A DNA stretch of 64,000 bases from a phage. The stretch is taken from NCBI GenBank assembly GCA_024449565.1, contig GCA_024449565.1_4810.1. The stretch is one strand, 5' to 3'. Positions within the stretch are counted from its first letter, which is position 1; each line of letters opens with the position of its first letter. Below, piece by piece: positions 1 through 64,000 of the stretch. Made by a program: the position numbers and the translations under genes. The notes beneath the pieces were generated by a model. That model saw only the letters and a list, made by a program, of their open reading frames with translations. It did not search any database and had not been told where the DNA came from.

Positions 1-55
1 AAAAAAAATAAAATTAAATTAGATATATAATTTTAAATTAATTTATTTGAATTCC
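1..55. other. AT-rich tract preceding repeat element A (possible DNA-unwinding element)
   Basis: Positions 1-55 are almost entirely A/T; a similar AT-rich tract precedes the second copy of the element near 14900-14960. Confidence 0.35.
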
Positions 56-150
56 TATAAAGTATCGCGGCAACGCGTATCATCCGTATCATCCGTAAGA
101 TTCTTTTGAAAACAACTACTTACTTGATACGGATGATACGTCATTATACG
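56..150. repeat. Iteron-like repeat element A
   Basis: TATAAAGTATCGCGGCAACGCGTATCATCCGTATCATCCGTAAGA (tandem CGTATCATC) followed by inverted copy TACGGATGATACG and CGTCATTATACG; near-identical element at about 14962-15090. Confidence 0.6.
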
Positions 151-184
151 CGTGAAATCCTGCGGCAATCCATTGCCAGGCGAT

Positions 185-322
185 TCAGTGAATATTAAAA
201 AGCACTCCAGCAACTAAAACGCCAATCAGCATTGAGTCATAAACAGCCCATTTCCAAGAAAGCAAAGAGTTGCAATTAATATTTCGCACTTTAACATAAC
301 GTGACTGAATAATCTTTTGCAT
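185..322 (-). CDS. small hydrophobic protein (45 aa, below the ORF-track cutoff)
   Basis: ATG at 322 preceded by AAAGAGGAAG Shine-Dalgarno; translation MQKIIQSRYVKVRNINCNSLLSWKWAVYDSMLIGVLVAGVLFNIH with hydrophobic C-terminus. Confidence 0.35.
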   Translation of the reverse strand: MQKIIQSRYVKVRNINCNSLLSWKWAVYDSMLIGVLVAGVLFNIH

Positions 323-394
323 AACTTCCTCTTTAGTTCATATCAAATTAATAATTGCACAGTTTAAATTGCGCTTATTTACAACTATCTTAAT

Positions 395-1246
395 TCAGAT
401 AATTGGTATTTTCCTGCACTTGCAGTGTATTGCCCATCCAGGAGGACCGATGTCACCCTTTTTGAACTTAAGTTCTCCACCTACTTCCCATAAGCGTTTG
501 TCATCAAGCTTGAATCTCATGCCGTCGACGTGCTCATGTGATATTCGCGGCTCTTTGCCTGCTCCTGAATGCGCCCACTCAAATTCCTCAACGCCATTCT
601 GTCGCATTCTTTCATCACTTAATACGCAATAAAGTTTGCTCGTTTGGTCTTTGGCGATAAGGTCTACGCGTTTTGCAGAGAAGTGTTTTACATTCCTTAA
701 TGCCGCCTGAATGCCGGACGTGCCTTGCTGGGCTGGGTCAGGCGAAGTCAGCGAAAGCATGACTGCTTCGTACACTCTGTTGTGAATATCCTCGCCGACC
801 TTAGTAACTAGAGTCGTGTTAAACGTCTCGCTTGTTCTAAGAGTGTTCTCAACGAATTTGTTATATGTGGCCTTTGGCGCTTCTATGCCTGCGGACTTAA
901 GGCTTGCGAATGTAGCAGAAGTCGCACCCTTTTCAACTGACTTGATGAAATCTGCGGCGATCTTTGACCCGACACGTGCGAATGCCTTTGCCCATTTCAG
1001 TTGAAGTCGCTTCATCAAGGTCTGAAAAGTTGAATCAGCAGAGTCTTGCGCAAAGAACTTTTTCACCTGCTTCTTTTCAAGCCATTCTGCAATTCCTTCT
1101 TGATAATCATCAATCATCGCATAGCAAAGACCTTTCATCTCACGACGATAGGCCATCGCAATAGCGTTGGATGGGATTATCGGACTGCCGCGCCCGATTC
1201 TATCGGGTGAGCGGCGTTCACGTTTTTTCGAAGCTTTAAAAGCCAT
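395..1246 (-). CDS. head morphogenesis protein (Mu F / SPP1 gp7-like)
   Basis: Immediately downstream of portal; C-terminal HCKC motif resembling the NCRC signature of the Mu F family; start trimmed to ATG MAFKASKK at 1246. Confidence 0.65.
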   Translation of the reverse strand: MAFKASKKRERRSPDRIGRGSPIIPSNAIAMAYRREMKGLCYAMIDDYQEGIAEWLEKKQVKKFFAQDSADSTFQTLMKRLQLKWAKAFARVGSKIAADFIKSVEKGATSATFASLKSAGIEAPKATYNKFVENTLRTSETFNTTLVTKVGEDIHNRVYEAVMLSLTSPDPAQQGTSGIQAALRNVKHFSAKRVDLIAKDQTSKLYCVLSDERMRQNGVEEFEWAHSGAGKEPRISHEHVDGMRFKLDDKRLWEVGGELKFKKGDIGPPGWAIHCKCRKIPII

Positions 1247-1247
1247 A

Positions 1248-3623
1248 TCAACCTTGCTTCGGTGAATTAGTAGGATTATTGAGTGCTCCATATGCTTGAG
1301 AGCAATCACCTTTCAACCACTCCTTGAATGAGTTTACATCTAATTCATGGATTGAATCGAATCCGTTCCAACCGTTACCAAATGATGCCTGATAAGCTTC
1401 TTTCGCTTCTTCTGCTGAATCGAATCCAAGCATACACTTGTGCTCATCAAATTCACCAGAATAATTATCATTTTGGTTAACGATGAATACTTTAGGAGAC
1501 TTCATATTTGGGCCAACAAAACAGTCGACTTCATCACCATCAGCACCCTTGGTGCCTTTGATGAATCCGTAGTGGTGCGGCATTTTGACTGCCCATTCAC
1601 CATCAAGGCTGTTACCCCTACGAATGCTGTTGCGAGGATTCTCGATGCCAAGGATCATCCCGTGCAACTTCATCTTAGGCAGCGACGCGGCATCCATCTT
1701 CCCTACGTTGTGGCGTAAGTTGATGACGTGTCCTTTAACGCTTGGAAGGGTAGACGGTTGCACCGACCGTGAATCTTTTTGAGGGTCAAAATCCACATCC
1801 TGACCCTCTTTCAGGTAGTAATCCGCAATACCCTCCAGACCTTCTTTCAACTGCGTTAGGACATCAACCTGATGGCTTGATTCATCATCGGTATCGTCCA
1901 TGTTGATTTCGACAGGCGCTTTGTCAGGGTTTTCCGCCAACTCACCACGCGCGGCACCCTCTGGCATAATACCTGTTTCGCTATAGAACTGGCCGCCCAT
2001 CTTAACGACATCAGCTTTCGCCTGTTCAATAGCGGCCTTACCTTGCAGGACTTCACCAGCAGACTTGCCAAGCAATGCCATATTCTCTGGAGACATCCCT
2101 GGGGTTTCTTCTGCTGCGTCTTCCGGCAGACGGTTGTAGCCGCTGTTTTTGTCGTCTTTGATGCGGTCGCGCTCTTCATCAGGAGAAATGACGCCAGCAT
2201 CAATAAGAGTTTTGCCAGTGTTGGCTCGCTTATCATTGATTTCTGCAAGTTGAGTAGCAGTAAGTGAGCCAACTGGTTCCCATGCAACCTTAACATCGAC
2301 GTCCACCCCTTCTGATTTGAGAAGGATTTTGTAATGGCGGTCGAGAATTTTTGTCAGGTCATGCTGCTGGCACGTTTCCAACTCTTCGTGATAGCTGACC
2401 ATCTCGAATTCACCAGTGGCGTTAAAGCCTTTTGGCGAAGTCCCAAGCAGTTTGGTCGACGGAACTTTTGCGATTGCGGCCACAAGCTGGTACTGGTTCA
2501 TGATGATACTGTCGAAGTCTGACAAGTTGATGTCAAACTGGTCCATCTCTTCTTTTTGGCCAAGCACTTTGACTGCATAGTTGTCGCGGTACTTGATCCA
2601 CATCATCAGACGTTCTGCAAAAGACCGCTCATTGGCAATAGCCTTGTCAACGTCGGTCCGCAGCGTCGTTGTACGCTTGGACATCGCCAGCAATGGCGCT
2701 TCGTTAGCGGTACGTTCAGCGGCATAGATGCGTTCATAAATCTGCTGAGTCAGAGGAATGCCGCCGTAAATATAAGTCGGCTTGAGAATATCAGCTGGCT
2801 CATCATTGCGCAAGATGATGAGGTGACTTCGATGATAACGTTGTCCGCTGATCACCCAGTATTCTGGATCATAGAAGTGCTGTGATGCAGGGTCTGCGGT
2901 ATTTTCAGACGTCAAAAATGGCATCATCCAATAAGGGTCAACCTGAATGATTCCCTTATAAGACCCCTTTGTCACACCATCAATGTTAAAAGGCTTGCTG
3001 TAATATTCTGGGTCATCGCTACGCACATCAAATATGATGACGCGGATACCAAAAATATTTTTGAATCGTTCGGCTTCAACTAAGTGCTCTTTGATATTAA
3101 ATTCTTTATCAATTTGCTTTAGGCGTTCGCTTGCCTGCACTGACAATTCTGACTCAGAACTGGATTTGACTTCCCAACCTTTACGGACCGCATCGCGGCC
3201 TACCATGGAACACGCCTTGTTCACCAGCCAATGCTGTGCGATGATGGCACAAGCTTGATAGCCGATGAATGACTGTGACAAATACCAGTTTTGAAGTTGA
3301 ATAGGTACTGTGTATGGGTTGACCTGCCCTTCTGAACTAATGTTCTTTAAGGCATTGTCCATAACTTTTTTGGATACTGTTGCGGAATCGACTGAACGGC
3401 CTTTTATGATAGCAACACCGTCGCCATTAATATCAGGCTCATATAAAGGGAAGTCATCAACCGTTTTAAAGGTCGGTCGATTGCTTTCAGTCTTTTCCCA
3501 GCGTTGACCGCTGCCGCGCCTTTCAAGGCGTTCAAACGGTGCCAATGGGTCGCCTGGCGGCATCTCCGCTGGTTCGGCTTCTGGTTGCGTCTTCTCCCAG
3601 AGTTTTATGCCAAGAATTTTCAT
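1248..3623 (-). CDS. portal protein with C-terminal inorganic-pyrophosphatase-like domain
   Basis: Large ORF between terminase and Mu F-like gene; ATG at 3623 with AGGTGG SD (track ORF begins at an upstream TTG); C-terminal about 190 aa contain MPHHYGFIKGTKGADGDEVDCFV and AEEAKEAYQASF, matching the family I pyrophosphatase core. Confidence 0.6.
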   Translation of the reverse strand: MKILGIKLWEKTQPEAEPAEMPPGDPLAPFERLERRGSGQRWEKTESNRPTFKTVDDFPLYEPDINGDGVAIIKGRSVDSATVSKKVMDNALKNISSEGQVNPYTVPIQLQNWYLSQSFIGYQACAIIAQHWLVNKACSMVGRDAVRKGWEVKSSSESELSVQASERLKQIDKEFNIKEHLVEAERFKNIFGIRVIIFDVRSDDPEYYSKPFNIDGVTKGSYKGIIQVDPYWMMPFLTSENTADPASQHFYDPEYWVISGQRYHRSHLIILRNDEPADILKPTYIYGGIPLTQQIYERIYAAERTANEAPLLAMSKRTTTLRTDVDKAIANERSFAERLMMWIKYRDNYAVKVLGQKEEMDQFDINLSDFDSIIMNQYQLVAAIAKVPSTKLLGTSPKGFNATGEFEMVSYHEELETCQQHDLTKILDRHYKILLKSEGVDVDVKVAWEPVGSLTATQLAEINDKRANTGKTLIDAGVISPDEERDRIKDDKNSGYNRLPEDAAEETPGMSPENMALLGKSAGEVLQGKAAIEQAKADVVKMGGQFYSETGIMPEGAARGELAENPDKAPVEINMDDTDDESSHQVDVLTQLKEGLEGIADYYLKEGQDVDFDPQKDSRSVQPSTLPSVKGHVINLRHNVGKMDAASLPKMKLHGMILGIENPRNSIRRGNSLDGEWAVKMPHHYGFIKGTKGADGDEVDCFVGPNMKSPKVFIVNQNDNYSGEFDEHKCMLGFDSAEEAKEAYQASFGNGWNGFDSIHELDVNSFKEWLKGDCSQAYGALNNPTNSPKQG

Positions 3624-3728
3624 TGTTAACGCCACCTGACAGTGAAAGGGAATCAATCTATATTATAAATATTCATGTGTTTGTAAGCAAATGATATGTA
3701 TGGTGATCATAAATAGTTCATAAAATAT

Positions 3729-3757
3729 TTTGCTTTTGTATCATTTTGAGTTATATT
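3729..3757 (+). promoter_or_regulatory. sigma70-like promoter TTTGCT-17-TATATT
   Basis: Hexamers with 17-bp spacer about 30 nt upstream of the 3786 ATG. Confidence 0.4.
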
Positions 3758-3785
3758 TTAGTTAACCAAACGAAAGGAGATTGAA

Positions 3786-4202
3786 ATGAGCACAACAATT
3801 GTATTTGTCGTCCTACACAACGGCGAAGTCGTTAACGTATGCGAATATGAAGAACTGGCAAAGGCCACTGCTGCGAGATACGAAGGTGCTACTATTGACC
3901 CGTGGATTTTAGATGCGCGCAGCGTCTTGCAGGCGACTTTAGATGAGTGGTTGTTGGGTCGCAAGGTCTATCCAGTAGACAACATCGACTCAATTCAAGG
4001 CGAAACAGTATACTTTGAAGATGAATGCGTTCGCGGCATCGGCAAATTTATGGGATTGTGCCCATCTTCATCCAAAAATAAATTCTATCGTATTCAAGTT
4101 GAAGAAAACGATATGTTTGATAAAGTCACGCGCTCGATTGTTCCTGGCGGCGGAACTCCAATCTTTATGGCAGAATCAGACATCAAGGGGATTATCAAAT
4201 GA
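3786..4202 (+). CDS. hypothetical protein
   Basis: AAAGGAG SD 7 nt upstream of ATG; plus-strand gene inserted between minus-strand terL and portal. Confidence 0.5.
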   Translation: MSTTIVFVVLHNGEVVNVCEYEELAKATAARYEGATIDPWILDARSVLQATLDEWLLGRKVYPVDNIDSIQGETVYFEDECVRGIGKFMGLCPSSSKNKFYRIQVEENDMFDKVTRSIVPGGGTPIFMAESDIKGIIK

Positions 4203-4438
4203 GAACTTTAACCGAACTCGATGTTTTGAAAGACGTTGCAGCGGCGCTGGGCGTTGAAGTCTCTGAAAAGTCGACACTGGGTGCTCTGCGTCGTGATTTA
4301 CTCGAAGCCGTCGACCGCAACGATTTTGATCGTAAGTGTTTGCAAAAGAAGATTCGACAGGCAGTAAGGGCGGGTAAGCGATTCCGTGCCAGGTCGTTTG
4401 CCGCAAGAAAGCTCGACCTTCAGCACGGAATGCTTTAA
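4199..4438 (+). CDS. hypothetical protein
   Basis: ATGA overlap with upstream gene; basic C-terminus; a 9-bp stem (4381-4389 / 4423-4431) lies in its 3' end. Confidence 0.4.
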   Translation: MRTLTELDVLKDVAAALGVEVSEKSTLGALRRDLLEAVDRNDFDRKCLQKKIRQAVRAGKRFRARSFAARKLDLQHGML

Positions 4439-4441
4439 TTG

Positions 4442-5902
4442 TTAAAGGTTAGAGAAGAAGCCGGATGCTGCAACAATTGGTTTCATCAACGCCATGATTG
4501 CTGCGTCCGCTTTGTTAGGCGATTTGACTCCACGCTTTGCCATATCCTTTTTCGATTCAACTTTAAACTTACCAAGCACAGACGTGTCTTTGCGCGGCGC
4601 TGACATCTCAAAAAGAAATGTCTCAATTTCTTCCGCAGACCAAGCAGGAATCCCAAGTTCTGGAATGCCGTCTGTGTCGATGGAAATCAGCTCATCAGTC
4701 GGGTATACGGCCTGCCCTGTTGCATACTCATATGTCTTCCTGAATCGTTCGGCAATCTCAGTCCATTTTTGCGCTTTTATGTTTGCGAAATGGTCTTTAT
4801 TGAGTATTTCAACGTGTGGTAACTCAAGGAAGACGTCATCAGGATCATCAACAGCACCTTGCGCGTTGAACGCATTAAATTCGATTCTTGGGAATGTTGG
4901 ATTTTCATGGATTGCATACTCATTAAGCTCATCAAATTTTGAACCAGCAAATGCACCAACACCGATGGCGTCATAGGTAATTGATGCGCCGAATGTTAAT
5001 GCATCTTTCCAAACTCCGCTTGCGGACTTAAGCAATTCATCTTCCAGACCTTCCCATGTCTTGATGCCGCGCAATACGTTGCCCGTGACAAATGCTGTGG
5101 CGTTTAAGTCGTCGCCGTCGTCCGCCACGTCGAAGCCTATACGGTTAGACCCTGACAAGCTCCATCCCAGCGTAGGGTGTTTGTGGAGGTTTAGCGCGGC
5201 TTTGACGAATGCACGGTTGATTACAGATTTGTCGCCGCCAGTCTTCGGAACGCCGCCATAAACGTGCTCTGCCTTTTTTGGGTCGCGCTCGTACATGCCT
5301 GCGATAACGTCCAGCATTGTTTGCGACAAGAATGGATTATCTTGCCAGTTTATCTTTTTAACAATGGCATTCTTCGGCGGTCGCATAACAAAGTTCTGGT
5401 AGACAAAATCGGCCTCTTCATCAGGGTTAAAGATGATCCATATTTCTGACCCTTCTTTACGGATTGTTGGCTCAATAATGTCCCACTGTTCTTCAGTAAG
5501 CGCGTGCGCTTCTTCCAGCCAAAGTACGTCAACACCTTCCGTTGATTTGATTTCATCAACATTACGTGCGATACCATAAAATAGAAATTCAGATTTAGTT
5601 CTTTTATGTTCGATAGAGTTCTTTAATAAATTGAACTCATCTTTGAAATCAGAAATTTCTATTTTGTCTTTTAATAGAGTATATACAGATTCAGAAATCT
5701 TGTTCTGGAATTGTCGAACGCAAAGGAATTTTAATTTGAAGTTTGCCGCCAAATAAATAGCAAAACCAGCGGCATCATGCGATTTGGAAGATGCACGACC
5801 GCCGTATATTACTTTGTATCGCGCTTTCGTCTTCCAGACTTCTTTTAAAGCAGGATTCAACTGGTACATGACTTTCCAATTATGTGTTAGTATTTTATTC
5901 AT
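4442..5902 (-). CDS. terL: terminase large subunit
   Basis: Walker A GGRASSKS near N-terminus, ATPase plus nuclease two-domain length (486 aa), position upstream of portal. Confidence 0.9.
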   Translation of the reverse strand: MNKILTHNWKVMYQLNPALKEVWKTKARYKVIYGGRASSKSHDAAGFAIYLAANFKLKFLCVRQFQNKISESVYTLLKDKIEISDFKDEFNLLKNSIEHKRTKSEFLFYGIARNVDEIKSTEGVDVLWLEEAHALTEEQWDIIEPTIRKEGSEIWIIFNPDEEADFVYQNFVMRPPKNAIVKKINWQDNPFLSQTMLDVIAGMYERDPKKAEHVYGGVPKTGGDKSVINRAFVKAALNLHKHPTLGWSLSGSNRIGFDVADDGDDLNATAFVTGNVLRGIKTWEGLEDELLKSASGVWKDALTFGASITYDAIGVGAFAGSKFDELNEYAIHENPTFPRIEFNAFNAQGAVDDPDDVFLELPHVEILNKDHFANIKAQKWTEIAERFRKTYEYATGQAVYPTDELISIDTDGIPELGIPAWSAEEIETFLFEMSAPRKDTSVLGKFKVESKKDMAKRGVKSPNKADAAIMALMKPIVAASGFFSNL

Positions 5903-5910
5903 ATTATAGT

Positions 5911-5939
5911 TTGCTTGTACAATCTATATCAAGTAAAAT
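5911..5939 (+). promoter_or_regulatory. sigma70-like promoter TTGCTT-17-TAAAAT
   Basis: Hexamers with 17-bp spacer; about 40 nt upstream of an intrinsic terminator. Confidence 0.35.
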
Positions 5940-5978
5940 TATGATTCCAGCTTAGTAGTGGATAAAGGGTGATCTTTC

Positions 5979-6006
5979 GGCCAGATTCTTTCTGGCCATT
6001 TTTTTT
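5979..6006 (+). terminator. rho-independent terminator
   Basis: GGCCAG-ATTCTTT-CTGGCC hairpin followed by an 8-T run. Confidence 0.55.
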
Positions 6007-6026
6007 GATTAAAATTCACAAAAAGT

Positions 6027-6054
6027 TTGCCTTTCTGAAATTCTGCATTATAAT
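6027..6054 (+). promoter_or_regulatory. sigma70-like promoter TTGCCT-16-TATAAT
   Basis: Near-consensus hexamers about 27 nt upstream of the 6081 ATG. Confidence 0.5.
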
Positions 6055-6080
6055 CATATTAACTCAAAACCGGAGGTAAT

Positions 6081-6296
6081 ATGAAACTCATCGACCGCGC
6101 CATCAAAGCCATTGATAATCACTCCACAGCGATTGCTTTCGTAATGGGATTTTGTTTCACTGCTGCGTTTGGCGACGTTCACACATTCAAGTCTGTCATC
6201 TTGTGTTGGTCCATTTGGTCACTTATTTCTCTGGTTTTGATTCTTCCGATGACGTGGCTTGTTCTTACTTGTCTTGAATCTCAAGGTGAAGACTGA
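6081..6296 (+). CDS. small membrane protein, two predicted TM helices (holin-like topology)
   Basis: GGAGGT SD; two hydrophobic segments in 71 aa. Confidence 0.45.
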   Translation: MKLIDRAIKAIDNHSTAIAFVMGFCFTAAFGDVHTFKSVILCWSIWSLISLVLILPMTWLVLTCLESQGED

Positions 6297-6517
6297 TGAG
6301 ACTATCAATCAAAGAGCGGGCAAAGCGGCCCAAAAGGAGTGAGCCAAAGGCCAAATACACATGCGTTGGCGGACCGTTCGACGGTCAAGTGGTGTGGCTT
6401 TCAAAATCTAATCCATCGACGGTTGAGTTCAGCCTTCGTGGAATGCGCGGCAGATACCTGCTAAATAGAGAAACAAGTGGCAGCACATTTGTGGAGTGGA
6501 AAGAAAATGGCAAATGA
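6296..6517 (+). CDS. hypothetical protein
   Basis: Start overlaps upstream stop; AGGTGAAG SD. Confidence 0.4.
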   Translation: MRLSIKERAKRPKRSEPKAKYTCVGGPFDGQVVWLSKSNPSTVEFSLRGMRGRYLLNRETSGSTFVEWKENGK

Positions 6518-6740
6518 ATTAACCTTAACGGTGCCAAAAGAAGTGCTAGACAAGGCATATGCAGATTCTGTAAAAGAATTAGCCGTAGTGCTTGGAATTG
6601 AAAGTGAATTCAACGTTCAGCTTCAATTCCTAAAAGATACTCTTCAAATCAAAGAGAATAGAGAGGCTGGCGGCGGTGCGCCTTTAGCTTTGGCAATAAT
6701 CTATGCGGGATTAATTTTGAAGTCTGGAGATGAACTGTGA
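6507..6740 (+). CDS. hypothetical protein
   Basis: Start trimmed to ATG MANELTL with GGAGTGGA SD. Confidence 0.4.
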   Translation: MANELTLTVPKEVLDKAYADSVKELAVVLGIESEFNVQLQFLKDTLQIKENREAGGGAPLALAIIYAGLILKSGDEL

Positions 6741-6936
6741 ATCGTTGGTGCAGTTGGAAGTTGAAACGTCTTGCCTGGGCCAATGCCGCCAATTCTGCTG
6801 GTGTCATCACCGCTGGCGTTGGGTCGGTATGGGATGGCGAAGGCCGTTGGGACTCGCTGTGTGGCACGCGCCTATTCTTTCGCGTAAAATAATTATCGCC
6901 CTTCCCGAAATGGGAAGGGAATTTAAAGAGGTTATC

Positions 6937-7278
6937 ATGAACAACACTTTGTCACAACTGTTAATCTGGACTATCGCTGCTATCATCGGCACCGTTATTA
7001 TGATGTCAAGTGCAAAGGCTGAAACGGATATTTGCGGCAGACTTATTTCTGAAAACGGCGAAATTTATTATGGCAACTCAAAAGGTGATTATATATCGCC
7101 TGAAGTTTGCGCTCAGAAGAAAGCAGAAATGCAAAAGCAGTATCATGAAGATCAATCTATATCTCAAGCCGCGCTGATTGAATTAAGTATATCAGCCATC
7201 ATCTTTCTAATCGTTTTTATGCTCATTATTAAACCAAATAATGGCAGCCACCGTCATATTCCTCTCAAAAGAAATTAA
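6937..7278 (+). CDS. small membrane or secreted protein
   Basis: Start trimmed to ATG MNNTLSQ with AAAGAGG SD; N-terminal hydrophobic signal-like segment and C-terminal TM segment. Confidence 0.45.
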   Translation: MNNTLSQLLIWTIAAIIGTVIMMSSAKAETDICGRLISENGEIYYGNSKGDYISPEVCAQKKAEMQKQYHEDQSISQAALIELSISAIIFLIVFMLIIKPNNGSHRHIPLKRN

Positions 7279-7316
7279 GGTTATAATACGGTTGTCGACA
7301 AAACGAGGACCGTAAA

Positions 7317-9227
7317 ATGCCAAGGCTAATATTCAAAAACAACTTTGAGGTCGCGCTCGCTCAGCCAGCGACGACTTCAGACACCACAATCACAATCCGC
7401 TCAGGGTCGGGCTTTCCGACCTTGGGCGCAAACGAGCGTGTAGTGGCGACAGTCGTCGACGCTGCAACAGGCCTCCAATTCGAAATCATCACTGTAACAG
7501 CCGTGGTTGGAAACGTGCTAACCGTGCAGCGTGCACAGGAAGGGACTGCAGCGCGTGCATGGAGCGTCGGAGATTTTTTATCCATAAGGGTGACGGCTGC
7601 CATATTGACAAGCACAGTAAGGAATTTTGGAGAATTACCTTCTGGAATAAACTTAAATGCCCTTACTGGTTCTTGGTTCGGTCAATACCAGCAGTCTTCT
7701 AATTCTGCGGCTTCGCAAGTTCTGAATTATCCTGTAGCCCAATCAGGCAGCCTTGAGGTTATTTGCTCGGCAAACAACTCTGGTGACCAATCTTGCACGC
7801 AAATATACAGCACGAATCCTGACAACAAGCAGTACAAAAGAACTTATAATTCAGAAACAAGCACATGGTCTACTTGGGCTAAAATATATAACTCTTCCGA
7901 CGTGATTCCAGTCTCCAATGGAGGGACTGGTGTTTCAGACATAGGATCAATAAGAAGAGCAATATTGGTGCAAGGACTTGAATGTAATGATCAAACTGGT
8001 CCCCAATCATACAACAGCTATCGTTCACCAAATTCAGCATACACATGGAAAATAGATAACTCAGGACTTGTGCAAGTCATAAAGACTTCTGATGGTTCTG
8101 CAGTGCCAATACCTATTGAATCAGGAGGGACTGGTGGAATAACTGCTTATAGTGCAAGGGTTAATCTCTCTTTGGATAGGCTGCGCCAAGAAGGTGCTTA
8201 TACAGAACTGAATTCTGCGAACGGAAGATATAGATTTCTTGTAAATGATTCAGGAGATTGGGGAGGTTTTGATGGTTCCACAAACGGCTGGAAGCCATTG
8301 GCAATAGCGCAGGGAGGGACTGGATCAACCACGTTGGAAGGAGCAAGAACGAATCTGAAAATTGACAGGTTCTTGCAAGGTGATATTGATACAAAAATAT
8401 CAACGCCTGATTCGCAATACAACTTTTTCATCACTGACGCTGATTGGGGTCTTTATGATGTAACATCACTAAATAGAGTTGCACTCCCAATTGTCAGCGG
8501 CGGCACAGGCGGAGTAACTGCTGTTGAATCTTGCAAGTCTCTCGCAGCGATGCATTATAAATACCCAGCGCAAACATCATTTGGGCAGCAATACATGGAG
8601 ACTGGGGTTGGATATTACAGCACTGATCAGTCACCAAGTCCAGGTGGAAGCGGTTCTCCATATAACTATGCCGAGATACTTACTATATCTGAATTTGGTA
8701 ATGGAGCTAACTATTCTCAAATCGCATTTTCAGTGTTGACGGAACAACCGCCGCGATACAGACAAAGGTTTGACTCTAATCCAAGGTTGACTAATTGGCG
8801 AGATTTCCTTATTCGCGATTTGAATACCAGCGTAGACAGCAACGGATTCATAAAAATTGCTTCACCAATAGTCAAAATAAGATTTGATGGATCATTTGAG
8901 CTGAACAGCGAGTCAGAAGGCTGCACAGTGTCAAGAGAAGGAAAGGGGCACTATTTGATAAGCGGTTGCCTCGGATTAAATAGTGATGCCGCCTGGGGAG
9001 GCGTTAACGGCGGCTTTGAAATTCCAGTTGATGTGAATAAACAGCCTAGAATTTGGCTTGACTATAAAGTGAATGAAGATGGATCAGTTGACGTATTCAC
9101 ATATCACAGGGTGCACAATGATGCCCCAGTTTTTGCAAGGAATAACCTTGAAGGTTATGCAGACGGAGACCCAATAGACATACCAAAGGATGCATTTATC
9201 TCTGTGAGGGTGCAAATGCCAAAATAA
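7317..9227 (+). CDS. tail fiber protein (GGTG-repeat type)
   Basis: Four repeats of the (S/E/A/V)-GGTG-x-(S/T) motif (SNGGTGVSD, ESGGTGGIT, AQGGTGSTT, VSGGTGGVT) typical of phage tail fibers; GAGGA SD. Confidence 0.7.
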   Translation: MPRLIFKNNFEVALAQPATTSDTTITIRSGSGFPTLGANERVVATVVDAATGLQFEIITVTAVVGNVLTVQRAQEGTAARAWSVGDFLSIRVTAAILTSTVRNFGELPSGINLNALTGSWFGQYQQSSNSAASQVLNYPVAQSGSLEVICSANNSGDQSCTQIYSTNPDNKQYKRTYNSETSTWSTWAKIYNSSDVIPVSNGGTGVSDIGSIRRAILVQGLECNDQTGPQSYNSYRSPNSAYTWKIDNSGLVQVIKTSDGSAVPIPIESGGTGGITAYSARVNLSLDRLRQEGAYTELNSANGRYRFLVNDSGDWGGFDGSTNGWKPLAIAQGGTGSTTLEGARTNLKIDRFLQGDIDTKISTPDSQYNFFITDADWGLYDVTSLNRVALPIVSGGTGGVTAVESCKSLAAMHYKYPAQTSFGQQYMETGVGYYSTDQSPSPGGSGSPYNYAEILTISEFGNGANYSQIAFSVLTEQPPRYRQRFDSNPRLTNWRDFLIRDLNTSVDSNGFIKIASPIVKIRFDGSFELNSESEGCTVSREGKGHYLISGCLGLNSDAAWGGVNGGFEIPVDVNKQPRIWLDYKVNEDGSVDVFTYHRVHNDAPVFARNNLEGYADGDPIDIPKDAFISVRVQMPK

Positions 9228-9235
9228 TTCACTCA

Positions 9236-9260
9236 AGGCGCTGAAAAGCGCCTTTACTTT
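9236..9260 (+). terminator. putative intrinsic terminator
   Basis: AGGCGC-TGAAAA-GCGCCT hairpin followed by a T-rich tract after the tail fiber stop. Confidence 0.4.
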
Positions 9261-9310
9261 ATGCGCTATTAAGTTATACTCATTATACGTTAACAAGTGA
9301 GGTGAATGAA

Positions 9311-9592
9311 ATGAAATTTGAAGACATCGACAAGGCCCAAAAAGCAAAGGCGCTGCCTAAATATGTCATCTGTGGTATTGACCCTGAAGATAACCGCTTG
9401 GTTTTCTTAAAGCAAGTTGATAGCAATGAATCTGGCGACGCAGCTAATTGGTGCACCCCTTTGTTTGAGACAGCAGAAGAAGCCCAGAAGGTATTGTCAG
9501 AAAGCAATTTACCTAAACACTACAGTGTCGTTTCACAAGATGACATGGCAAAATTAGTGTTTAATTTTTATGGATATGGGAGAAGATTCTAA
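9311..9592 (+). CDS. hypothetical protein
   Basis: Start trimmed to ATG at 9311, 6 nt after GAGGTG SD. Confidence 0.45.
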   Translation: MKFEDIDKAQKAKALPKYVICGIDPEDNRLVFLKQVDSNESGDAANWCTPLFETAEEAQKVLSESNLPKHYSVVSQDDMAKLVFNFYGYGRRF

Positions 9593-9801
9593 TGGAAATT
9601 AAATTATTGTCTGATTTCGTAAAAAGTATTGAAGCCAAAGGCATGACAATCAAGGCTAAGAAAGGCGGCCTTGTTTGCATCGATAAGCAACAAAGTGATC
9701 AGAGTATATCTCTTGATGATATCAAGACAATGCAAAAGCTCAATAAGAAAGGTGATTTACACAAGTTCTTAACGGATATTGGAGCGGTGGACAATGGATA
9801 A
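9592..9801 (+). CDS. hypothetical protein
   Basis: Start overlaps upstream stop; GGGAGAAG SD. Confidence 0.45.
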   Translation: MEIKLLSDFVKSIEAKGMTIKAKKGGLVCIDKQQSDQSISLDDIKTMQKLNKKGDLHKFLTDIGAVDNG

Positions 9802-9892
9802 AGAGGCACGGCGCTTTGCATTTTGGGGCACGGTTTGTGTTGTCGCGCTGTTTGGAATTGCTTATGCAATTGTTTACGCTGCAGCGGCATAG
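9794..9892 (+). CDS. small membrane peptide (32 aa, below track cutoff)
   Basis: GGAGCGGTGG SD then ATG; MDKEARRFAFWGTVCVVALFGIAYAIVYAAAA with one TM segment; its stop abuts the next ATG. Confidence 0.3.
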   Translation: MDKEARRFAFWGTVCVVALFGIAYAIVYAAAA

Positions 9893-9894
9893 TT

Positions 9895-10290
9895 ATGATC
9901 ATCGATATTGAAAAGGCACTCAAGCGTGAATTGACGCCAGGTGCGACCCCTGGCGAAGAAGCCTACTACCGACCGAAAGCGCAGCGCACCAATGAGATTC
10001 CGGTTGTTAAGCGGACAGTGAATAAGAACGGTCAGAGGTCGCGACCGCGCTCTATCCGGTCCGGTGAAAGGCTGAAAACGATTCGCCAGTGTCTACAACG
10101 ACTCGAAATCATGGGTTGCCGCGCTTATATCGACCCTGATGGAAAGGTTCTGGTGAGAATTGGCAATAGTACACAACTACAAGACGGATTGCCCTGTGGC
10201 GAATCCAGACCCATAGCAAAGACCGACCGTGTGGCTACTGGCCGCGAGATTGAGGAAAGTTGGTTGGGTGCTTTCTTATTAAAATATTGA
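9895..10290 (+). CDS. hypothetical protein
   Basis: Start trimmed to in-frame ATG MIIDIEK adjacent to upstream stop. Confidence 0.4.
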   Translation: MIIDIEKALKRELTPGATPGEEAYYRPKAQRTNEIPVVKRTVNKNGQRSRPRSIRSGERLKTIRQCLQRLEIMGCRAYIDPDGKVLVRIGNSTQLQDGLPCGESRPIAKTDRVATGREIEESWLGAFLLKY

Positions 10291-10297
10291 GGATTAT

Positions 10298-10546
10298 ATG
10301 AATCAAAATGAATCAGTAGCGTTCTTACAATGGCTGGAAGGTGTTGTGGAGTATTACGCTCCAAAAGACCGTTTCATCTTTCAAGGCAAAAGTTATAAGC
10401 GCAAAGGACAGGCCCAGAAAGCTGCGCGCAAGTACTGGAAAGAAGTTTATTCAGAGTTCTTTCAGCAGATGGGCATCATCGGCTCGACCGTATCCGGCGA
10501 CCCAGCACAGTTGGTATCGATTGATGAATCCAATCGTCACAATTAA
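10298..10546 (+). CDS. hypothetical protein
   Basis: GAGGAT SD 5 nt upstream of ATG. Confidence 0.45.
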   Translation: MNQNESVAFLQWLEGVVEYYAPKDRFIFQGKSYKRKGQAQKAARKYWKEVYSEFFQQMGIIGSTVSGDPAQLVSIDESNRHN

Positions 10547-10621
10547 TAAATCGATTTGAATGCCGCGCTATGCGGCTTTATTATAGTTATTGTTAATCAC
10601 CCAAATATTGAAGGTAATGAT

Positions 10622-11002
10622 ATGTCAAATAAAAATGATTCTGTGAGTCACACATATACTAAAGGCAGCGGCATTGCTTTTGGTTCCAGCATCAAAATTG
10701 ACGCTCCACCTTGCTATTCTGATGGATTGGAAGTTGGCAACCGCGACTTAACATGGGTTTTACGTCGCCAATCCGATTTAGAAGAGAAGCTGGAAAATAT
10801 TGAGCGTTCTCTTGAAAGTCTTCGCGACCAGCTTTTTGGTTGTCCTGAAGATGAGTCAAAACCTGAATCATATGCAGCCAATCGCGGTTTGATTGATAAT
10901 ATGCTTGCTATTACCGCTCGATCAATTGGTAAAACTGTGTCCATTGAATCATTGATCAGCCAGATTGCGGATGGCTTTGGTGATGCCCATAAGAGCGAAT
11001 AG
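10622..11002 (+). CDS. hypothetical protein
   Basis: Start trimmed to ATG MSNKND with GAAGGTAA SD. Confidence 0.45.
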   Translation: MSNKNDSVSHTYTKGSGIAFGSSIKIDAPPCYSDGLEVGNRDLTWVLRRQSDLEEKLENIERSLESLRDQLFGCPEDESKPESYAANRGLIDNMLAITARSIGKTVSIESLISQIADGFGDAHKSE

Positions 11003-11032
11003 TGGGTGGATGTTGCTTTAACCGTGAATCGT

Positions 11033-11059
11033 GGGTCGCTTAGTGCGGCCCTTTATTTT
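11033..11059 (+). terminator. putative intrinsic terminator
   Basis: GGGTCGC-TTAGT-GCGGCCC hairpin followed by TTTATTTT. Confidence 0.45.
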
Positions 11060-11062
11060 GCC

Positions 11063-11134
11063 TGCCGCGCAGGAGTGTACTGCCGCGCAGGAGTGTACTG
11101 CCGCGCAGGAGTGTACTGCCGCGCAGGAGTGTAC
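11063..11134. repeat. perfect tandem repeat, 4 x 18 bp (TGCCGCGCAGGAGTGTAC)
   Basis: Four identical head-to-tail units read directly from the sequence; a partial fifth unit follows. Confidence 0.9.
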
Positions 11135-11755
11135 TGCAAATTTCCTGTGGGTACAAAATAGTACGGTACTGTCTAGGACTTTTTCTTTGAAAAGTTAGTG
11201 GACCAAATGTGTCGTATTTTGATTAGTGTACCGCAAATTCCATCAAGTAGCAAAACGCACCAAAAGACCCATGCCCTAAAAACCACACGAACGCAATAAT
11301 CAATCGCCGTTACAGTTTCCAGCGTTACAATTAGAAAGCGAATGATTCGATGCATAATAATATGAAGCATAATGATTCGAAAGCTAATGGTTGCGCGTAG
11401 GATGATATCGGGAGGGATTATTCGAGATGCGTGTAATTTCGCATGCGTACTATTTTCGGGCGAAGGGTCGGCATATTCTTCGTTTTAGCTCGGAACGAAG
11501 GGAAAGTTTTGCGCCTTTATAAAACAACGACTTACGCGACCCGCCTTAACGGTCCGATATAGGTGTCTATATAAAACAAGGACTTACGCGATGTTCTCCA
11601 TTTAACGTAATACCTGTTATGCGAACTAAGGCGCATCTCGACGAAGATTGTGCGACGACGAAGGGAAGGATAAAGGAGTTTTCGCGTAGGAGCTCATCGA
11701 GATAGGGACGAAGAAAAGCCGCGACTAAGCGCGGCCTATTAGTAACGGAAGGGTA

Positions 11756-12046
11756 TTATAAGGAGACGATTTTAAAGAAAGAGTAACGGCCTTCGCCTTC
11801 GGATACCGCGATATATTCGCCGCCGAACTCCGTAGCAAAATAAACCTTGCCTTCGATAGTAACGCGGAAGGTAGAAATATCTTCCTCTTCGAGTTCCGTA
11901 AATTCGCTAAAATCGATAGGACTATGAAGCTCCTCGATAGTCGCATCTACGTTAAAGAGATAAACGTTTTTAAGTTTTTCGCCAAATACGTTAGAGTTTT
12001 CGGAAGTTTCGACGCGAGCGGAACGGATAGCGGCCAAAGTAATCAT
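11756..12046 (-). CDS. small acidic protein, paralog family member 1
   Basis: AGGAGA SD; 96 aa, acidic; N-terminus MITLAAIRSARVE and NVDATIEE resemble those of the 12682 and 12154 genes. Confidence 0.5.
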   Translation of the reverse strand: MITLAAIRSARVETSENSNVFGEKLKNVYLFNVDATIEELHSPIDFSEFTELEEEDISTFRVTIEGKVYFATEFGGEYIAVSEGEGRYSFFKIVSL

Positions 12047-12153
12047 AATATTCTCCTAGTTAGTCGGGAGGGTAGCGACCTATTCGCTACCTCATCCCCT
12101 CTCGATATAAAACATTATAGTCTTAGTGTACGAAGAAGTAAAGCACTTTTTCG

Positions 12154-12456
12154 TTATTCTGCGATAAAATATTTATAAGCTTTATCGCCTTCTACGTCGA
12201 TATACTCGACGATAATTAACGCTTCGCCGCGCGGCGTAACCGTCTCGATAAGGGTAACGGCTTCGTCGTCGGTCTTCGCGAAGCGGATTGCGCTACGTTC
12301 GGCGTACTTAATATCATCGAAGGAAAGGCCGACGAAAGCGACCGCGCGGACCTTAATAATGGTAGATTCTAGTTCCGCGTTAACGGCAGCGATAAGAGAG
12401 CGAACGGTTAAACGGTCTTCGTCGTAAGTAAGGATAGAAGAGATTAAAGTAGTCAT
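12154..12456 (-). CDS. small acidic protein, paralog family member 2
   Basis: Start trimmed to ATG MTTLISS with GGGAG SD; same N-terminal pattern as neighbours. Confidence 0.45.
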   Translation of the reverse strand: MTTLISSILTYDEDRLTVRSLIAAVNAELESTIIKVRAVAFVGLSFDDIKYAERSAIRFAKTDDEAVTLIETVTPRGEALIIVEYIDVEGDKAYKYFIAE

Positions 12457-12681
12457 AATAAAACTCCCGATGCTAGTAGAAGGAAGGGCCATCACCCGTC
12501 TCGATACAAACAAGTATACGCGAGTGTACGAAGAAGTAAAGAAAAAAGATAAAATAATTTATCTCATTTTTATCGAAAAAGTGCTTTACTTTTTTCTACA
12601 CTATATTATAATGTACTCATATCGGGACGGGATGAGTTAACGAATAGGTCGTTAACGCCCGTCGAGAACTAGGAGTTTAAA

Positions 12682-12966
12682 ATGGCTATTCTTAACGTTT
12701 CTTCCATCCGTAACGCTATCGTCGAGAACTACGGCGTAAAACAAATTTTATCCGAAGTTTACGCCGCGAACGTAGACCAAACTATCGAGGCGGGTGGGGT
12801 AACGGTCGCCGAGGCTTTTAAACTTTACGCGGCGCTACCGGAATCGGACCGCGAAGCCTTCGAAGTAAACGTTAACGGATACTTCTTCGAAGCGGTCGAA
12901 ATCGGTAACATCTTACTCGTTATGGGCGAAGAAGAATTTGATACCTTCTCCCTCGTCGAAGCGTAA
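12682..12966 (+). CDS. small acidic protein, paralog family member 3
   Basis: AGGAG SD; MAILNVSSIRNAIVE and NVDQTIEA shared with the 11756 gene. Confidence 0.5.
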   Translation: MAILNVSSIRNAIVENYGVKQILSEVYAANVDQTIEAGGVTVAEAFKLYAALPESDREAFEVNVNGYFFEAVEIGNILLVMGEEEFDTFSLVEA

Positions 12967-13046
12967 GAGAGGATTTTTAGAGCGTCGTGCGCGGCGCTTT
13001 AATAAAATTCTTTCGCGCCTAGCGCCCTAACAAATAGGAGTTCATT

Positions 13047-13673
13047 ATGGTTAGCTTAAATCGTTTCTCGACTAGCGGCGACGTTATCGCAACTAAGACC
13101 GCCGACCTCGTTGCATTTTATAATGCAAATTCAGGTTCGAAGCCGATTAAAAAATTTGCGGACCGCCGGACCGCCGAGACTCGCGTAATCGCGCTAATCG
13201 AGTCCTTAAACGCGCTCGATGAGCCGTCCAACGAATCGCCAATCCCCGACGCGAAGCCGCGCGAGGAAGTGTCCAGCGATGTAAAAACGCATAAGGCGCG
13301 TGCGGTCGTTAAAAAGGCAGAGCCGACGCAGGAAGAACTCGACGCGATGAGCGATGAAGAGTATGAAGCCTTCGTTAAGAGCGGCTTAAACGATAGTGCA
13401 AATTGCGTAGTGCAAAATGGAACTCCTTCCCATCGCCGTTCGAATAGCGAAGGTATTGCAAAAAGTTGGGACAATAAGGAAGTGGCGCAAAAGCGTCTCA
13501 CCCGTAACGGCGTTATGGTCGAGGGTGTAGGAGAGTTCAAATCGGTCCGCGCAGCTTTCGCCGCGCTGGGATTACCGGATAGCAAGCACATTCGCTTCCG
13601 TATGAAGCTTAAGGAAGCTGGGCGCTTGAACTTCGAGTTCGGCAACAAGTCCTTTACCTTCCAGATTATCTAA
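13047..13673 (+). CDS. hypothetical protein
   Basis: AGGAG SD; 208 aa; contains two in-frame copies of the TAGTGCAAA(A)T motif. Confidence 0.5.
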   Translation: MVSLNRFSTSGDVIATKTADLVAFYNANSGSKPIKKFADRRTAETRVIALIESLNALDEPSNESPIPDAKPREEVSSDVKTHKARAVVKKAEPTQEELDAMSDEEYEAFVKSGLNDSANCVVQNGTPSHRRSNSEGIAKSWDNKEVAQKRLTRNGVMVEGVGEFKSVRAAFAALGLPDSKHIRFRMKLKEAGRLNFEFGNKSFTFQII

Positions 13674-13723
13674 TCGAATGGCGGCCCTTCGGGGTCGCTT
13701 TTCATAGTGCAAATTGGTGGCTT

Positions 13724-13987
13724 ATGAATACGCTTATTCTCATCGCTACGTTGTCCATCGGAAGTGGTCGCACCTTATCCCTTTATGACCATAGTGCAAA
13801 TTGCGCCTATCCTACGCGCGTTGCGGCGATAGTTAATAGTGCAAATAAGATGCTATTCGAGACTTGCTGGAGGGTCGATAACGAGAAAGGTCGGGTAGTC
13901 TTAGGCTATAGTGCAAATCTGCTGGTGGAGTCGTTCGATTGGACGGTTGAAGGTCGTAAATTGTTACGTAAAGTGACTAAAAGATGA
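13724..13987 (+). CDS. hypothetical protein (questionable; ORF spans three motif copies)
   Basis: ORF with GGTGG upstream, but three ATAGTGCAAAT copies fall in-frame inside it, so coding status is uncertain. Confidence 0.3.
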   Translation: MNTLILIATLSIGSGRTLSLYDHSANCAYPTRVAAIVNSANKMLFETCWRVDNEKGRVVLGYSANLLVESFDWTVEGRKLLRKVTKR

Positions 13988-14101
13988 CTTATAATAATAC
14001 ACTTTCTAACGCGTTTATGGTTACAACCTTCCCCGTCGTATTACCGATGGCCCTAGAAGTGGAGAAAATGTGTTCTAGGGCCGTTTTATAGTGCAAATTG
14101 G

Positions 14102-14575
14102 CTAGTGGCGGGAGAATTGCTCTCCTTCTTTGGCCGCCTCTCCAAAATCCTTGTAGAAATCATCCATGGAACGGCCCATTTTACTATTGCCATTTTCATC
14201 AATCATCGTGATGCCGTAGATGATATTCAGTTCACGAATGGCATTAAGTTTGGCTGATGCCGCGACTTCTGGATCACGCACAAGCTTCACTAGATTGTGG
14301 ATGGAACTCTTTACGCTCCACAATTCCTTCAATGGCATCTCTTCCATACGCTTTTTGTAGCGCATCTTGTAGTACGGATTGCGCTGAGTGCACAGGATTC
14401 GCTGGCCAGTGTAGTTATCGGTCGCAACCTCCATGCCAAATACTAGTGCAAAAGCTGCGCGCATGTCATGGCCTTGAATAACAAGGTCAATGAACTCATC
14501 GAATAATGCCTGATTATGCTCTGCAAATCGCGGGTCTTCAAAGTCTTCAGGCATTGCTACATAATCTTGACTCAT
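14102..14575 (-). CDS. hypothetical protein (possible HTH DNA-binding; small-terminase-like is speculative)
   Basis: Start trimmed to ATG MSQDYVA; the start codon lies inside a motif copy; helix-rich N-terminal segment FIDLVIQGHDMRAAFALVFG. Confidence 0.4.
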   Translation of the reverse strand: MSQDYVAMPEDFEDPRFAEHNQALFDEFIDLVIQGHDMRAAFALVFGMEVATDNYTGQRILCTQRNPYYKMRYKKRMEEMPLKELWSVKSSIHNLVKLVRDPEVAASAKLNAIRELNIIYGITMIDENGNSKMGRSMDDFYKDFGEAAKEGEQFSRH

Positions 14576-14802
14576 AGTGCAAATCCCATAGTGCAAATTA
14601 ATAGTGTGAATTATACAATGAATGAACATTATATTCAAGTGCAGATTGATGTTCAAATTGGCTGTAAACGTACATAAATCATAGTGCTAAATGAATAGCG
14701 GACCGTGATGCGTGGTGTACTGTTTGATACGTATAAAAGAAATCCATCCCTTTCGCCGCTTGCTATGCAAATCAATGACTTAGCCGCTGCTGGCTGGTTG
14801 AA

Positions 14803-15090
14803 GCGTATCATGACGTATCATCCGTATTGCCGCAAGTCTTTGTTTTTACTTATATCTTACGGATAATACGTATAAATATAAGTTCAGTATAAGTATGAGG
14901 ATGTAGAAAAAAATTAATTTAAATTAATTCAAAATGGAGTTAATTGTTTTTTTCAAAGTTGTATAAAGTATAGCGGCGACGCGTATCATCCGTATCATCC
15001 GTAAGATGTACCATTGAACCCAGTCGCGGCGCACCATAGAAGTGTGTGGAGTGAACTACGGATAGGTCCAAATCTTACGTCATTATACGT
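14803..15090. repeat. Iteron-like repeat region B (homolog of element A)
   Basis: GCGTATCATGACGTATCATCCGTATTGCCGCAAG, inverted TTACGGATAATACG, then TATAAAGTATAGCGGCGACGCGTATCATCCGTATCATCCGTAAGATG (near-identical to 56-100) and CGTCATTATACG; AT-rich tract at about 14897-14961. Confidence 0.6.
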
Positions 15091-15374
15091 TTAAATTCTA
15101 TGCGTAAGGTTAGCCAGCTAACTATATCTCCTTTTTAATTTCAAGCGGCAATCCCAGAGACGGCGCACCATGTACACAAACACACCACGGTACACGCTCC
15201 AATTCCTAGTGATTTCCTCTCCAATCCCACAACACCACAGTACAATAATCTTCCAAAACCGCACACATATTCAAGACGCAAAATTCACGTCACAATCCTC
15301 ACTACCAACGACACTCTAATAGATTTACACAAATCAATCGATTTATCCGATAATAAAGACTCACATTCCACAGG

Positions 15375-15399
15375 CAAATAAAAAGGGCCAATCGGCCCT
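15375..15399 (-). terminator. rho-independent terminator (minus strand)
   Basis: GGGCC-AATC-GGCCC hairpin with T-run on the minus strand, directly after the stop of the 15417 gene. Confidence 0.55.
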
Positions 15400-15416
15400 C
15401 TTAACATTAATCATAA

Positions 15417-15869
15417 TTAAAATATAAAATTCTTCACTCCAAGCCTTTTAAATTCTTTCCTTAACATCATATTAAACTTCTTCAATTTAGTTTTATTCAT
15501 CCTTAGCGGATTGTAGGTGAACACCTTTTCTATTACTTCCTCACTCATTTTTGAGCGCATATTAGTTGCGTAATAGTTCTTGAACGTATAAATAAGGTAA
15601 TTTGCTTCAAGCTTAAGTTCAATTACTTCCTCCGATTCATCAAGCTCAAGCAATCCTCTTTGCGTAAGAATATCTCTTAATATATCCTGACATTTCTTGC
15701 AATCACCTTTGCCTAAAAGCGAGTCGATGTAATCGCCGCTGACGCGCTCATCACCGAAGTATGTTGCGCGACCACAAAGGCTTTGCACTTCTCCTTCGTC
15801 AAAGTAGTGCGCGCGATGAGCCCACTTCGGTATGGCCCAACCAGCGGCGATAAGCTTATTACCCATCAC
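15417..15869 (-). CDS. hypothetical early protein
   Basis: Last gene of a tightly tiled minus-strand array; followed by terminator. Confidence 0.45.
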   Translation of the reverse strand: MMGNKLIAAGWAIPKWAHRAHYFDEGEVQSLCGRATYFGDERVSGDYIDSLLGKGDCKKCQDILRDILTQRGLLELDESEEVIELKLEANYLIYTFKNYYATNMRSKMSEEVIEKVFTYNPLRMNKTKLKKFNMMLRKEFKRLGVKNFIF

Positions 15870-16465
15870 CCCTCCTTAACGACCCGATAAGCGATGATGT
15901 CTGAACCATAGCCAAGCAACGTTCTGTTCCAACCGATGCAGTCAGAAAAGACATCGTTAGCGACAATGCCGTCTCTGTATTTGACGTCTACCCGTTTCCC
16001 AGGCACCGGATTCTCACCGCCATGCCACGCTGTCCAAGCATCACCATCATTGCTCTTGACAACACGATAAGCAGCAATGTCGCTGCCATTTAACGCTCCT
16101 ATATGGCCCCAGTGAAGATGGTCAGAAAGTCTTGATAAAACTTTATCAGCCCCATCACGCAGCTTGTATTCAACAATCTCGCCAGGCACCGGATTCAAGC
16201 CACCAAACCACACATTCCACGCTTCTTCCTTCGGCGCATCCTCATCCACGCCTATAGTAGCAACGACGTCGTGCAACTGCTTAACAAGCGCCGACGCATC
16301 ACGGACCTGTGAGCGTAATGCAACCAACTCGCGTTGCGCTTCACTGTATTTCGCTTCCAGCGCGGCATAGTCCTCATATTCAACATAGCCGCCTTCATCA
16401 TCCTTTACAACTTCGCAGGTGCAAGCGTGCTGCGTGCAATAATCAACATCGTAACGTTGTATCAT
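15866..16465 (-). CDS. hypothetical protein with two copies of a W-GG-NPVPG ... DIIAYRVV repeat
   Basis: Internal duplication of a roughly 50-aa module; a third copy is in the 17943 gene. Confidence 0.5.
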   Translation of the reverse strand: MIQRYDVDYCTQHACTCEVVKDDEGGYVEYEDYAALEAKYSEAQRELVALRSQVRDASALVKQLHDVVATIGVDEDAPKEEAWNVWFGGLNPVPGEIVEYKLRDGADKVLSRLSDHLHWGHIGALNGSDIAAYRVVKSNDGDAWTAWHGGENPVPGKRVDVKYRDGIVANDVFSDCIGWNRTLLGYGSDIIAYRVVKEG

Positions 16466-16956
16466 TTTAACTTCTCCAAAATTCCAATAGCGATTTGCGT
16501 CTGTTTCTCAAGCGCAAGACGCAGTATGTCAATTTGCAAGTCACGATGGGCCAGTTCAGCGGCGATGTCAGACTTGCTGTAAAGTCCTTCATGAGTCATG
16601 GCATAGATGTGGCGTGTATAATAGCCGCCCTCGTCGAGTTGCTCGATGTCACGTTGCCCGACTGCGTATTGGTCATCGGTCGATGGCGCTTGGTCCTGAA
16701 TTTTAATTGCCGTCACTTCCTTTAATGAATCGCGTGATGCTGGCCTGTTCTCTTCGAACATCTTTCCATCACCAATTTGCTTGCACCAAAGCGAATCGCC
16801 GATTGCGTATCCCCACTGGCCGCAACAATCGTTCCATGCAGGCTTCCCCTCATACGCCCAGATGGTTCCGTTAGAGTCACGTGCAACGAATTTTGCACGA
16901 GCGTCTATTTCGTATTCTTTGCCTTCAAAATTGATGCGTTGCGTTTTGTTAGTCAT
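16462..16956 (-). CDS. hypothetical early protein
   Basis: Tiled minus-strand ORF, ATGA overlap with neighbour. Confidence 0.45.
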   Translation of the reverse strand: MTNKTQRINFEGKEYEIDARAKFVARDSNGTIWAYEGKPAWNDCCGQWGYAIGDSLWCKQIGDGKMFEENRPASRDSLKEVTAIKIQDQAPSTDDQYAVGQRDIEQLDEGGYYTRHIYAMTHEGLYSKSDIAAELAHRDLQIDILRLALEKQTQIAIGILEKLK

Positions 16957-17285
16957 GATGCATCCTTAGTTGGATAGAATTTAGGGTTTTTCTTATAGAA
17001 CGCCTTGAGCCATGCCTTTGCTTCGGCAATGCTGCTGAACTCTTCCTTGGAGAGTCCGGTGCGGTCCTCGCCTGCGACCTTGAAATGGATGCGCACCTTG
17101 AGCCGAAGGTTGGTTGCTCTCGCGTAGTGGCCTTCATAGCCGTCATGATTAAGACTTACTATCGCGGCGAGCATCTCGCAGTCTTCTTTATCGGGATTGC
17201 CGCTGTAACAAATCGGCCAGCCGCGACGTTGGAATGACCTGTATTGGCCTGTCGGCTCAGGGTCCACGTACCATTTCAATTTCAT
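16953..17285 (-). CDS. hypothetical early protein
   Basis: Tiled minus-strand ORF with 4-nt overlap. Confidence 0.45.
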   Translation of the reverse strand: MKLKWYVDPEPTGQYRSFQRRGWPICYSGNPDKEDCEMLAAIVSLNHDGYEGHYARATNLRLKVRIHFKVAGEDRTGLSKEEFSSIAEAKAWLKAFYKKNPKFYPTKDAS

Positions 17286-17605
17286 TCAAATTTCTCCGTC
17301 TCTTTAATGCACTGTAATACCTCTTCGATGCCCACTTCAACTTGCACATCGCTTTGACGCATCTCATCGATGAATTCATCTTCACAGCGTATCGGGTTAT
17401 GCATCGTTGATATTTCAAACACCTCAACGTGACTGACCAGCGGCAAAAGGTGCTTCCTTACTAATTTGATTAAAACGTCGTGCGAGTCCTTGTCTTTTAT
17501 TTCTGATTCAATATTATTTTCTTCACAGAAAAGTGACACTGTGTCACCATCCATGAATCCGAACTTAGATGCAAGCGATTGCGCGCGCAAGTTAAGAGTT
17601 TTCAT
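17282..17605 (-). CDS. hypothetical early protein
   Basis: Tiled minus-strand ORF with 4-nt overlap. Confidence 0.45.
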   Translation of the reverse strand: MKTLNLRAQSLASKFGFMDGDTVSLFCEENNIESEIKDKDSHDVLIKLVRKHLLPLVSHVEVFEISTMHNPIRCEDEFIDEMRQSDVQVEVGIEEVLQCIKETEKFE

Positions 17606-17943
17606 TTGACCTTCTCCAATTGGAATCTTGTTTCTGGAAAGCCTGCGACAAACATGTCACGGCCCTCGACATCACGCTTCACGAACCAACGCATTCCGCT
17701 TACTACCGTGAAGACAATTTGCCTTCCATCAATAATAAGTCCTTTTGCTTCATAAAGCAAATAGGTCTGACCGACTTTGAAGCTGGACAGCTCTTTGCTT
17801 GCGCTGGTGCACTTGAGCCGCCACTGGGTGAGATTGGATTCGCTCGCCTCGATGTCAACAACCTTACCGCGCAGCGGCGATGTGCGCTGAAGTTCGGCCA
17901 TTTGTTCATCAAATGTCAGCTCACGGCCTTCTTGCTCTTCCAT
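17602..17943 (-). CDS. hypothetical early protein
   Basis: Tiled minus-strand ORF; FKVGQTY motif shared with the 19138 gene. Confidence 0.45.
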   Translation of the reverse strand: MEEQEGRELTFDEQMAELQRTSPLRGKVVDIEASESNLTQWRLKCTSASKELSSFKVGQTYLLYEAKGLIIDGRQIVFTVVSGMRWFVKRDVEGRDMFVAGFPETRFQLEKVK

Positions 17944-18443
17944 TATTCCTCCACGACGCGATAAGCAATGATGTCATACCCCGATTCTTTATGACTCCAA
18001 CGGCATTTTTCGGATTCTGAAGGAAAAATCGTCTTTGTGCCTTGCCTTATTGCCACGCGGACTAATTTACCAGGCACAGGATTGCAGCCGCCAGCCCATT
18101 CAATCCAGCCGTCACTCGCCATCGGTTTATCCTTCAAGCACTCATGCTTCTCACCGATGTGGGCGACAGGTTGACGGCTTCCGTGATAGAATGCAAGCGC
18201 AACATCATGGCTTGGGTGAGTATTAGAAAGGCAAATGTCATCACACCAAAGCTCCATGGTGCGCGACTTAAGGGTCATGATATTGATATACCACTCGATG
18301 GTGTAGTGGTCATTAAGGTTGCCAACGATATAGAAGTTGCGACAAAACACCTTATCGCTATCTGACTTCTCGCGACGATAGCTTTTGATTGCGCCTGCCT
18401 TTACGGCCATTTCCAGTACTGCTTCGAGTTGTTCGATTTTCAT
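17943..18443 (-). CDS. hypothetical protein with one W-GG-NPVPG ... DIIAYRVV module
   Basis: C-terminal WAGGCNPVPGKLVRV ... YDIIAYRVVEE matches the repeat in the 15866 gene. Confidence 0.5.
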   Translation of the reverse strand: MKIEQLEAVLEMAVKAGAIKSYRREKSDSDKVFCRNFYIVGNLNDHYTIEWYINIMTLKSRTMELWCDDICLSNTHPSHDVALAFYHGSRQPVAHIGEKHECLKDKPMASDGWIEWAGGCNPVPGKLVRVAIRQGTKTIFPSESEKCRWSHKESGYDIIAYRVVEE

Positions 18444-18676
18444 TTCTTTACTCCGAGTTCAATTTGATAGCCGATTAACAATTCATTTTCGCCGATGGTA
18501 AATGCATCGACTGGCTGCGACATCACCGCTTTTAAATATACCTTCTTGCGCCGCTTTGCCTTGTACAAACAACGGTCGCCGCTGCGGTTGTAAATATTAA
18601 GCCAGGTGCGTTTACTAATCTTATGAGGCACATGCGGCTTGATGAATAATAAACGGGCTTTAAGATTTGATGTCAT
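18440..18676 (-). CDS. hypothetical early protein
   Basis: Tiled minus-strand ORF. Confidence 0.4.
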   Translation of the reverse strand: MTSNLKARLLFIKPHVPHKISKRTWLNIYNRSGDRCLYKAKRRKKVYLKAVMSQPVDAFTIGENELLIGYQIELGVKK

Positions 18677-18968
18677 AATATTTCCCTCCAGCCATATTCT
18701 CTTTAATTTCTTTTAATGCTGCACGACCTTTCTTTGTCATCACGACTGATGAATATCGGGTGGGGTCTTTCTCTCCTGGCACTTTCCAGTCAACAAGGCC
18801 CAGCCGGAATAAGACAGGAATTGATGGCGCGTTAACGTCGTGAAACAGTGAAGGCCGTTTCTCATAAGCCTTCTTGCAGTCGCCGCGCAACATGTATGAT
18901 GTGCTGTCTTCCATGCGATATAAGGTCTGAATCTGGGCTAGGCTTAATCTCATTGCTGTCTTCTCCAA
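18660..18968 (-). CDS. hypothetical early protein
   Basis: Tiled minus-strand ORF. Confidence 0.4.
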   Translation of the reverse strand: MEKTAMRLSLAQIQTLYRMEDSTSYMLRGDCKKAYEKRPSLFHDVNAPSIPVLFRLGLVDWKVPGEKDPTRYSSVVMTKKGRAALKEIKENMAGGKYYDIKS

Positions 18969-19135
18969 ACTGCGTGTAATGTTTTCTGGTCGAACTTGGA
19001 CAACGTTTCACGCTCCGAAGCCTTAAGGAATCGCGTGCCAAAGAACAGCATGCCTTGCGGCGTTTTAACGAGAGACACGCCTTTGTTACGGTAAAAGCTT
19101 ACCATTGCTGAAGCGTTATGGACTTCGGTACTCAT
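18950..19135 (-). CDS. hypothetical early protein
   Basis: Tiled minus-strand ORF. Confidence 0.35.
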   Translation of the reverse strand: MSTEVHNASAMVSFYRNKGVSLVKTPQGMLFFGTRFLKASERETLSKFDQKTLHAVWRRQQ

Positions 19136-19137
19136 AA

Positions 19138-19440
19138 TTAAATCCCCTTAAAAACAAAGCCGCTGATAACAGATTGATAGTAGGTCACGCCGCGCACCTC
19201 TACAACCTTGCAGCGATGGGCCTGGCCCTTATATTCTATCCACCAGACTTCCATATCAGGCAAGTTGTTGCGACGCGTCAACCAGCCGTGAAACAGCTTG
19301 TATGTTTCGCCGACCTTAAAAGGTTTCAGCGTACCGTAAGAATCAACCTTGAATGCGCAGACAACATCTTTGCTGTCTTTGTGTACAGCGTCATGAAATA
19401 ATCCGCTTCTGCCAAACCTTTCGTCGTAACTCATAATCAT
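19138..19440 (-). CDS. hypothetical early protein
   Basis: AAGGAGA SD; FKVGETY motif shared with the 17602 gene. Confidence 0.45.
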   Translation of the reverse strand: MIMSYDERFGRSGLFHDAVHKDSKDVVCAFKVDSYGTLKPFKVGETYKLFHGWLTRRNNLPDMEVWWIEYKGQAHRCKVVEVRGVTYYQSVISGFVFKGI

Positions 19441-19479
19441 TCTCCTTTGCTTGATGAACTAAGTATAATACAGGCAAAT

Positions 19480-19508
19480 AAAAAGGCAAGCATTTAGCTC
19501 ACCTTTTT
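19480..19508 (-). terminator. terminator-promoter unit (minus strand)
   Basis: Hairpin AGGUGAGC-UAAAU-GCUUGCCU (two G-U pairs) plus T-run on minus strand; TTGCCT then 16 nt then TATACT follows; 30-bp identical copy at 20733. Confidence 0.5.
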
Positions 19509-19511
19509 GAA

Positions 19512-19772
19512 TTAAATATTCTTCGCCTCTTCGTGAAGTCCGACCGACCTTAGTTTGCGCCGCAAGTAAGCTTTCTTTTCGCTCTCCCGCCCTTTCGGAG
19601 TAACGCGCCAGCGTAATGTGTTCTCCAGATTCTTGCGTCGGTTGTGCTCGTCGAGTAGCTCTACCAGTGCCTTTGCGTCGTCGAGTGTTAACACCACGGG
19701 CCGCGACCCATTAACGGCTTGTCGAAGCTTCCGCGCGGCAACGGCCAACTTGGTCATCGGACCCTTGTTCAC
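19512..19772 (-). CDS. hypothetical early protein
   Basis: Tiled minus-strand ORF followed by terminator. Confidence 0.45.
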   Translation of the reverse strand: MNKGPMTKLAVAARKLRQAVNGSRPVVLTLDDAKALVELLDEHNRRKNLENTLRWRVTPKGRESEKKAYLRRKLRSVGLHEEAKNI

Positions 19773-20152
19773 GGCAACTCCTTATTCATAGGCGTGATAG
19801 ACAACACCTTCACTTCAGTGATGTCACGGTTGTATTGGCGCTTGATTTGTAGAATCTGAGATTGGATGCGCGCAATAAAGTGCGACGTGATTCCTTCCTT
19901 AACGTTAATCAAGGCCGCAAGCTGAATTGAGTCGATGTCGCTTCTCAATGTTGTTGGACAGTAAATCGTACTTGGTGCGCCGTAAGCCCGTTGCACTTCA
20001 TAAGCAGAAGCTTTGAATGACACAAGAAACATTCTTTCTTCAAGTTGGCTTTCGCTTCTTGGATTCTTATCGCAACCAGACATGTGTTTCACAAACTCTT
20101 CATGCGGAAGGTGCATGACGTCGTGGCAATAAGGGCAGCGTTTCATTCTCAT
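19769..20152 (-). CDS. hypothetical protein with N-terminal Cys/His cluster (zinc-finger-like)
   Basis: CPYCH ... H ... C pattern in first 30 aa. Confidence 0.4.
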   Translation of the reverse strand: MRMKRCPYCHDVMHLPHEEFVKHMSGCDKNPRSESQLEERMFLVSFKASAYEVQRAYGAPSTIYCPTTLRSDIDSIQLAALINVKEGITSHFIARIQSQILQIKRQYNRDITEVKVLSITPMNKELP

Positions 20153-20385
20153 TTTGCATACTCCATAGCATATTGCTGCAGCTTAAATGCAGCCTTGTTC
20201 AATTGTTTGTGCCTTGCGTACAAGCGCTCACGTTCTTCTTCAGGGCAATCGGCACGAAGAATAGTCATGGCAATACTTGACATCGCATTAAGGGTGCGCT
20301 GAAAAGCCGACACCATGCGCAGCTCATTACGCTTGTTGAAAGACAACTTACCCAGCGCGACATTCATAATTGCACCTCGACACAC
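20149..20385 (-). CDS. hypothetical early protein
   Basis: Tiled minus-strand ORF. Confidence 0.4.
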   Translation of the reverse strand: MCRGAIMNVALGKLSFNKRNELRMVSAFQRTLNAMSSIAMTILRADCPEEERERLYARHKQLNKAAFKLQQYAMEYAK

Positions 20386-20681
20386 GATTCACTAGCCTTG
20401 AAGCTCCATCCTTCCAGACCGACTTCGCCGCAACAGCGCACCTTTGCCCATCCAGTCATGAGCCATTGGTGATACTTTTCGAAGTAGGTCGGCTTTTCTG
20501 AATAACAATGTATGAGGCCGTCATTGTCAATGGCCACGTAACGCGTCCAAGGCGCAACGGGTACAACTACGTCGCCGTGGTCCTCTGGCCAAGGCTTGAT
20601 GTGTACAGCTGTGTTCAAGTCTACGTTTAACACGCTTCCTAACCGCTCGTCTTGTTCCTGGTCGATGCCTAAGTAAATCAT
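20364..20681 (-). CDS. hypothetical early protein
   Basis: Start trimmed to ATG MIYLGID with GAGGTGA SD (track ORF begins at a TTG inside the terminator). Confidence 0.4.
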   Translation of the reverse strand: MIYLGIDQEQDERLGSVLNVDLNTAVHIKPWPEDHGDVVVPVAPWTRYVAIDNDGLIHCYSEKPTYFEKYHQWLMTGWAKVRCCGEVGLEGWSFKASESCVEVQL

Positions 20682-20731
20682 AATCACCTCACTTGTTCGT
20701 CTTGATGAAAAGAGTATAATTATTGATAAAA

Positions 20732-20760
20732 GAAAAGGCAAGCATTTAGCTCACCTTTTT
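20732..20760 (-). terminator. terminator-promoter unit (minus strand), copy 2
   Basis: Same hairpin as at 19480; on minus strand TTGCCT then 17 nt then TATACT follows. Confidence 0.5.
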
Positions 20761-20765
20761 GATAT

Positions 20766-21098
20766 TCATTTTACATAGTGGAGTAGGTCAATCTCTATCT
20801 GTTCACGTGTCCTTGTTATCTTTGTATCACCCGTCCGGTGAGAGAATCGATAGATGGTCAACTCTCCGTCATTTCCTCTGTCAAACTTCATGCTGGCTAG
20901 TCTACAAGCATATATTGCATTAAGCCTTTCGCCATAAGACAGAAGATTGAAGGTCAATACTGTGTTGCCCATTCTTGCATTTTCTTTTATGCACTTCTTT
21001 AAGAAGTAATAAGAATCAGCAAATGCATTGGCCTTCTTCCACACTTCCTTTATCAATCCACGCTCATGCGCGGCGAGTATTTGATCACGGGTCATCAC
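20766..21098 (-). CDS. hypothetical early protein
   Basis: Tiled minus-strand ORF followed by terminator. Confidence 0.45.
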   Translation of the reverse strand: MMTRDQILAAHERGLIKEVWKKANAFADSYYFLKKCIKENARMGNTVLTFNLLSYGERLNAIYACRLASMKFDRGNDGELTIYRFSHRTGDTKITRTREQIEIDLLHYVK

Positions 21099-21331
21099 TG
21101 CACCTCTGTTATTCCGGTGATACGAACGATTACGGTGTCATCTAAATTGAACTGCTGCCGCGCGACGCGCTTGATGTCGTCCTTAAGGTCCGCAATCAAC
21201 TCCCTTGTTAACACTGTACGCTCTGAAACGTCATATTGAACGTCAAAGGTATACTCGCCATAAAATACCGCGCCATTGGGAAGTTGCACGACATAGAATG
21301 CCATATACATGGCGTTAATATAATCTTCCAT
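21095..21331 (-). CDS. hypothetical early protein
   Basis: Start trimmed to ATG MEDYINA, TAATG overlap with upstream stop. Confidence 0.35.
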   Translation of the reverse strand: MEDYINAMYMAFYVVQLPNGAVFYGEYTFDVQYDVSERTVLTRELIADLKDDIKRVARQQFNLDDTVIVRITGITEVQ

Positions 21332-21678
21332 TACACATTCTCCACGGGTCGACGGATGAGTTTGCGTAATCCTTCGGGCCAGACCTTCTTGATGACGGCT
21401 TTTGCTGGGCTGGATGAAAGCTTCTTCAGCTTCAATAGGACACACCCTTCATCATCGTTCGGTTGCACCTGGATAACGACTCGCGCTTGTCGGTCGATGA
21501 CCATGACATCCCCAACGCGGATGTCTTTCACCAACACGCCCATCTCTTTCGTACCGGATATGCCAATCACGTGGTCGCAACGGACTCGCGACGGTATCAA
21601 CGTACCGCCTTCAGCCATCTCACGCACGCGCTTCTTAATCTCTGCGCCATACAACGTTTCATCTTTAACATGAGCCAT
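21331..21678 (-). CDS. hypothetical early protein
   Basis: Tiled minus-strand ORF. Confidence 0.4.
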   Translation of the reverse strand: MAHVKDETLYGAEIKKRVREMAEGGTLIPSRVRCDHVIGISGTKEMGVLVKDIRVGDVMVIDRQARVVIQVQPNDDEGCVLLKLKKLSSSPAKAVIKKVWPEGLRKLIRRPVENV

Positions 21679-22159
21679 GGTCGAGTACCTTATAAAGAGT
21701 GCAAGAAGGACTGCTGAATTCCCTTAATGCATAAGCCACGTTCAAGCTGCCAGGTTCTTTCTTTGCGTTTGTCACTTCCATGCATTGGCAGCCGTTTATG
21801 CTGTATCGTCTTACTACAACAGCATTGAAAATCTGACTGCCGTAATAGACGCAGACGATAACATCACCGACTTCTATTTTATCAGCCGGAACAGGCTTAA
21901 GGCGCGGCTTTTTATCAACATAAGTCTTGATAGGAACTTGTACGCAACGAGATTGATGGTAAATAGGTCTTGTTGCACCCTTGACGTTGCGCTTCAGCAA
22001 TTCATCAATGGCATAGTCAACATCATCACTTTCAAACTCCTTCATGATGAAGTCTCTTACCCTTACACGAAGGTTAACATCTGCTTCTGCACGTCTCAAT
22101 GCGTGTAAAATTTCTTCAGCTTCTTCTTTGTTCAACATTAAAGGGCGATGTATGATCAT
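21665..22159 (-). CDS. hypothetical early protein
   Basis: Tiled minus-strand ORF. Confidence 0.45.
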   Translation of the reverse strand: MIIHRPLMLNKEEAEEILHALRRAEADVNLRVRVRDFIMKEFESDDVDYAIDELLKRNVKGATRPIYHQSRCVQVPIKTYVDKKPRLKPVPADKIEVGDVIVCVYYGSQIFNAVVVRRYSINGCQCMEVTNAKKEPGSLNVAYALREFSSPSCTLYKVLDHGSC

Positions 22160-22161
22160 AA

Positions 22162-22425
22162 TTAACCTCTGATTTGTGACACAAAACGTTTATAATGTTC
22201 TTTGGCCAGGACGCGTGCGCGCTCTTTCGTATGGCCGCTGGCTTCAAGTACGCGGCGAAGCTGCTTGATTGCGTCTGCCTTGCTGATTTTATTATTGCTA
22301 AATTGATATTTATTCATTTCTTCATCTTCTCTCAATTCTGATTCAAAATCCAAACAATCTTCTTCGCCACTTCTCGTTTCGAGAAATAATTTGCACTTGC
22401 CTTTTATCATAAGTTTGTTATTCAT
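22162..22425 (-). CDS. hypothetical early protein
   Basis: Tiled minus-strand ORF. Confidence 0.4.
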   Translation of the reverse strand: MNNKLMIKGKCKLFLETRSGEEDCLDFESELREDEEMNKYQFSNNKISKADAIKQLRRVLEASGHTKERARVLAKEHYKRFVSQIRG

Positions 22426-22643
22426 GCTTCACAAGCCGCCTTAATTTGACGTGGAGTAACGATGACCACTTCACCAACCAGTGACTTGTCATCTTCTTTT
22501 ACCGTATCGATTCGAACGCGATAGTGATTGCGACCGCGCGAATCAGTAAGGTGTTGATCCAGCTCAAGGATGGTTCCTGCACGCATGTGATGTCCTGATA
22601 TCCAACGGATACGGTCGCCAGCCTTAAGGGTTTTCTTGCTCAT
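22422..22643 (-). CDS. hypothetical early protein
   Basis: Start trimmed to ATG MSKKTLK to remove overlap with the 22651 gene. Confidence 0.35.
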   Translation of the reverse strand: MSKKTLKAGDRIRWISGHHMRAGTILELDQHLTDSRGRNHYRVRIDTVKEDDKSLVGEVVIVTPRQIKAACEA

Positions 22644-22650
22644 CTTCAAC

Positions 22651-22929
22651 TCACTTATAATATTTAAACATAGCCGCGCAAAAGTCTTGCATGGCATTCT
22701 TAATTTGCTTCTTAAACAACGGGTCATGCATCGTTTCAACATTCGTCTTAATCCGAACGTGACCGATAACATCAAACGCAGTCGCTGGCATCGGCTCATA
22801 GATTTCATGATCGTTCAAGATTATATCTAGCTTTGACTCAGAAATCACGGGATAATTCTTGCCAGCAGTAAATTGGTCATCAATAGGTGATGTGCACTTG
22901 ACAAAGAATACTTTGTATGTAGTAATCAT
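22651..22929 (-). CDS. hypothetical early protein
   Basis: Tiled minus-strand ORF. Confidence 0.4.
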   Translation of the reverse strand: MITTYKVFFVKCTSPIDDQFTAGKNYPVISESKLDIILNDHEIYEPMPATAFDVIGHVRIKTNVETMHDPLFKKQIKNAMQDFCAAMFKYYK

Positions 22930-23135
22930 AGAGAATCCTTCGGGCCGCAGTAGCGCCCGTCCAGGTAGCGGTCATATTGGATTAAAGCGAATGTTTTCAG
23001 CGAAAGGTTACGGCGCTTAAACAGATGACCAGTTGCTGGATTCTGCTCGTGCGCCGTTGGATAAAGGCGTGACAGGTAGTGGATGAGGACTTGCAAAGCC
23101 CTACGTTGATTTGTTATTCTCCCCTGTGTATTCAT
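22926..23135 (-). CDS. hypothetical early protein
   Basis: Tiled minus-strand ORF. Confidence 0.35.
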   Translation of the reverse strand: MNTQGRITNQRRALQVLIHYLSRLYPTAHEQNPATGHLFKRRNLSLKTFALIQYDRYLDGRYCGPKDSL

Positions 23136-23325
23136 GGCTGAATCTACCCTCTGTCAATATCCGGTCATGGATGACTATACCAGTACAGCGCAGGCGGTTG
23201 GCATTGCTTCGCGCCTTTGCTGCTTGATGAGGATTGAACAAGCCAAACAAACTAGCCTTAAAAGCAAACTGGTAATATTTGATTAAGGTACTAAGTGCTA
23301 ACTCAATCCTGTCTAAATTAATCAT
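23101..23325 (-). CDS. hypothetical early protein
   Basis: Tiled minus-strand ORF. Confidence 0.35.
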   Translation of the reverse strand: MINLDRIELALSTLIKYYQFAFKASLFGLFNPHQAAKARSNANRLRCTGIVIHDRILTEGRFSHEYTGENNKST

Positions 23326-23364
23326 AATATCACCTCGTCAGAAAAGCAAATATTTTGATGATAA

Positions 23365-24012
23365 TTATCCTGTGGCCTGCATATTGCGTACATACTTCTG
23401 CTCTAATGAATAGATGAAGTCGGCGACAGTCAATCCCTTCGTGTGCCATTCATACATGGTGAAGCCTGTATTCAGGAAATAGCCGCGCACTTTATCCATT
23501 GCTTCAGCTTCCTCCATTGAAGCCATCAGCGCGGCGACGTTGTCATAAGAAGGCACAAATCCCTTCTTGCGTAGCGCATTGCGCAAATCTTTAGTTCTGA
23601 ATCCAATCTTGCAAGGGTCATCACGACCAGTAGATGATGCAACCTTTGGTAGCGCAAGGAACTCTTTAAGGAACATTGCAATGTTCAAGTCGCCTGCGTC
23701 ATCAAGCTTCTGGATTCGGTTGCGACCGCGACCCTTGAATTCACTTGCGCGAGGGTGAGTGCCAAAACAGTGCGCACCTTCCAGTTTAGGGTCGATGATC
23801 ATTACATCTTTACCAATGCGCAGCTCTACGTAGTAAAGATAAGACTCATCGACAAGCTTTGTACGCTTGCAAGTGATTGAGTCCTTATCATAACCAAAGC
23901 CACGCAACACGGTTGAAATCATCCGGTTCATTTCTTCGCCGTGAACATCACTTTCTTTGTTCAGTTCACCAAGATGTTGAAAGAATTTAGCGATGTTGAT
24001 TGCTTTATTCAT
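23365..24012 (-). CDS. hypothetical protein
   Basis: 215-aa ORF adjacent to the VirE-like gene. Confidence 0.45.
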   Translation of the reverse strand: MNKAINIAKFFQHLGELNKESDVHGEEMNRMISTVLRGFGYDKDSITCKRTKLVDESYLYYVELRIGKDVMIIDPKLEGAHCFGTHPRASEFKGRGRNRIQKLDDAGDLNIAMFLKEFLALPKVASSTGRDDPCKIGFRTKDLRNALRKKGFVPSYDNVAALMASMEEAEAMDKVRGYFLNTGFTMYEWHTKGLTVADFIYSLEQKYVRNMQATG

Positions 24013-25682
24013 CAGAATTCATCCTTATCTCTTCCCAAAGAACGTTTACGTTCAATAACCTTCTTCAAGAACTCAATATCTTCAGGGTCAGACTCATCGC
24101 GGATAAGATACGCTAAGATGGTCATCAAGTCAGAAATGTATTCCCCTGCTTCATTCTTAATCAGCGGCGTAAAGTAACCGCGCTGGTTGCGATAGGTCGC
24201 AGGTTCAAAGCCAAGCTTTGACATGTGCGGCGCAAGGGTACGAGAGAAAGGCGACTTGCCGCACTTCGCTCTGAATCCCATAGCGATAGCACCACTGGTA
24301 ATGTGCCAGCGTCCGCTGTGATGTCGGTCATAAGGCGCGGTGATGACGACTTCAACAAGGTCGTTGTCAACCATCTCATCACGGATAACGCCTCGCGCAC
24401 GTTCCATTTCATTCTTGCTGAACTCAGTAAGCATGCGAGATGTTTCACCAACAAACGCGTTATAGCCTGCTTCGCCGTGCTTCTCCATCCACGCAGCACA
24501 CTCAGCCATCAACTGCCAAACGTCTTCTTTCAAAGTAGAAAGGTCAGCTTGGAAGTCTTTCGACCAGTTCGGTTGCCCGTCCTTATCAGCGAGTTGGCCA
24601 ACAAAGATAGGATACACACGACGGTTGCCTGTGTCATCACGTTGCATGCCTGCGTATTCGTTGCCGTCCATGATAGCAATCCACTGGCGTGGTTTCACCT
24701 GCGTATCTTCAAATTTGAAGTCCAGGTCGTCTTCCGTCTTAGTCAGGAATGCTTTCATGTTTTCGATGTCGGCCTTTTTAAAGCCTGTCATCTCGCCGAC
24801 GTTCGCGATAATTGAGCGACCCGTAATAGCTCGCAAGAACGGGTTGAAGTTCTGCGCGGCTAAGTTCAACGGAATCGGTGTTGCGTGGCGGTCGTTCATA
24901 ATAGCTTCGCAAAGCAGCTTGCTAAAATAACTCTTGCCTGCGTTCTGGCCGCCGATGAGCGCGATGGAGATTGGCGCTTGACAGCCAGGGTTGGTCAGGC
25001 GGTTGTAGAGCGATAGCCAAAAATACACACCGATTTGTCGGTTTAACTCTGTATCGAACGGTCGGAATAGCTCGATAAGGTATTTCTCGATGCGCGCAGT
25101 ACCGTCCCATTCAGGCAGCTTCTTGTAGAAGAAGTCCATCAGGTCGTCACGCTGATAACGCATGGCCCATTCCTTATAGGATTGAGCGACCTGACGTGAG
25201 TTTGGGTTGGACAGTCCTGCTGCGTCGACAGCGGCAACTATCTCTGTGACTTCTAAGGTACGGTCAGTGAATGTTTCGCCGCGATGGTCGACTAAGCGCC
25301 CACGAAAAGTATCTTTGTGAGGGAATGGAACAACGCCACTTCCCTTATCAAACAACGCGTCGAAAACCGCATAACGGTTCATGTCACTTGTCCGGTCTGC
25401 CTGTAGAACGAAGTCATCTTTGGTCGGCTTGTAGTGAGGGAACTTGATTACCTGAAGTGAGGCGAGCAAGCGTGCTCTTTCAACCAAGTCTTCTTCACCG
25501 TAGCATTCCATGCGCTCTGAATCTTTTTCAACGGCTTTATGTTGAAGGCTGATTTTAGCTCTGGTGCCTTGCTGCTCTGCTGCCTGCATTTCTTCCGAAA
25601 CGCCTGCATCTTGAATTTCGTCAAAGATTGCACCAAATTCATCACCTGTATCCTCTGGAAGATTGTCATTATTAATTGACAT
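24012..25682 (-). CDS. VirE-like / P4-type primase-associated P-loop ATPase (putative replicative helicase)
   Basis: Walker A IGGQNAGKSYFSKLL; 556 aa; adjacent to primase-polymerase-like gene. Confidence 0.55.
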   Translation of the reverse strand: MSINNDNLPEDTGDEFGAIFDEIQDAGVSEEMQAAEQQGTRAKISLQHKAVEKDSERMECYGEEDLVERARLLASLQVIKFPHYKPTKDDFVLQADRTSDMNRYAVFDALFDKGSGVVPFPHKDTFRGRLVDHRGETFTDRTLEVTEIVAAVDAAGLSNPNSRQVAQSYKEWAMRYQRDDLMDFFYKKLPEWDGTARIEKYLIELFRPFDTELNRQIGVYFWLSLYNRLTNPGCQAPISIALIGGQNAGKSYFSKLLCEAIMNDRHATPIPLNLAAQNFNPFLRAITGRSIIANVGEMTGFKKADIENMKAFLTKTEDDLDFKFEDTQVKPRQWIAIMDGNEYAGMQRDDTGNRRVYPIFVGQLADKDGQPNWSKDFQADLSTLKEDVWQLMAECAAWMEKHGEAGYNAFVGETSRMLTEFSKNEMERARGVIRDEMVDNDLVEVVITAPYDRHHSGRWHITSGAIAMGFRAKCGKSPFSRTLAPHMSKLGFEPATYRNQRGYFTPLIKNEAGEYISDLMTILAYLIRDESDPEDIEFLKKVIERKRSLGRDKDEF

Positions 25683-25818
25683 TTAATCCTCCTGATACGG
25701 CTTTGTTATATTGTTGCATGGATATATCCTTTCAGGGTGCGGTAAATAAACGCCAGAAATCTGGCGTTGTATATTAATATAGTAAAACTCAATTTAAAGC
25801 AATATAACTGGTGAACTA

Positions 25819-26109
25819 TCAGCAAGGAAATTGGTCAGCGTATGCCTTTCTCAATTTGTTTACTGATTGAACAGCATGAAGGTATTGGCAATCGGTGAAG
25901 ATGCGGCGCAAATGATCCATAGAAGACAGGTCATCGTTAGTAACCACCAGAATCTCTTCCGAAGGGCAGCCAGCTTCTTTGACAATCTCATTAAGATTTT
26001 CGCCACTAATTTCTTCAACACGTTTCACCTCATCGATACCGTAAACATCAACGGCAACTTCGATGTCGTCATCGCTGATATTTTCACCATAAAGAATTAC
26101 AATATTCAT
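25819..26109 (-). CDS. hypothetical protein
   Basis: 96-aa ORF; start overlaps the stop of a small downstream peptide gene (ATGA). Confidence 0.4.
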   Translation of the reverse strand: MNIVILYGENISDDDIEVAVDVYGIDEVKRVEEISGENLNEIVKEAGCPSEEILVVTNDDLSSMDHLRRIFTDCQYLHAVQSVNKLRKAYADQFPC

Positions 26110-26210
26110 TTACTCACCCCTGCCAAATAATATGCCATATCCAATACATATAATAGCCCCAGGATGATAACAAGGGAAATGATTAATGTGTATTTCTTTA
26201 CGGCTTTCAT
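26106..26210 (-). CDS. small hydrophobic peptide (34 aa, below track cutoff)
   Basis: MKAVKKYTLIISLVIILGLLYVLDMAYYLAGVSK; stop overlaps the next start codon. Confidence 0.3.
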   Translation of the reverse strand: MKAVKKYTLIISLVIILGLLYVLDMAYYLAGVSK

Positions 26211-26228
26211 AAGTATCTATACCTAAAT

Positions 26229-26492
26229 TTACTGTTGAGGATCACCAATGGAGTCTGTCGCATCCCATTCAACGCGTGCTGTGCGTTCTGCTGGTGGGCA
26301 ACCTTCGCCAGCTTGAAGCTCAACAACACCTTCATGAGAGCAGCACTGGCACTCTACAAGGTCGCCATCTTCCCAGGCACCTTCCTCCGCGTTGCGATGC
26401 TGCCGCACCTTGATAACATCGCTTGCACAGTTAGGACAAGTCGAGAGATTGCTGGTAACGTTCCAGGTGAACTCGTTACGGAAAGCACCCAT
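26229..26492 (-). CDS. Cys-rich small protein (zinc-ribbon-like)
   Basis: Start trimmed to ATG MGAFRNE; CPNC ... CQCC pairs. Confidence 0.4.
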   Translation of the reverse strand: MGAFRNEFTWNVTSNLSTCPNCASDVIKVRQHRNAEEGAWEDGDLVECQCCSHEGVVELQAGEGCPPAERTARVEWDATDSIGDPQQ

Positions 26493-26493
26493 G

Positions 26494-26784
26494 CTACACC
26501 TCTTGATCTCTTTGCTGTTGAATCGCGGCTGAAGCTTCGTCAAAATTGACTGGCTCAACGGTGAACGTTGCACTGACCGTAAGGTTTTTAATAGTCAGCA
26601 GCGTATTGAATCGTTCGGCCTGAAGATTCATAGCGACATGCGTGGATACGTTAAGGATTGCCCCAACAACTTCCTCCACTGCGTAGCCTGCAAACAAAGG
26701 AAGAATCTGGTTGACAAGCTTAAGCTCGTTTTCAACACGAAGATTTTGTGCTTCTTCAACGGTCATCATTTTTGGTTCGTTCAT
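26494..26784 (-). CDS. hypothetical protein
   Basis: Tiled minus-strand ORF. Confidence 0.4.
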   Translation of the reverse strand: MNEPKMMTVEEAQNLRVENELKLVNQILPLFAGYAVEEVVGAILNVSTHVAMNLQAERFNTLLTIKNLTVSATFTVEPVNFDEASAAIQQQRDQEV

Positions 26785-26786
26785 TT

Positions 26787-26933
26787 TTATTCCTTAACAA
26801 ATTCAGAGTAGTGTTGGGCCGCAGCCGCTTGATGGTGAGCCATGACTCCTTGAAGGGTCGGAAGCTCTGCTGGTTTAGGTTCTAACGACTTTAACAGACA
26901 TTCAACCTCGATGTTCAATTCTTCGCTTTGCAT
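26787..26933 (-). CDS. small protein (48 aa, below track cutoff)
   Basis: ATG at 26933 preceded by GAGGTGA SD; stop abuts the start of the 26494 gene. Confidence 0.4.
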   Translation of the reverse strand: MQSEELNIEVECLLKSLEPKPAELPTLQGVMAHHQAAAAQHYSEFVKE

Positions 26934-26991
26934 GAATCACCTCTGCTTCAGTTCATAAAATGATTATAGTTGCTATGAAAATAAAAGCAAA

Positions 26992-28074
26992 CTATTTTAT
27001 GCCACCTGCACGACGATTTATCATGTCAAGTTGATTCTCAATATAAGGCATGACGATTGCTTCAACAAAAGCAGTCCAACCTTTCTTGCCTTCCCCTTTC
27101 CGGTGACAGTCGTGGGCGCAACCGAACACAAACTCATGTTCTGCACCAGGAATAGGGCCGCGAAAGTAAGCGCCATACGGGTCGCCGTTGGTGTGTTCTT
27201 CACCCCAAGGACAGATTATGCGGCACTTGCCTGACATGTTCTCGATGACGTCGCCATCAGACCCTTCACCCATTTTGTTGCGCGATAGAATCTGCTGGGC
27301 TATTTTATACCAAACAGCATCATACTTGTATTCATCGACGTCAATTTGAATCTCACGCTTTTGCGGCATGACGACGTGAAAGCCAAATGCCTGACAAATG
27401 TCTTCGATGGTGTAGCGCAATGAGTAGTCTGCATGGACAAGTCGGCAGCGGAACGGGTCGCCGTTCTCATCGACATATTTATAGGGGCCGTCGTGAGTCA
27501 CACGCTTGTTGTTGATGCACCCAGGAACACGGCCCACGCGCGTTACGTCTTTAATCGTGTTGTCGCCGCCCTTCTTGAGTACCATGTTAACGAAAGACCC
27601 AAGGAACGCTTTGAACTGAATAAGATGGTCAATCGGTTCTTTAAAGAAGTACCAAAGCTGGTGGTTGTTCGGTGAAGTCTCGACGATGACAGTCGGCTTC
27701 AGTCGCTCAAAAAAGAATTCCAAATCTAAATCGCCTTTGGACCCTTTACCGTGACCGATGTCGTCGACCATCATCGCCATGCCATGGCCAAAGGCCGACT
27801 CTGTACGCCAGTATCGCATCTCACCCGTCTTTGGGTTGGGAGACTTACGCATTGAACTTATGCAGGCGTAACCGTTCTGATGTTGCATCAGCGGCTTTCC
27901 CAACTTCCAAGGCTTAGGCCAGAAGCTACTGTTAATCTTCTTGCCGCGCTCGTCAGTCTGCACCGTTGCTTCAGGCGCAAACACCGTCATGACGCGCTCA
28001 TCTTCTGGAATGCCTCTTTGGAGTTCTGTTAAAAACTCTTCGATTATTTTTGCTTCTTCTCTTAAACTAGCCAT
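26992..28074 (-). CDS. primase-polymerase-like protein with C-terminal Cys/His cluster
   Basis: 360 aa; acidic MMVDDIGHG segment and CRIICPWGEEH ... FGCAHDCH cluster; sits beside the VirE-like ATPase. Confidence 0.45.
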   Translation of the reverse strand: MASLREEAKIIEEFLTELQRGIPEDERVMTVFAPEATVQTDERGKKINSSFWPKPWKLGKPLMQHQNGYACISSMRKSPNPKTGEMRYWRTESAFGHGMAMMVDDIGHGKGSKGDLDLEFFFERLKPTVIVETSPNNHQLWYFFKEPIDHLIQFKAFLGSFVNMVLKKGGDNTIKDVTRVGRVPGCINNKRVTHDGPYKYVDENGDPFRCRLVHADYSLRYTIEDICQAFGFHVVMPQKREIQIDVDEYKYDAVWYKIAQQILSRNKMGEGSDGDVIENMSGKCRIICPWGEEHTNGDPYGAYFRGPIPGAEHEFVFGCAHDCHRKGEGKKGWTAFVEAIVMPYIENQLDMINRRAGGIK

Positions 28075-28105
28075 CTTTCTTTCCTTCGGTGATCAATACC
28101 TGCAG

Positions 28106-28131
28106 TATAATATTGAGTGATACAAAGTCAA
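28106..28131 (-). promoter_or_regulatory. sigma70-like promoter TTGACT-16-TATACT (minus strand)
   Basis: Read on the minus strand upstream of the 28074 start; divergent from the plus-strand promoter at 28168. Confidence 0.45.
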
Positions 28132-28167
28132 CAATATTTACCATTTAGTTCACAATTTCGATTTACT

Positions 28168-28196
28168 TTGCTTTATACTATATCTGCAATTATACT
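28168..28196 (+). promoter_or_regulatory. sigma70-like promoter TTGCTT-17-TATACT
   Basis: Hexamers with 17-bp spacer upstream of the 28235 gene. Confidence 0.45.
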
Positions 28197-28234
28197 ATCA
28201 GAAAATATTTCCGCACTAACAAAGGTCGCCTGAA

Positions 28235-28561
28235 ATGAACGAAAAAGAGACGAAGCAACGCGAACGTGCAACACACGTCGGAATCGTTGAGTCCTTCCTT
28301 AATACAAGATTGAATTCAAGCCTAACAATCATGCGATTCCTGGGTCAACCAGACAGAATCAAATTTATTTTTGCCGCAAATCCGGTATCGCTGTACATCC
28401 CTGTTGAATCCATGGCGTACTTAGTGCGCGACGAGAAAGGATGGAAGATACCAAACACAACTGTTTTCTTCAGTCATGTTGATGGTGAGATGTTTGAACG
28501 AAAAGAAGATTGCCATTTTATTCCAGTATATCTGGACCTTGACAGCGTAGTGGAGTTATAA
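28235..28561 (+). CDS. hypothetical protein
   Basis: First gene of the plus-strand replication operon. Confidence 0.45.
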   Translation: MNEKETKQRERATHVGIVESFLNTRLNSSLTIMRFLGQPDRIKFIFAANPVSLYIPVESMAYLVRDEKGWKIPNTTVFFSHVDGEMFERKEDCHFIPVYLDLDSVVEL

Positions 28562-29745
28562 TGAACATTCCAGAATTTAATGATGAGCCAGTGATTCAGT
28601 TTAACGCGCAACAAATCGATGCCATCGAGAAGGCCGTTGCATGGTACAAGCGGTTGCAGGACGGTAAAACGACGAAGCGTGTGTTTTTCATTGCTGGCTA
28701 TGCAGGGACTGGTAAAACCTCTATTGCTCGCGAGATTGTGCGTCGCTGTGTCGGTGAGTACGGCGCTATCTATATTGCGCCGACCGGAAAGGCTGCAAGC
28801 CGATTAAAGCAAAAAGGCTGTCGTGGCGCTAAGACCCTTCACCAGTTCATCTATAACGTGCGCGGCGTAAATGACGACAATGAGCCAATCTTTTCGAGAA
28901 AGTCAAAGCTGGATGAAAGGCCGCACCTTGTTGTACTCGATGAAGCGTCGATGGTTGGCGAGTGGGACACAGAGCGCCTTCTTGATCACCGCATCCCTGT
29001 CCTGGCATTAGGCGACATTGGACAAGTCCCTCCGGTAAAAGCCGCTGCCTACTTTACTGAAGATGCCGTTGACGTGCTGTTAACAGAAATCATGCGGCAA
29101 GGGAAAGAGTCCAATATAATCCGCGCCTCCTTCTTCGTGCGCCAAGGCAACCGCCTTCCTCCGCGTGAATACGATGACGTCAAAGTATTGGCAGAATCGC
29201 CGCGCGTTACTGCATTGAAGAAATTCATGGGCGAAGATGATCAAATTATTTGCTCCTATAATAGCACCAAAGATAAATGGAATTCGTTATTACGGCAAGT
29301 GAGCGGACGTATAACGCCAATGCCAGGAATCGGCGAGAAGGTTATTTGCACCTTCAACCAACACGGTCCAGGATTCTGTAATGGCGAGCAGGGGATTGTT
29401 ATTAGCTATGAGCCAGTGCCGGACTTTGAAAGGGATGAAGACGAGTCGAATGAAATGATGTATGTCAACTTGCGCTCATTGACTGATGGTAAAGATATAA
29501 AGGTAAAGATTAATCCTCTTTCCTTCTCTACTGATCAGGAAGTGCGCAAAGAAGCGCAACGTGCTGTTGGAGGCATGGACTATGGATATGTCATCACGGT
29601 GCACAAATCGCAAGGCAGCGAGTGGGACAATGTGTGCGTGCTGGAAGAAATCTTGCGCGGCGTTCCGTACTCCAAGATGATGTACACCGCAATCACCCGT
29701 GCCAAGAAGAATCTGACCGTGTACCGTGATTTGAAAGCGCGTTAA
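28561..29745 (+). CDS. dda: Dda/RecD-like superfamily 1 DNA helicase
   Basis: Walker A GYAGTGKT, Walker B VVLDEASMV, C-terminal VHKSQGSEWDNV and AITRAKKNLTV motifs. Confidence 0.8.
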   Translation: MNIPEFNDEPVIQFNAQQIDAIEKAVAWYKRLQDGKTTKRVFFIAGYAGTGKTSIAREIVRRCVGEYGAIYIAPTGKAASRLKQKGCRGAKTLHQFIYNVRGVNDDNEPIFSRKSKLDERPHLVVLDEASMVGEWDTERLLDHRIPVLALGDIGQVPPVKAAAYFTEDAVDVLLTEIMRQGKESNIIRASFFVRQGNRLPPREYDDVKVLAESPRVTALKKFMGEDDQIICSYNSTKDKWNSLLRQVSGRITPMPGIGEKVICTFNQHGPGFCNGEQGIVISYEPVPDFERDEDESNEMMYVNLRSLTDGKDIKVKINPLSFSTDQEVRKEAQRAVGGMDYGYVITVHKSQGSEWDNVCVLEEILRGVPYSKMMYTAITRAKKNLTVYRDLKAR

Positions 29746-29903
29746 TGTTGACGTAAATTTACGAAAAATAAAACTGAAAATCAGTTTAATTAAAGTGGCA
29801 TTGCCGCCATAGTTTTTAGTTGCTACTGGCGGCGACTGAAGGCATAATTAAGTTATCCCAAACGGGGAATATAAAATAAACTAATTTATTTAAGGACTGT
29901 CAA

Positions 29904-30743
29904 ATGGCCGAAGCAATCAAAGTATTATCTAAAGAAGAAAAACAAGCCGCTGCAGCAGAACGTCGTCGCGTAGCTGAAGAAAAACGTTTGGCTAAAAAGA
30001 AAGAAGCCGAAGAAAAGCGCCAGAAGCGCGAACAGGAAAAACAAGCCAAGCGTGAAGAAGCCGCGCTGAAACGCAAGCAGGCTGCTGACGAGAAGGCTCA
30101 GAAGCGTGCTGAAGAAGCAGCTAAGAAAGCTAAAGAGCGTGCAGAAAAGGCCGCTGCTAAGAAAGCAGAGCGTGAAGCCGCTAAAGCAGCAAAAGAAATC
30201 GAAAAGGCAAAGGCTAAAGAAGAAGCCAAGCGCCTGAAAGCCGAGCAGGCTGCGGCCAAGAAAGCAGAGCGTGATCAAGCCCGTGCTGCAGCGAAGGCCG
30301 AAAAAGAGAAGGCCAAAGAAGAAGCTAAAGCGAAACGCAAGGCAGAGCGTGAAGCTGCTAAGATTGCGGCGAAAGAAGCTGCAGAACAGCAGAAAGAACA
30401 GCGTAAGAAAGAAGCTGAAGAACGTCGCAAAGCCATCGCAGAACGTAAGGCTGCTAAAAAGGCAAACGGTCAGCGTCGTGCAAAAGCCACTCACTTCATC
30501 TACACTGGCAATGGCCTGAGCCAGCCGCAAGAGCATTCCACCCGTGGACGCGTTCTGGCGGCGATCAAAGAAGGCGAAGTTGGCGTGGCACAGTCTATCG
30601 ATGAGCTGGGCGAAAAAGTTAAAGATCAACTGTTTGGCGCTTCCGTTCGCTCCTACCTGAGCAAGCTGGAAGAGATGGGACACATCGAGTTTGTCGATGT
30701 TGAATCCAACGACGATGCTGAAGACGGTGATCAAGCGGAATAA
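29904..30743 (+). CDS. Lys/Ala/Glu-rich low-complexity protein with structured C-terminal domain
   Basis: About 190 aa of KAE-rich sequence then an 85-aa C-terminal domain; preferred-codon usage unlike neighbours; own terminator. Confidence 0.55.
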   Translation: MAEAIKVLSKEEKQAAAAERRRVAEEKRLAKKKEAEEKRQKREQEKQAKREEAALKRKQAADEKAQKRAEEAAKKAKERAEKAAAKKAEREAAKAAKEIEKAKAKEEAKRLKAEQAAAKKAERDQARAAAKAEKEKAKEEAKAKRKAEREAAKIAAKEAAEQQKEQRKKEAEERRKAIAERKAAKKANGQRRAKATHFIYTGNGLSQPQEHSTRGRVLAAIKEGEVGVAQSIDELGEKVKDQLFGASVRSYLSKLEEMGHIEFVDVESNDDAEDGDQAE

Positions 30744-30771
30744 CCTGTAGGACGGTTATATAGCGGTAATT

Positions 30772-30798
30772 GACCCACACTTGATGTGGGTCTTTTTT
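30772..30798 (+). terminator. rho-independent terminator
   Basis: GACCCACAC-TTGA-TGTGGGTC hairpin followed by TTTTTT. Confidence 0.7.
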
Positions 30799-30824
30799 CG
30801 TCTGTACTAAATAGAAATGACTTG

Positions 30825-30853
30825 TTGCTGTAAATTAATTTAGCTATTATACT
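30825..30853 (+). promoter_or_regulatory. sigma70-like promoter TTGCTG-17-TATACT
   Basis: Hexamers upstream of the 30878 gene. Confidence 0.4.
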
Positions 30854-30877
30854 TCTCATATCACCCACAAAGGAAAA

Positions 30878-31873
30878 ATGAACATGAAACAACCTGTAAT
30901 GATTATCGGCGGCGGCTTGGCAGGACTTATTACCGCGTGTCACTTCCCGAACTCCATTGTGTACGAAGCAGGGGAACGAGCGCCACAGCACAAGGCGCTG
31001 CTACGCTTTCGCGGCGAAGAAGTAAGCCGTATTACCGGAATCCCTTTTAAGGCCGTGACAGTTGACAAGGCTGTGTATTTTCGCGGTAACTACTATAACG
31101 ACCATTGCCCAATCAACCTTGCCAATATGTATTCGATGAAGGTCACCAATCAGTTTGGTAGCCGTTCAATCATGAAGCTTAAAACTGCAACGCGTTATAT
31201 TGCGCCGGACGACTTCTATGATCAGCTTGTCGATAAACTGGGTGATCGCATATTCTTCAATACTCCGGTTGACACGCTTTGCGGCTATAGCGAGACGCCA
31301 ATCATCAATACATCGCCGCTGCCAGTCATGATGAAGCTGGCAGGAATTGATCAAAATATTGACTTTTCATTCGATAAAGCAAACATTCGCGTTTACCGCT
31401 TTAAGATTAAACGTAAGTGTGAACTGTATCAAACCATTTACTTTCCTGATTGCTCCGTCAGAACTTACCGTGCATCAATCACTGGCGACACATTGATCAT
31501 TGAAACAATTCCTTTGGTTAGCGTAAGTGAAGCCGCAGTTGAAGCCGCTGGCGGCATTACTCGTTACCGTGACATTAAGTTGCGTGCAGAAGTTGACGAA
31601 GTGTTGACGGCCTTTGGTCTTTCATGGAGTGACATTTCTCTCGAAGAAGTTGAAAAGGTCGACCAGAAGTATGGCAAGATTGTCGACATTCCGAAAGACT
31701 TGCGACACGCTCTACTCCTACAGCTGACCATGGATTTGAACGTATTCAGTGTCGGTCGATTCGCTACTTGGCGAAACATTTTGCTTGATGACGTTGCTCA
31801 TGACCTTGTTGAAGTTGAAAAACTCATCAAAGCAAATAACTATCAAAAATTTGCTTATATTGCTAATAAATAA
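30878..31873 (+). CDS. FAD/NAD(P)-binding Rossmann-fold oxidoreductase
   Basis: N-terminal dinucleotide-binding motif VMIIGGGLAGL; 331 aa. Confidence 0.45.
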   Translation: MNMKQPVMIIGGGLAGLITACHFPNSIVYEAGERAPQHKALLRFRGEEVSRITGIPFKAVTVDKAVYFRGNYYNDHCPINLANMYSMKVTNQFGSRSIMKLKTATRYIAPDDFYDQLVDKLGDRIFFNTPVDTLCGYSETPIINTSPLPVMMKLAGIDQNIDFSFDKANIRVYRFKIKRKCELYQTIYFPDCSVRTYRASITGDTLIIETIPLVSVSEAAVEAAGGITRYRDIKLRAEVDEVLTAFGLSWSDISLEEVEKVDQKYGKIVDIPKDLRHALLLQLTMDLNVFSVGRFATWRNILLDDVAHDLVEVEKLIKANNYQKFAYIANK

Positions 31874-31874
31874 T

Positions 31875-31919
31875 TTGCTTTCTGCTTCAATGGGCGTATA
31901 CTTTAATCATTGAAGCAGA
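31875..31919 (+). promoter_or_regulatory. promoter TTTGCT-16-TATACT inside a 12-bp inverted repeat (operator-like)
   Basis: TCTGCTTCAATG (31881-31892) and CATTGAAGCAGA (31908-31919) flank the -10; no T-run, so not a typical terminator. Confidence 0.4.
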
Positions 31920-31939
31920 ACTCATAAGAGGAAACGAAA

Positions 31940-32386
31940 ATGAAACGCATCACTGGAATCGCGCTTGCCGCAACTGCTATTCTCGGAACCATGTATATGG
32001 AAGCGACTGAAGCTGCCATCCGTACTTCCGATTCAATCGCTGTTTACGATTGCGAAGCGATGGACGGCAAGACCGCAGCGACGACTGGCGCAACAATTAC
32101 CACTTACATCGGTGTGAACGAGCAGGAAGGTCTGAATATTCAGATTCAGGGATTCACCGGAAAAGGCGCCAACCGGACTCCGTGGATGCAGCGTTTCACT
32201 TTCGTTCAGCCTCGTTCGACTGGCGACTTTATTAACCTGATTGGTGAAAACCGTTCTGGTGCAGAAATCTTTACCTCAATGAGTTCTAATAATGAACCAA
32301 AGAAAAGTTTTCAGTTGCTTTATAACGCACAATTCGTTTATCATTGCACCTTCTCTGGTGATCAGCAACTAGTGAATTACCGTTAA
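31940..32386 (+). CDS. secreted or periplasmic protein
   Basis: N-terminal signal-peptide-like segment MKRITGIALAATAILGT; AGAGGA SD. Confidence 0.45.
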   Translation: MKRITGIALAATAILGTMYMEATEAAIRTSDSIAVYDCEAMDGKTAATTGATITTYIGVNEQEGLNIQIQGFTGKGANRTPWMQRFTFVQPRSTGDFINLIGENRSGAEIFTSMSSNNEPKKSFQLLYNAQFVYHCTFSGDQQLVNYR

Positions 32387-32399
32387 TAGGATAATTAAA

Positions 32400-33209
32400 A
32401 TGAAAGTTGAATTAATTCGATACACCCAAGATGCACTTGACCTTTTGCTGGAAACAAAGAACACGCGCATGACTGGTAAGCCAGTCTCTGAGATGACAGA
32501 ATCAGAGAAGCAAGAGCACTGGCGCTACATGCTTGATACAATCAAGTCTCCTTTTGACTTTGTGGACTATATCTTTGATATCACAGCTGTATCAAAGAAC
32601 ATGACCCATCAGATGGTACGCACACGCACAGGCGCATATCAAGAACGCACCAGCCGCGCTCAGGAGTCGTCTGCATTTGATGCGATTCGTCCGAAGGCAT
32701 TCGAGCACCCTTCTGACTGCAATGATGAAAATGCATTTGATGATGTGCACATAAGAAATCACTCATTGGCAGAGAAGTGGGATGATGCGATGGCCACGAT
32801 TGACGCTCTATACCAAGAGCTTCGCGCGGCTGGCGCAGAGATTCAAGATGCACGTGCCGTGTTGCCTTCTAATATGCAAACGCATATCATGGCAAAGTTC
32901 AACTTGCGCACTCTACAACAAATGGCCTCTAACCGCTTGTGCACGCGTACTCAAGGCGAGTATCAAGAAGTATTCCGTGCAATGGTTGCGGAAGTCCTTA
33001 AGGTGCACCCGTGGGCCAATCCTTTACTACAGCCGCAGTGCATCGGTATGGGTAAGTGTGCATTTCCTCGTCACGGTAAGGCCCATTGCCCATGGTATCG
33101 TGATTGGATGGATACGACTGCACAGCAAGAAGAATTGCGCATTCAGTTTTGGGATGCCGCGCCAATCACCAACAATCCAGTTGCTAAAGATGGAGTATCA
33201 AAAGGATGA
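32400..33209 (+). CDS. ThyX-like flavin-dependent thymidylate synthase homolog with non-canonical motif
   Basis: SPFDFVDYIFDI ... THQMVRTRTGAYQERTSR aligns with the ThyX core, but the RHR-X7-S signature reads RTR-X7-TS. Confidence 0.5.
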   Translation: MKVELIRYTQDALDLLLETKNTRMTGKPVSEMTESEKQEHWRYMLDTIKSPFDFVDYIFDITAVSKNMTHQMVRTRTGAYQERTSRAQESSAFDAIRPKAFEHPSDCNDENAFDDVHIRNHSLAEKWDDAMATIDALYQELRAAGAEIQDARAVLPSNMQTHIMAKFNLRTLQQMASNRLCTRTQGEYQEVFRAMVAEVLKVHPWANPLLQPQCIGMGKCAFPRHGKAHCPWYRDWMDTTAQQEELRIQFWDAAPITNNPVAKDGVSKG

Positions 33210-34078
33210 GCATTAAAAACAGCGAAATCTTAAATGTATTCGACCTTGACGGAACGCTGTTTGATGACCGTTGGCGCTTAGACCGCATTAAGGTGGCAGG
33301 TCCGTTGTCAGACTATGATGATTATCACAGCGGTATTGGTTATGATCAGTTCTATCCTCACATTGCATCAGCAGTAGAGTCGGCATCTCTTCGCGGTGAG
33401 GCGGTTGAATATTGGACTGCAAGGCCAGAAAAATACAGACAAGTGACTTTTGAACGTCTGGACAATGTTTTTCCTTTTGATGAATTTACAATCAAGATGA
33501 GAGACTATGGCGACAAACGTCCATCAACTATTATGAAATCTGCATGGCTATCGCACGCATTGCGGCACGGCGATTATCGAATCATCAACGTATTCGACGA
33601 CCGACAAGACGTACTCGCGCGGATGCAAGATGAAGCATTGTATTATAATTCCGTTGCTCAAAATAAAATCGCTTTTACATTTAATCTTTGCAAGGCAGGT
33701 GAAGTGGTGCAACAATTAGCAATTGATCCAAGCGCAACAGGGCAAGAAGAGACTAAGGCTGTGGAAGTTGAACAATCTCCGGCAACTGCCGCCGATATTC
33801 TTGATGCAATGGCAGCAACCTTCCGTGAGCGCAACGCTGTCTATGGCGATAACGCTGTGATGGTAGGTCAGGTTATGCAAGTGCTTTTCCCTAATGGCGT
33901 GACGTTGAAAACGCCGGAAGACTACCACATGTGGCATCTGTTCGAGCTTAAGATTGTCAAGCTTACACGCTTCGCAATCAGCGGCCTGAAGCACGAAGAC
34001 TCTATACACGATGATGGTGTTTACAGCGCCATGTGTGAACGTCTTGTTAACACCCATAATATTAATTTCAATAAATAG
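33206..34078 (+). CDS. HAD-superfamily phosphatase with C-terminal domain of unknown function
   Basis: HAD motif I VFDLDGTLFDD near N-terminus; ATGA overlap with the ThyX-like gene. Confidence 0.55.
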   Translation: MSIKNSEILNVFDLDGTLFDDRWRLDRIKVAGPLSDYDDYHSGIGYDQFYPHIASAVESASLRGEAVEYWTARPEKYRQVTFERLDNVFPFDEFTIKMRDYGDKRPSTIMKSAWLSHALRHGDYRIINVFDDRQDVLARMQDEALYYNSVAQNKIAFTFNLCKAGEVVQQLAIDPSATGQEETKAVEVEQSPATAADILDAMAATFRERNAVYGDNAVMVGQVMQVLFPNGVTLKTPEDYHMWHLFELKIVKLTRFAISGLKHEDSIHDDGVYSAMCERLVNTHNINFNK

Positions 34079-34125
34079 TTTACTTGTGCGTTTCGATGAG
34101 TTATATTTATCTCATCGAAACGAAG
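34079..34125 (+). promoter_or_regulatory. promoter TTTACT-17-TATATT with perfect 12-bp inverted-repeat operator
   Basis: CGTTTCGATGAG (34089-34100) and CTCATCGAAACG (34111-34122) flank the -10; related element at 41010-41055. Confidence 0.5.
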
Positions 34126-34143
34126 TCCAAAAAGGATAAATAA

Positions 34144-34827
34144 ATGAAAAAAGTAATTGTTGTAACTGGCTGCAATTCCGGTCTTGGTAAGTCCATTTTT
34201 GACACCCTTGGCGCTTACGGTCATGAAGTTGTCGGTATTGATTTGGAGAACGGCTATGACATCCGTAACGCGAAACAGATGAAAGAGCTTCTCTCTCAAT
34301 ACGACGTAGAAGGCTTGATCAACTGCGCTGGCGTCAACTCCAACAACTGGTTCGAAGATGTTAACTACGAAGAGTTCAATCGCGTTATGCACACCAACGC
34401 CTTCTCTTTCGTCAACACGACTCAGGCCGCGCTGAAAAGTCTTATTGACAACAAAGGTTTTGTGATCAACATCGTTTCCAACGCTGCGCATATTCCTATG
34501 ACGTCCAGCTTGTGTTATAATGCTTCCAAGGCTGCTGCGCTCATGATTAGCAAGCAGATGGCTCACGAGCTTACGCCTAAATACGGGATCACGGTATTCT
34601 CTATTAGTCCTAACAAGCTACGTGGTACTGGCATGTCCAAACAGATTGAAGATGCTGTTTGCGCGACTCGCGGCTGGACTCCTGAATACGCTGCTGAATA
34701 CCAGAAAAAGGCACTGATGAATGGATTGGAGACTGAGCCGCAAGTAATTGCTGACTTCATTCGCCATATCTTAATTACGGGCGCATGGCGCTTTATGTCT
34801 GGTACTGATATTCCATTTGGGAAATAA
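34144..34827 (+). CDS. short-chain dehydrogenase/reductase (classical SDR)
   Basis: TGCNSGLG cofactor motif, NCAG, and YNASK catalytic Tyr/Lys. Confidence 0.7.
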   Translation: MKKVIVVTGCNSGLGKSIFDTLGAYGHEVVGIDLENGYDIRNAKQMKELLSQYDVEGLINCAGVNSNNWFEDVNYEEFNRVMHTNAFSFVNTTQAALKSLIDNKGFVINIVSNAAHIPMTSSLCYNASKAAALMISKQMAHELTPKYGITVFSISPNKLRGTGMSKQIEDAVCATRGWTPEYAAEYQKKALMNGLETEPQVIADFIRHILITGAWRFMSGTDIPFGK

Positions 34828-34830
34828 ATC

Positions 34831-35001
34831 ATGACTATCAAAGTTGTTGTAGAAGTGATTGGCGACGTAGCAGAAGTGAAGATTGATCAAGAAGGTGTTG
34901 GATTTGAAGTAATAAGAATCGAAAACGCAAAGATTAACCACGAGCGCGTCGGTTCCATTGAGACTTATTCCATCGAAGGCAACACAGTAATTAATCAATA
35001 A
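34831..35001 (+). CDS. small protein (56 aa, below track cutoff)
   Basis: ATG 3 nt after the SDR stop; MTIKVVVEVIGDVAEVKIDQEG ... Confidence 0.3.
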   Translation: MTIKVVVEVIGDVAEVKIDQEGVGFEVIRIENAKINHERVGSIETYSIEGNTVINQ

Positions 35002-35021
35002 TATTTAATTAAGGAAACAAA

Positions 35022-35573
35022 ATGCCACATTTTAAAATTGAACAAATCGCCCTGTCAATCCCAGATGCTCAACGCGCTCAGGACTTCCTGGCTAAAATAG
35101 GCCTGACAGAATGGTTCCATGATCACGTTGTTGCTACTGGTCGCGTATTTGAAGCTGATTACTTTAAAGGTCAGCGCGGCGATTGCACCAATGAAGCTAA
35201 CTTGCGCTTCAACTATCAGGCTGGCAACGGTACTGATGGCGGCGCTGGTAAGCCTCTTGAGCTTGAAATCCTTGACTATACAAAAGGTTGCAACTGGATT
35301 CGCGAAAACATCGAATACATCGATGCGCACGACAATCAGGTTAGCCATCTTGGTATGCACGTGACTGCCGCTGAACTTGCTGAATGGCGCAAGTTCTTTA
35401 AAGAAGAAGGCATTCAGGTTGCGCAGGAAGTTGTGACCGACTCTCACACCAACCCAAACATTGCTGGTCAGCGTCGTTACAACTATGTAATCTTTGATAC
35501 GCGTGAAATCATCGGCGTTGATTTGAAGTTTATCGTGCGGTTGAATCAAGACGGTACTCCGTACACTGCATAA
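35022..35573 (+). CDS. VOC-family (glyoxalase/dioxygenase-like) protein
   Basis: Two beta-alpha-beta-beta-beta-like modules (KIEQIALSIPDAQRAQDFLAKIGL and HLGMHVTAAELAEWRKFF); AAGGAAA SD. Confidence 0.5.
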   Translation: MPHFKIEQIALSIPDAQRAQDFLAKIGLTEWFHDHVVATGRVFEADYFKGQRGDCTNEANLRFNYQAGNGTDGGAGKPLELEILDYTKGCNWIRENIEYIDAHDNQVSHLGMHVTAAELAEWRKFFKEEGIQVAQEVVTDSHTNPNIAGQRRYNYVIFDTREIIGVDLKFIVRLNQDGTPYTA

Positions 35574-35589
35574 CGAATCTTGAATCTGT

Positions 35590-35615
35590 GGCCGTCCTAA
35601 TGGGCGGCCTTTTTG
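35590..35615 (+). terminator. putative intrinsic terminator
   Basis: GGCCGTCC-TAAT-GGGCGGCC hairpin followed by TTTTT. Confidence 0.5.
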
Positions 35616-35627
35616 TAGGAGGCCAAT

Positions 35628-36170
35628 GTGTTATTTCTCCCTTATGACTTCGAAACAACAGGATTAACCGTGCACCCGAAAGCGCCGCTTGGAATGCAGC
35701 CGCGCCCTATTGAATTTGCAGGGTTGTTGACGGACGGCAAAGAGATTCTTGAAACGTTCGAGTTCATAATTAATCCTGAAATTGTGATTGAAGAAATCAT
35801 CACAAAGATTACCGGATTGACAAATGAAGACCTTGAGTGCAATCCACCATTCATCAATTTTGTCCCGCAGCTAAAAGAAATCTTCAAGAAGACGGATGCC
35901 ACTATCGCGCACAACCATGCGTTCGATAAAAACATTCTTGATTATGCACTACAGCGCGAAGGACTTACGCTTGATGATGTTAATTTTCCAGAAATAAACA
36001 TTTGTACAGTTGAGCAAACCTTGCCTATTTTTGGCCGAAGAGTTAAGCTTCAAGAGCTGTATGAATTATATTTCGGAAAATATGAACAGAAACACCGTGC
36101 ATTAGACGACGTAATATTACTGCACAAAGTCTGCCAACAAATTGGCGTATATGACATCTGGAGTAAATAA
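35628..36170 (+). CDS. DnaQ-like 3'-5' exonuclease (DEDDh)
   Basis: Exo I DFETTG, Exo II AHNHAFD, Exo III HRALDD; GGAGG SD; GTG start. Confidence 0.75.
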   Translation: MLFLPYDFETTGLTVHPKAPLGMQPRPIEFAGLLTDGKEILETFEFIINPEIVIEEIITKITGLTNEDLECNPPFINFVPQLKEIFKKTDATIAHNHAFDKNILDYALQREGLTLDDVNFPEINICTVEQTLPIFGRRVKLQELYELYFGKYEQKHRALDDVILLHKVCQQIGVYDIWSK

Positions 36171-39067
36171 TGTTTCCACAATTGAGAGTTCGCAGCGGTT
36201 ACACGTTCAAAGAAGTTTATGGACGGCATCCTGAAATTATAGCACGGCTCAAAGAGTTGGGCTGCGAAGTCGCGGCATTAGTTGATAACAACACATGGGG
36301 TCACGTTCGCTGGGAAAAGGAATGCCAGAAAAATGATATTAAGCCTATGTTTGGAATGGAGATTCCAATCATCGACCCTGATGCGGACCCGAAAAAGGGA
36401 TTCAAACCGAAGGCTTGGATATTGGCCCTTGACTTAAAATCTTTTTACAACGCTACAACACTTGCAACGCAGCGCGGTGGACTTACCCGTGCAGAGTTCG
36501 GTGCGCTTGATGGCGTCGTTAAATTCTGTGGCGGTGCCGTGGAGTTGCTGCGGCCAGAGGACTACGACTATATAGACGTCAACCCATCATCGTTCCTTTT
36601 GGCAAAGCGCCAGGCATTGGCTCATCGTAGCAGTGGAAGGCCGCTGGTTTTAACCGGATACAACCACATGCCTTCACCTGAGCACGTTGACTTTGCTTAT
36701 GCGTGGGAAGTGCGCGACACGGTCAAGCCGCACTGCATCGTTGACGCGGAAGACTTGCGAAAACAGCTTAAAGGCATCTTGACTGAAGATGAACTTGATC
36801 AGGCAACGGCCAATGCTGTTGACATAGCAAACGGCATAGTCGGACTTGACCTGAAATTACGCAAGGCACCGATTATTCACCTTGCTGGTGACATGGTAAA
36901 GCTTGCTCGCGAGGGTATGGAGTACCGTCTAAAAGCAGGTCACATCAAAGAATGGACTCAGGAATACGAGGACCGCTTCAACGAAGAAATTCACCAGATT
37001 CAGCTGAAAGATTTCGACTCATACTTTCTGGTGGTAGCGGACCTTGTACGATTCGCAAAAACAAAAATGCTCGTCGGTCCTGCGCGCGGCTCATCGGCTG
37101 GTTCACTTGTTTGCTATTGCCTCGGCATCACGGAAGTGGACCCAATCCCGTATAAGCTGCTGTTTGCCCGATTCATCGACGTAAGCCGCGCCGACCTTCC
37201 TGACATCGACATCGACTTTGAAGATACCAAACGCTATATGGTGTTTGATTATCTTAAAGAGAAATATGGCGAAATGAACGTTGCAAAGCTTGGCAACATC
37301 AACACGCTTAAGGCCAACTCAGTAATGGCTCAGGTTGGTAAGAAGTTCAACATTGGATATCACGAAACAGCCAACATCAAAAACGCATTGCTTGAATACT
37401 CATCCGGTGACGCCCGTTATGGTCACGGTCTGGAGGATACCTTTGCAACAACGACCACGGGCCAAGAGTTCGTGGCGAAATATCCTGACGCCGCGCGATG
37501 CATGGGTGACCTTGAGATTCACCCTTCCCACACTGGCGTTCACGCAGCGGGAATCATTGTGTGTAATGACCCAATCTCTGATTACTGTACTGTAACTGCA
37601 GAAGGGATTGCGCAAATCGATAAGCCTGACAGCGAATACCTCAACCTTTTGAAGCTTGATGCGCTGGGCCTTCGTACTCTCGGTATTATTTCTGATACAG
37701 GCGTTATTGATGCTGAAACGCTCTACGGAATCAAGCTTGATGATCAAAGCGTCCTTGACATTCTTAACGAAAACAAGATGTCAGGCATCTTCCAGTTTGA
37801 AGGTGATGCTGTACGCTCAGTAACAAACTTTGTTCATGTCGATAACTTTAACAAAATCGACAACCTGACAGCTTTGGGTCGACCTGGCCCGTTGTCATCC
37901 GGTATGGCCCAGAAATACATTGAACGCGCGGCAGGGCGTGCGCCGATTGAATACGACGTGCCGCAGCTTGAGCCGTACTTAAAAGAGACTTACGGCGTGT
38001 TTCTTTACCAAGAGCAAATCATGGCCGTGGTTAAAGAGATTGGTTCATTTGACTGGGCGAAAACGTCCGCTGTGCGTAAGGCGATGTCAGGCCGTAAGGG
38101 TGAAGAATACTTTAACAAGCTTGGCGAGGACTTTGTTGCAGGCGCAATCAATAACGGCGTACCGGAAGCGGATGCAAGAAAGCTTTGGCAAGCAATGGCT
38201 ACGTTCGGGTCATGGGGCTTTAACAAGTCGCACTCCGTGTCATACGCGGTCGTGACCTACTGGACATTGTGGCTTAAGCGACACTACCCGTTGGAATTTG
38301 CCGCTGCCTGCTTACGCGCTGCTAAGGACGAAGACCAGACGATTGCGATATTACGTGAACTTGCGAAGGAAGGCGTGGATTACGTTCCAATCGACCCTGA
38401 TCACTCTTCGATGAACTGGACCATCGCGAACGGAAAGCTAATCGGCGGCATTATGAACGCGAAAGGGTACGGAATGGTGAAGGCGATGAAGTACATCGAA
38501 GCGCGTGAAGCCGGAACCTTAACGCAGAAGCAAAAGGACGCATTGGCCAATGCTGAAGTAAAATATGGCGACCTTACAGAGATGCACACAAAGTTCGGCT
38601 GGGCGTATAATGACCCGTATCTGATTGGCGTGACGTCCGGCGCTTCAATACGCCAGATGAAGGAAGTCGGTGATGACGAGCGCGCAATAGTAATCGGCAA
38701 GTTGACAAAGAAAGTGCTTGCGGACGAGAACGAAGCAACACGCATCCGTAAACGACTTGAGCGCGGCATCTATACAAAGCAAGGCAAGCTTAAAAAGGGT
38801 CTTCAAGCTGATGGCCGCTACGCAGAGTTTGACCAGTACGGGAACAAGCTTGAGACTCAGTTCATCGACCTTATGTGCAAAGACGACTCGACCGACTCGC
38901 CAATGCGCTTCAGGATTCGTCCAGAGAAGTTCCAGAAGTACGGGAAGTACATCGCTGAAAACGTCGGGAACGGCGCATTCTTCCTGATGAAAGGTCGTAA
39001 GCTTGAAGGCATTGACATGTTCATCGTTGACGTGATCAAACAGGTGTATCCAGATGGCAACAAATAA
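36170..39067 (+). CDS. dnaE: DNA polymerase III alpha-type (DnaE family) replicative polymerase
   Basis: N-terminal PHP-like region; GPARGSSAGSLVCYCLGITEVDP ... DIDIDF matches the DnaE catalytic core. Confidence 0.9.
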   Translation: MFPQLRVRSGYTFKEVYGRHPEIIARLKELGCEVAALVDNNTWGHVRWEKECQKNDIKPMFGMEIPIIDPDADPKKGFKPKAWILALDLKSFYNATTLATQRGGLTRAEFGALDGVVKFCGGAVELLRPEDYDYIDVNPSSFLLAKRQALAHRSSGRPLVLTGYNHMPSPEHVDFAYAWEVRDTVKPHCIVDAEDLRKQLKGILTEDELDQATANAVDIANGIVGLDLKLRKAPIIHLAGDMVKLAREGMEYRLKAGHIKEWTQEYEDRFNEEIHQIQLKDFDSYFLVVADLVRFAKTKMLVGPARGSSAGSLVCYCLGITEVDPIPYKLLFARFIDVSRADLPDIDIDFEDTKRYMVFDYLKEKYGEMNVAKLGNINTLKANSVMAQVGKKFNIGYHETANIKNALLEYSSGDARYGHGLEDTFATTTTGQEFVAKYPDAARCMGDLEIHPSHTGVHAAGIIVCNDPISDYCTVTAEGIAQIDKPDSEYLNLLKLDALGLRTLGIISDTGVIDAETLYGIKLDDQSVLDILNENKMSGIFQFEGDAVRSVTNFVHVDNFNKIDNLTALGRPGPLSSGMAQKYIERAAGRAPIEYDVPQLEPYLKETYGVFLYQEQIMAVVKEIGSFDWAKTSAVRKAMSGRKGEEYFNKLGEDFVAGAINNGVPEADARKLWQAMATFGSWGFNKSHSVSYAVVTYWTLWLKRHYPLEFAAACLRAAKDEDQTIAILRELAKEGVDYVPIDPDHSSMNWTIANGKLIGGIMNAKGYGMVKAMKYIEAREAGTLTQKQKDALANAEVKYGDLTEMHTKFGWAYNDPYLIGVTSGASIRQMKEVGDDERAIVIGKLTKKVLADENEATRIRKRLERGIYTKQGKLKKGLQADGRYAEFDQYGNKLETQFIDLMCKDDSTDSPMRFRIRPEKFQKYGKYIAENVGNGAFFLMKGRKLEGIDMFIVDVIKQVYPDGNK

Positions 39068-39476
39068 CCGTGAGCAGAAATACATATTCGTGCCTTTGAA
39101 GAAGCATTCAGAATCGGTATTGAAGCTTCAACGAATCGAGTCGATGACTGGTGATGGCGTGCCGGACGTAATCGGCACCAACCGGAAAGGGCGCGGCTTT
39201 TGGCTTGAAATGAAGTTCTTTGAATCGTGGCCTGCAAGGGCCACCACTGCACCTTTTAGAAATGCATTTGAGAAAGGCCAATGCAGCTTTCTTTCTTCGT
39301 GGAATGATTGGAAATACCCATCATTTGTTCTGCTTAAGGTTGATTCTGAGAAGATGTTTTATTTAGTCCACCCTTCTATTGAATTAAAGCGTTATAATAT
39401 TGCAGACGTTCAACGTGAGATAATCGTGAAGGGAACTATTCATCACATCATCAAGTATTTAGAGGAATTGTCATGA
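39054..39476 (+). CDS. VRR-NUC / PD-(D/E)xK-like nuclease
   Basis: GVPDVIG ... FWLEMKF resembles the PD ... E-x-K motif; upstream partner of the SNF2 helicase. Confidence 0.5.
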   Translation: MATNNREQKYIFVPLKKHSESVLKLQRIESMTGDGVPDVIGTNRKGRGFWLEMKFFESWPARATTAPFRNAFEKGQCSFLSSWNDWKYPSFVLLKVDSEKMFYLVHPSIELKRYNIADVQREIIVKGTIHHIIKYLEELS

Positions 39477-40996
39477 AAACACAAGGGATGCGCCACCAAT
39501 TATTGGCGCTTGATAAAGCAGGTCGCAGAAAATACTTTGCTTATTTTATGGAGCAGGGTCTTGGCAAAACCTGGACTGCTTTGGCAGAGTTTGAAAAACA
39601 CTTCGCCGCTGGCGCATTTGATGCCATGGTTATCATCGCTCCTAACGGTGTACACTCAAACTGGATTCGCCGTGAAGCACCAGAGCACCTTTCCATCAAA
39701 TGGATTGGTCATTACTGGCGCGGCAATGACAAGATGAAAACTAAAAAGGGCAAAGCAATTTGGGAGAAGATGTTTGCTGATCACTATCCTGAAGGTGAAG
39801 TGCCTGCGCGCATCTTCTCATTCAACATTGACACGGTGAATACGCCAGTCGGTTATCAACACATCGAATCGGTCCTGAAGAAGTATCGCTGTTTGATGAT
39901 CATTGATGAATCGACGCGTATCAAAAATAACACAGCCAAACGCTCCATCAAGGTTGTAGAATTGGGACGGCTGGCAAAGGCCCGTCGAATCCTTTCTGGC
40001 ACGCCGCTGCCACGCTCGCCTGCTGATATTTACATGCAGTATCACTTCCTTGAAGCTGGCTTGCTTGGCACCAAATCGTTCCGTGCATTCAACTCTGAAT
40101 TCACAGTACTGCTTGAAGCGCACGACCCAGAGATGCAGGCCATTCTCAAGAAAATCGGCGGCAACGGTTATGGCATTCCGCAAGTGCCGCGCAAAGACCA
40201 GTTTGGTCGACCGATGTACAAAAACCTTGACAAGCTTATCCGGCTGATGGAGCCGCACTATTTCCGCGCGACAAAAGCGGAATACTTGCCGGACCTTCCA
40301 GAGAAGGTGTACAAGTTTATCGACTTCGAGTTGTCGCCTAAGCAGCGCGATGTCTACGATGAACTCAAGAATGAGTACAACTATCTGATGGAGTACAAAG
40401 GGGAAGAAGAAAACGTTAAGTTTGAGATGATCGCATCTCGCACTAAGATGAAGCAGGTGACATCAGGCTTTGTTAAGGTATATGATGAGATGGTCTACAT
40501 GGAAGACAACCCACGATTCACAGCCTTTAAGGATTATGTGGAAGGGGTGCTGGAAGACGACCCAGAGCGCAAATTCATTGTTTGGGCCATCTTTAAGGAA
40601 GAGATGAACCAGATTAAGGACTGGCTTGAGTCTGAAGGCGTGGTCACTGGTGTGTATAACGGTGAGACATCAAAAGAGCAGCGTGAGTTCTTGATTGATG
40701 ATTTCCAGAAGAACACAGTCGAGAACGGTGGGACGCAAGTGTTGGTTTGTCACGCTGCAGCGGCAGGCATCGGGATCACGCTTACCGCCGCCGACTTGGC
40801 AATCTATTATTCTTGCAACTATGACAACGAGTTGCGCAAACAATCCGAAGACCGAAATCACCGCATCGGCACCAAATCAAGCGTGTTGTATGTTGATTTT
40901 ATTGGGGTTGATACCATCGACGAAGAAATTCAGCGTTCATTAAGTATGAAGTCTATGCTTGCTGATCACATCCTCGACGGCAAAAAGATGAATTAA
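39473..40996 (+). CDS. SNF2-family helicase/ATPase
   Basis: Motif I QGLGKT, motif II IIDESTRIKN, C-terminal motif VI QSEDRNHRIGT. Confidence 0.75.
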   Translation: MKTQGMRHQLLALDKAGRRKYFAYFMEQGLGKTWTALAEFEKHFAAGAFDAMVIIAPNGVHSNWIRREAPEHLSIKWIGHYWRGNDKMKTKKGKAIWEKMFADHYPEGEVPARIFSFNIDTVNTPVGYQHIESVLKKYRCLMIIDESTRIKNNTAKRSIKVVELGRLAKARRILSGTPLPRSPADIYMQYHFLEAGLLGTKSFRAFNSEFTVLLEAHDPEMQAILKKIGGNGYGIPQVPRKDQFGRPMYKNLDKLIRLMEPHYFRATKAEYLPDLPEKVYKFIDFELSPKQRDVYDELKNEYNYLMEYKGEEENVKFEMIASRTKMKQVTSGFVKVYDEMVYMEDNPRFTAFKDYVEGVLEDDPERKFIVWAIFKEEMNQIKDWLESEGVVTGVYNGETSKEQREFLIDDFQKNTVENGGTQVLVCHAAAAGIGITLTAADLAIYYSCNYDNELRKQSEDRNHRIGTKSSVLYVDFIGVDTIDEEIQRSLSMKSMLADHILDGKKMN

Positions 40997-41009
40997 TATC
41001 AAAAATAAT

Positions 41010-41055
41010 TTGACTTGTCACGGAAGATGAGTCATAATTACTTCATCGAAACGAA
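41010..41055 (+). promoter_or_regulatory. promoter TTGACT-17-CATAAT with operator-like element
   Basis: Shares GATGAGT ... TCATCGAAACGAA with the 34079 element. Confidence 0.45.
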
Positions 41056-41070
41056 ACAGAGGAATACAAA

Positions 41071-41334
41071 ATGGTACGCATCCTTGAACGTTACAAAAAT
41101 GAATCTACTGGCGCAATCGCTTTCAAACGTCTTTTGGTCAAAGAAATTGACGGTATGTTCCGCGTTGTTAAAGAGTTTGATTATGGCAACGGTGCTGGGG
41201 TGAATACCGTTATTATGCCTGGTATCAAGGCATATAAAACATTAAAAGGCGCTGAGAAGGCTTTGGCGGCTTGGAAGTCTGAACGTTATCAAATGACCCG
41301 TGTTGAAGGTCTAATGCAAGAAGGTAAAATATGA
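41071..41334 (+). CDS. hypothetical protein
   Basis: 87-aa ORF after promoter; AGAGGAA SD. Confidence 0.45.
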   Translation: MVRILERYKNESTGAIAFKRLLVKEIDGMFRVVKEFDYGNGAGVNTVIMPGIKAYKTLKGAEKALAAWKSERYQMTRVEGLMQEGKI

Positions 41335-41582
41335 GCAACAAAGTATTGTTAATTGGTCCGCCAGCTTGCGGCAAAACGACTAGCGCAAAGAATATTGCTG
41401 AAGTCATGGGATTGAATAACATTTACGACATAGGAAAGGGTGGAGAAGACAATTTTAAGTCCGCACTCAAAGATGACAAGGAAGGTCTTTATGTCACTGT
41501 GAAATTACCGCGCGGCATTCGCCGTGAACAATTTGATATTGTAATTGAAGTCAACAGAGGATTTATCGATGTCAGATATTAA
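41331..41582 (+). CDS. small P-loop NTPase-like protein
   Basis: Walker A GPPACGKTT near N-terminus; only 83 aa. Confidence 0.35.
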   Translation: MSNKVLLIGPPACGKTTSAKNIAEVMGLNNIYDIGKGGEDNFKSALKDDKEGLYVTVKLPRGIRREQFDIVIEVNRGFIDVRY

Positions 41583-42126
41583 TTGGGAAGATGATTTGCC
41601 GCAGGTTGCTCCTGAGAGCATTCAAGAGCGCCTTGCGCGCTTAGTATCGGAATTGGCAGAACGCCAAGAAGCTTTGACAGAGCTTGAAGATGAAGCTGAT
41701 ATGCAAAAGCAGCGCATCAGTGAAATCAAAACTGTTCTGCTTCCTGGTGTTATGGATGAGCTTGGCGTGTCCGAAATCAAGCTTGAAGACAAGACCAAAA
41801 TCAAGGTCGAGTCAAAAGTGAATGCTTCAATCAAGAAAGAAAACGAATTAAAAGTTTTCGATTGGCTTGTCAACAACGGTTACGGCGGCCTGATCAAGTC
41901 CAGCGTCACGGCTGAGTTCGGTCGCGAAGAAATCGAACAGGCGCAAGAGATTGTTGCCGCACTGCGTGAAGATGGTGTTGAAGCCACATTGAAACAAGGC
42001 GTTCATTCTGCTACACTGAAGTCGTTTGTAAAAGAACAGCTGGAAGCAGGCAATCCAGTTAGTGAAGATATTAGCGTTTTTGAATACAAAGAAGCTAAAA
42101 TAACCTTGCCTAAAAGCAAAAAGTAA
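41569..42126 (+). CDS. hypothetical coiled-coil protein
   Basis: Start trimmed to ATG MSDINWEDD with AGAGGA SD. Confidence 0.4.
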   Translation: MSDINWEDDLPQVAPESIQERLARLVSELAERQEALTELEDEADMQKQRISEIKTVLLPGVMDELGVSEIKLEDKTKIKVESKVNASIKKENELKVFDWLVNNGYGGLIKSSVTAEFGREEIEQAQEIVAALREDGVEATLKQGVHSATLKSFVKEQLEAGNPVSEDISVFEYKEAKITLPKSKK

Positions 42127-42185
42127 TTTAACCTTTATCTTGAAATCAGGTTGCCACGAAACTTGATACTATAGGAAAATATCAA

Positions 42186-43046
42186 ATGTCTAAGAAAGAA
42201 ACTACCGAAGTTGCAGCGAAAAACACCCAGATGTCCGCTATGGCTGATTTTGTCGACATGACCGATTTTGGCGCTGGTTTTGAAGGTGCCGATGCCGATG
42301 CGTATGCCATTCCTTTTATCGTCGTACTGCAAAAGATGTCTCCGATGGTCGACGAAGATGATCCAAAACACGTGCCTGGCGCAAAAGCTGGTATGCTGTA
42401 CAACACCGTTACTGGTGAGTTGTATGACGGCAAGAAAGGCGTGCAGATCATCCCTTGTGCATTCAAACGCACCTTCATCCTTTGGGGCGGTCGCGAGTCC
42501 GACGATAAAGGCTTTAAAGGTGAATTCACCAAAGAGCACGTTGATGCAGAAGTCGCGGCAGGCCGCGCTGTTGAAATCAACGGTAAGGTGTTTGTTCCAG
42601 ACGAAAACGGCAAAGTGCACGAGAAAAAATCTCCTTACTATGCAGATACACGTAACCACTTCGTCATTCTGTTGAATGAAGAAACGGGTGAATTTGGCAG
42701 CGCCATGTTGTCTTTGACTTCTTCAATGATCAAGCCGTCTCGAATGCTGATGACCGCGCTACAGCAGAAGAAAGTTCAGACTCCGCAAGGTCTGAAAACG
42801 CCGCCGACCTTTATGAACATCGTTCGCATGGGTGCTGCATCCCAGTCCAAAGACGGCAACACCTGGTCCGTTCTGAAGTTTGAGCTGGAAGGTCTGGTGC
42901 AGGACAAAGGTCTGTACGAAGTCGCCAAAGCATTCCACAACGACGTGGTTGGCGGCAACGTTAACATTGACCGCAGCAAGCAGGAAGAAGCAAGCGGTGC
43001 CGCTGGTCCTGTCAATGAAACTCCGACCGACGCAGAAGAGTTTTAA
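42186..43046 (+). CDS. putative ssDNA-binding protein (acidic C-terminal tail ending in Phe)
   Basis: C-terminus ...NETPTDAEEF resembles the acidic F-terminated tails of T7 gp2.5, T4 gp32 and bacterial SSB; weak evidence. Confidence 0.3.
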   Translation: MSKKETTEVAAKNTQMSAMADFVDMTDFGAGFEGADADAYAIPFIVVLQKMSPMVDEDDPKHVPGAKAGMLYNTVTGELYDGKKGVQIIPCAFKRTFILWGGRESDDKGFKGEFTKEHVDAEVAAGRAVEINGKVFVPDENGKVHEKKSPYYADTRNHFVILLNEETGEFGSAMLSLTSSMIKPSRMLMTALQQKKVQTPQGLKTPPTFMNIVRMGAASQSKDGNTWSVLKFELEGLVQDKGLYEVAKAFHNDVVGGNVNIDRSKQEEASGAAGPVNETPTDAEEF

Positions 43047-43103
43047 TCGACAATCAAATCAACAAGGCTGCCGATTGGCGGCCTTTTATTTATCTGGTGC
43101 ATC

Positions 43104-43622
43104 ATGATAGAAAGAATTGTACCGCTCCTGAAGATTCTGGCCCTTGTCGGCGCGTTTGCCGCTGGATCATACGTTGAAGACCTTAAGCAAACCAACGCAT
43201 CACTGGCCAAGGATAATCAATATCTGACATCGCTTAATGAGCGTAAGGACAAGATAAATGCACTCGAAGAGCAAATTGCAACTTTACAGGTTGAATCGGC
43301 ATCGGCATATGAGAAGGGTCGCCAGGAAGCGCAACTGGTTGCTGATGACACTATTGCTCGTTACAAGTCTGGGAATATCAAGCTGCGCGAGCAACTCAGC
43401 TGCTCCCGTGAGTTACTCAGGAGTGTGCCCGACTCTGCGACCACTGGACGCCTCTCTATCCCAGAAGGAAACTGTGGACTATCAGAAGAAGATGTCAGAT
43501 TTCTTGTTCAGTTCGCCGCAGAAACAAATCGATTAAAAGAGAAAGTTAATAGCTTGATTGATACTTATAATCAGGCTAAAATAAAAATCGATCAATTCAA
43601 TGCATCAAAGGAAAATAAATGA
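43104..43622 (+). CDS. Rz-like inner-membrane spanin (i-spanin)
   Basis: N-terminal TM segment IVPLLKILALVGAFAAGSYV then coiled-coil periplasmic domain; contains an embedded +1-frame lipoprotein ORF. Confidence 0.5.
   Translation: MIERIVPLLKILALVGAFAAGSYVEDLKQTNASLAKDNQYLTSLNERKDKINALEEQIATLQVESASAYEKGRQEAQLVADDTIARYKSGNIKLREQLSCSRELLRSVPDSATTGRLSIPEGNCGLSEEDVRFLVQFAAETNRLKEKVNSLIDTYNQAKIKIDQFNASKENK
43309..43536 (+). CDS. Rz1-like outer-membrane lipoprotein spanin (o-spanin), embedded
   Basis: +1 frame inside the i-spanin gene: basic n-region, hydrophobic core, lipobox-like ISSC, Pro-containing mature peptide; start uncertain (43258, 43309 or 43345). Confidence 0.4.
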   Translation: MRRVARKRNWLLMTLLLVTSLGISSCASNSAAPVSYSGVCPTLRPLDASLSQKETVDYQKKMSDFLFSSPQKQID

Positions 43623-44242
43623 AACAGATTTATGCAAACATTCGCCATTGGGCTTCTGACCGTAACATCATCCAAGGTTGCGACCTTAAGGACCAATACC
43701 CGAAGCTTATCAGCGAGTTTGGGGAGTTAACCGACCACGTTGATCAACTCCATGACCTTGTGTTCTTCGACCCTGAAATTGGCTATACAGAGCAGGCCAT
43801 CTGTGACTTGCAGGCCGCAATTAAGGACGACATTGGCGATTGCCTTGTTGTGTTGACCATCCTGGCAGCGCAAAACGGTACTGAAATCGAAAACATTAAT
43901 GGCGGCGGTTGCGCTGATAAAGGTGCTCACCCTCATTCATTTATCCTTCGCCTGGCAAAGACCCTTGGACGACTTGGTGATGCTATTGCCAAGAATCAGA
44001 CCATGGATATTGACGTCACCATCATGGCCGCAGTCGATTACCTTTCCGGCGTAGCTCATGATTATGGCCTTCGCTTATCCGACTGTGCGCAAGCGGCCTA
44101 CGAAGACATCAAGGACCGCAAAGGTGTCATGTACAACGGAACGTTCATCAAATCTACTGATCCAGCTTATGAGCACTCCTGCAAAATGGTAAAGAAGCTG
44201 GAACTTGAAGACCGTGTGATCAGAGAAGTTACAGGACAATAA
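43619..44242 (+). CDS. MazG-like nucleoside triphosphate pyrophosphohydrolase
   Basis: EFGEL ... DIGDCLVVLTILAAQNG resembles the MazG E-x-x-E and helix motifs. Confidence 0.5.
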   Translation: MKQIYANIRHWASDRNIIQGCDLKDQYPKLISEFGELTDHVDQLHDLVFFDPEIGYTEQAICDLQAAIKDDIGDCLVVLTILAAQNGTEIENINGGGCADKGAHPHSFILRLAKTLGRLGDAIAKNQTMDIDVTIMAAVDYLSGVAHDYGLRLSDCAQAAYEDIKDRKGVMYNGTFIKSTDPAYEHSCKMVKKLELEDRVIREVTGQ

Positions 44243-44244
44243 TT

Positions 44245-45207
44245 ATGACAGCATTAAAACCAATGAAGGGTTGCCAACGTAAGCAGATTATCGAGCGCGG
44301 CGAAGATGTGCCGCTGCCTTGCGGACTTTCATTCAAGGTCGATGGCATACGCGCAATGGCGTATGACAACTTGCCAATGGGCACATCCGGCATGGCGCTG
44401 AGAAACGTTCAAATCAAAAAAGAGTTCCTCTTTTTGGGTGAACTAATTCACGGACTTGATGGAGAGCTAATCGACGGCAATCCAAATGACAAGAACGTCA
44501 TGCAACAGGCCTATACTGCATGCATGAATACTGATGCAATCACTAACTTTACATGGTGGGTGTTTGATGACTTCAGCGACCCTGATTTGCCTTTTGAAAA
44601 GCGTTATGCAAACTATCGAGCTAGAGTTGCTGAAGTTAATCAACATCTCATCAACCATGGTCGACGCCCATTCCTTCGCGCTCTCGAATATCGCAACATC
44701 GAAAATATGGAGCAGTACGCGGCAATGCAAATCGAAGCAGACCAGCTTGGCTATGAAGGCTTGTATGGCAAGTCTTGGACGGGCAAATACAAGCATGGCC
44801 GCGCAACGCCAAAGTCACGTGATGTGTGGAAGGACAAGCCGTGGACAGATGAAGAAGGGTTGATCATAGACTTCGTTGAGATGATGGAGAACAACAACGA
44901 AGCATTCATTGACGAATTGGGTCGCACCAAGCGTTCAAAAGAGGCTGAAGGCTTAGTTGCAAAAGGATACCTTGGATCATTTGTAGTTGTCAATCCAAAA
45001 TATGTTGATGAGAAAGGTGAAATGATTCCTTTCCGCGTCTCCGCTGGTTCAATGCCTATGGCAGAGAGAAAAATGCTTTGGGAGAATCGCGAGAATTATC
45101 GAAACAAGTATTTGACATATAAATTCTTTAACTTTGGCATAGTTGACGTGCCGCGCTCTGCCTTGTATAAGTGCTTCCGTGATATTACCGATATGGAGTA
45201 TTTTTAA
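44245..45207 (+). CDS. ATP-dependent DNA ligase
   Basis: Motif I KVDGIR (adenylation Lys), later EGLIID and EGLVAKG motifs; 320 aa. Confidence 0.75.
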   Translation: MTALKPMKGCQRKQIIERGEDVPLPCGLSFKVDGIRAMAYDNLPMGTSGMALRNVQIKKEFLFLGELIHGLDGELIDGNPNDKNVMQQAYTACMNTDAITNFTWWVFDDFSDPDLPFEKRYANYRARVAEVNQHLINHGRRPFLRALEYRNIENMEQYAAMQIEADQLGYEGLYGKSWTGKYKHGRATPKSRDVWKDKPWTDEEGLIIDFVEMMENNNEAFIDELGRTKRSKEAEGLVAKGYLGSFVVVNPKYVDEKGEMIPFRVSAGSMPMAERKMLWENRENYRNKYLTYKFFNFGIVDVPRSALYKCFRDITDMEYF

Positions 45208-45281
45208 CACACTGGATAAATAATTGTTGCGTATAATCTATCGCGCCGTTTTCTAGAATTTAATATACAGTGTATACATAA

Positions 45282-45309
45282 AGCCGGAAATTTCCGGCTT
45301 TTCTTTTAT
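45282..45309 (+). terminator. rho-independent terminator
   Basis: AGCCGGA-AATT-TCCGGCT hairpin followed by a T-run. Confidence 0.65.
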
Positions 45310-45338
45310 TTACTTTCGGCGTATTTACTTTCAAAACC

Positions 45339-45367
45339 TTGAGCCTATACTATTAATATTCATAATC
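45339..45367 (+). promoter_or_regulatory. sigma70-like promoter TTGAGC-17-ATAATC
   Basis: Hexamers upstream of the 45383 gene. Confidence 0.35.
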
Positions 45368-45382
45368 AAAAGGTGAATTATA

Positions 45383-45925
45383 ATGAAAGCGAACAAATTA
45401 AAGATTGTTTTGATCATCATCATGGCTATGCTGACAGTTATATTCTTCACCAAGACTGCATCGGCTGAAAATATGTTTACGCCGCCGAATGGAAGTGCAA
45501 AAGTTTTGACAAGATATTTCAACAATGGGCAGTCATTTGAGTTTTGCTGGAATAAATACGACGTAATAAAAGAAAGATTTGACAAAGAAAAGATGTGCGT
45601 AATGAATGATCGCGGTCGGCAGGTCGTGTCGTTTGTGTTCGGAATGTCAATGGCAAAAGTTGATGCCCCTGAAATCGTTGTCAGGTATAATACATTGGAC
45701 AGCGGCCTTGTCGACAAGACATACCCTGTTGCAGTAGACAGCAGGACAGGCGGCGCACTAATACTCACTCCAGAAGATAAATCAGATGTCGTTAACATGC
45801 TCATCAACAGCAAAGACGTAATCGTGTTTTATCACATTGAAGGCGTATCAGACTACCAAATGGCCTACTATCCACTGCCCTTGAGAGATGCTTCAGGTAA
45901 TGTTAAGACACAGGAAGTGCGTTGA
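45383..45925 (+). CDS. secreted protein
   Basis: Signal peptide MKANKLKIVLIIIMAMLTVIFFTKTASA; AAAAGGTGA SD. Confidence 0.5.
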   Translation: MKANKLKIVLIIIMAMLTVIFFTKTASAENMFTPPNGSAKVLTRYFNNGQSFEFCWNKYDVIKERFDKEKMCVMNDRGRQVVSFVFGMSMAKVDAPEIVVRYNTLDSGLVDKTYPVAVDSRTGGALILTPEDKSDVVNMLINSKDVIVFYHIEGVSDYQMAYYPLPLRDASGNVKTQEVR

Positions 45926-46152
45926 CATGGGTGGTAGTTATGCAGAAAGATTTGGAAGAAAACAAAAGGCTGAAAAAGGCTTTGACGTCTCAAATCTTAT
46001 CCCTGTTGGTAAAGCTTATTGGGGAGTCAATTAGCAACAAGGTGGCACGGGCCGCGATTGTGGGTGCAATTGGTATGGCGGGGTATTATTTCGACTTACC
46101 AGACATTGATACAAGTTCCGCTCCGCCCGTCCAAGTTGAAGCCGTAAAATAA
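45922..46152 (+). CDS. hypothetical small protein
   Basis: ATGA overlap with upstream gene; one weakly hydrophobic segment. Confidence 0.4.
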   Translation: MTWVVVMQKDLEENKRLKKALTSQILSLLVKLIGESISNKVARAAIVGAIGMAGYYFDLPDIDTSSAPPVQVEAVK

Positions 46153-46154
46153 AC

Positions 46155-46177
46155 AAAGGCCCATATGGGCCTTTTTC
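46155..46177. terminator. bidirectional intrinsic terminator
   Basis: A-run, GGCCC-ATAT-GGGCC hairpin, T-run between convergent genes. Confidence 0.65.
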
Positions 46178-46822
46178 TTACATAACTGCTAGTGCATCTT
46201 TGTAACGCTTTCTTCGCAACTCACCGTGGTTTGCTGCGTTCGGCGCGGCCCCGTTAATCCGCTTAACGGTTGAATCAAAATTTCCTGCATCCGCAAGAGG
46301 AATACAGCCGCTATTCTTAAAGAACCATGCCGCGCTGTCAGCAATGTATTTTGGTTCAGTCAGAATATCAGGATTGTTCAATGCATCATAGCCTGATTGA
46401 CGCGTATATTCCGCATAGTTGGCCTTTCCAGTCAGCTGAATGGCACCACGGCCACGGTACTTCCAACCGTCGCCAGATGCTACTGAACCGTTGCCCATGC
46501 GGTTTGCATATGTATTATTGGCGATTTCCACAGGTTTACGGGCAATCGACAGTGCCAATGAGTTCGGGGCACTTCCAGAGCGACCGTTGACGCTGTAACG
46601 ACTAGGCCATGTATTGGCAAGACCTTGAGCGGAATAATTCAGATTTTCCACAAAGGTCTTCAGACTGCCTGTTTCCACTCCTACGTTTGCAAGCAGCGCC
46701 GCGACGGCATTCTTGCTTTTGATTCCGTAGTGCTCACAAGCCTGCTTGAAGGGGTCGACCCATTTTTCAGCAACATCCATGCTGCATCCGGTCCCTTTAG
46801 ATATTACGTTTGCATTAATCAT
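46178..46822 (-). CDS. endolysin, glycoside hydrolase family 19-like
   Basis: GRGAIQLTGKANY signature and upstream GVETGS segment. Confidence 0.7.
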   Translation of the reverse strand: MINANVISKGTGCSMDVAEKWVDPFKQACEHYGIKSKNAVAALLANVGVETGSLKTFVENLNYSAQGLANTWPSRYSVNGRSGSAPNSLALSIARKPVEIANNTYANRMGNGSVASGDGWKYRGRGAIQLTGKANYAEYTRQSGYDALNNPDILTEPKYIADSAAWFFKNSGCIPLADAGNFDSTVKRINGAAPNAANHGELRRKRYKDALAVM

Positions 46823-46830
46823 AAATCACC

Positions 46831-48615
46831 TTATGCGCTTCTGTACCAGCCGTTCAAGACGACATATCGCGGCAGAGTTGAAACAGCCGTCGGCACGGAC
46901 TGTCCTGCATCGCCAGTGTTACCGACCACATCGTGAGTGTGAGCGGGAAGTGTATAGCTGTGGCTGTGATTTCCGGAAAATTGAATATTCAAGCCATGGG
47001 TGTGTGAACCAGAAGATTGAATATTGTGGACATGGTTGCCGTTAGTTGAAGTGTTGAATTTGTAGTTATCATAATCCGTCTTTCTGCTTCCAATGTTGTT
47101 GTTTGTTCCATCATAAACTCCGTATCGAGCTTGGTCGGCAAACGCCTCGCCCCATCCGCTGTCGTGATGGTGGTTACCAGCTGCATCCATACCGTGAGAG
47201 TGAGCACCGTTTTGGCTTGTATCACCTATGTGGTTATGGTTGCCTGCGTCTCCAGTGGTATTTGACCATGGACCACTTTGTCGCGTGGTAATGTTCACGC
47301 TGTGATTGTGGAGTGGAAGCATTGCAGCGGTAAGGGTAACAGAGTCTGCACCGCCTGTATCAAGACCGTTTCGCGCCGTGCCAGACGTGCGAATCACCAT
47401 GTTATCAGGCAACCTTGTCCATACCTGACCGTAAGCGCCCAGTTTAGTATTTGGGTTAGTCCCGTTGGTAAGGAATCGAGTCTCACCAACTTCGAATACG
47501 TCGCCCATGGTAATCAACTTCGCGGCAAGCGCGTCAAGTTGCCTTTTGGTAACAAATTGCTGCGGCTCCGTAGCATCAACGCCGATTTGCGCCGCGCCGA
47601 ATGCCTGAAGAAGACGCCAAACAGTGCCGTCATAGATGATGGTGAATGGCAACAGGCCTACGATAGCGCCAGCTGGCAACTCGCTGCCGTCGAATCCAAG
47701 AACGGCAACTTTGTTTACACCAATGGTCACGGTGACAGGTCCGGTAGTCGTCACATCATTGACGATTGTCAGGCGACTACCTGCTGACGGAGGCCATGAA
47801 TACCCTGCTGGAACGGTAAGGATTATGTCTTGCGCTCCTTTACCTGATGCAAGATTCGGCGTTCCAATTTGCACGTCTTGAACAGTGGCATTTTGAATCC
47901 AAGCACTCCAAGCACCAGAAGTATAAGAGCGAGTAAACAAATAGCCATTCATTGATGTATATTGCTGCAAGGCAAAGGTTTGCGCATCGACCTGCCAAGC
48001 GCAGACCTGCAGCCGACCTGCAACCTTCGTTGCGCCAACTGCATTCGGGATGTTAGAGCACAGAGCGGCGACGGAATCGGATTGAATCACGATAGTTGTG
48101 GAAGTCGTGATATTATCGAAGTCCACAAAACTTGAAATCAATCCACGAACAAAGTACGGGTTTTGCGCATCGCCGCCAGCAGGCATCGGAATGTATTTTC
48201 GCGCTTCGCTGGGCAGCGTTAATTCCTGCCAAGATTCCGTTTCTCCGTTGGCTGGCACGGCGCTTGTGTTGCCGTCGACCACGCTTTGAAAGATGCGCCA
48301 CTCAGGCGCTGAAGGCGTTCCAGAGTTGCTTACTACGATGGCGTTTTTCGGGTATCCATCCGGCTTCAAGTCAGAAGAGAAATATTGTTGAGCGCCATGA
48401 TCTTGAATAAACATAAGGTTGTCTGTAATCAAATTCAGCAACCAGTTCATGGATTCGCGCTCAACAGCTTTCGCGGCGACGTTTCCAGCCTCCAGGGCAA
48501 GCGCATAGTCAGGGGTGTAGCCGCGCTGGAAGTTCACATAACCACTTGGGCTTGCATCCGGCACCACGGATACATCACCGCTTTGCGCGAAAGGTCTGTT
48601 AATAAGTGTTGGCAT
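46831..48615 (-). CDS. tail fiber protein with C-terminal HxH repeats
   Basis: Start trimmed to ATG MPTLINR with AGAGGA SD; NHNH, AHSHG, NHHHD, HVHN, HTHG, HSHS, HTHD runs near C-terminus. Confidence 0.65.
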   Translation of the reverse strand: MPTLINRPFAQSGDVSVVPDASPSGYVNFQRGYTPDYALALEAGNVAAKAVERESMNWLLNLITDNLMFIQDHGAQQYFSSDLKPDGYPKNAIVVSNSGTPSAPEWRIFQSVVDGNTSAVPANGETESWQELTLPSEARKYIPMPAGGDAQNPYFVRGLISSFVDFDNITTSTTIVIQSDSVAALCSNIPNAVGATKVAGRLQVCAWQVDAQTFALQQYTSMNGYLFTRSYTSGAWSAWIQNATVQDVQIGTPNLASGKGAQDIILTVPAGYSWPPSAGSRLTIVNDVTTTGPVTVTIGVNKVAVLGFDGSELPAGAIVGLLPFTIIYDGTVWRLLQAFGAAQIGVDATEPQQFVTKRQLDALAAKLITMGDVFEVGETRFLTNGTNPNTKLGAYGQVWTRLPDNMVIRTSGTARNGLDTGGADSVTLTAAMLPLHNHSVNITTRQSGPWSNTTGDAGNHNHIGDTSQNGAHSHGMDAAGNHHHDSGWGEAFADQARYGVYDGTNNNIGSRKTDYDNYKFNTSTNGNHVHNIQSSGSHTHGLNIQFSGNHSHSYTLPAHTHDVVGNTGDAGQSVPTAVSTLPRYVVLNGWYRSA

Positions 48616-48625
48616 TGCCGTTCCT

Positions 48626-51364
48626 CTACACGATGTATTTAATTTTTGATAAAAGGGTTGATGCCCAATCACCAGTTAAGTCAGTTATGTTCATGCTTGA
48701 AACATAACCGCCAGCAGCACTTCTTGGAAAGTTTACTGTCGCTACAACATCCCCATTCGAAGCTATCAATTGAACTCCAGTCGCCAGTGACCCTGGGTTT
48801 TTGATGTATATAGAAGTTGCAGTTTTCTTTGCAAAGTCTTCGCTTGTTGAAATCGCAAGCGCATTCATCGTATTACCAGAAACAAGCATCAAGCTTAAAA
48901 TATCAAGTTCAAGAGTCGTACCAACTTCGGTCGGCAAGTCTTTCCCTGATATCAAGCCAATGCTTATTCCACCTGTCGAACCATCCCAAGTCGTTCCTGC
49001 AACAATCTCAGCGGCAAGGTCAACTTCGATACGTTGCAAATCACCTGCGCCTATGCTGTAGAATTTAGGGATATAGCCGCCCATACCATCCGGTACGGTT
49101 ACGAAAAGTTTTTGACCGTTTACCGTGTTGTTTTTAACTATTGCGATAAATGACAAAGGACCAGTCAGGCTGCCAGTGTATTTAGTAGCAAGTACAGCGC
49201 GTGCATAACCGGACGCTGGCACAGTTCCTATTGTAGCGGAAAGCTTGAATGATGGGAACTGGTTGGGCGCACCGCTGATTGGCGTCGCCGTTACCGTGTT
49301 ATCTCCGTCCTTGACGATATTGCCAAAAGATGTGCCGTCATTGGGCTGTGTGTATCGCCAGTAGTTTGTGATCGCGGCACGTGGGATTTCACGACCAAAG
49401 TCATCTCTTGATGCTTTTGAGATTGAATAGTCGTTGACAAGTGCGCCGTCGATAACTTGGTTCACACCTTTCAGAGATTCAAGCTGTCGTATTACGCCTT
49501 TAAAGTTGTTCAGCGGCCACTCGTTTATGCCGCCAACTCTGATGATGCCGTCAGTGTTAATCCATGCGACACCTTCCGTTTCGAATCCTACTCGCGTGTC
49601 TGTTATGTTGCTGACAGTCAAATCAATATCAGATAAGTCTGCGACTTCTTGGTAAAGCTGCCAACGTATTCCGGCATTTGCTGGCAAGAATCCTTCATTC
49701 CTGTCGCCAACTAGCGTCTTAAAGTTGTCGGATAAGTTGTTGGCGAAATAAGGCCCGATGACATATTCCATGTAATAGTCAGCGGTCGGCGGCGGCGGTA
49801 CGCCGTCCAATCGGCTAACGTTCCATGAGCGTCTGATGCCGTCAGTCTCTGCAATCAATGTTGCGTTTCCTGGGTACGGGTAGCCGCCGATTGAACCAGA
49901 GTATGCAAGCGATGAACCAGGCTGCATGAATGATTCACCTACCACGCCATCCCTTGTTGTCAACGGACCGTTTGCGCAAGATATGTTGTTGAGCGTTCCT
50001 GCCGTAACAGACAGGATTGCCGTTCCATCTGCAGGAGGATTTTGAGTCCCATAGAAATAAGGCTCAGGCCCATTAGGATTTTGAACAGGGTCGCAAACAC
50101 AAATGGAGTATCCAAAAAGAAGCGCATCAGACCCTTCAGGCAATTCGCGAGTCTGGGTTGATCCAGCGGCAGTTGCTTTCAACTCAATTGAAAAGCTTGT
50201 TTTCACCCCAGCCGTCGCGTTTGCAGTTTGCTCTACAATCCAGATTCTGTACCAATCGCCGCCGATTGCCTTGATGCCACCACGATTTGATTCCCTTCTC
50301 ACACCGTCGAACTTGCCTGTGATGAAATAACTCAAAGAAGAGTCAAGGTTGAACTGCCCAGTCACTGGGTCGAAAAGTTTTCCATTACTCGATGCATCAC
50401 TGTTCTCTGTTACGGAAACAGAAGCCACGTTTTCAGAAAGCACTTTTATGTAGAAGCTATAGCAAACGTTGACACCAGCCTGAGAAGGAAGCGCAATAGA
50501 TTGGGCGCTTGGATTATTGGCCAAAGAATACACAGGCTCGCCGCTGGAAGCGGTCTTGATGACCCGTACTGCGTTGGCGAAATTCTCTATGGCCTCTCCT
50601 GGGTAGTCACCGCACAGTTGTCCGTAATAGTCAGGGCCGCCATATTGTCGTGTATCGCCGCCGACAATACCAGCGCCGGAACCATTGCCCCATGAATACC
50701 AGTCTGGGTGCGCCATCCGTGACACGGTGCCTGACACTCCGCTGATGGTAAGTCCTGCGTTGTTGCCATGGCTTAAAAGTATCTGCTTATAATCGTGCTG
50801 AATCTCAGTTGACCCTTGCCAGTCGTACAGAAGGAATGAGCCATTGGTTGATTCAGACGAAGACACCGCGCCTTGAGTATTGTCGGTCACATATGCGTAG
50901 CGTGATGAAGAATAATCCCAAGCCTCTCCACGGTTGAAAATCCACTTAAGCATGCGGTTGATACTTTCGATGCGGCCATCACTTGTAAGCGTCAGATAAC
51001 GAAGCTTAAGAAGTATGCGTGCTTCTTCGATATTCTTTACAACCTTCCCGCCAGCACCAAAGAAGTTGCCGCCGATGTTGTCCGCACCTTCAAAGTTGTC
51101 GCGCGTCGGTCCAAACGCCCAGTTGTGCTCATAATTGCTTAAGTCCACAAAGTCTCTTGGTATGCAAAGAATGTCGCACCAAATATAAATGCCCATTGCA
51201 TCACAAGTATCAATGTTGAATATGTTCTTGTACCAGTCAATCCAAAACTGATCTTGATATCGCTCGTACCAGTCACTTTTCTTTTGCACCAAAGATGTGA
51301 TGTTTGGCGCATTGTTCTGCATCCACTTAAGGTTTTGCAACAGGTTTGTGTCAAACTTTTGCAT
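48626..51364 (-). CDS. large baseplate/tail protein (912 aa)
   Basis: Position between baseplate J-like gene and tail fiber; Gly/Ser/Thr-rich C-terminal half. Confidence 0.45.
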   Translation of the reverse strand: MQKFDTNLLQNLKWMQNNAPNITSLVQKKSDWYERYQDQFWIDWYKNIFNIDTCDAMGIYIWCDILCIPRDFVDLSNYEHNWAFGPTRDNFEGADNIGGNFFGAGGKVVKNIEEARILLKLRYLTLTSDGRIESINRMLKWIFNRGEAWDYSSSRYAYVTDNTQGAVSSSESTNGSFLLYDWQGSTEIQHDYKQILLSHGNNAGLTISGVSGTVSRMAHPDWYSWGNGSGAGIVGGDTRQYGGPDYYGQLCGDYPGEAIENFANAVRVIKTASSGEPVYSLANNPSAQSIALPSQAGVNVCYSFYIKVLSENVASVSVTENSDASSNGKLFDPVTGQFNLDSSLSYFITGKFDGVRRESNRGGIKAIGGDWYRIWIVEQTANATAGVKTSFSIELKATAAGSTQTRELPEGSDALLFGYSICVCDPVQNPNGPEPYFYGTQNPPADGTAILSVTAGTLNNISCANGPLTTRDGVVGESFMQPGSSLAYSGSIGGYPYPGNATLIAETDGIRRSWNVSRLDGVPPPPTADYYMEYVIGPYFANNLSDNFKTLVGDRNEGFLPANAGIRWQLYQEVADLSDIDLTVSNITDTRVGFETEGVAWINTDGIIRVGGINEWPLNNFKGVIRQLESLKGVNQVIDGALVNDYSISKASRDDFGREIPRAAITNYWRYTQPNDGTSFGNIVKDGDNTVTATPISGAPNQFPSFKLSATIGTVPASGYARAVLATKYTGSLTGPLSFIAIVKNNTVNGQKLFVTVPDGMGGYIPKFYSIGAGDLQRIEVDLAAEIVAGTTWDGSTGGISIGLISGKDLPTEVGTTLELDILSLMLVSGNTMNALAISTSEDFAKKTATSIYIKNPGSLATGVQLIASNGDVVATVNFPRSAAGGYVSSMNITDLTGDWASTLLSKIKYIV

Positions 51365-51370
51365 AGTTCC

Positions 51371-52642
51371 TCACACAAATTTAACGTTGATGAAGCCGCG
51401 CATAGTATTCGCCTTATCCCAAGGGTTGGCAATCCACTCGCTGCCGTAATCGGATGGATAATTTGGCGCTGCCTGTCCGCTTTTTACTGCTGCAATTTTG
51501 CAATCTTTGATATAAAGTCCTGGATATTCGCAGGATACTGCTGAAGCAATTTCAAAAGAAGATTGAGATTGACCCACTGCATATCCTTGCTCGCCGTTAA
51601 AATTGCCATTGCCGTAATTCAGTACAGCGGCAATAATAGACTCTGCATCAGCGGTCGCCGTTCCTCTTGAAACGGTTATGTCAACATACAAGTCATATAT
51701 CACTGCAGTATTAAATTTGACAAAATAAGACAGTTGCGATTCTTCGTCGACAACTTCTATTCCATCAGGCGAGTTGACTGGATCACCTTGATTAGCAGCG
51801 CCAAAGTCCCAAGGTTGACCGCCCATCTTCGCCTTGAATATCGTCTCCGCAAACACTTGCTTGTCAAATGTTCCGCTTGCGCACACCCAAACACCGTTAG
51901 GCGTTGAGAAGGTGATGCCGCGCACCGTTCCAGGCGCTCCTGTGTCGTTCTCAACGACCATCACAGATTCTACACCGTCGACCGACATGGCGCGAGCGCG
52001 AATGGCACCAAGCGATGCAATGCCCTGCTGGTAAAGACGCTTAACACGAGCGGCCTTTAATGCTCCGTCGCTCATGTATTGTGTTCCTGGCACGGTCGTT
52101 GTTGCCGACGTTGAATAAGTTCTTGACCATCCGATGACATCATAACCTTGCACCACTGTAAACTCTTCATCAGGCGCAACAGTGAATGATCCATAATCTT
52201 TTGACGCAAGAGTCATATTGCTTGTCTTGCCAGTCGAAGTGATTTGAACGTCTTCCAGAACATACCAGTATGTACCATTTGAATCAGTAAGAAGACTTCC
52301 AGCAGGAATTTCCAGCAGCGGCGTTCCCTCTGCAGTCACACCTTTCAACATCGTGCTTACGTTCTTTGTGCGCTCGATACCAAGAAGCGCCGCGATTGCA
52401 TCAAGATATACTCCATATGAGTAGTTAGGGTTGATGAGACTTCCCAATTCGGCATTGTTCTTCATCACTGAAGTTCTTGCCAACGTTTCTGTTGCGATTA
52501 GAGTGCCTTGCGGCGTCGAAGCATCAACATCAAGCCCGACCCCTAAAGACTCAATCCATTCACCTTGAACATCAGCCAATAAATCTGCCGTGTCAATGGT
52601 GATCACACCAGTGCTTACTATGTAAGAATATTGTGCACTCAT
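51371..52642 (-). CDS. baseplate J-like protein
   Basis: 423 aa; position and size fit the gpJ/gp47 family; recognised by gene order and general sequence character. Confidence 0.55.
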   Translation of the reverse strand: MSAQYSYIVSTGVITIDTADLLADVQGEWIESLGVGLDVDASTPQGTLIATETLARTSVMKNNAELGSLINPNYSYGVYLDAIAALLGIERTKNVSTMLKGVTAEGTPLLEIPAGSLLTDSNGTYWYVLEDVQITSTGKTSNMTLASKDYGSFTVAPDEEFTVVQGYDVIGWSRTYSTSATTTVPGTQYMSDGALKAARVKRLYQQGIASLGAIRARAMSVDGVESVMVVENDTGAPGTVRGITFSTPNGVWVCASGTFDKQVFAETIFKAKMGGQPWDFGAANQGDPVNSPDGIEVVDEESQLSYFVKFNTAVIYDLYVDITVSRGTATADAESIIAAVLNYGNGNFNGEQGYAVGQSQSSFEIASAVSCEYPGLYIKDCKIAAVKSGQAAPNYPSDYGSEWIANPWDKANTMRGFINVKFV

Positions 52643-53367
52643 TCTATCATATTCCCAGTTCTGTTTCCAGGCCCGTTACCGATATGCCCGTGAGTGGATA
52701 CATCAATGCCGCCGACCGTTGTGCCAGTCGGAAGCGTTGCCGTCGTTCCTTCTTTGCCTTCTATCCCACCATTGAATGTTGCCTTTCCATTTACTATCAA
52801 TTGTTGATCGATAGTGGTTATCGGGGTCTTGACGTTTACTCCAGCAGACGCAGTTATGTTTATTGAGTCATCGCTTAGTGCAATTCTCACAGCGCCGCTG
52901 AGGGATTGAATTACCATTGACCCTGCATCCTCTCCGCTTATGGTGTATTTTCGGAATACATCCGGTATGAACAGTCCATCAGCGAAAGTTTTTACACGGC
53001 CATTGGTAGGCGCGGTCGGCTTCAATTCTTCAAGGAATGTCGACAACTCGCGGTCGCCAGCGAATATCCAGCCCAAGTCGCCTTCCTTCAAAGGGAAGTT
53101 GATCACGAATCCGCCGCCGCCGATTGCCAGTACCGGAATTGACACCAAAGGTTGACGCTCCACTGGCTTATCATCAAGACTTACGAAATGAATAACAGGT
53201 TTTATGACTGCTAAATTTTTCTTGCGGTCATAAGATATTACTTGCGCAGGAATCATACCATCAGTGGTATACTTGCCACGGTCCAGCATTCCCTGAAGCG
53301 CGGCAAACATACTTGATTTGTCAGTTTGGTTGGGGCTTGTAAGTTGGGTTAACTTTTCTGCCATCAT
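52639..53367 (-). CDS. baseplate protein (spike/gpV-like, tentative)
   Basis: Start trimmed to ATG MMAEKL with AAGGAG SD; Gly-rich C-terminus; position upstream of J-like gene. Confidence 0.4.
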   Translation of the reverse strand: MMAEKLTQLTSPNQTDKSSMFAALQGMLDRGKYTTDGMIPAQVISYDRKKNLAVIKPVIHFVSLDDKPVERQPLVSIPVLAIGGGGFVINFPLKEGDLGWIFAGDRELSTFLEELKPTAPTNGRVKTFADGLFIPDVFRKYTISGEDAGSMVIQSLSGAVRIALSDDSINITASAGVNVKTPITTIDQQLIVNGKATFNGGIEGKEGTTATLPTGTTVGGIDVSTHGHIGNGPGNRTGNMIE

Positions 53368-53414
53368 AGACTCCTTATATCTGATCAACAAATTATAATC
53401 TATAAGGAGTCTAT
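53366..53414 (-). promoter_or_regulatory. 14-bp perfect inverted repeat sequestering the RBS and start codon
   Basis: ATAGACTCCTTATA (53366-53379) and TATAAGGAGTCTAT (53401-53414), 21-nt loop; the 3' arm on the mRNA contains the AAGGAG SD and the first two bases of the ATG. Confidence 0.5.
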
Positions 53415-53424
53415 AAGCAATATT

Positions 53425-53946
53425 TTAGCGATTTGACTTTGATTCTTTAATGGCAGCTTCGTTTGAGTAGGCTTCATTAAGTGATTTTGCTATTAAACCA
53501 TCAAACATGGCAAATGCATCACGCAGTGAATAGTATTCTTCCAACTCCTTTAAAGATGCAAGGCCGTTATTTATTAGACTTGCAACCATTGGCTCAAGAT
53601 AATTAGGCTCTACTGTCGGTGCATCCGCCAAGAATCTATTTGGAATTTTGGTGCTTTTCCAATCGCTAAGGAATCCAAAGTTGTGCTTTTTAACGGCTTC
53701 CATCAATACTTTCAACACAAGATTAGGCGGCAAGTGATTAGGAATACTTTTCACTTCCTCACTAATTACTTTTTCAGAATTAAGCCTTACTTTGGACCCG
53801 TCGTATTTGATTACATAACATTCACTCAATAATTCAAGTGGGGTTAATATACTTATGTCATCGACCATTTCAAATGCATCTATTGCGCTGAATTGATGAA
53901 TTTCATAAGTTACGCCAAACAAGTCGATTATTTTATTCTTTCTCAT
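53425..53946 (-). CDS. hypothetical tail/baseplate protein
   Basis: Tiled ORF within the tail module. Confidence 0.45.
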   Translation of the reverse strand: MRKNKIIDLFGVTYEIHQFSAIDAFEMVDDISILTPLELLSECYVIKYDGSKVRLNSEKVISEEVKSIPNHLPPNLVLKVLMEAVKKHNFGFLSDWKSTKIPNRFLADAPTVEPNYLEPMVASLINNGLASLKELEEYYSLRDAFAMFDGLIAKSLNEAYSNEAAIKESKSNR

Positions 53947-53948
53947 AT

Positions 53949-54821
53949 TTATGCCGATGGTGCAACGCCGCCCGTCACCGTAAATATATCATCACGACTC
54001 GCTAAATCATATTCAAGTTGCATGATGACAAATGTGGTGTCGTTCAAGCTTGGGTTTAAGACTGATTTGAATTTAACACCTTGTGCAAGCTTCAAATCTG
54101 CGTTATACATACAAGTGAAGTCTGCACCCCACTCGTTCCACATCGGTATTCCGACAAATTCCTCAATGACTGTAATCTGGTCTGGATTTAGAATTTTGTC
54201 TTTATCCTTAACAATTAACGTATCGTCATCAATGTATGCCGCGATTGAGTTGCGTTGATAGTTCTGGATCTCAAGCAGCAGCGCAGCAGCAACATATGTT
54301 GTTCTTCCTGGGTTCACAAGTCGCTGATTGTTAATCGACGTGTCACAAATAACAGTATCGATGCCCATTTGTTTTGCAGACCATTCCACAAACTCTTTGA
54401 AAGTCGGGTTGGATGGCGCGGCTTGAGTTATGAACTTCGTTCTGTTTATTTGGTTGGTGTAACAAGTGATTCTGATGACAATATTCGGCGGCGGTGCTGT
54501 GATCTCAACTGTCGTCACCTGTCCCTTGTATACCAAGTTGCTGCTGATTACGCTCCCTTCTCTGTATCCAGCTTCAATAGTCACGTTAACATAGTTCGCC
54601 GCCAACTGACCTTGATCACGCAGACGTTTGTTGAATGCCGTGAAGTTGGAAAGCAGGTACTCTCTCAAGTACCCTGTCAATCCTGCGACTTCAATCGTGG
54701 CCTTATTCTGAACGGAAAGTGCTGCCTTTTTGATTCGGCATCTAAGCATCAATCCTTCATCAAGCACTTGGCTTGTGCCATCCGGCATAGATAAGGTGAC
54801 TTTAAGGATTCTCTTTTTCAA
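53949..54821 (-). CDS. tail/baseplate protein (hub-like, tentative)
   Basis: 290-aa ORF immediately downstream of the tape measure gene. Confidence 0.4.
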   Translation of the reverse strand: MKKRILKVTLSMPDGTSQVLDEGLMLRCRIKKAALSVQNKATIEVAGLTGYLREYLLSNFTAFNKRLRDQGQLAANYVNVTIEAGYREGSVISSNLVYKGQVTTVEITAPPPNIVIRITCYTNQINRTKFITQAAPSNPTFKEFVEWSAKQMGIDTVICDTSINNQRLVNPGRTTYVAAALLLEIQNYQRNSIAAYIDDDTLIVKDKDKILNPDQITVIEEFVGIPMWNEWGADFTCMYNADLKLAQGVKFKSVLNPSLNDTTFVIMQLEYDLASRDDIFTVTGGVAPSA

Positions 54822-54825
54822 ATTA

Positions 54826-57006
54826 TCACCACTTCAAAGGTGTAGCAGTAAGGTTGTTTATGTCATTGATATCATCTTGTTCAAGCACTCGTTTCGTTTC
54901 GAATGCCGTGCTGCGTGGGTCTTGAGCGCCGTTGACGTTGATGACAACGTTTTTCTGACCCATAGTAATATCACGCCCACCAGGTCGACTATTCGCGGAA
55001 AGGTCGCCGCCGTATTTCTGGAATGCCTCAAGTTGGAATGCAGCAAGACGAGCATTCTTCATCGCTTCGGCTTGAATGTTCGGTCTTACACCTGGAGTTG
55101 AAGCCAGTTGCATGTTTTTAATATAATCCCTTTGCGTTCCAAGTTTAAGGTAAGTTTGAGCAAAGTCAATATCGCCTTTGTTAACTTGCCCTTGCATCAA
55201 CTGCTCAACTGGCACGTTTAGGTATCCTGCAACGGCTTCTTGCAACTGTCTGTATTGCACCGTTTGGCGGGATTGGCCTTGTACTGGTGCATAACGGCCC
55301 TTTGGTGCTTCCGCTCCGCTACCGCTAAGTACTGGAGTAACTGGTGCACCTTGCGGCGCTCCTGTGGCGTATTCTCCATTCGCCTGTCGGTCGAGAGCGG
55401 CCATTACCTTGCCAGGGTATGCACGGGTGTTCTTTCCCCATCCGCTTCGGTCATATCCACCGTGATACATAGTCAGCGCAAGATTCCAATCGCCATTGGC
55501 AGCTGTTAAATATTCCTTGAGAAGTTGAGCGCCGCCCATAATGTTTTGTCTTGGGTCGTTACCGTCTGTGATACCAAGTCCCTTGAAGTTGGAAGGCATT
55601 ATTTGCATCAATCCGGTCGCGCCTGCTCCGCTCACAGCGTTAGGGTTGAATCCAGATTCGACTTCTGTGACGGCCTTCATCATCGCAACAGGGATTCCAT
55701 AACGCTTGGAAGCTTCCTCATAGATTGAGTCATATGCAGTCGGATTTCCTGACCCCAAGTTGTTGCCTACGGTCGCACCAGTGCTTAGTGCTGGTGTGCC
55801 AGGCATTGCGGATTGGCCTGCGCTTCGTCCTATCTCACCAGCCCATGCAGCCCACGCTTGTCGCTCATCAATAACACCAGCAAAGGTTGAAACGGCGCTT
55901 GAAAACAGGTTGATGTCGCGAGTGAAAAGTGCTTGCGCAGAGCGTTGTTCAGCCGCGTTTTGCTCCTGGTTCCTCTGGCGCTTCACATCGCCGTCAGCCA
56001 TCTGAGTTATCCATCTATCAACGGCACGCTCGTGACGCTCGTTAACAGCCGCCTGTTTATCGAACGGGTGTTTCAAATCAGCGATGAAATTGTCGACAAA
56101 TTCAGACCATCCATCAGACATCCTTTGGAACATCATCTGGAATCCTTCGACTGTATCGGCAGTCTTGCTGACAAGCGTCGAGAATGCTGGCATCACGTTC
56201 TCGCCGATTACCAGTTCAATGCGTCGCCAGTCTTCTTGAATTTGGCCCATGCTGTTTCGTATCGTTTCAAGCGCAGCCTGCTGTCTTTGCAGCTTCGCCG
56301 TTTCTTCGTCGCTTATACGGGTGCTTTCTTTGACTGATTGATTTCGCTCACGAAGCGCACGGACTTCATCGGCGGTAAAACCTGCCAGAGCACCAATAGC
56401 ACGAGCGGTTTGCTCATTCACACTTCTCAGCTTTGTGCCAATTTCATCAAGCAGCTGGTTTGTGTCTTTGATGCCGCCGTTACTGTTGAAAGGACTGGTC
56501 CCCATCTTGTTCAGCAGCAAGTTATCCTTGTTCATCACATCTGGGTTGGTGTATGCGTTGAATGCGAGATTAGAAGCCTTGCTGATTAAATCCCTTGACC
56601 CTTGCGCACCAAGAACTCCGCCTGAACTTTCATTCAATTGTCGCTGTAATTGCTCTACGCCAATTGGTGAAAGACCTGCTTCAAATCCAAGCTTCCTTTG
56701 CGCTTCGTATTCTTTTCGAACATCAACGATAGATTTGACTACGACAGCCAATCCTGCGACAACAGGGACGAGCGCGGCAAAGCGATAAGTAAGCCGCGCA
56801 AGGATTCCGTCAATAGACCCCAGTTCAGCTGTGAGAGGCTTCAACTCACCAAACACATCCTTGAATGCTCCAGTGAAGTCTTTGCCAGCGGACTTTGCCT
56901 TTTTGTTTGTCTGATCAACCTTATCTTGCAATTGCTCAAGACGATTGATGGACTCTTTCAAGTCCACCGTATATTGAAGAACAAATTTTTCTAATGAGTC
57001 AGACAC
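54826..57006 (-). CDS. tail tape measure protein with lytic transglycosylase (SLT) domain
   Basis: Coiled-coil-rich N-terminal two-thirds; C-terminal EVESGFNPNAVSGAGATGLMQIM SLT motif; GTG start with AAGGGG SD. Confidence 0.65.
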   Translation of the reverse strand: MSDSLEKFVLQYTVDLKESINRLEQLQDKVDQTNKKAKSAGKDFTGAFKDVFGELKPLTAELGSIDGILARLTYRFAALVPVVAGLAVVVKSIVDVRKEYEAQRKLGFEAGLSPIGVEQLQRQLNESSGGVLGAQGSRDLISKASNLAFNAYTNPDVMNKDNLLLNKMGTSPFNSNGGIKDTNQLLDEIGTKLRSVNEQTARAIGALAGFTADEVRALRERNQSVKESTRISDEETAKLQRQQAALETIRNSMGQIQEDWRRIELVIGENVMPAFSTLVSKTADTVEGFQMMFQRMSDGWSEFVDNFIADLKHPFDKQAAVNERHERAVDRWITQMADGDVKRQRNQEQNAAEQRSAQALFTRDINLFSSAVSTFAGVIDERQAWAAWAGEIGRSAGQSAMPGTPALSTGATVGNNLGSGNPTAYDSIYEEASKRYGIPVAMMKAVTEVESGFNPNAVSGAGATGLMQIMPSNFKGLGITDGNDPRQNIMGGAQLLKEYLTAANGDWNLALTMYHGGYDRSGWGKNTRAYPGKVMAALDRQANGEYATGAPQGAPVTPVLSGSGAEAPKGRYAPVQGQSRQTVQYRQLQEAVAGYLNVPVEQLMQGQVNKGDIDFAQTYLKLGTQRDYIKNMQLASTPGVRPNIQAEAMKNARLAAFQLEAFQKYGGDLSANSRPGGRDITMGQKNVVINVNGAQDPRSTAFETKRVLEQDDINDINNLTATPLKW

Positions 57007-57009
57007 AGT

Positions 57010-57426
57010 TTACCCCTTGTTTGGAGTCTCGCCGCTGAGGAATGGCGCGATTAATCGCATCGATTCGCCAATAAATGCTGCAGCCATTTCGCCGCCAACC
57101 TGTTCCCAGTATCCTTCACGTTCAGCGTGAGTCTCTGGGTTGATTCCGTTTTCCATCAACACCGCTTCGAAAACCAATTTTAAGTTTTCCCAGTCGCCAA
57201 GATGGTTGTCAATAAGTGCGCCAGTGCTCAGAGGAATTTCTTGCCCGACATCAAGTTCAACCTTCGCAAAGCTTAATACTTCCATTGTGTATTCTGAACG
57301 AAAGGCGGGGTCTTTTGACATCGCAAATTCGATGAATCGGCGCTGTATGTTCCAACCTTCCATCGCAGTCATTTTGCTGATTTTAATTTCTACTTTGCGA
57401 CCAGTTTGTTTATTGGTGATCTTCAT
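57010..57426 (-). CDS. tail assembly chaperone (tentative)
   Basis: Small gene immediately upstream of tape measure; AGGAATAT SD. Confidence 0.4.
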   Translation of the reverse strand: MKITNKQTGRKVEIKISKMTAMEGWNIQRRFIEFAMSKDPAFRSEYTMEVLSFAKVELDVGQEIPLSTGALIDNHLGDWENLKLVFEAVLMENGINPETHAEREGYWEQVGGEMAAAFIGESMRLIAPFLSGETPNKG

Positions 57427-57427
57427 T

Positions 57428-57988
57428 TTATATTCCTACTGTTGATTTTATTTTATTATATAACGAACTCACAGTTGTAGTCAAACTGACTGGCTCTTTA
57501 ATAGCCACGCCATTTGACGATTCATCTGCGGACTGTTTAGGGTCAAAGCTTCCTTGAATACTAAATGACGTCTGTTCAAATGTTATTACAATTGAGACTC
57601 CATTCAGGTTTTCTTCTGACTGAGTTATTTCGACATCAGACATCGACATTTTGCTTGCAATTATGCTTCGAGAAGTTATTGAAAATGTAACTTCATCATT
57701 GTCGAATGTATTAATTATGTTTTCAATAGTCGATTGGTCATTGCAAATTACGTTTAGCGCCATGTGCGCTGGCATTATTACTTTTGCCGCCTGTAGATTG
57801 CTTACTGAGGATATGCTTGATACTTCCACCACCTGCATTGCCGTTCCAGCAAGTGGAAATTGAGTGGTTTCTGCTGGTGATGTTATTTCTGCAGATACTG
57901 GAGAAAGCTTTGTCCATACAGGAATCCCTGTTGACTCATTCGTTATGGTCAAAGATTGACCAGAGAGCAGAATCGAAACAAAGTCCAT
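57428..57988 (-). CDS. hypothetical tail protein
   Basis: Tiled ORF within the tail module. Confidence 0.4.
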   Translation of the reverse strand: MDFVSILLSGQSLTITNESTGIPVWTKLSPVSAEITSPAETTQFPLAGTAMQVVEVSSISSVSNLQAAKVIMPAHMALNVICNDQSTIENIINTFDNDEVTFSITSRSIIASKMSMSDVEITQSEENLNGVSIVITFEQTSFSIQGSFDPKQSADESSNGVAIKEPVSLTTTVSSLYNKIKSTVGI

Positions 57989-58521
57989 CAGAACATCCCC
58001 TTGATGCCATTCATCACCTTTGTTGCAACGCCAGTGACGCTGGCAGTGGTTTCTTTTATATAAGCTATGCCGCGCTCGATGACAGTTGAGTCGGCTGCTT
58101 GCGCTGTTTGAATAGACACATCCTGCTGTGTTAATATTTCGTGGAATACCAGTTGTATGGGTTGTGAAGTTATATTGTCAGCATCTTGGCTGAAATTGTT
58201 ATTTTGCAGCACCATACGTTCAAATATTAGCCCACGAGAATTTATTGTGTATATCGTGGACCTGTTTTGCAACATCTTTGCGATTGCGTCGGACGCGCTT
58301 TTTGTCTGTGCTATTACAGTCACAGTCAATATTCTAGGCATTTTGACTCTGCCATCGACGATATAGCTTCCGTCTTCCCTTTGGTTTTTGAATATCTTTG
58401 CTTGGAGTCTTATTTTAACGTTAACAATCGCCCAACCAAGCGTTGACACTTCCCCAAGGTTGAAGCTTCTTATTGTGAAGCTTCTGTTGGAAAGACTATA
58501 TGACAATAAATCGATAGCCAT
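57988..58521 (-). CDS. hypothetical tail protein
   Basis: Tiled ORF within the tail module. Confidence 0.4.
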   Translation of the reverse strand: MAIDLLSYSLSNRSFTIRSFNLGEVSTLGWAIVNVKIRLQAKIFKNQREDGSYIVDGRVKMPRILTVTVIAQTKSASDAIAKMLQNRSTIYTINSRGLIFERMVLQNNNFSQDADNITSQPIQLVFHEILTQQDVSIQTAQAADSTVIERGIAYIKETTASVTGVATKVMNGIKGMF

Positions 58522-59018
58522 TAAATTGACCCCAATATGCTCTGCACCACGCCTTTTGCAATTTGCGATGTGCTCTGTGCGCCGCCGTAGCTGGCAAACA
58601 CGAATGTGTATCTGTTTGTCTTACGACGACCGGACTGCTCAATGGAGTCGCCAAGCGGACCGCTGATGATGGTCCCGTTCGAAAACGCCACTCTGCCGCC
58701 ATCAGGATATGTAATAAGCATTGATGTGACATCCTGGATAGGAAGCCACTTGAATCCGCCTTTACGAGCGGAAAGCAAAAGCTTTAGGTTTATGTCGTCT
58801 TCAGTGTTTGGGATCACTGCAATGGATACGCGAACGACGGCGGCCTTGTCATAAATACAAATGCCGCCGTCATAAGTAAGTTGATAGCCTACTGATTCAA
58901 CTTCCTCAATAATTAGCGAATCCTGGTCATCAGACAAAGAACTGATATTCAGCCCAACAGGAAAAGATTGGAGAGCGACAATTCTAATGCTTGTGCCAAA
59001 TCCACTAATATTGACCAT
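58521..59018 (-). CDS. tail tube-like paralog
   Basis: N-terminus MVNISGFGTSIRIVA nearly matches MINVSGFGASIRLVA of the 59969 tube gene; similar length. Confidence 0.6.
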   Translation of the reverse strand: MVNISGFGTSIRIVALQSFPVGLNISSLSDDQDSLIIEEVESVGYQLTYDGGICIYDKAAVVRVSIAVIPNTEDDINLKLLLSARKGGFKWLPIQDVTSMLITYPDGGRVAFSNGTIISGPLGDSIEQSGRRKTNRYTFVFASYGGAQSTSQIAKGVVQSILGSI

Positions 59019-59020
59019 GT

Positions 59021-59287
59021 TTACTCCGCAGATGCAGATTTAACTGCTGCAAGAATTTCATCCTTATAAGAAAGACCTTTGATGTCAATCTCATGTTCCT
59101 TTGCATAAGCCTTCAATTCAGAGACGCTCATTGAATCAAAATCAACTTTCGATTCTACTGCCTTCTCTTCAACCTGTTCTTTCTTCTCCGCAACAGGGTT
59201 TGAAGTCTTTTTGAATAATTCCGATGCGTCTTCAAATTTTTCTCCAAATTTCATGACGCCATTAGCAAAATGAATTACTTGTGCCAT
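59021..59287 (-). CDS. hypothetical protein
   Basis: 88-aa ORF between the two tube paralogs; Lys/Glu-rich with short helical C-terminus. Confidence 0.4.
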   Translation of the reverse strand: MAQVIHFANGVMKFGEKFEDASELFKKTSNPVAEKKEQVEEKAVESKVDFDSMSVSELKAYAKEHEIDIKGLSYKDEILAAVKSASAE

Positions 59288-59643
59288 TATTGATTACTCA
59301 CCTTTATACGTTCGCCATAAATAGTCACCACTTCAGCGGTGAATCCAAGAATACCGTTTTGGATGGTGACAGTCAATGAGTCGATTCCGGCAACGTCTGC
59401 TTTCTTCAGAATAGCATCTGCAATCGACTTTCTCGCACCGTCTTCATCAACGGGCGATTTGAAAACAGTGCCCAAATAATCGACTCCGTTTTCAACATCG
59501 TACAAGTCTTCACCAAGTCGCATTTGATGCGCCGCCTTGATAACTTGTACCATGGCCTTTTCTCCTGACAGAATATTCAAATTTCTTCCATCAGGCAGAA
59601 ACAGGTCATTGTTATCATTAACTTCAATCGTTAGAGTTGTCAA
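59287..59643 (-). CDS. hypothetical tail protein
   Basis: Tiled ORF within the tail module. Confidence 0.4.
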   Translation of the reverse strand: MTTLTIEVNDNNDLFLPDGRNLNILSGEKAMVQVIKAAHQMRLGEDLYDVENGVDYLGTVFKSPVDEDGARKSIADAILKKADVAGIDSLTVTIQNGILGFTAEVVTIYGERIKVSNQ

Positions 59644-59969
59644 ATTGCAAACTCCGCTTCAGCAGTTTTCTGGAATTCAGCCAACTCAGATTCTGACATG
59701 TAATATAAATTACAGCCGCCAGAGTTAAAATGCTCATAATCGGGTACGCTGTCAAAAATAAAGTTGCCGTACCCAATCATGAGATATTTATAAGGCACCA
59801 TTGGTATACCACCAAAACAACGTACCCCCTGAATCAACAATTCGCCATTGCGGTAAACATCTGCGCACATGTGCTCAATTGCGGCGAATATGTGCAGCTG
59901 CCAATAAGCACCGTCAACGTTAAAGCTGATATTCTGGTTAGGTACACTGTCAAGTGGTATTTGATACAT
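59640..59969 (-). CDS. hypothetical tail protein
   Basis: Tiled ORF with 4-nt overlap. Confidence 0.4.
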   Translation of the reverse strand: MYQIPLDSVPNQNISFNVDGAYWQLHIFAAIEHMCADVYRNGELLIQGVRCFGGIPMVPYKYLMIGYGNFIFDSVPDYEHFNSGGCNLYYMSESELAEFQKTAEAEFAI

Positions 59970-60436
59970 TATAAAATCTCTTGGTTGCTCACGCCAGTTT
60001 TGACTACGTTCTCAAACTTAAAGCGATATTGACGTGTTTTTACACGACCCTGAGACTGGATGCCAGGAATCACTGAACCAGTCGTCAAAGTTCCCTTGTT
60101 CAGTGTGATGACCATGCCAGAAGGGTAGGTCAGAATAAGGGTGATCACGTCTTTCGCAGAGTTCTTGCGCTTGCCTACACGGTTAGCCGCTGCCAGAACA
60201 TCTAAGTTTACATCGCTTTCAGAAGTAGGGATGATGTTGACGCCTACTTCAAGAGGGTTGGCACGGTTCCAGACTACCAAGTCACCGTTCAATCCCATTG
60301 CCGCTTCAGAGATTTGAAGATCAGGCGCGTCAATCGGATCAGCATCATCTGCGAAATCAGAAAGAGTTACACCATTTGGAAAAGTGTTTGATGCCACTAA
60401 ACGAATCGAAGCGCCAAAACCGGAAACGTTAATCAT
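59969..60436 (-). CDS. tail tube protein
   Basis: 155-aa gene immediately downstream of sheath. Confidence 0.65.
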   Translation of the reverse strand: MINVSGFGASIRLVASNTFPNGVTLSDFADDADPIDAPDLQISEAAMGLNGDLVVWNRANPLEVGVNIIPTSESDVNLDVLAAANRVGKRKNSAKDVITLILTYPSGMVITLNKGTLTTGSVIPGIQSQGRVKTRQYRFKFENVVKTGVSNQEIL

Positions 60437-60483
60437 TACAGATTCCTCTCAGAGAGATGGCCGCCAGTTACGGCGGCAATTAT

Positions 60484-62022
60484 TTAGATAAGAACGTCAC
60501 GACCTTCAACGCGACGCACAGCATCATCTTTAGAGTAGATTAGCGTGTATGTTGCATAGTATTCGGTGCGCCCATCGGAGGTGGTTTCAGTATCAAAGTC
60601 TACAGTCAGCCAGTAACCGATAGTTTCAACCTGCCGCCAAGCAGTGTTGTCACCGGAAGTTTGCGTGATGTATTGTTTCTGAATCTCAGTCAGCGCCTTG
60701 CCAACAGAGATGGTGCCGTTAACCTTTGCATTGTCAACAGCAACTTGAATCATGGCTTGTACAGTCGCTTTACCTTCTTCGTTTGCAGGCACGCGACCAA
60801 GATTCAAGAACATGCTGAACAGCTGAGAAGTGATAGCAGATTTAAGCCACATCTCGTTGGCATAAGTATTCATGTCAACTGCTGCGGTAGACCCGCCCAT
60901 CAATACGCCGCGCTGGAAGAATGCCAAGGTTTGTCCGGCCTGCTGAGTTGCACCGATGTAGTTAGCACGGTTTTGATCAGCAGTATCTGCGCGAGAGTCA
61001 GTTGAAACAGTCACATTGCGAGTATCAAACTGATAATACATGTAGTTTTGAGTTGCATTCACAGTATTATAGTTTGTTGCCGCGAGGATTTCAGCAGGTG
61101 CTTGGTCGATGTAATCGTTTGCAAGGTTAGTTGCACGAATCATCATGCCAACGCCTGAGTACCCTTTCAGAGCGGTATAGTATGACCCGATATTAGCGAA
61201 CGAAGTCGAGAATAAATACATGTACATATTATTCTGCGAATGAGTCCACGCTGCCACAGCGGTAATCTCTTCCAGAGTTCGGTCTGCTCCAGCGAAAAGG
61301 AATGAGCCGAAGTTGTTGGAGATTTCCACAGATGCTGCGATTGCTTCTACCGGACTTGAAACGCCCTGGCCTGCAACGGTTACGGTGCCAGTGGTGGTCC
61401 AACCCAATGCTTGAGACGGGTCTGTCGGTTGGCCTGTGACGTTGATAGACAGATTGCCTGCACCAGCAGTCGACGGCGCTGCTTCCAGCGTGAACTGCTG
61501 AGTATTAGCGTTCCAATACACTTCTGCATCAGCAAGTGCAGGCACCGACGTACCGCCTTCTGCTGCAAATTTAGTATTGATTGCCGTTTCCAGAAGTTCA
61601 GCCACATTCGCCAGACTTGTTGCCGCTGAAAGGTTAATTGCGTCAGTCAGGTAGTCTGTGCCATCATAAGTAATGCTTAAGATAGCGCCAGTGAATGCTT
61701 GAAAAGTAGCAAGCACTTTAGGCTCAGTATCACCGATTACCATTGCTGGAATCGCAGTTGAAACAATTCGCGAGAAGCTGATTGAATCAGGCGAGTTAAT
61801 TTGCTTGCTGATGAATCCAAAATATGATGCTGCGCGCTTATATTCTTCGGAAGAATAACCGAAATATGATCCAACAGCATCAGCCGTTGAAAATTCTGCT
61901 ACAATGCCTGGCGGCAGAACTGTATTAGAAGTCATGACGCGAAGCGACAGTTTGCGAACTGCAACAGCCGCGCCTGCTCCGACCCCTGATACAATTTTAA
62001 TATAACGAGATTGACTGATCAC
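60484..62022 (-). CDS. tail sheath protein
   Basis: 512 aa; position upstream of tube; GTG start with AAGAGGA SD. Confidence 0.75.
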   Translation of the reverse strand: MISQSRYIKIVSGVGAGAAVAVRKLSLRVMTSNTVLPPGIVAEFSTADAVGSYFGYSSEEYKRAASYFGFISKQINSPDSISFSRIVSTAIPAMVIGDTEPKVLATFQAFTGAILSITYDGTDYLTDAINLSAATSLANVAELLETAINTKFAAEGGTSVPALADAEVYWNANTQQFTLEAAPSTAGAGNLSINVTGQPTDPSQALGWTTTGTVTVAGQGVSSPVEAIAASVEISNNFGSFLFAGADRTLEEITAVAAWTHSQNNMYMYLFSTSFANIGSYYTALKGYSGVGMMIRATNLANDYIDQAPAEILAATNYNTVNATQNYMYYQFDTRNVTVSTDSRADTADQNRANYIGATQQAGQTLAFFQRGVLMGGSTAAVDMNTYANEMWLKSAITSQLFSMFLNLGRVPANEEGKATVQAMIQVAVDNAKVNGTISVGKALTEIQKQYITQTSGDNTAWRQVETIGYWLTVDFDTETTSDGRTEYYATYTLIYSKDDAVRRVEGRDVLI

Positions 62023-62034
62023 GTCGGTGTCCTC

Positions 62035-62520
62035 TTATTTAATGACTTGGCTGCTGACAGATTGCCACATGAGGCTAGTGTGAATCAAAGGCTTGTCGAA
62101 TCCCTTCACACGTACAGTATATCTGGCGTTTGGTTGCCACGGTCCGTTTTTAATTGATTCGACAATCTTTGCTTCCATCGCAAGCCCAATTTGACCCAAT
62201 GCCTGTCTAGCGTCTATTTTACCGGAAAAAATCTTTTTAGCAATTTTATTCTCTATTTCACTGCGCTCACTAACGAATAATTCATAGGCATATCTCATGA
62301 ATGGTCTGGGTGGCACTTCTACCCTGACTGGGCCTTGTCCAAAGTTCAAAACGGCTATGTGACCAAACTCGTTAAGCCGCGCGACTTCTGACACCAGTAT
62401 GCCTTCTCCACCAGTTTCTGAAGGGTATCTGGTAGAATCAAACCATCCTGCCTCAACAGTAAGACCCTTCATAGATTGAAGTGCCTTAATCTGTTTTTCT
62501 ATCATTTTTGATTTTGTCAT
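62035..62520 (-). CDS. hypothetical neck/tail completion protein
   Basis: Start trimmed to ATG MTKSKM; upstream of sheath. Confidence 0.4.
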   Translation of the reverse strand: MTKSKMIEKQIKALQSMKGLTVEAGWFDSTRYPSETGGEGILVSEVARLNEFGHIAVLNFGQGPVRVEVPPRPFMRYAYELFVSERSEIENKIAKKIFSGKIDARQALGQIGLAMEAKIVESIKNGPWQPNARYTVRVKGFDKPLIHTSLMWQSVSSQVIK

Positions 62521-62521
62521 A

Positions 62522-63103
62522 TTACACCGGAACGTCACCCAAATCATTATTAACAGCTCTTGCCACTGCAGGAGTATCAATTGAAATTGCGTTTCTGTGA
62601 AGTATTACCAAATCAAAAGAAGGGAATGATTCAAACTGCGACATGTCATCATAAAACTTTTCATTATTATTCATGTCGATTCGATATACTGATGCTTGAT
62701 GCTTTTTGAACCAATCTCTCAGATTGGCTTTATGAGTTATGAATCTTGCTAAATAAGTCAAAACATCATTAGCTGTAGGCTTTTCTGGATTGCCAGGGAC
62801 TTCTGGAAATAAGCCGCTAATTTGAAAACGTGTTGCGTATATTTGATCTTCAATATCTTTAAATTTGCCATTGACGAATTGAGATTCATCATTGACAAAT
62901 TCATTCTTTCTCATCGACCAACCGAATGGAACTGAGAATAAAAGGTTAAACCAAATCTGATCACCAGTCGGAATGCCCTGTTGAGTCGGTTGATACTTTT
63001 TCTGGACCGGAACAGCAGAAAGGTCTGCACGACTATACGCCGCCAGACCTTCTTCAATTCGCGTCGCCAGCATGTCAATCAGGTCGACATCTGTCATATA
63101 CAC
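62522..63103 (-). CDS. hypothetical virion protein
   Basis: Tiled ORF upstream of sheath. Confidence 0.4.
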   Translation of the reverse strand: MYMTDVDLIDMLATRIEEGLAAYSRADLSAVPVQKKYQPTQQGIPTGDQIWFNLLFSVPFGWSMRKNEFVNDESQFVNGKFKDIEDQIYATRFQISGLFPEVPGNPEKPTANDVLTYLARFITHKANLRDWFKKHQASVYRIDMNNNEKFYDDMSQFESFPSFDLVILHRNAISIDTPAVARAVNNDLGDVPV

Positions 63104-63104
63104 C

Positions 63105-63491
63105 TCAAGTAGACACTGGAAAGCTTTGTTTTACTTCCACGGCAAGGCAAGACGTCCAACCATCTTGGTCAAACCATGTCGTTTCATCTTCCATCTTGTA
63201 CGTTTTGCCACCAAACACAAAATAGTCGCCGGAAGCGTCGCGGTCAAGGTCAACAATGTCTTTGTCCACCCAGATTTTGACATAGTTCTTTTGAAGCTCT
63301 AATCCAAGCTCAACGTATTGGTTTCGAAGAACAGCCTGCACCGAAGCAAGTAGGGTGATTGGTTCTTCATATGTAGTGACATAGTTGCGCATCTTATCAA
63401 GGGTGCGCCCCTTGTACATGTAATATTGAATCGGTTGGCGACCGATGACCTTTGTCGCAACTCGATATAAGTTTACGCCAGGAATCCTCAC
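63105..63491 (-). CDS. hypothetical virion protein
   Basis: Tiled ORF. Confidence 0.4.
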   Translation of the reverse strand: MRIPGVNLYRVATKVIGRQPIQYYMYKGRTLDKMRNYVTTYEEPITLLASVQAVLRNQYVELGLELQKNYVKIWVDKDIVDLDRDASGDYFVFGGKTYKMEDETTWFDQDGWTSCLAVEVKQSFPVST

Positions 63492-63943
63492 CAGAATACC
63501 CCACCAATTTTACGAAAGCCTTCGCGCTCTGGAAGCCCACCGAATGACAAGCCGCCAACGGCCAGTGCTTGCAGAAGCGCCCAAAGCGCCATGCCATAAG
63601 GAGTGCTTGAAAGCCAGTATTCCCAACCATCACTCGCAGGCGGCGCTACCTTATTCACGGTGATGTCACCGATTGTTGCACCAGTCACGAAGCCGCCTTG
63701 TTCAACTCCGTCACCAGAAGACACAGACACCTGTTGGTCTGCGGCTATGCATAAAAGATGAGCCGTCATATATTCCAATGCCAGCTCCAATTTACTGCCA
63801 TTTAAAACACGACAAGGACTGTCTTGTGATTCAATAAATTCACATGCCATGTCATAGAATACTTGAAGCGTTGTGTCAGGGAATTTGACCTGATCAGCAA
63901 ACTGTGGAAATTTTATTCTGAACTTTTCGTAATCTAATGACAT
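63488..63943 (-). CDS. hypothetical virion protein
   Basis: Start trimmed to ATG MSLDYEKF with AAGGTG SD. Confidence 0.4.
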   Translation of the reverse strand: MSLDYEKFRIKFPQFADQVKFPDTTLQVFYDMACEFIESQDSPCRVLNGSKLELALEYMTAHLLCIAADQQVSVSSGDGVEQGGFVTGATIGDITVNKVAPPASDGWEYWLSSTPYGMALWALLQALAVGGLSFGGLPEREGFRKIGGVFW

Positions 63944-63957
63944 GGCATTCACCTTAT

Positions 63958-64000
63958 TTAAACGCGGAACAAATCATCTTCTTGTTCGCCGCTCAATTTA
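63958..64000 (-). CDS. C-terminal fragment of a gene continuing beyond the window
   Basis: Open frame reading ...KLSGEQEDDLFRV then stop at 63958-63960; start lies outside the window. Confidence 0.3.
   Translation of the reverse strand, partial: KLSGEQEDDLFRV

What the first reader, a model, noticed from the sequence alone, without database searches (positions are those of the whole stretch)
5911..6006. Promoter plus terminator bracketing about 60 nt: candidate small RNA or attenuator
A plus-strand promoter (TTGCTT-17-TAAAAT) is followed about 40 nt later by a strong intrinsic terminator, with no ORF between. A second promoter (6027-6054) then drives the downstream operon. The short transcript lies opposite the terL start, so it could be an sRNA or an antisense or attenuating element.
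Basis: inference. Interest (0 to 1): 0.4.

Follow-up and report, generated by a model that had tools for sequence, protein, structure and literature searches.

The report
Orphaned leader terminator beside terL promoter
A promoter followed about 40 bases later by a strong terminator, with no gene between them, is really present in this E. coli phage; relatives indicate it is the leader and attenuator of a small late transcription unit whose gene this phage has lost, which is a fairly ordinary kind of phage regulatory element.

Summary
The window is a Wifcevirus (E. coli myovirus, Lindbergviridae). TTGCTT-17-TAAAAT (5911-5939, "P1") lies 39 nt upstream of a GC hairpin plus U8 (5979-6006), no ORF lies between them, and a second promoter follows (6027-6054, "P2").

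P1 is weak against the generic sigma-70 consensus. It does belong to a phage-specific promoter class, TTGCYT-N16-18-TANNNT, with 21 sites against 4.8 expected. Its hexamers and geometry are conserved in Kylevirus-type relatives (terL about 75-79% identical), although the spacer has diverged completely.

In those relatives, and in 7 of 21 Wifcevirus genomes, a ribosome-binding site and gene start immediately after the U-run with no promoter in between. One such gene product, vB_Eco4M-7_32, has been detected by published mass spectrometry. Transcription must therefore pass the hairpin.

The element is best read as a 5'-leader intrinsic terminator (attenuator) that has lost its gene in this genome. 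It should yield a roughly 61-nt leader RNA, with any read-through joining the P2 operon.

It is not antisense to terL, because the two transcripts diverge. A trans-acting sRNA role is neither supported nor excluded. No transcript mapping exists for this genus. It is a new member of a known kind and of modest interest.

The parts
5903..5932 (-). terL promoter (P_terL): -35 TTGATA at 5932..5927, 18-nt spacer, -10 TATAAT at 5908..5903. Predicted TSS about 5896.
   Evidence: It matches 11 of 12 consensus positions and ranks 4th of all sites in the window by PWM. The hexamers are invariant in 21 Wifcevirus genomes and are kept as TTGAAA/TTGATT/TTGATC-18-TATAAT in Kyle, PA1, L009 and L105.
5867..5877 (-). 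Probable true terL start: SD GGAAAG at 5877..5872 and ATG at 5869..5867. The upstream in-frame ATG at 5902 abuts the -10 hexamer and would lie outside the transcript.
   Evidence: Sequence. WFH, WFC, Mansfield, EC150 and ECO71P1 annotate this start. That ATG 5902 lies upstream of the TSS is inference.
5911..5939 (+). Promoter P1: -35 TTGCTT (5911-5916), 17-nt spacer, -10 TAAAAT (5934-5939). It overlaps P_terL on the opposite strand. Predicted TSS about 5946.
   Evidence: It is a member of the enriched TTGCYT-N16-18-TANNNT class (21 sites against 4.8 expected). Both hexamers are invariant in 21 genomes while spacer positions 5917-5925 are hypervariable. The same geometry, ATTATA-NN-TTGNNN-17-TANNNT, is found in four Kylevirus-type genomes. 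It is weak by the generic PWM (rank 83).
5946..6006 (+). Predicted 61-nt leader RNA: hairpin 1 (5946-5962), hairpin 2 (5964-5977), terminator hairpin and U-tract.
   Evidence: Minimum free energy -18.1 kcal/mol, z = -2.4. Nucleotide diversity across 5925-5974 is 0.008-0.015, against 0.08-0.13 in the adjacent non-coding stretches. All 18 core stem pairs are invariant, and all variation in the transcribed region falls in loops, linkers or the closing base. The transcript ends are predicted, not mapped.
5979..6006 (+). Intrinsic terminator T1: stem GGCCAGA/TCTGGCC (5979-5985 / 5991-5997), loop TTCTT, A at 5998, U8 at 5999-6006.
   Evidence: Found (-13.6 kcal/mol). It is the only strong terminator in the window with no same-strand gene upstream. 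Kylevirus-type genomes have a different hairpin sequence, GGTGGACAG..CTGCTCCACC plus U7, at the same place.
6007..6011 (+). Junction where 7 of 21 Wifcevirus genomes carry an extra unit: RBS AGGAG, a 76-codon gene and a small hairpin. That unit is absent from this window.
   Evidence: Alignment. The gene shows 17-28 synonymous against 4-6 non-synonymous codon differences between the two subgroups. Its product was detected by mass spectrometry as vB_Eco4M-7_32 (PMC7048862).
6027..6083 (+). Promoter P2 (TTGCCT-16-TATAAT, 6027-6054), RBS GGAGG (6072-6076) and ATG 6081 of the first gene of the downstream + operon (small genes, then the tail fibre at 7317..9227).
   Evidence: It is conserved in all 21 genomes. 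A homologous TTGCCTT...TAATAATCA promoter follows a terminator in Kyle.

Best explanation
The interval is the promoter-plus-leader-terminator module of the transcription unit that diverges from terL.

**Proposed mechanism**
1. P1 and the terL promoter occupy the same roughly 37 bp on opposite strands, so one RNA polymerase probably excludes the other (inferred).
2. Host sigma-70 RNA polymerase starting at P1 (about 5946) transcribes a structured leader of about 60 nt and meets an intrinsic terminator (hairpin 5979-5997 plus U8).
3. Most transcripts are expected to end there, giving a leader RNA of about 61 nt. A fraction reads through. That fraction may be fixed, or it may be raised by an unidentified phage or host factor late in infection.

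**What relatives show**
- In Kylevirus-type phages, read-through transcripts encode a 301-aa protein and an 85-aa protein.
- In some Wifcevirus genomes they encode a 76-aa protein that has been found in phage preparations.
- In this genome that coding unit has been lost, so the module sits directly upstream of the independent promoter P2 and read-through only adds to P2 transcription.

**Shown**
- The motifs are present and conserved.
- Genes abut the U-run in relatives.
- One such gene is expressed as protein.

**Inferred**
- The TSS and the 3' end.
- The termination efficiency.
- Any regulation of read-through.
- The direction of the gain or loss event.
For: 1. The terminator is real in form and far beyond chance.
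2. P1 belongs to a promoter class enriched more than 4-fold in this phage.
3. In five lineages (window and Eco4M-7, Kyle, PA1, L009/L105) the spacing ATTATA-NN-TTGNNN-17-TANNNT is identical although the spacers share almost no sequence. A 60-77 nt leader ends in a hairpin of -13.6 to -15.7 kcal/mol plus U7-8.
4. The hairpin sequence differs completely between Wifcevirus (GGCCAGA/TCTGGCC) and Kylevirus-type phages (GGTGGACAG/CTGCTCCACC), but its position and form are kept.
5. In Kyle, PA1, L009 and L105 the U-run is followed directly by GAGAGG and the ATG of a long ORF. In 7 Wifcevirus genomes AGGAG starts 4 nt after the U-run. No promoter-like site lies between terminator and gene in Mansfield.
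6. The 76-codon gene is under purifying selection. Its product vB_Eco4M-7_32 (7.8 kDa) was detected with 55% coverage and score 1002, and ECML-117 PI34_gp30 (7.7 kDa) was also detected (PMC7048862; locus tag; molecular weights). RNA polymerase must therefore traverse the hairpin.
7. Kyle carries the order P1, T1, gene A, gene B, terminator, TTGCCT promoter, small membrane protein. Gene B is weakly similar to the Wifcevirus 76-aa protein (E = 1e-4), and the TTGCCT promoter is homologous to P2. This suggests the window lineage lost the unit.
8. Positions 5927-5978 are as conserved as coding DNA, while the neighbouring non-coding stretches vary. All variable sites in the RNA lie outside the stems.
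9. There is precedent. ONT-cappable-seq found 42 terminators inside 5'UTRs of virulent Pseudomonas phages, mostly giving a dominant short RNA plus a read-through mRNA. One candidate was in Pbunavirus 14-1, which belongs to the same family (PMC10914365).
Against: - No transcript mapping exists for any Wifcevirus or Kylevirus, so the TSS, the 3' end and the read-through are all predicted.
- P1 is only 3 of 6 in the -35 hexamer and overlaps a much stronger opposing promoter.
- There is no covariation within the genus, because every stem position is invariant.
- No alternative antiterminator pairing or leader peptide is visible.
- No antiterminator is annotated in a relative, so how a well-expressed protein gets past a U7-8 terminator is unexplained.
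- Mass spectrometry proves translation of gene 32, not which promoter made its mRNA.
- In this window nothing coding depends on the element, so it may be vestigial.
Confidence: 0.58

Rival explanations
1. Free-standing trans-acting small RNA. P1 and T1 exist to make a 61-nt regulatory RNA that base-pairs with host or phage mRNAs. Read-through into downstream genes is incidental.
For: The promoter plus terminator with no ORF has the classic sRNA gene form. A 3' hairpin with a U8 tail is typical of Hfq-type sRNAs. The 5' 33 nt are nearly invariant in 21 genomes, including the 14 that lack the downstream gene. Phage 5'UTR-derived short RNAs have been proposed as regulators (PMC10914365).
Against: There is no Rfam match above noise (RyhB 19.6 bits against a gathering score of 55, E = 1.6). 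There is no complementarity of 11 nt or more anywhere in the window. The best duplex with 349 translation-start regions (-25.3 kcal/mol) is no better than with shuffled RNAs (mean -26.3). The 5' leader sequence is not conserved between Wifcevirus and Kylevirus-type phages, whereas the hairpin position is. Host targets could not be screened; one search detects only long similarity.
Confidence: 0.15
2. Insulating terminator. T1 mainly stops + strand transcription that enters from the left, either antisense read-through from the + cassette 3786..4438 across terL or spurious divergent initiation at the terL promoter. This keeps such transcription from running into P2 and the downstream operon. P1 as such is not a functional promoter.
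For: The + cassette ends 3 nt from the terL stop with no terminator. No convincing + strand terminator lies between 3700 and 5978. Kyle has the same convergent layout. Terminator-then-promoter units are common in this genome.
Against: It does not explain why genes sit directly behind the terminator without a promoter in five lineages, because those genes would then be cut off from all transcription. It does not explain conservation of the TTGNNN-17-TANNNT hexamers inside an otherwise diverged spacer. Untranslated antisense RNA 1.4 kb long would be expected to be ended by Rho (established knowledge, not tested). This role is compatible with the best explanation as a second function.
Confidence: 0.1
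3. DNA-level control region for terL. The conserved block 5940-5978 is an UP element or activator/repressor site for the terL promoter. The hairpin plus T-run is retained for another reason or by linkage, and no meaningful + strand RNA is made.
For: The block lies at about -45 to -82 relative to the predicted terL TSS, where activators and UP elements act. It is conserved as strongly as the promoter hexamers.
Against: The block is unique in the window, with no second copy of TCCAGCTTAGTAGTGGA even at 3 mismatches. It has no strong palindrome. It is not conserved in Kylevirus-type genomes, which keep the same terL promoter. This reading does not account for the perfectly kept hairpin plus U-run or for the genes behind it.
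Confidence: 0.1
4. A phage-specific, non-sigma-70 promoter overlapping the hairpin drives the downstream gene, as with the CTGGG-type promoters of Pbunavirus 14-1. Under this reading T1 can be fully efficient and the P1 RNA is an independent product.
For: 14-1 has 11 promoters with a CTGGG core about 5 bp from the TSS that are inactive without phage factors (PMC10914365). The 3' arm of T1 reads TCTGGCC.
Against: The arm reads CTGGC, not CTGGG. Kylevirus-type hairpins have no such motif at all, yet keep the hairpin and U-run in front of the gene. What is conserved is structure rather than sequence, which points to an RNA hairpin.
Confidence: 0.05

Closest known systems
5'UTR premature-termination units and 5'UTR-derived short RNAs of virulent phages (ONT-cappable-seq, Putzeys et al. 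2024, PMC10914365)
   Same: A promoter is followed within less than 250 nt by an intrinsic terminator upstream of a gene. The short RNA and the read-through mRNA share one 5' end. The elements are conserved within a genus. One candidate was reported in Pbunavirus 14-1, in the same family (Lindbergviridae).
   Different: Those cases were mapped experimentally, whereas this one is only predicted. In this window the gene behind the terminator is missing and a second promoter follows instead. Positional homology to the 14-1 candidate could not be checked, because no supplement is held.
Phage lambda pR'-tR' module (6S RNA) with Q antitermination
   Same: A constitutive sigma-70 promoter makes a short terminated RNA directly upstream of late or structural genes, which are expressed only by read-through of the terminator (established knowledge).
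   Different: No Q-like gene is annotated in a relative. The promoter spacer, where lambda's Q-binding element lies, is the most variable stretch here. Other late operons in the window, such as portal and terL, have no leader terminator. P2 bypasses the terminator.
Bacterial leader attenuators (riboswitch, T-box, leader-peptide or protein-mediated types)
   Same: An intrinsic terminator sits in the 5' leader between the promoter and the first gene.
   Different: No competing antiterminator helix, leader peptide or known ligand or tRNA-binding fold was found. The leader is only about 60 nt long.
Overlapping divergent (bidirectional) bacterial promoters
   Same: Two sigma-70-type promoters on opposite strands share one DNA segment. 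The -35 hexamer of each lies within or next to the spacer of the other.
   Different: Here the -10 hexamers are 25 bp apart and the predicted TSSs about 50 bp apart. The -10-overlap type does occur elsewhere in the window, at 3659-3667.

Membership tests
Intrinsic (Rho-independent) terminator | G+C-rich stem of at least 5 bp with a loop of 3-8 nt | tested here: met
   The stem has 7 pairs (5 G-C) and a 5-nt loop, at about -13.6 kcal/mol. Nine of the 21 genomes have an 8th closing pair, T-A.
Intrinsic (Rho-independent) terminator | U-tract immediately 3' of the stem | tested here: met
   A plus T8 at 5998-6006, and T7-8 in all 21 Wifcevirus and 4 Kylevirus-type genomes.
Intrinsic (Rho-independent) terminator | Releases transcripts in vivo or in vitro | not testable with these tools
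   Needs Term-seq, a Northern blot or in vitro transcription.
Sigma-70 promoter (P1) | -35 and -10 hexamers at 16-18 bp spacing | tested here: inconclusive
   TTGCTT (3/6), 17-nt spacer, TAAAAT (5/6). It is below the tool's threshold and ranks 83rd with about 50 sites expected by chance. It does belong to the phage-specific TTGCYT class, which has 21 sites against 4.8 expected.
Sigma-70 promoter (P1) | Hexamers conserved while the surrounding sequence drifts | tested here: met
   The hexamers are invariant in 21 genomes with a hypervariable spacer. The same geometry occurs in Kyle, PA1, L009 and L105 with unrelated spacers.
Sigma-70 promoter (P1) | Mapped transcription start | not testable with these tools
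   No transcriptome was found for Wifcevirus or Kylevirus.
Leader attenuator (terminator inside a 5'UTR) | A gene lies downstream of the terminator with no promoter of its own | tested here: not met
   Not met in this window, where P2 (6027-6054) precedes the first gene. It is met in relatives: the RBS starts 0-4 nt after the U-run in Kyle, PA1, L009, L105 and 7 Wifcevirus genomes.
Leader attenuator (terminator inside a 5'UTR) | The downstream gene is nevertheless expressed, showing read-through | tested here: met
   Met in relatives only. vB_Eco4M-7_32 and PI34_gp30 were detected by mass spectrometry (PMC7048862; identity checked).
Leader attenuator (terminator inside a 5'UTR) | Alternative antiterminator structure or leader peptide that makes termination conditional | tested here: not met
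   Folds show three independent hairpins and no competing helix. No translatable leader ORF is present.
Trans-acting sRNA | Own promoter and terminator with no ORF | tested here: met
   Met in silico only.
Trans-acting sRNA | Conserved seed with complementarity to target mRNAs | tested here: inconclusive
   No phage target was found. Host targets could not be screened, because one search detects only long similarity.
Trans-acting sRNA | Membership of a described RNA family | tested here: not met
   All Rfam matches fall far below gathering scores, with E of 0.97 or higher.
cis-antisense RNA to terL | The transcript overlaps the terL mRNA on the opposite strand | tested here: not met
   The predicted P1 RNA spans 5946-6006. 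The terL mRNA is predicted to start at about 5896 and run leftward, with ATG at 5869.
Lambda Q-type late antitermination module | Q-family antiterminator gene in the genome | tested here: inconclusive
   None appears among the 116 annotated genes of phage kaset, but most are 'hypothetical'. No systematic profile search of all proteins was run.
Lambda Q-type late antitermination module | Conserved factor-binding element between -35 and -10 of the late promoter | tested here: not met
   Spacer positions 5917-5925 are the most variable part of the region.

The most novel reading that the evidence does not exclude
The P1-leader-T1 module could be a conserved late-gene switch of the Wifcevirus and Kylevirus phages. 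The structured, genus-invariant leader RNA (5946-5978), or a phage protein acting on it, would make RNA polymerase terminator-resistant late in infection, as put RNA or Q do. Alternatively, the leader may have been retained after loss of its gene because the 61-nt RNA has acquired a trans-acting role against a host transcript, coupled to terL expression through the shared, mutually exclusive promoter region.
Probability: 0.12. Interest if true: 0.6.

Novelty: new member of a known kind. Interest (0 to 1): 0.3.

Why it matters
If confirmed, this would give the first defined regulatory element for a phage genus whose biology is almost unstudied and which is being developed against E. coli O157 and for phage synthesis. 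It points to a compact control region in which the terminase promoter and a divergent attenuated promoter share the same DNA.

It also gives a natural comparison for measuring what a leader terminator does, because some genomes carry a gene behind the terminator and others do not.

For annotation, it corrects the terL start, removes a probably spurious ORF and extends a truncated gene in phage Kyle, and defines the TTGCYT promoter class for this genus.

Tried and rejected
- **Rfam**, permissive E-value scan of 5000-7000: only noise.
- **tRNA/tmRNA scan**: none found.
- **Similarity of 5927-6012 to 5,426 E. coli genomes**: none, so the element is not a host sRNA mimic or a captured host terminator.
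- **Second copies in the window**: none for the leader hairpin or the terminator stem.
- **Exact complementarity of the 61-nt RNA to the window**: none of 11 nt or more.
- **Duplex energies against 349 start regions**: no better than with shuffled RNA.
- **Covariation test on 21 genomes**: uninformative, because all stems are invariant.
- **TATGAT (5940-5945) as the real -10, or as a sigma-70 pause element**: rejected. Five genomes have TGTGAT, and its would-be -35 is not conserved.
- **Mini-ORFs** (ATG ATT CCA GCT TAG at 5941, and the 36-codon GTG frame): rejected. The first lies upstream of the predicted TSS, and the second is frame-broken by T7/T8 variation.
- **Leader terminator upstream of terL in more distant relatives** (terL 64% identical or less, including Pbunavirus-like contigs): absent, so the module is confined to the Wifcevirus and Kylevirus group.
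- **PHROG and Pfam searches** of the 76-aa protein and neighbours: no function found.
- **Supplementary table of PMC10914365** listing the 14-1 ncRNA: not held.

Full report
**Identity and layout**

The window is a Wifcevirus, an E. coli and Shigella myovirus of the Lindbergviridae. It is 93-97% identical to WFH, WFC, ECML-117, Ro157lw, Eco4M-7 and the BASEL phages Bas98-101.

- terL lies on the minus strand, as ORF 4442..5902. Most records start it at the second ATG, 5869.
- To its right, a 178-211 bp non-coding region is followed by a + strand operon. That operon starts at ATG 6081 and contains small genes and then the T-shaped tail fibre at 7317..9227.
- To its left, a two-gene + strand cassette (3786..4438) ends 3 nt from the terL stop.

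**Check of the observation**

- P1: TTGCTT at 5911-5916, 17 nt, TAAAAT at 5934-5939.
- Terminator: hairpin GGCCAGA-TTCTT-TCTGGCC at 5979-5997, followed by A and T8.
- P2: TTGCCT-16-TATAAT at 6027-6054.

*Terminator.* It is solid. The scan tool reports it, and it is annotated in the WFH and WFC records. At a stricter definition the window holds 17 terminators against about 2.9 in simulations, and this one has the longest T-run. It is also the only one with no same-strand gene upstream.

*Promoter P1.* Taken alone it is weak. It matches 3 of 6 in the -35 hexamer, is missed by the generic scan, and ranks 83rd by a sigma-70 PWM with about 50 sites of that score expected by chance. However, TTGCYT-N16-18-TANNNT occurs 21 times in the window against 4.76 +/- 1.99 expected, and no shuffle out of 100 reached 21. 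The 21 sites include P2, the portal promoter (3690..3662), the + cassette promoter (3730-3759) and several terminator-promoter units. TTGCYT is therefore this phage's usual -35 hexamer, and P1 is an ordinary member of the class.

*No ORF.* No credible ORF lies between P1 and T1. The 36-codon GTG frame (5969..6079) runs through the terminator and P2 and is broken by T7/T8 variation.

**A second promoter on the other strand**

The strongest promoter in the region is on the minus strand: TTGATA-18-TATAAT at 5932..5903. It matches 11 of 12 positions and ranks 4th in the window.
- Its -10 hexamer abuts the ATG at 5902, so terL most likely starts at ATG 5869, behind the SD GGAAAG (inference).
- P1 and this promoter interdigitate, each -35 lying within or next to the other's spacer.
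- The predicted TSSs, about 5896 leftward and about 5946 rightward, diverge.
- The short RNA is therefore not antisense to terL.

**Variation within the genus**

I aligned 21 Wifcevirus genomes.
- All four hexamers are invariant, while spacer positions 5917-5925 are hypervariable.
- Nucleotide diversity is 0.008-0.015 across 5925-5974. It is 0.085 in 5900-5924, 0.077 in 5975-5999 and 0.134 in 6000-6024, and 0.04-0.08 in most coding bins.
- Within the predicted RNA, all 18 core stem pairs are invariant. Every change lies in a loop, in a linker, at the closing base or in the U-run length.
- This fits structural constraint, but there is no covariation (score 0).

**Genes directly behind the terminator in relatives**

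Seven of the 21 genomes (Mansfield, ECML-117, TH35, TH32, Eco4M-7, Bas100, Bas101) carry an extra 231-nt gene.
- Its RBS, AGGAG, begins 4 nt after the U-run. No promoter-like site lies in between.
- The gene shows 17-28 synonymous against 4-6 non-synonymous codon differences between the two subgroups.
- In Eco4M-7 this gene is vBEco4M7_32. The published proteome lists vB_Eco4M-7_32 at 7.8 kDa with 3 peptides, 55% coverage and score 1002. It also lists ECML-117 PI34_gp30 at 7.7 kDa (PMC7048862). The computed masses are 7.81 and 7.73 kDa.
- The assignment of PI34_gp30 rests on gene order and mass.

A protein encoded immediately behind the 'terminator' is therefore made, so transcription must cross the hairpin.

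**Conservation beyond the genus**

I searched by terL protein in IMG/VR, GenBank and metagenomes.
- The same module occurs in Pantoea phage Kyle, Pantoea phage PA1 and two metagenomic contigs, L009 and L105 (terL about 75-79% identical).
- The geometry ATTATA-NN-TTGNNN-17-TANNNT is identical, although the spacers are unrelated.
- A 75-77 nt leader ends in a different hairpin, GGTGGACAG...CTGCTCCACC (-14.6 to -15.7 kcal/mol), plus U7. GAGAGG and the ATG of a long ORF follow directly.
- Between Kyle and PA1 the inner stem swaps GA for AG opposite UU, which keeps the pairing.
- More distant relatives (terL 64% identical or less) have ordinary promoters and no leader terminator.
- In Kyle the order is P1, T1, a 301-aa gene (phrog_11600), an 85-aa gene, a terminator, a TTGCCT promoter and a small membrane protein.
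- The 85-aa protein is weakly similar to the Wifcevirus 76-aa protein (E = 1e-4 over 18 residues). The TTGCCT promoter aligns with P2.

The simplest history is that the window's lineage lost the coding unit between T1 and P2. The direction of change is inferred.

**Mechanism**

The best-supported reading is a 5'-leader intrinsic terminator.
1. P1-initiated polymerase makes a leader of about 61 nt.
2. Most transcripts stop at T1.
3. Some read through into whatever lies downstream.

In this genome the downstream sequence is only P2 and its operon, so the module is 'orphaned'. Its main product should be the short leader RNA.

Whether read-through is constitutive or induced is unknown.
- No competing antiterminator helix or leader peptide is visible.
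- No antiterminator is annotated in phage kaset.
- The promoter spacer, where a lambda-type Q-binding element would sit, is the most variable stretch.

T1 is also the first convincing + strand terminator downstream of the 3786..4438 cassette. It may therefore additionally stop antisense read-through across terL. That role is compatible with the main reading.

**The sRNA reading**

The form fits an sRNA gene, and the 5' 33 nt are strongly conserved even in genomes without the downstream gene. Several tests gave no support.
- There is no Rfam family above noise.
- There is no E. coli similarity.
- There is no second copy in the window.
- There is no complementarity of 11 nt or more to the window.
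- No start-region duplex scores better than with shuffled RNA.

Host targets could not be screened. The reading stays open at low probability.

**Comparison with known systems**

The closest described class is the 5'UTR premature-termination unit mapped in virulent Pseudomonas phages.
- There were 42 terminators inside 5'UTRs.
- Of these, 81% give a dominant RNA under 250 nt plus a read-through mRNA.
- There were 29 ncRNA candidates, including one in Pbunavirus 14-1, and they are conserved within genera (PMC10914365).

The lambda pR'-tR' 6S RNA and Q module is the classical functional analogue. Membership fails on the spacer element, and no Q gene has been found.

No transcriptome was found for Wifcevirus or Kylevirus.

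**Verdict**

- The element is a new, predicted member of a known kind. Its twist is that its gene is missing in this genome.
- Interest is modest (0.3).

Noticed in passing
window 5986-5990 (loop of the terminator hairpin); L001 (WFH) and L093 (AV128): WFH and AV128 carry the loop as AATAA, where Ro157lw-type genomes have TTATT. This is an exact inversion of the loop with an unchanged stem. Such a change is expected from template switching or cruciform processing at a DNA palindrome.
   Followed up: partly
window 6007-6011; L002 1811-2052, L091 621-851: A 76-aa gene directly behind the U-run is present in 7 of 21 Wifcevirus genomes and absent from the rest. The junction is the same in all of them, and the pattern does not follow the promoter-spacer types, which suggests recombination. 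The protein has been detected by mass spectrometry in phage preparations (vB_Eco4M-7_32) but has no family assignment.
   Followed up: partly
window 5867-5908: The long terL ORF start (ATG 5902) abuts the -10 hexamer of the terL promoter (5908..5903). The real start is probably ATG 5869, behind GGAAAG. Several GenBank records (Ro157lw, CWP003, Eco4M-7, ECML-117, kaset) use the longer form.
   Followed up: partly
L099 (Pantoea phage Kyle) 6237-6505: The annotated minus-strand ORF KYLE_22 lies over the leader and terminator and is probably spurious. The + strand gene annotated from 6505 most likely starts at 6331, because it has a GAGAGG RBS and its N-terminus is conserved in PA1, L009 and L105.
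   Followed up: partly
window 20758..20713 and 19505..19462 (minus strand): There are two copies of a compact terminator-promoter unit. The hairpin AAAGGTGAGC-TAAAT-GCTTGCCTTT contains, in its 3' arm, the -35 hexamer TTGCCT of the next promoter, whose -10 is TATACT.
   Followed up: partly
whole window (21 sites; for example 3662-3690 on the minus strand, 3730-3759 on the plus strand, 26963-26990 and 53392-53420 on the minus strand): TTGCYT-N16-18-TANNNT is enriched more than 4-fold (21 sites against 4.8 expected). Many sites continue as TTGCTTT or TTGCCTT and have a T before the -10 hexamer. This looks like a genus-specific flavour of host-type promoter.
   Followed up: partly
window 3636-3690: Between the portal gene and the + cassette, a + strand site (CTGACA-17-TATATT) and the minus-strand portal promoter (TTGCTT-17-TATAAT) have overlapping -10 hexamers at 3659-3667. 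This is the symmetric bidirectional promoter arrangement.
   Followed up: no
window 3786-5978: The + strand cassette (3786..4438) converges on terL with a 3-nt gap and no terminator. No convincing + strand terminator follows until 5979, so antisense transcription across the whole terL gene is possible. Kyle has the same layout with a five-gene cassette.
   Followed up: partly
L018 (IMG/VR contig, terL about 61% identical), immediately upstream of terL: A 9-11 bp hairpin (TTGGTCCA...TGGACCAG) sits in the terL 5'UTR just before the start codon. This is a different leader structure, on the terL side, in a more distant relative.
   Followed up: no

What the first reader, a model, noticed from the sequence alone, without database searches (positions are those of the whole stretch)
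7317..9227. GGTG-repeat tail fiber gene placed on the opposite strand next to the packaging module, far from the tail operon
This fiber gene lies among plus-strand small genes just right of terL, about 37 kb from the tail genes, which carry a second unrelated HxH-type fiber at 46831. Two distinct receptor-binding proteins at separate loci suggest dual receptor specificity or a horizontally acquired host-range cassette.
Basis: inference. Interest (0 to 1): 0.45.

Follow-up and report, generated by a model that had tools for sequence, protein, structure and literature searches.

The report
Swappable tail fibre gene of Wifcevirus
This is the known, highly variable second tail-fibre gene of an E. 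coli Wifcevirus phage. It carries a rare recombinant version whose outer two-thirds came from fibres of unrelated phage groups, so it is largely ordinary.

Summary
The ORF at 7317..9227 (+, 636 aa) is real and intact. It has four GGTG motifs spaced 62-68 aa apart. It is transcribed divergently from terL.

The window is a Wifcevirus myophage genome. All 29 public Wifcevirus genomes have a fibre gene at this position. The two-fibre layout was described by Humolli et al. 2025. Orthologues of both fibres were detected by mass spectrometry in vB_Eco4M-7 preparations.

The HxH fibre at 46831..48615 is conserved across the genus (89-97% DNA identity). Its N-terminus is the orthologue of the Pbunavirus Pa193 gp47 baseplate fibre. 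The terL-adjacent fibre is the hypervariable one.

The allele is what is unusual here. Only codons 1-124 (the anchor) are genus-conserved. Codons about 125-634 are a cassette lying strictly inside the ORF. More than 100 other Wifcevirus alleles carry gp12-like and T5-like receptor-binding domains plus an S74 chaperone. This one instead has a pyocin-type knob, GGTG repeats and a PF25670 C-terminal domain. That part resembles the distal half of Kuravirus proximal long fibres, without their docking region and without a partner gene. Only AV128 and two metagenomic proteins share the architecture.

Most likely it is an unbranched host-range fibre. The receptor is unknown.

The parts
6027..6054 (+). 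Sigma-70-like promoter match (TTGCCT-16-TATAAT) in the divergent terL/fibre-operon intergenic region.
   Evidence: 10 of 12 hexamer positions match. This is a consensus match only and has not been shown to function.
6081..7278 (+). Four small plus-strand ORFs that precede the fibre gene in the same apparent transcription unit: 6081..6296, 6296..6517, 6507..6740 and 6937..7278. The last one has a signal-peptide/TM-like sequence.
   Evidence: Orthologous ORFs are annotated in AV128, ManiWeber and vB_Eco4M-7. The vB_Eco4M-7 gp28 annotation notes a transmembrane domain and signal peptide.
7317..9227 (+). Variable lateral tail fibre gene (636 aa), a rare PF25670-type allele.
7317..7688 (+). Genus-conserved N-terminal virion-attachment (anchor) domain, aa 1-124.
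   Evidence: It is 87-98% identical in all Wifcevirus records. Columns in alignment A2 are near-invariant. phmmer to the phage GP4 tail fibre in the portal-tail complex, 8jov_1, gives E 2.5e-7. The DNA homology breakpoint against ManiWeber and Mansfield falls at 7682-7687.
7617..7916 (+). Pyocin-type knob domain, aa about 101-200.
7905..8606 (+). Shaft with four GGTG motifs (aa 202, 270, 333, 395) in repeat units of about 65 aa. The middle part, 8066..8600, is a nested mosaic segment that differs from AV128.
   Evidence: Searches give the motif counts and shuffles. One search shows repeat matches to phiEco32 gp14 aa 471-572. One search shows aa 261-500 are 58-86% identical to P0004 but only 37-60% identical to the AV128 type. 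One search shows the DNA homology gap at 8066-8600.
8823..9224 (+). C-terminal PF25670 (Phage_tail_C_2) domain, aa 503-636. It is the putative distal tip and receptor-binding domain.
   Evidence: Pfam E 3.6e-58. It is 70% identical to the C-terminus of SU10 gp12 / phiEco32 gp14. The AF2 model has pLDDT about 90 for aa about 517-636. There is no convincing solved structural relative.
9235..9254 (+). Terminator-like GC hairpin 8 nt after the fibre stop codon. A promoter-like site follows at 9253..9280.
   Evidence: These are consensus matches only.
46831..48615 (-).
   Evidence: Eight HxH motifs. The N-terminal 372 aa are homologous to the Pbunavirus Pa193 gp47 tail fibre, 9b45_2, at E 5.9e-32. 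The locus is 100% covered at 89-97% identity in all 29 Wifcevirus records.
48626..51364 (-). Baseplate wedge protein (912 aa, DUF2612 N-terminus) with a C-terminal extension of about 700 aa that Pbunavirus lacks. It is a candidate docking partner for the extra fibre (speculative).
   Evidence: Pfam DUF2612. Only aa 4-185 match Pa193 gp46 and E217 gp45, which are 500-504 aa long.

Best explanation
The gene encodes the variable, baseplate-attached lateral tail fibre of a Wifcevirus myophage. This fibre is the genus's main host-range determinant.

**Modular build of the protein**
- aa 1-124: a genus-conserved N-terminal anchor that fixes the (presumably trimeric) fibre to the virion.
- aa about 101-200: a pyocin-type knob.
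- aa about 197-430: a shaft of about 65-aa units, each carrying a GGTG motif.
- aa about 430-636: a distal part ending in a PF25670 domain.

**What differs from other Wifcevirus fibres.** Everything after codon about 124 is an exchangeable cassette. Most Wifcevirus genomes carry a 'T-shaped' module here: a gp12-like RBD1, a T5-like RBD2 and an S74 intramolecular chaperone. This phage, like AV128, has instead acquired by recombination the distal branch of a Kuravirus-type proximal long fibre. That branch comes without the region proposed to dock a second fibre and without a partner gene.

**Predicted mechanism (inferred).** The fibre should be unbranched, with the PF25670-tipped end contacting a variable surface structure, most probably O-antigen or another glycan. 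The conserved HxH fibre is the orthologue of the Pbunavirus baseplate fibre. It would then make the constant, later contact that triggers contraction.

**Shown:** ORF integrity, synteny, domain homologies, cassette breakpoints, rarity of the allele, and absence of a partner gene.

**Inferred:** trimer state, baseplate attachment site, receptor class, and sequential use of the two fibres.
For: **Genus and locus**
- The window is 92-94% identical to Wifcevirus genomes.
- A fibre gene lies in the same place in AV128, ManiWeber, Mansfield and vB_Eco4M-7.

**Published context**
- PMC11990801 describes one conserved gp37-like HxH fibre in the tail locus plus one variable fibre with a conserved N-terminus.
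- In PMC7048862, MS detected vB_Eco4M-7 gp27 and gp63.

**Variable versus conserved**
- The fibre gene is covered at 80% or more in 0 of 29 records.
- The HxH locus is fully covered in 29 of 29.

**Cassette limits**
- Homology breaks at 7682-7687 and resumes at 9220-9222.

**Domains**
- PF25670.
- SU10 gp12 C-terminus, E 9e-62.
- GP4 fibre N-terminus and R2 pyocin knob.

**No distal partner**
- No gp12-like, T5-like or S74 sequence occurs anywhere in the window.
- None occurs in AV128 positions 1..61446.
- AV128 is collinear with the window and was isolated as a plaque-forming phage on ESBL120 (PMC10844046).

**Docking region absent**
- The window fibre aligns only to phiEco32 gp14 from about aa 471 onwards.
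- The docking region proposed by Golomidova 2016 is gp14 aa 239-508. It lies in the conserved N-terminal half.

**PF25670-ended fibres that stand alone elsewhere**
- A T7-like contig has a fibre with a Phage_T7_tail N-terminus and PF25670 C-terminus, followed directly by terS and terL.
- Drexlerviridae phage MM01 has one with no partner.
- TrudiRoth has one followed only by a 35-aa remnant.

**Rarity**
- About 100 listed Wifcevirus-anchor protein clusters carry PF13884.
- Only P0001-P0003 carry PF25670.
Against: - There is no direct evidence that the PF25670-tipped part binds a receptor.
- The only tested homologue, EP335 gp12 fused to GFP, bound none of the strains tried (PMC8217332). The authors list technical explanations, but also the possibility that gp12 has no binding function.
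- The region aa 421-515 was predicted poorly as a monomer.
- In Kuravirus, and in the myovirus contig L008, PF25670 fibres are followed by an S74 fibre gene. A scaffold role is therefore not excluded.
- Promoter and terminator calls are consensus matches only.
- About 4 kb of the genome lies outside the window. By collinearity with AV128 this stretch holds head genes.
Confidence: 0.78

Rival explanations
1. The protein is a proximal half-fibre, a scaffold as in SU10 gp12 or phiEco32 gp14, that needs a separately encoded distal fibre to bind the host. The partner would then be outside the window, or lost, leaving a crippled fibre.
For: The closest characterised homologues of aa 197-635 are Kuravirus proximal long-fibre proteins. 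EP335 gp12 showed no cell binding. P0004, the closest relative of the middle part, is followed by an S74 fibre gene.
Against: - No homologue of a distal T-shaped fibre exists in the 64-kb window or in 61.4 kb of the collinear AV128 genome.
- The rest of AV128 holds head, portal and terL genes.
- The proposed docking region (phiEco32 gp14 aa 239-508) is not part of the acquired segment.
- AV128, which has the same architecture, is a viable isolate.
- T7-like and Drexlerviridae phages use PF25670-ended fibres with no partner.
Confidence: 0.1
2. The two fibres are alternative receptor-binding proteins that each open a different set of hosts, giving dual specificity.
For: Two sequence-unrelated fibres are encoded, and orthologues of both are detected in phage preparations. 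Phages with two independent receptor-binding proteins exist, for example SP6, which is cited in PMC11990801.
Against: - The HxH fibre is nearly invariant across phages isolated on different E. coli and Shigella hosts.
- It is the orthologue of the single Pbunavirus baseplate fibre.
- All host-associated variation sits in the other fibre.
- The BASEL authors likewise propose a mechanical or constant role for the conserved fibre.
Confidence: 0.1
3. The gene product is not a tail fibre of the virion. It could be, for example, a head fibre, a decoy, or a non-structural protein expressed from an early operon.
For: The gene lies among small ORFs of unknown function behind a sigma-70-like promoter, away from the tail genes. 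The MS samples in PMC7048862 also contained some non-structural proteins, so detection there does not prove virion incorporation.
Against: - The N-terminal anchor is homologous to a fibre resolved in the GP4 portal-tail complex.
- The knob is of the pyocin-fibre type.
- The C-terminal two-thirds are homologous to bona fide long tail fibres.
- The orthologue had the highest MS score of all vB_Eco4M-7 proteins.
Confidence: 0.02

Closest known systems
Wifcevirus variable 'T-shaped' tail fibre (ManiWeber Bas99_0109, called Gp114 in the paper; vB_Eco4M-7 gp27; ECML-117 gp24)
   Same: It occupies the same locus, divergent from terL, with the same flanking small ORFs. The N-terminal anchor is 87-91% identical over aa 1-124, followed by a knob and the first GGTG motif.
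   Different: Those proteins continue with a gp12-like RBD1, a T5-like RBD2 and an S74 (PF13884) intramolecular chaperone. The window protein has none of these and ends in PF25670.
Escherichia phage AV128 tail fibre WPK38425.1 (and metagenomic P0002, P0003)
   Same: It has the same architecture (Wifcevirus anchor, knob, GGTG shaft, PF25670) at the same locus. Identity is 95-100% over aa 1-200 and 78-95% over aa 501-636.
   Different: Identity is only 37-60% over aa 261-500. AV128 has one more GGTG unit (665/666 aa against 636). The window's middle part is closer to P0004, which comes from an unrelated myovirus contig.
Kuravirus long-tail-fibre proximal protein (SU10 gp12, PDB 7z47_D; phiEco32 gp14; EP335 gp12; AnnaHegner Bas87_0008)
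   Same: It shares the GGTG-repeat shaft and the PF25670 C-terminal domain. Identity is 52-55% over aa 197-635 and 70% over the last 134 aa.
   Different: The window protein lacks the adaptor-binding N-terminus and the conserved half (about aa 1-490) that includes the proposed docking region for the distal fibre. No distal fibre gene follows it.
Branched lateral tail fibres of T5-like phages DT57C and DT571/2 (LtfA/LtfB)
   Same: The logic is the same: a conserved anchor followed by an exchangeable C-terminal specificity region. In DT57C, recombination within ltfA switched the O-antigen specificity (PMC4728585).
   Different: LtfA ends in an S74 chaperone and carries a docked second fibre. The window fibre has neither.
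Stand-alone PF25670-tipped fibres of Drexlerviridae (MM01_00044) and of a T7-like contig (P0018)
   Same: They carry the same distal module (58-60% identity over aa about 326-635) as the last domain of a fibre that has no partner gene.
   Different: They have different N-terminal anchors (a Phage_T7_tail domain; a siphovirus lateral-fibre N-terminus) and belong to different virion types.

Membership tests
Wifcevirus terL-adjacent variable tail fibre (locus orthologue) | Position between the small plus-strand ORFs, divergent from terL, with conserved flanks. | tested here: met
   Synteny holds in AV128, ManiWeber, Mansfield and vB_Eco4M-7. Flanking DNA is 90-94% identical up to 7687 and from 9220 onwards.
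Wifcevirus terL-adjacent variable tail fibre (locus orthologue) | Conserved N-terminal anchor domain. | tested here: met
   aa 1-124 are 87-98% identical in Wifcevirus records. Columns in alignment A2 are near-invariant.
'T-shaped' dual-RBD fibre (Humolli et al. 2025) | A gp12-like RBD1, a T5-like RBD2 and a C-terminal S74 intramolecular chaperone (PF13884). | tested here: not met
   Pfam finds only PF25670. tblastn with the ManiWeber and AnnaHegner T-shaped fibres finds nothing beyond aa 241 of this ORF or elsewhere in the window.
Kuravirus-type proximal long-tail-fibre protein (SU10 gp12 / phiEco32 gp14) | C-terminal PF25670 domain preceded by a GGTG-repeat shaft. | tested here: met
Kuravirus-type proximal long-tail-fibre protein (SU10 gp12 / phiEco32 gp14) | Conserved N-terminal half with the adaptor-binding end and the proposed distal-fibre docking region (gp14 aa 239-508). 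| tested here: not met
   The alignment to gp14 covers only aa about 471-572 and 745-878. The N-terminal half is conserved between phiEco32 and AnnaHegner but is absent here.
Kuravirus-type proximal long-tail-fibre protein (SU10 gp12 / phiEco32 gp14) | An adjacent gene for a distal fibre that docks on it. | tested here: not met
   The downstream ORFs are 96 aa or shorter. There is no homologue in the window or in AV128.
Pyocin/phage fibre knob domain | Knob fold as in the R2 pyocin fibre. | tested here: met
Receptor-binding protein (functional class) | Demonstrated binding of the distal part to a host surface structure. | not testable with these tools
   The only published test of a homologue, EP335 gp12-GFP, was negative or inconclusive.
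T4 gp37-like HxH-tip fibre (the second fibre, 46831..48615) | Repeated HxH motifs in the distal part, with a conserved baseplate-proximal N-terminus. | tested here: met
   Eight HxH motifs lie at aa 455-580. The N-terminus matches Pa193 gp47 at E 5.9e-32. The fold of the tip was not modelled here.

The most novel reading that the evidence does not exclude
The GGTG-shaft plus PF25670 module may be a self-sufficient receptor-binding branch of a previously unrecognised fold class. It would move as a unit between podo-, sipho- and myoviruses. In this rare Wifcevirus lineage it replaces the dual-RBD/chaperone module and so retargets the phage to a different surface glycan. The extra fibre as a whole would be a Wifcevirus-specific addition to a Pbunavirus-type baseplate, docked on the roughly 700-aa extension of the wedge protein.
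Probability: 0.35. Interest if true: 0.4.

Novelty: new member of a known kind. Interest (0 to 1): 0.25.

Why it matters
For phage biology the result is mostly confirmatory. The odd placement and the two-fibre set are a genus trait that has already been described, and modular exchange of fibre tips is well known.

Three points have practical value:
1. The cassette limits are sharp: codon about 125 to the stop codon. This gives a ready design for host-range engineering of Wifcevirus phages, which are of interest because of their very short latent period.
2. The allele shows that a PF25670-tipped fibre can replace the S74-chaperone type on the same anchor. This argues that the uncharacterised PF25670 module is itself a functional distal end.
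3. The HxH fibre is the orthologue of the Pbunavirus fibre. This clarifies which of the two Wifcevirus fibres is ancestral, a relationship the BASEL paper left open.

Tried and rejected
- **NCBIfam scan.** The fibre, the two flanking small ORFs and the HxH fibre gave no hits.
- **Self-BLAST of the fibre.** It did not detect the about 65-aa repeats. They are visible only through the motif spacing and through matches to phiEco32 gp14 repeats.
- **Search for the source contig.** An exact look-up of P0001 found nothing on record. There is no match in 5,426 complete E. coli genomes.
- **Allele-specific chaperone (considered and rejected).** The downstream 96-aa ORF might have been a chaperone specific to this allele. 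It is 93-94% identical in genomes carrying the other fibre type, so it is not.
- **Foreign base composition (considered and rejected).** The cassette's GC is about 0.44, the same as its flanks.
Full report
**What the window is.** The first 25 kb match 29 phage records, all Wifcevirus (E. coli and Shigella myophages of 66-72 kb), at 92-94% identity. A protein 100% identical to the fibre, annotated from an internal GTG and therefore 42 aa short, comes from a 67,963-bp contig in an E. coli third-party-annotated assembly (P0001). The window therefore covers about 94% of a Wifcevirus genome.

**The observation.** ORF 7317..9227 (+) is intact and encodes 636 aa. It has a GAGGA ribosome-binding site. 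Its termini are the same as those of the full-length homologues in AV128 and ManiWeber.
- GGTG occurs at aa 202, 270, 333 and 395. Shuffles of the protein gave a mean count of 0.045 and never more than 2 in 20,000 trials.
- terL (PF04466) lies at 4442..5902 on the minus strand.
- The second fibre, 46831..48672 (-), carries eight HxH motifs and has no significant similarity to the first.

The minus-strand structural block starts with terL and wraps across the window ends to finish with the HxH fibre and the endolysin at 46178. The variable fibre is therefore divergent from the first gene of that block, and lies about 26.6 kb from the HxH fibre measured along it.

**Already known at genus level.** Every public Wifcevirus has a fibre gene at this place.
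- Humolli et al. 2025 (PMC11990801) describe two fibres. One is conserved, has a gp37-like HxH tip and is encoded in the tail locus. The other is a variable 'T-shaped' fibre with a conserved N-terminal attachment domain, a gp12-like RBD1, a T5-like RBD2 and an intramolecular chaperone. They state that the relationship between the two is unclear.
- Necel et al. 2020 (PMC7048862) noted that this gene is the main difference between close relatives. By mass spectrometry they detected gp27 (34 peptides, 80% coverage, the top score) and gp63 (13 peptides). I confirmed by synteny that these are the orthologues of the two window genes.

Those samples also contained some non-structural proteins.

**Conserved versus variable.** The HxH fibre, wedge and endolysin segment (46178..51364) is fully covered at 89-97% identity in all 29 records. 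The fibre gene at 7317 is covered at 80% or more in none of them, and only AV128 reaches 60%.

**Anatomy of this allele.**
- *aa 1-124.* This is the genus-conserved anchor, 87-98% identical across Wifcevirus. It is distantly homologous to the N-terminus of a fibre resolved in the phage GP4 portal-tail complex (8jov_1, E 2.5e-7; entry title). The same kind of N-terminus occurs in fibres of Bcep22-like, Ralstonia and other phages.
- *aa about 197-430.* These are the GGTG repeat units.
- *aa 503-636.* This is PF25670 Phage_tail_C_2 (E 3.6e-58). It is 70% identical to the C-terminus of SU10 gp12 and phiEco32 gp14.
- Gp12-like RBD1, T5-like RBD2 and S74 sequences are absent from the ORF and from the whole window.

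**Cassette boundaries.**
- DNA homology to ManiWeber and Mansfield runs through 7682-7687 and resumes at 9220-9222. That is from codon about 124 to the last two codons.
- Against AV128, homology runs to 8065 and resumes at 8601.
- In the gap (aa 261-500) the window protein is 58-86% identical to P0004, a fibre from an unrelated myovirus contig. It is only 37-60% identical to the AV128 type there.
- The gene is therefore a nested mosaic whose exchange points lie inside the ORF.

**Rarity.** Among the protein clusters that carry the Wifcevirus anchor in a 5.8-billion-protein search, about 100 have PF13884. Only P0001, P0002 and P0003 have PF25670. In GenBank phages it is 1 of 29 records (AV128).

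**Scaffold or receptor-binding end?** The best characterised homologues are Kuravirus proximal long-fibre proteins, onto which a distal T-shaped fibre docks (SU10, PMC9509320; EP335, PMC8217332; AnnaHegner).
- Golomidova et al. 2016 (PMC4728585) place the proposed docking region at phiEco32 gp14 aa 239-508.
- That part belongs to the N-terminal half, which is conserved between phiEco32 and AnnaHegner (74% identity over aa 1-~490).
- The window protein aligns only from about aa 471-490 onwards. It has therefore acquired only the branch beyond the junction.
- No partner gene exists in the window or in 61.4 kb of the collinear AV128 genome, and AV128 is a viable isolate.
- PF25670-ended fibres stand alone in a T7-like contig, where the fibre is followed directly by terS and terL. 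They also stand alone in the Drexlerviridae phage MM01 and in TrudiRoth, where only a 35-aa remnant follows.
- The same module is also fused to lambda-Stf-type N-termini (PF08400).

I infer that the module is a functional distal end and that the window fibre is unbranched. Against this, EP335 gp12-GFP bound no strain. In addition, the PF25670 fold has no solved relative. The receptor-binding role therefore remains an inference, and I give it roughly 60% on its own.

**Relationship of the two fibres.**
- The first 372 aa of the HxH fibre are homologous to the Pa193 (Pbunavirus) gp47 tail fibre from the baseplate structure 9b45 (E 5.9e-32).
- The neighbouring 912-aa protein matches Pa193 gp46 and E217 gp45 only over aa 4-185. 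Those proteins are 500-504 aa long.
- Hence the tail-locus fibre is the ancestral baseplate fibre. The terL-adjacent fibre is an additional one that the listed Pseudomonas hits do not link to Pbunavirus-sized genomes (not checked exhaustively).
- The roughly 700-aa extension of the wedge protein is a speculative docking site for the conserved anchor.

**Expression context.** A sigma-70-like promoter match lies at 6027..6054, upstream of four small ORFs and the fibre gene. A GC hairpin at 9235..9254 follows the stop codon, and a further promoter-like site lies at 9253..9280. These are consensus matches only.

By collinearity with Mansfield (window 9793..14935 corresponds to Mansfield 5122..1), the 3,673-bp terminal repeat that PhageTerm predicted for Mansfield would map to about window 11,260..14,935. 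The fibre unit would then lie about 2 kb inside the repeat and be transcribed towards that genome end.

**Verdict.** The finding is a rare recombinant allele of a known, published kind of gene, so interest is low to moderate.

Noticed in passing
window 11062..11137: There is a perfect 18-bp tandem repeat (CTGCCGCGCAGGAGTGTA, 4.2 copies). AV128, ManiWeber and Mansfield each have a single copy and the vB_Eco4M-7 locus has none. It lies about 100-200 bp outside the position that corresponds to the inner boundary of Mansfield's predicted terminal repeat.
   Followed up: partly
window 46831..48615 (-) and 48626..51364 (-): The N-terminus of the HxH fibre is the orthologue of the Pbunavirus Pa193 gp47 tail fibre. 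The adjacent wedge protein shares only its first about 185 aa with Pa193 gp46 and E217 gp45, and carries a roughly 700-aa extension of unknown function. The extension is a possible attachment site for the extra fibre.
   Followed up: partly
window 7317..7442: The public annotation of the identical protein (P0001, TPA E. coli NPY75_003173, 594 aa) starts at an internal GTG. It lacks the first 42 residues of the conserved anchor.
   Followed up: yes
window 9302..9592 (+): A 96-aa ORF lies directly downstream of the fibre terminator. It is conserved irrespective of fibre type. Its vB_Eco4M-7 orthologue (gp26, 10.5 kDa) was detected by MS with 62% coverage, so it may be a virion or fibre-associated protein.
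   Followed up: partly
window 6937..7278 (+): A small protein with an N-terminal signal-peptide-like segment and a C-terminal hydrophobic segment is encoded immediately upstream of the fibre gene in the same unit. It is conserved in the genus, and vB_Eco4M-7 gp28 is annotated with a TM domain and signal peptide. Its function is unknown.
   Followed up: no
window 6005..6013: Relative to vB_Eco4M-7 and Mansfield, the window lacks a segment of about 266 bp between terL and the first plus-strand ORF. In vB_Eco4M-7 that segment encodes gp32, a 7.8-kDa protein detected by MS.
   Followed up: no
window 29904..30743: This region has a strong AT skew (0.35) and GC of 0.50, with long ORFs on both strands. 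It probably encodes the low-complexity protein annotated as 'TolA protein' in vB_Eco4M-7, which was detected by MS there.
   Followed up: no
whole window: A virulent-type Wifcevirus genome appears as a 67,963-bp contig in an E. coli isolate assembly, yet the fibre gene has no match in 5,426 complete E. coli genomes. This suggests contamination or a carrier state in the sequenced culture rather than a prophage.
   Followed up: partly

What the first reader, a model, noticed from the sequence alone, without database searches (positions are those of the whole stretch)
11063..11134. Perfect 4 x 18-bp tandem repeat at the left edge of the island
Four identical head-to-tail copies of TGCCGCGCAGGAGTGTAC follow a terminator and precede a non-coding stretch rich in GTAC palindromes. 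Perfect identity suggests recent expansion or selection as an iteron or protein-binding array; it could also mark an insertion boundary.
Basis: seen in the sequence. Interest (0 to 1): 0.45.

Follow-up and report, generated by a model that had tools for sequence, protein, structure and literature searches.

The report
Isolate-specific 18-bp tandem repeat expansion
An 18-base stretch that occurs once in every related E. coli phage occurs four times in this one, in non-coding DNA just outside the genome's terminal repeat; it looks like an ordinary recent copying slip, not a working protein-binding array.

Summary
Window 11062-11137 holds 4.2 perfect head-to-tail copies of an 18-bp unit, directly after an intrinsic terminator.

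The window is a Wifcevirus, an E. coli myophage of the WFC/WFH/Mansfield group. All 28 GenBank relatives and 3 IMG/VR contigs carry the unit exactly once. The unit-unit junction is absent from IMG/VR, JGI metagenomes, GTDB genomes and E. coli genomes. The array is therefore private to this isolate and recent.

The single-copy unit is bounded by a 4-bp direct repeat (CTGC...CTGC). The same ~100 bp also shows other independent micro-expansions in relatives. Both point to slipped-strand duplication in unconstrained DNA.

The array lies 125 bp outside its inner boundary.

Origin and iteron features were not met: no conserved multiplicity, no AT-rich unwinding element, no DnaA boxes. The insertion-boundary features tested were not met either.

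A residual possibility is that the array multiplies part of a conserved 16-nt motif that occurs twice beside the cut site.

Verdict: an ordinary, probably neutral copy-number variant (VNTR) in an interesting neighbourhood. Low interest.

The parts
10622..11002 (+). Last gene of the + strand cluster downstream of the tail-fibre gene (126 aa, hypothetical protein).
   Evidence: ORF list. Homologous CDS annotated in Mansfield_010, WFH_00007 and WFC_00008. No Pfam or PHROG family.
11033..11059 (+). Intrinsic terminator: stem-loop GGGTCGC-TTAGT-GCGGCCC followed by TTTATTTT.
   Evidence: Terminator scan. Annotated as a terminator in WFH and WFC. The hairpin is retained in the RNA fold.
11062..11137 (.). 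It is private to this isolate. The unit holds a small palindrome, CCTGC-cgc-GCAGG (first copy 11061-11073).
   Evidence: Single copy in all relatives. Junction absent from public collections.
11128..11143 (+). Copy 1 of a genus-conserved 16-nt direct repeat, AGTGTACTGCAAATTT. Its first 10 nt are rebuilt at every unit-unit junction of the array.
   Evidence: (family D5). The motif occurs twice, 97 nt apart, only in Wifcevirus contigs.
11160..11170 (.). Perfect 11-bp palindrome AGTAC-G-GTACT, which supplies two of the clustered GTAC sites.
   Evidence: Read from the sequence. Conserved in all 16 aligned sequences.
11225..11240 (+). Copy 2 of the 16-nt direct repeat (AGTGTACCGCAAATTC here). It ends 22 nt from the terminal-repeat boundary.
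11263..14935 (.). The inner boundary is 11262|11263 and the physical left end of the genome is 14935|14936. The window is the reverse complement of the GenBank records.
   Evidence: Boundaries mapped by exact 20-mers from WFH, Mansfield, Ro157lw and SP13. WFC's boundary is 81 bp further out, at 11181|11182. [quoted passage not shown] Inferred by homology; not shown for this isolate.
11716..11737 (-). Intrinsic terminator of the convergent minus-strand genes. Together with 11033-11059 it brackets about 650 nt of non-coding DNA.
   Evidence: Annotated as a terminator in WFH, WFC and Mansfield.
14102..14656 (-). Small terminase subunit gene, inside the terminal repeat and about 280-830 bp from the left physical end.
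   Evidence: Match to PDB 7uxe 'Small terminase', E = 1.1e-32. Annotated as terminase small subunit in Mansfield. PHROG 4783.

Best explanation
The array is a recent, isolate-specific tandem expansion (a VNTR) of an 18-bp segment that is single-copy in the rest of the genus. It was most likely produced by slipped-strand mispairing or unequal exchange and tolerated because the DNA is non-coding.

In the ancestral arrangement the segment CTGCCGCGCAGGAGTGTA is followed by a second CTGC. That 4-bp direct repeat lets the nascent strand re-anneal one unit back and duplicate the 18 bp. Once two copies exist, further slippage readily gives three and four. This mechanism is inferred.

The array sits between the intrinsic terminator of the tail-fibre-side gene cluster and the conserved non-coding sequence that holds the inner boundary of the ~3.67-kb direct terminal repeat. 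It is therefore outside any gene, downstream of termination, and on the distal side of the conserved elements next to the cut site.

As an array it most likely does nothing. It adds 54 bp (0.08% of the genome) and does not change the length of the terminal repeat.

Shown: the repeat itself, its uniqueness to this isolate, the microhomology, the non-coding position, and the neighbouring micro-expansions in relatives. Inferred: the slippage mechanism, neutrality, and the position of the genome ends in this isolate (by homology).
For: - Perfect 4.2 copies, so no time for mutations to accumulate.
- All relatives carry one copy: 28 GenBank records span 303-317 bp for a 361-bp query (361 minus 54 is 307). 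The exceptions are Mansfield, at 341 bp because of a different 35-bp expansion, and ECO71P1, a partial match of 243 bp for query 65-361 (297 minus 54).
- Explicit alignment of 15 relatives shows exactly one unit each; three of them have a CG insertion in the unit.
- The unit-unit junction 30-mer has 0 hits in IMG/VR, JGI metagenomes and GTDB genomes, and the region has no match in 5,426 E. coli genomes. A 17-mer junction gave 43 metagenome hits, all single chance matches in unrelated contigs, most of them of high GC content.
- The single-copy unit is bounded by CTGC...CTGC in most relatives.
- The same ~100 bp carries other independent small expansions: Mansfield (GTGGGTC)n adding 35 bp, F13/SP13 GTGAATC duplicated, Bas99 GTGGGT duplicated, and a CG insertion in F13/SP13/Bas100. 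A 45-bp indel lies in a 15-bp repeat zone further in.
- No conserved reading frame: relatives differ by indels of 1, 2, 7 and 35 nt across the interval.
- The array lies after a terminator and between convergent terminators.
- Folding is unexceptional: DNA z = -1.4 and -1.6, RNA z = -2.5.
Against: - The surrounding non-coding DNA is not free to drift. Its diversity (pi 0.013-0.04) is equal to or below that of the coding flank (0.04), so the single-copy unit may belong to a functional element.
- Each junction of the array rebuilds 10 of the 16 nt of a conserved motif that occurs twice next to the terminal-repeat boundary. A quantitative effect on a DNA-binding protein therefore cannot be excluded.
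- Neutrality was not measured.
- Only one genome with the array is available, so within-population copy-number variation is unknown.
Confidence: 0.76

Rival explanations
1. The array is an adaptive multiplication of a protein-binding site used in genome-end recognition or packaging. The conserved non-coding DNA just outside the terminal-repeat boundary would be the recognition region for the terminase (or another end-processing protein). The array would add three partial copies (AGTGTACTGC) of the conserved 16-nt motif, plus three extra copies of the palindrome CCTGCcgcGCAGG, changing occupancy or cutting efficiency at the right-end cut 125 bp away.
For: - The array lies 125 bp from the boundary that four independent records place at the same nucleotide.
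- The 16-nt motif occurs twice, 97 nt apart, only here in the window and only in Wifcevirus contigs.
- The boundary neighbourhood is the most conserved part of the gap (pi 0.013).
- The small terminase gene lies within the terminal repeat.
- From my own knowledge: T7-type phages carry arrays of short repeats beside their terminal repeats, and lambda cosB and P1 pac consist of repeated short sites near the cut.
Against: - 31 of 31 relatives work with one copy.
- Neither the unit nor the 16-nt motif is found at the other terminus, and the two boundaries share no sequence above chance (5 shared 8-mers versus 4.6 expected).
- The array copies hold only 10 of the motif's 16 nt.
- No binding data exist.
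Confidence: 0.12
2. The array is an iteron-type replication origin: four repeated sites bind an initiator and melt an adjacent AT-rich element, as in lambda ori or iteron plasmids.
For: Four direct repeats of 18 bp, each with internal dyad symmetry, superficially resemble the four ~18-19-bp iterons of lambda ori (my own knowledge). The location is non-coding.
Against: - The multiplicity is absent in all relatives.
- No AT-rich stretch above the window's 95th percentile lies next to it, and no DnaA-box-like site lies within 2 kb.
- The copies are strictly head-to-tail with no spacers.
- No recognisable initiator gene is adjacent: the neighbours have no family assignment.
- A degenerate repeat family that is conserved across the genus lies elsewhere, at 11342-11430, and would be a better origin candidate.
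Confidence: 0.03
3. The array is a sequencing or assembly artefact at a terminal-repeat boundary, where coverage doubles and assembly graphs break.
For: The Mansfield assembly had to be closed by PCR with primers that bracket exactly this interval (PMC6753283). The boundary is 125 bp away.
Against: - The whole array is 76 bp, shorter than any current read, so copy number is read directly.
- Assembler artefacts at contig ends are duplications of k-mer length, not 18-bp periodic arrays.
- The flanks are collinear with all relatives.
Confidence: 0.05
4. The array marks the boundary of an inserted mobile island, as an attachment-site or target-duplication scar.
For: Gene orientation and composition change to its right, and a long non-coding stretch follows.
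Against: - The 3.7 kb to the right is present and collinear in all 28 relatives.
- It equals the terminal repeat duplicated at both ends of the WFH, WFC, Ro157lw and SP13 records.
- It contains the essential small terminase gene.
- There is no tRNA gene in the window.
- No matching repeat exists at the other edge.
Confidence: 0.02

Closest known systems
Variable-number tandem repeats (minisatellite-type) arising by slipped-strand mispairing in microbial and phage genomes
   Same: Perfect head-to-tail copies, copy number differing between close relatives (1 versus 4), microhomology at the unit borders, a non-coding location, and neighbouring independent micro-expansions.
   Different: Nothing essential. 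Only one allele with more than one copy has been seen so far, so polymorphism within a population is not documented.
Short-repeat arrays next to the terminal repetition of T7/T3-type phages, just inside each terminal repeat (my own knowledge: Dunn and Studier 1983; not checked here)
   Same: Short tandem or clustered repeats in non-coding DNA immediately beside a direct terminal repeat, close to the concatemer cut site.
   Different: Those arrays are imperfect, conserved features of the genome at both ends. Here the array is perfect, is private to one isolate, and lies at one boundary only. The terminal repeat is 3.7 kb rather than about 160-230 bp, and the phage is an unrelated myovirus.
Terminase recognition sites built of repeated short elements: lambda cosB R1-R3 (16-bp sites) and P1 pac hexamer clusters (my own knowledge)
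   Same: A conserved pair of 16-nt direct repeats lies 22 and 119 nt from the inferred cut site. The array duplicates part of one of them.
   Different: No binding has been shown. The array itself is not conserved. Those cos and pac systems produce cohesive ends or headful ends, not fixed long direct terminal repeats.
Iterons of lambda ori and of iteron plasmids
   Same: Four direct repeats of about 18 bp with internal dyad symmetry.
   Different: The multiplicity is not conserved in relatives, there are no spacers between copies, and there is no adjacent AT-rich unwinding element, DnaA boxes or initiator gene. The membership features tested were not met.

Membership tests
VNTR / slippage-generated tandem duplication | Head-to-tail copies of (near-)identical sequence | tested here: met
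   4.2 copies, 100% identical.
VNTR / slippage-generated tandem duplication | Copy number differs among close relatives | tested here: met
   4 copies here, 1 copy in 28 GenBank records and 3 IMG/VR contigs. Junction absent elsewhere.
VNTR / slippage-generated tandem duplication | Short direct repeat (microhomology) bounding the ancestral single unit | tested here: met
   CTGC-CGCGCAGGAGTGTA-CTGC in most relatives. WFC and Bas99 have CGGC at the second position.
VNTR / slippage-generated tandem duplication | Lies in sequence that tolerates length change (no reading frame) | tested here: met
   Downstream of a terminator. Indels of 1, 2, 7 and 35 nt among relatives. ORFs over the array are repeat translations only.
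Iteron-type replication origin | Several repeated initiator sites conserved among related replicons | tested here: not met
   Single copy in all relatives.
Iteron-type replication origin | Adjacent AT-rich unwinding element and/or DnaA boxes | tested here: not met
   Highest 40-nt AT fraction next to the array is 0.68, below the window's 95th percentile of 0.70. The nearest DnaA-box-like site is at 9032.
Iteron-type replication origin | Binding by a cognate initiator protein | not testable with these tools
   Needs EMSA or footprinting. The neighbouring genes have no family assignment.
Terminase recognition / end-processing site (pac- or cos-like) | Located at or near the site where the genome end is cut | tested here: met
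   125 bp from the terminal-repeat boundary mapped from 4 records. This is by homology, not from reads of this isolate.
Terminase recognition / end-processing site (pac- or cos-like) | Element conserved among phages that share the terminase and the ends | tested here: not met
   The array is not conserved. Only the single unit and the 16-nt motif pair are.
Terminase recognition / end-processing site (pac- or cos-like) | Specific binding by the small terminase, and loss of packaging on deletion | not testable with these tools
   Experimental.
Boundary of an inserted mobile element | Presence/absence polymorphism of the flanked segment among relatives | tested here: not met
   The segment 11263-14935 is present and collinear in the relatives.
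Boundary of an inserted mobile element | Matching repeat at the other edge; integrase or tRNA target | tested here: not met
   The unit is found nowhere else. No shared sequence at the other edge. No tRNA gene. ORFs called in the segment were scanned: one is the small terminase, none matched an integrase or any other named family.
Direct terminal repeat of a Wifcevirus genome (identity of the 'island') | Same segment duplicated at both ends of linear genome records, with boundaries at conserved nucleotides | tested here: met
   WFH 3701 bp and WFC 3784 bp, both with 0 mismatches between the two copies. Ro157lw and SP13 end at the same nucleotide as WFH and Mansfield. The boundary 20-mers are present in the window.
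Direct terminal repeat of a Wifcevirus genome (identity of the 'island') | Read-start peaks and doubled coverage in this isolate | not testable with these tools
   No reads are available.

The most novel reading that the evidence does not exclude
The stretch just outside the right-end cut of the terminal repeat is a functional end-recognition region. Its core would be a pair of 16-nt direct repeats (AGTGTACTGCAAATTT, 97 nt apart, 22 nt from the cut). Under this reading the array is either a selected multiplication of partial binding sites that tunes end cutting or packaging in this isolate, or, together with the other private micro-expansions in the same 100 bp, a mutational footprint of the strand-displacement synthesis that regenerates the terminal repeat at concatemer junctions.
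Probability: 0.1. Interest if true: 0.45.

Novelty: new member of a known kind. Interest (0 to 1): 0.13.

Why it matters
On the best reading it matters little. It is a private length polymorphism, useful at most as a strain marker and as a warning for assembly or primer design near the terminal-repeat boundary.

The context is more useful than the array. The work places the physical genome ends of this phage, by homology, at window 11262|11263 and 14935|14936.

How phages with long, exact direct terminal repeats recognise and duplicate their ends is poorly understood. If the 16-nt motif pair were the recognition element, this genus would offer a tractable E. coli system, with a natural 1-copy versus 4-copy variant to compare.

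Tried and rejected
- **Iteron origin.** Rejected: single copy in relatives, and no unwinding element or DnaA boxes.
- **Insertion boundary.** Rejected: the flanked segment is the conserved terminal repeat.
- **Coding repeat.** Two ORFs (11006-11161 and 11031-11198) run through the array and would give hexapeptide repeats. Relatives have frame-breaking indels and the ORFs include the terminator, so this was rejected.
- **Known RNA family.** An Rfam scan of 10400-12200 at E <= 1 gave only one sub-threshold chance hit on the far terminator (NsiR4, 17 bits against a gathering score of 40).
- **Special DNA or RNA structure of the array.** Not exceptional against shuffles.
- **Unit, palindrome or 16-nt motif as a dispersed operator.** None occurs elsewhere in the window.
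- **Shared sequence bracketing the two terminal-repeat boundaries**, as in some long-repeat phages. None above chance.
- **A more permissive 17-nt junction scan of metagenomes.** Gave 43 hits, all chance matches in unrelated contigs.
- **Literature on T7 pac sites.** The search was swamped by 'PacBio' and gave nothing usable, so those comparisons rest on my own knowledge.
- **Family assignment of neighbouring proteins.** Only the small terminase could be named.

Full report
**1. The observation**

Reading the window shows TGCCGCGCAGGAGTGTAC four times in a row, without a mismatch, at 11063-11134. Tandem Repeats Finder extends the periodic stretch to 11062-11137: period 18, 4.2 copies, 100% matches, score 152. 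The next best tandem repeat in the 64-kb window scores 54. The 18-mer, allowing up to 3 mismatches, occurs only at these four positions; 0.03 matches are expected by chance and no shuffle of 100 reaches four.

The array begins three bases after the T-tract of an intrinsic terminator. The stem-loop is at 11033-11051 and is followed by TTTATTTT. That terminator closes the + strand gene 10622-11002.

The GTAC richness is also real, but local. There are 8 sites in 11077-11231. With the array collapsed to one copy, 5 sites in 110 nt is still the densest cluster in the window (P about 0.012). Over the whole window GTAC is not enriched (138 observed, 128 expected).

**2. What genome this is, and what the 'island' is**

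The region is 91-95% identical to 29 phage records of the genus Wifcevirus. These are E. coli and Shigella myophages such as WFC, WFH, FEC19, ECML-117 and Mansfield. They are distant relatives of Pbunavirus (PMC11990801). No tRNA gene is present in the window.

These phages have a direct terminal repeat of about 3.7 kb. [quoted passage not shown] From the records that carry both copies I computed repeats of 3701 bp (WFH) and 3784 bp (WFC), each with no mismatch between its two copies. Mapping by exact 20-mers gives these positions in the window, which is the reverse complement of the records:

| Feature | Window position | Source records |
|---|---|---|
| Physical left end of the genome | 14935\|14936 | WFH, by exact 20-mers |
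| Inner boundary of the repeat | 11262\|11263 (...ACGCACCA\|AAAGACCC...) | WFH, Mansfield; Ro157lw, SP13 |
| Inner boundary, outlier | 11181\|11182 | WFC only, 81 bp further out |

The segment 11263-14935 (3673 bp) is therefore the terminal repeat, inferred by homology. It contains the small terminase gene at 14102-14656 on the minus strand (PDB 7uxe 'Small terminase', E = 1.1e-32).

The array lies 125 bp outside this repeat (45 bp by the WFC boundary). In a concatemer that places it just beyond the right-end cut.

**3. Comparison with relatives**

A sensitive search with window 10960-11320 finds the region in 29 records (28 distinct phage records plus RefSeq duplicates). Each spans 303-317 bp for the 361-bp query, which is 361 minus 54 give or take small indels. 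There are two exceptions. Mansfield spans 341 bp. ECO71P1 is a partial match, 243 bp for query 65-361 (297 minus 54).

I fetched and aligned 15 relatives: 12 GenBank records and 3 IMG/VR contigs. Every one has exactly one copy of the unit. F13, SP13 and Bas100 carry a CG insertion in it.

The 30-nt unit-unit junction exists only when at least two copies are present. It has no match in IMG/VR, the JGI metagenomes or the GTDB genome collection. The region has no match in complete E. coli genomes. A shorter 17-nt junction gave 43 metagenome hits, all single chance matches in unrelated contigs, most of them of high GC content.

The four-copy array is thus private to this isolate.

**4. How it arose**

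In the single-copy state the unit is CTGC-CGCGCAGGAGTGTA and is followed by CTGC. That is a 4-bp direct repeat of the kind that allows a slipped nascent strand to re-pair one unit back.

The same ~100 bp shows other independent small expansions in relatives:

- (GTGGGTC)n adding 35 bp in Mansfield;
- GTGAATC duplicated in F13 and SP13;
- GTGGGT duplicated in Bas99;
- the CG insertion noted above.

A 45-bp indel lies in a 15-bp-periodic zone at 11330-11374 in Bas100. The Mansfield assembly had to be closed by PCR with primers that bracket this interval.

These length changes are not multiples of three, and the interval includes a terminator. The two ORFs that run through the array are therefore not genes. 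Single-strand folding of the array is not exceptional: DNA z = -1.4 and -1.6, RNA z = -2.5.

The most economical reading is a recent slippage expansion in DNA where length is unconstrained.

**5. Could the array still do something?**

The gap between the convergent terminators (11060-11715) is not drifting freely. Its pairwise diversity among 16 sequences is 0.013-0.04, lowest at the boundary itself, against 0.04 in the coding flank.

Just outside the boundary there is a genus-conserved pair of 16-nt direct repeats, AGTGTACTGCAAATTT, at 11128-11143 and 11225-11240. They are 97 nt apart, and the second ends 22 nt from the cut. The pair occurs only in Wifcevirus contigs in IMG/VR. Each unit-unit junction of the array rebuilds the first 10 nt of this motif. 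The unit also carries a palindrome, CCTGCcgcGCAGG, that is unique in the window.

The array could therefore add partial sites for a protein that acts at the genome end. Three points argue against this:

- 31 relatives function with one copy.
- Neither the motif nor the unit occurs at the other terminus.
- The two boundaries share no sequence above chance (5 shared 8-mers versus 4.6 expected).

I give this reading about 0.1.

**6. Other readings tested**

- **Iteron origin.** Multiplicity is not conserved. There is no AT-rich element above the window's 95th percentile and no DnaA-box-like site within 2 kb. No initiator gene is recognisable. Not met.
- **Insertion boundary.** The flanked segment is collinear in the relatives and equals the terminal repeat. 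There is no matching repeat at the other edge and no tRNA gene. Not met.
- **Artefact.** The array is 76 bp, shorter than a read, and its flanks are collinear. This is unlikely but cannot be checked without reads.
- **Known RNA family.** None.

**7. Comparison with what is known**

The array behaves like an ordinary VNTR, and the four defining features I could test are met.

It resembles two kinds of known element only in position and form. Both comparisons rest on my own knowledge and were not verified here. One is the short-repeat arrays beside the terminal repeats of T7-type phages. The other is the repeated terminase sites of lambda cosB and P1 pac. Its four 18-bp repeats likewise resemble the iterons of lambda ori.

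The membership features I could test for origins were not met. For terminase sites, proximity to the cut is met by homology, but conservation of the array is not.

**8. Verdict**

This is a private, probably neutral tandem expansion next to, but not at, the boundary of the phage's direct terminal repeat. Interest is low. The neighbourhood, a conserved non-coding gap holding the genome-end cut site with several repeated motifs, is more interesting than the array.

Noticed in passing
window 76-140 and 14814-15003: The 13-nt motif CGTATCATCCGTA is clustered in two places only: 76(+), 85(+), 128(-), and 14814(+), 14858(-, 1 mismatch), 14982(+), 14991(+). Allowing up to 2 mismatches there are 8 hits in the window, including one 2-mismatch hit at 13494, against 0.98 expected; 0 of 100 shuffles reach 8. 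The second cluster straddles the inferred physical left end of the genome (14935|14936). A 66-nt repeat (36-101 versus 14942-15007, 85% identical) carries the motif. It may be an operator, a promoter element or a terminus-associated site.
   Followed up: partly
window 11342-11430: A degenerate repeat family conserved across the genus, (A)ATGATTCGA(AAGC), has about five imperfect copies inside the terminal repeat, 80-170 bp from its boundary. Bas100 has a 45-bp deletion here. This stretch is the most variable part of the gap (pi about 0.095). It is more iteron-like than the focal array because it is old and conserved as a set.
   Followed up: partly
window 11495-11720: More repeated motifs lie in the same non-coding gap: CTTTATAAAACAACGACTTACGCGA and CTATATAAAACAAGGACTTACGCGA (11515 and 11567, 52 nt apart, 92% identical), and ACGAAGGGAA (11495, 11658, and a variant at 11707). 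They could be promoters or binding sites. No known RNA family matched.
   Followed up: no
window 11155-11165 and 11446-11456: A perfect 11-nt inverted repeat, AAAATAGTACG / CGTACTATTTT, flanks the inferred terminal-repeat boundary: 98 nt outside it and 183 nt inside it. It is conserved in Mansfield and WFH.
   Followed up: no
window 11181|11182 versus 11262|11263: The WFC record places the terminal-repeat boundary 81 bp further out than WFH, Mansfield, Ro157lw and SP13. The WFC position sits in a small hairpin-like sequence (ACTTTT-TCTTTG-AAAAGT). This is either a real difference in cutting or a difference in how the ends were called.
   Followed up: partly
L001 (Mansfield) 3110-3150, equivalent to window ~11030: Mansfield carries a private expansion of a 7-bp unit (GTGGGTC, 35 extra bp) that overlaps the 5' arm of the terminator stem. 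The GenBank record annotates a 54-aa CDS (CPT_Mansfield_009) across it, which is probably not a gene.
   Followed up: partly
window 30141-30472: An imperfect 99-nt-periodic repeat (GCAGAAAAGGCCGCTGCTAAGAAAGCAGAGCGTGA and variants) lies in a region of strong AT skew (0.35 at 30001-31000). It is probably a repeated Ala/Lys/Glu-rich protein segment.
   Followed up: no
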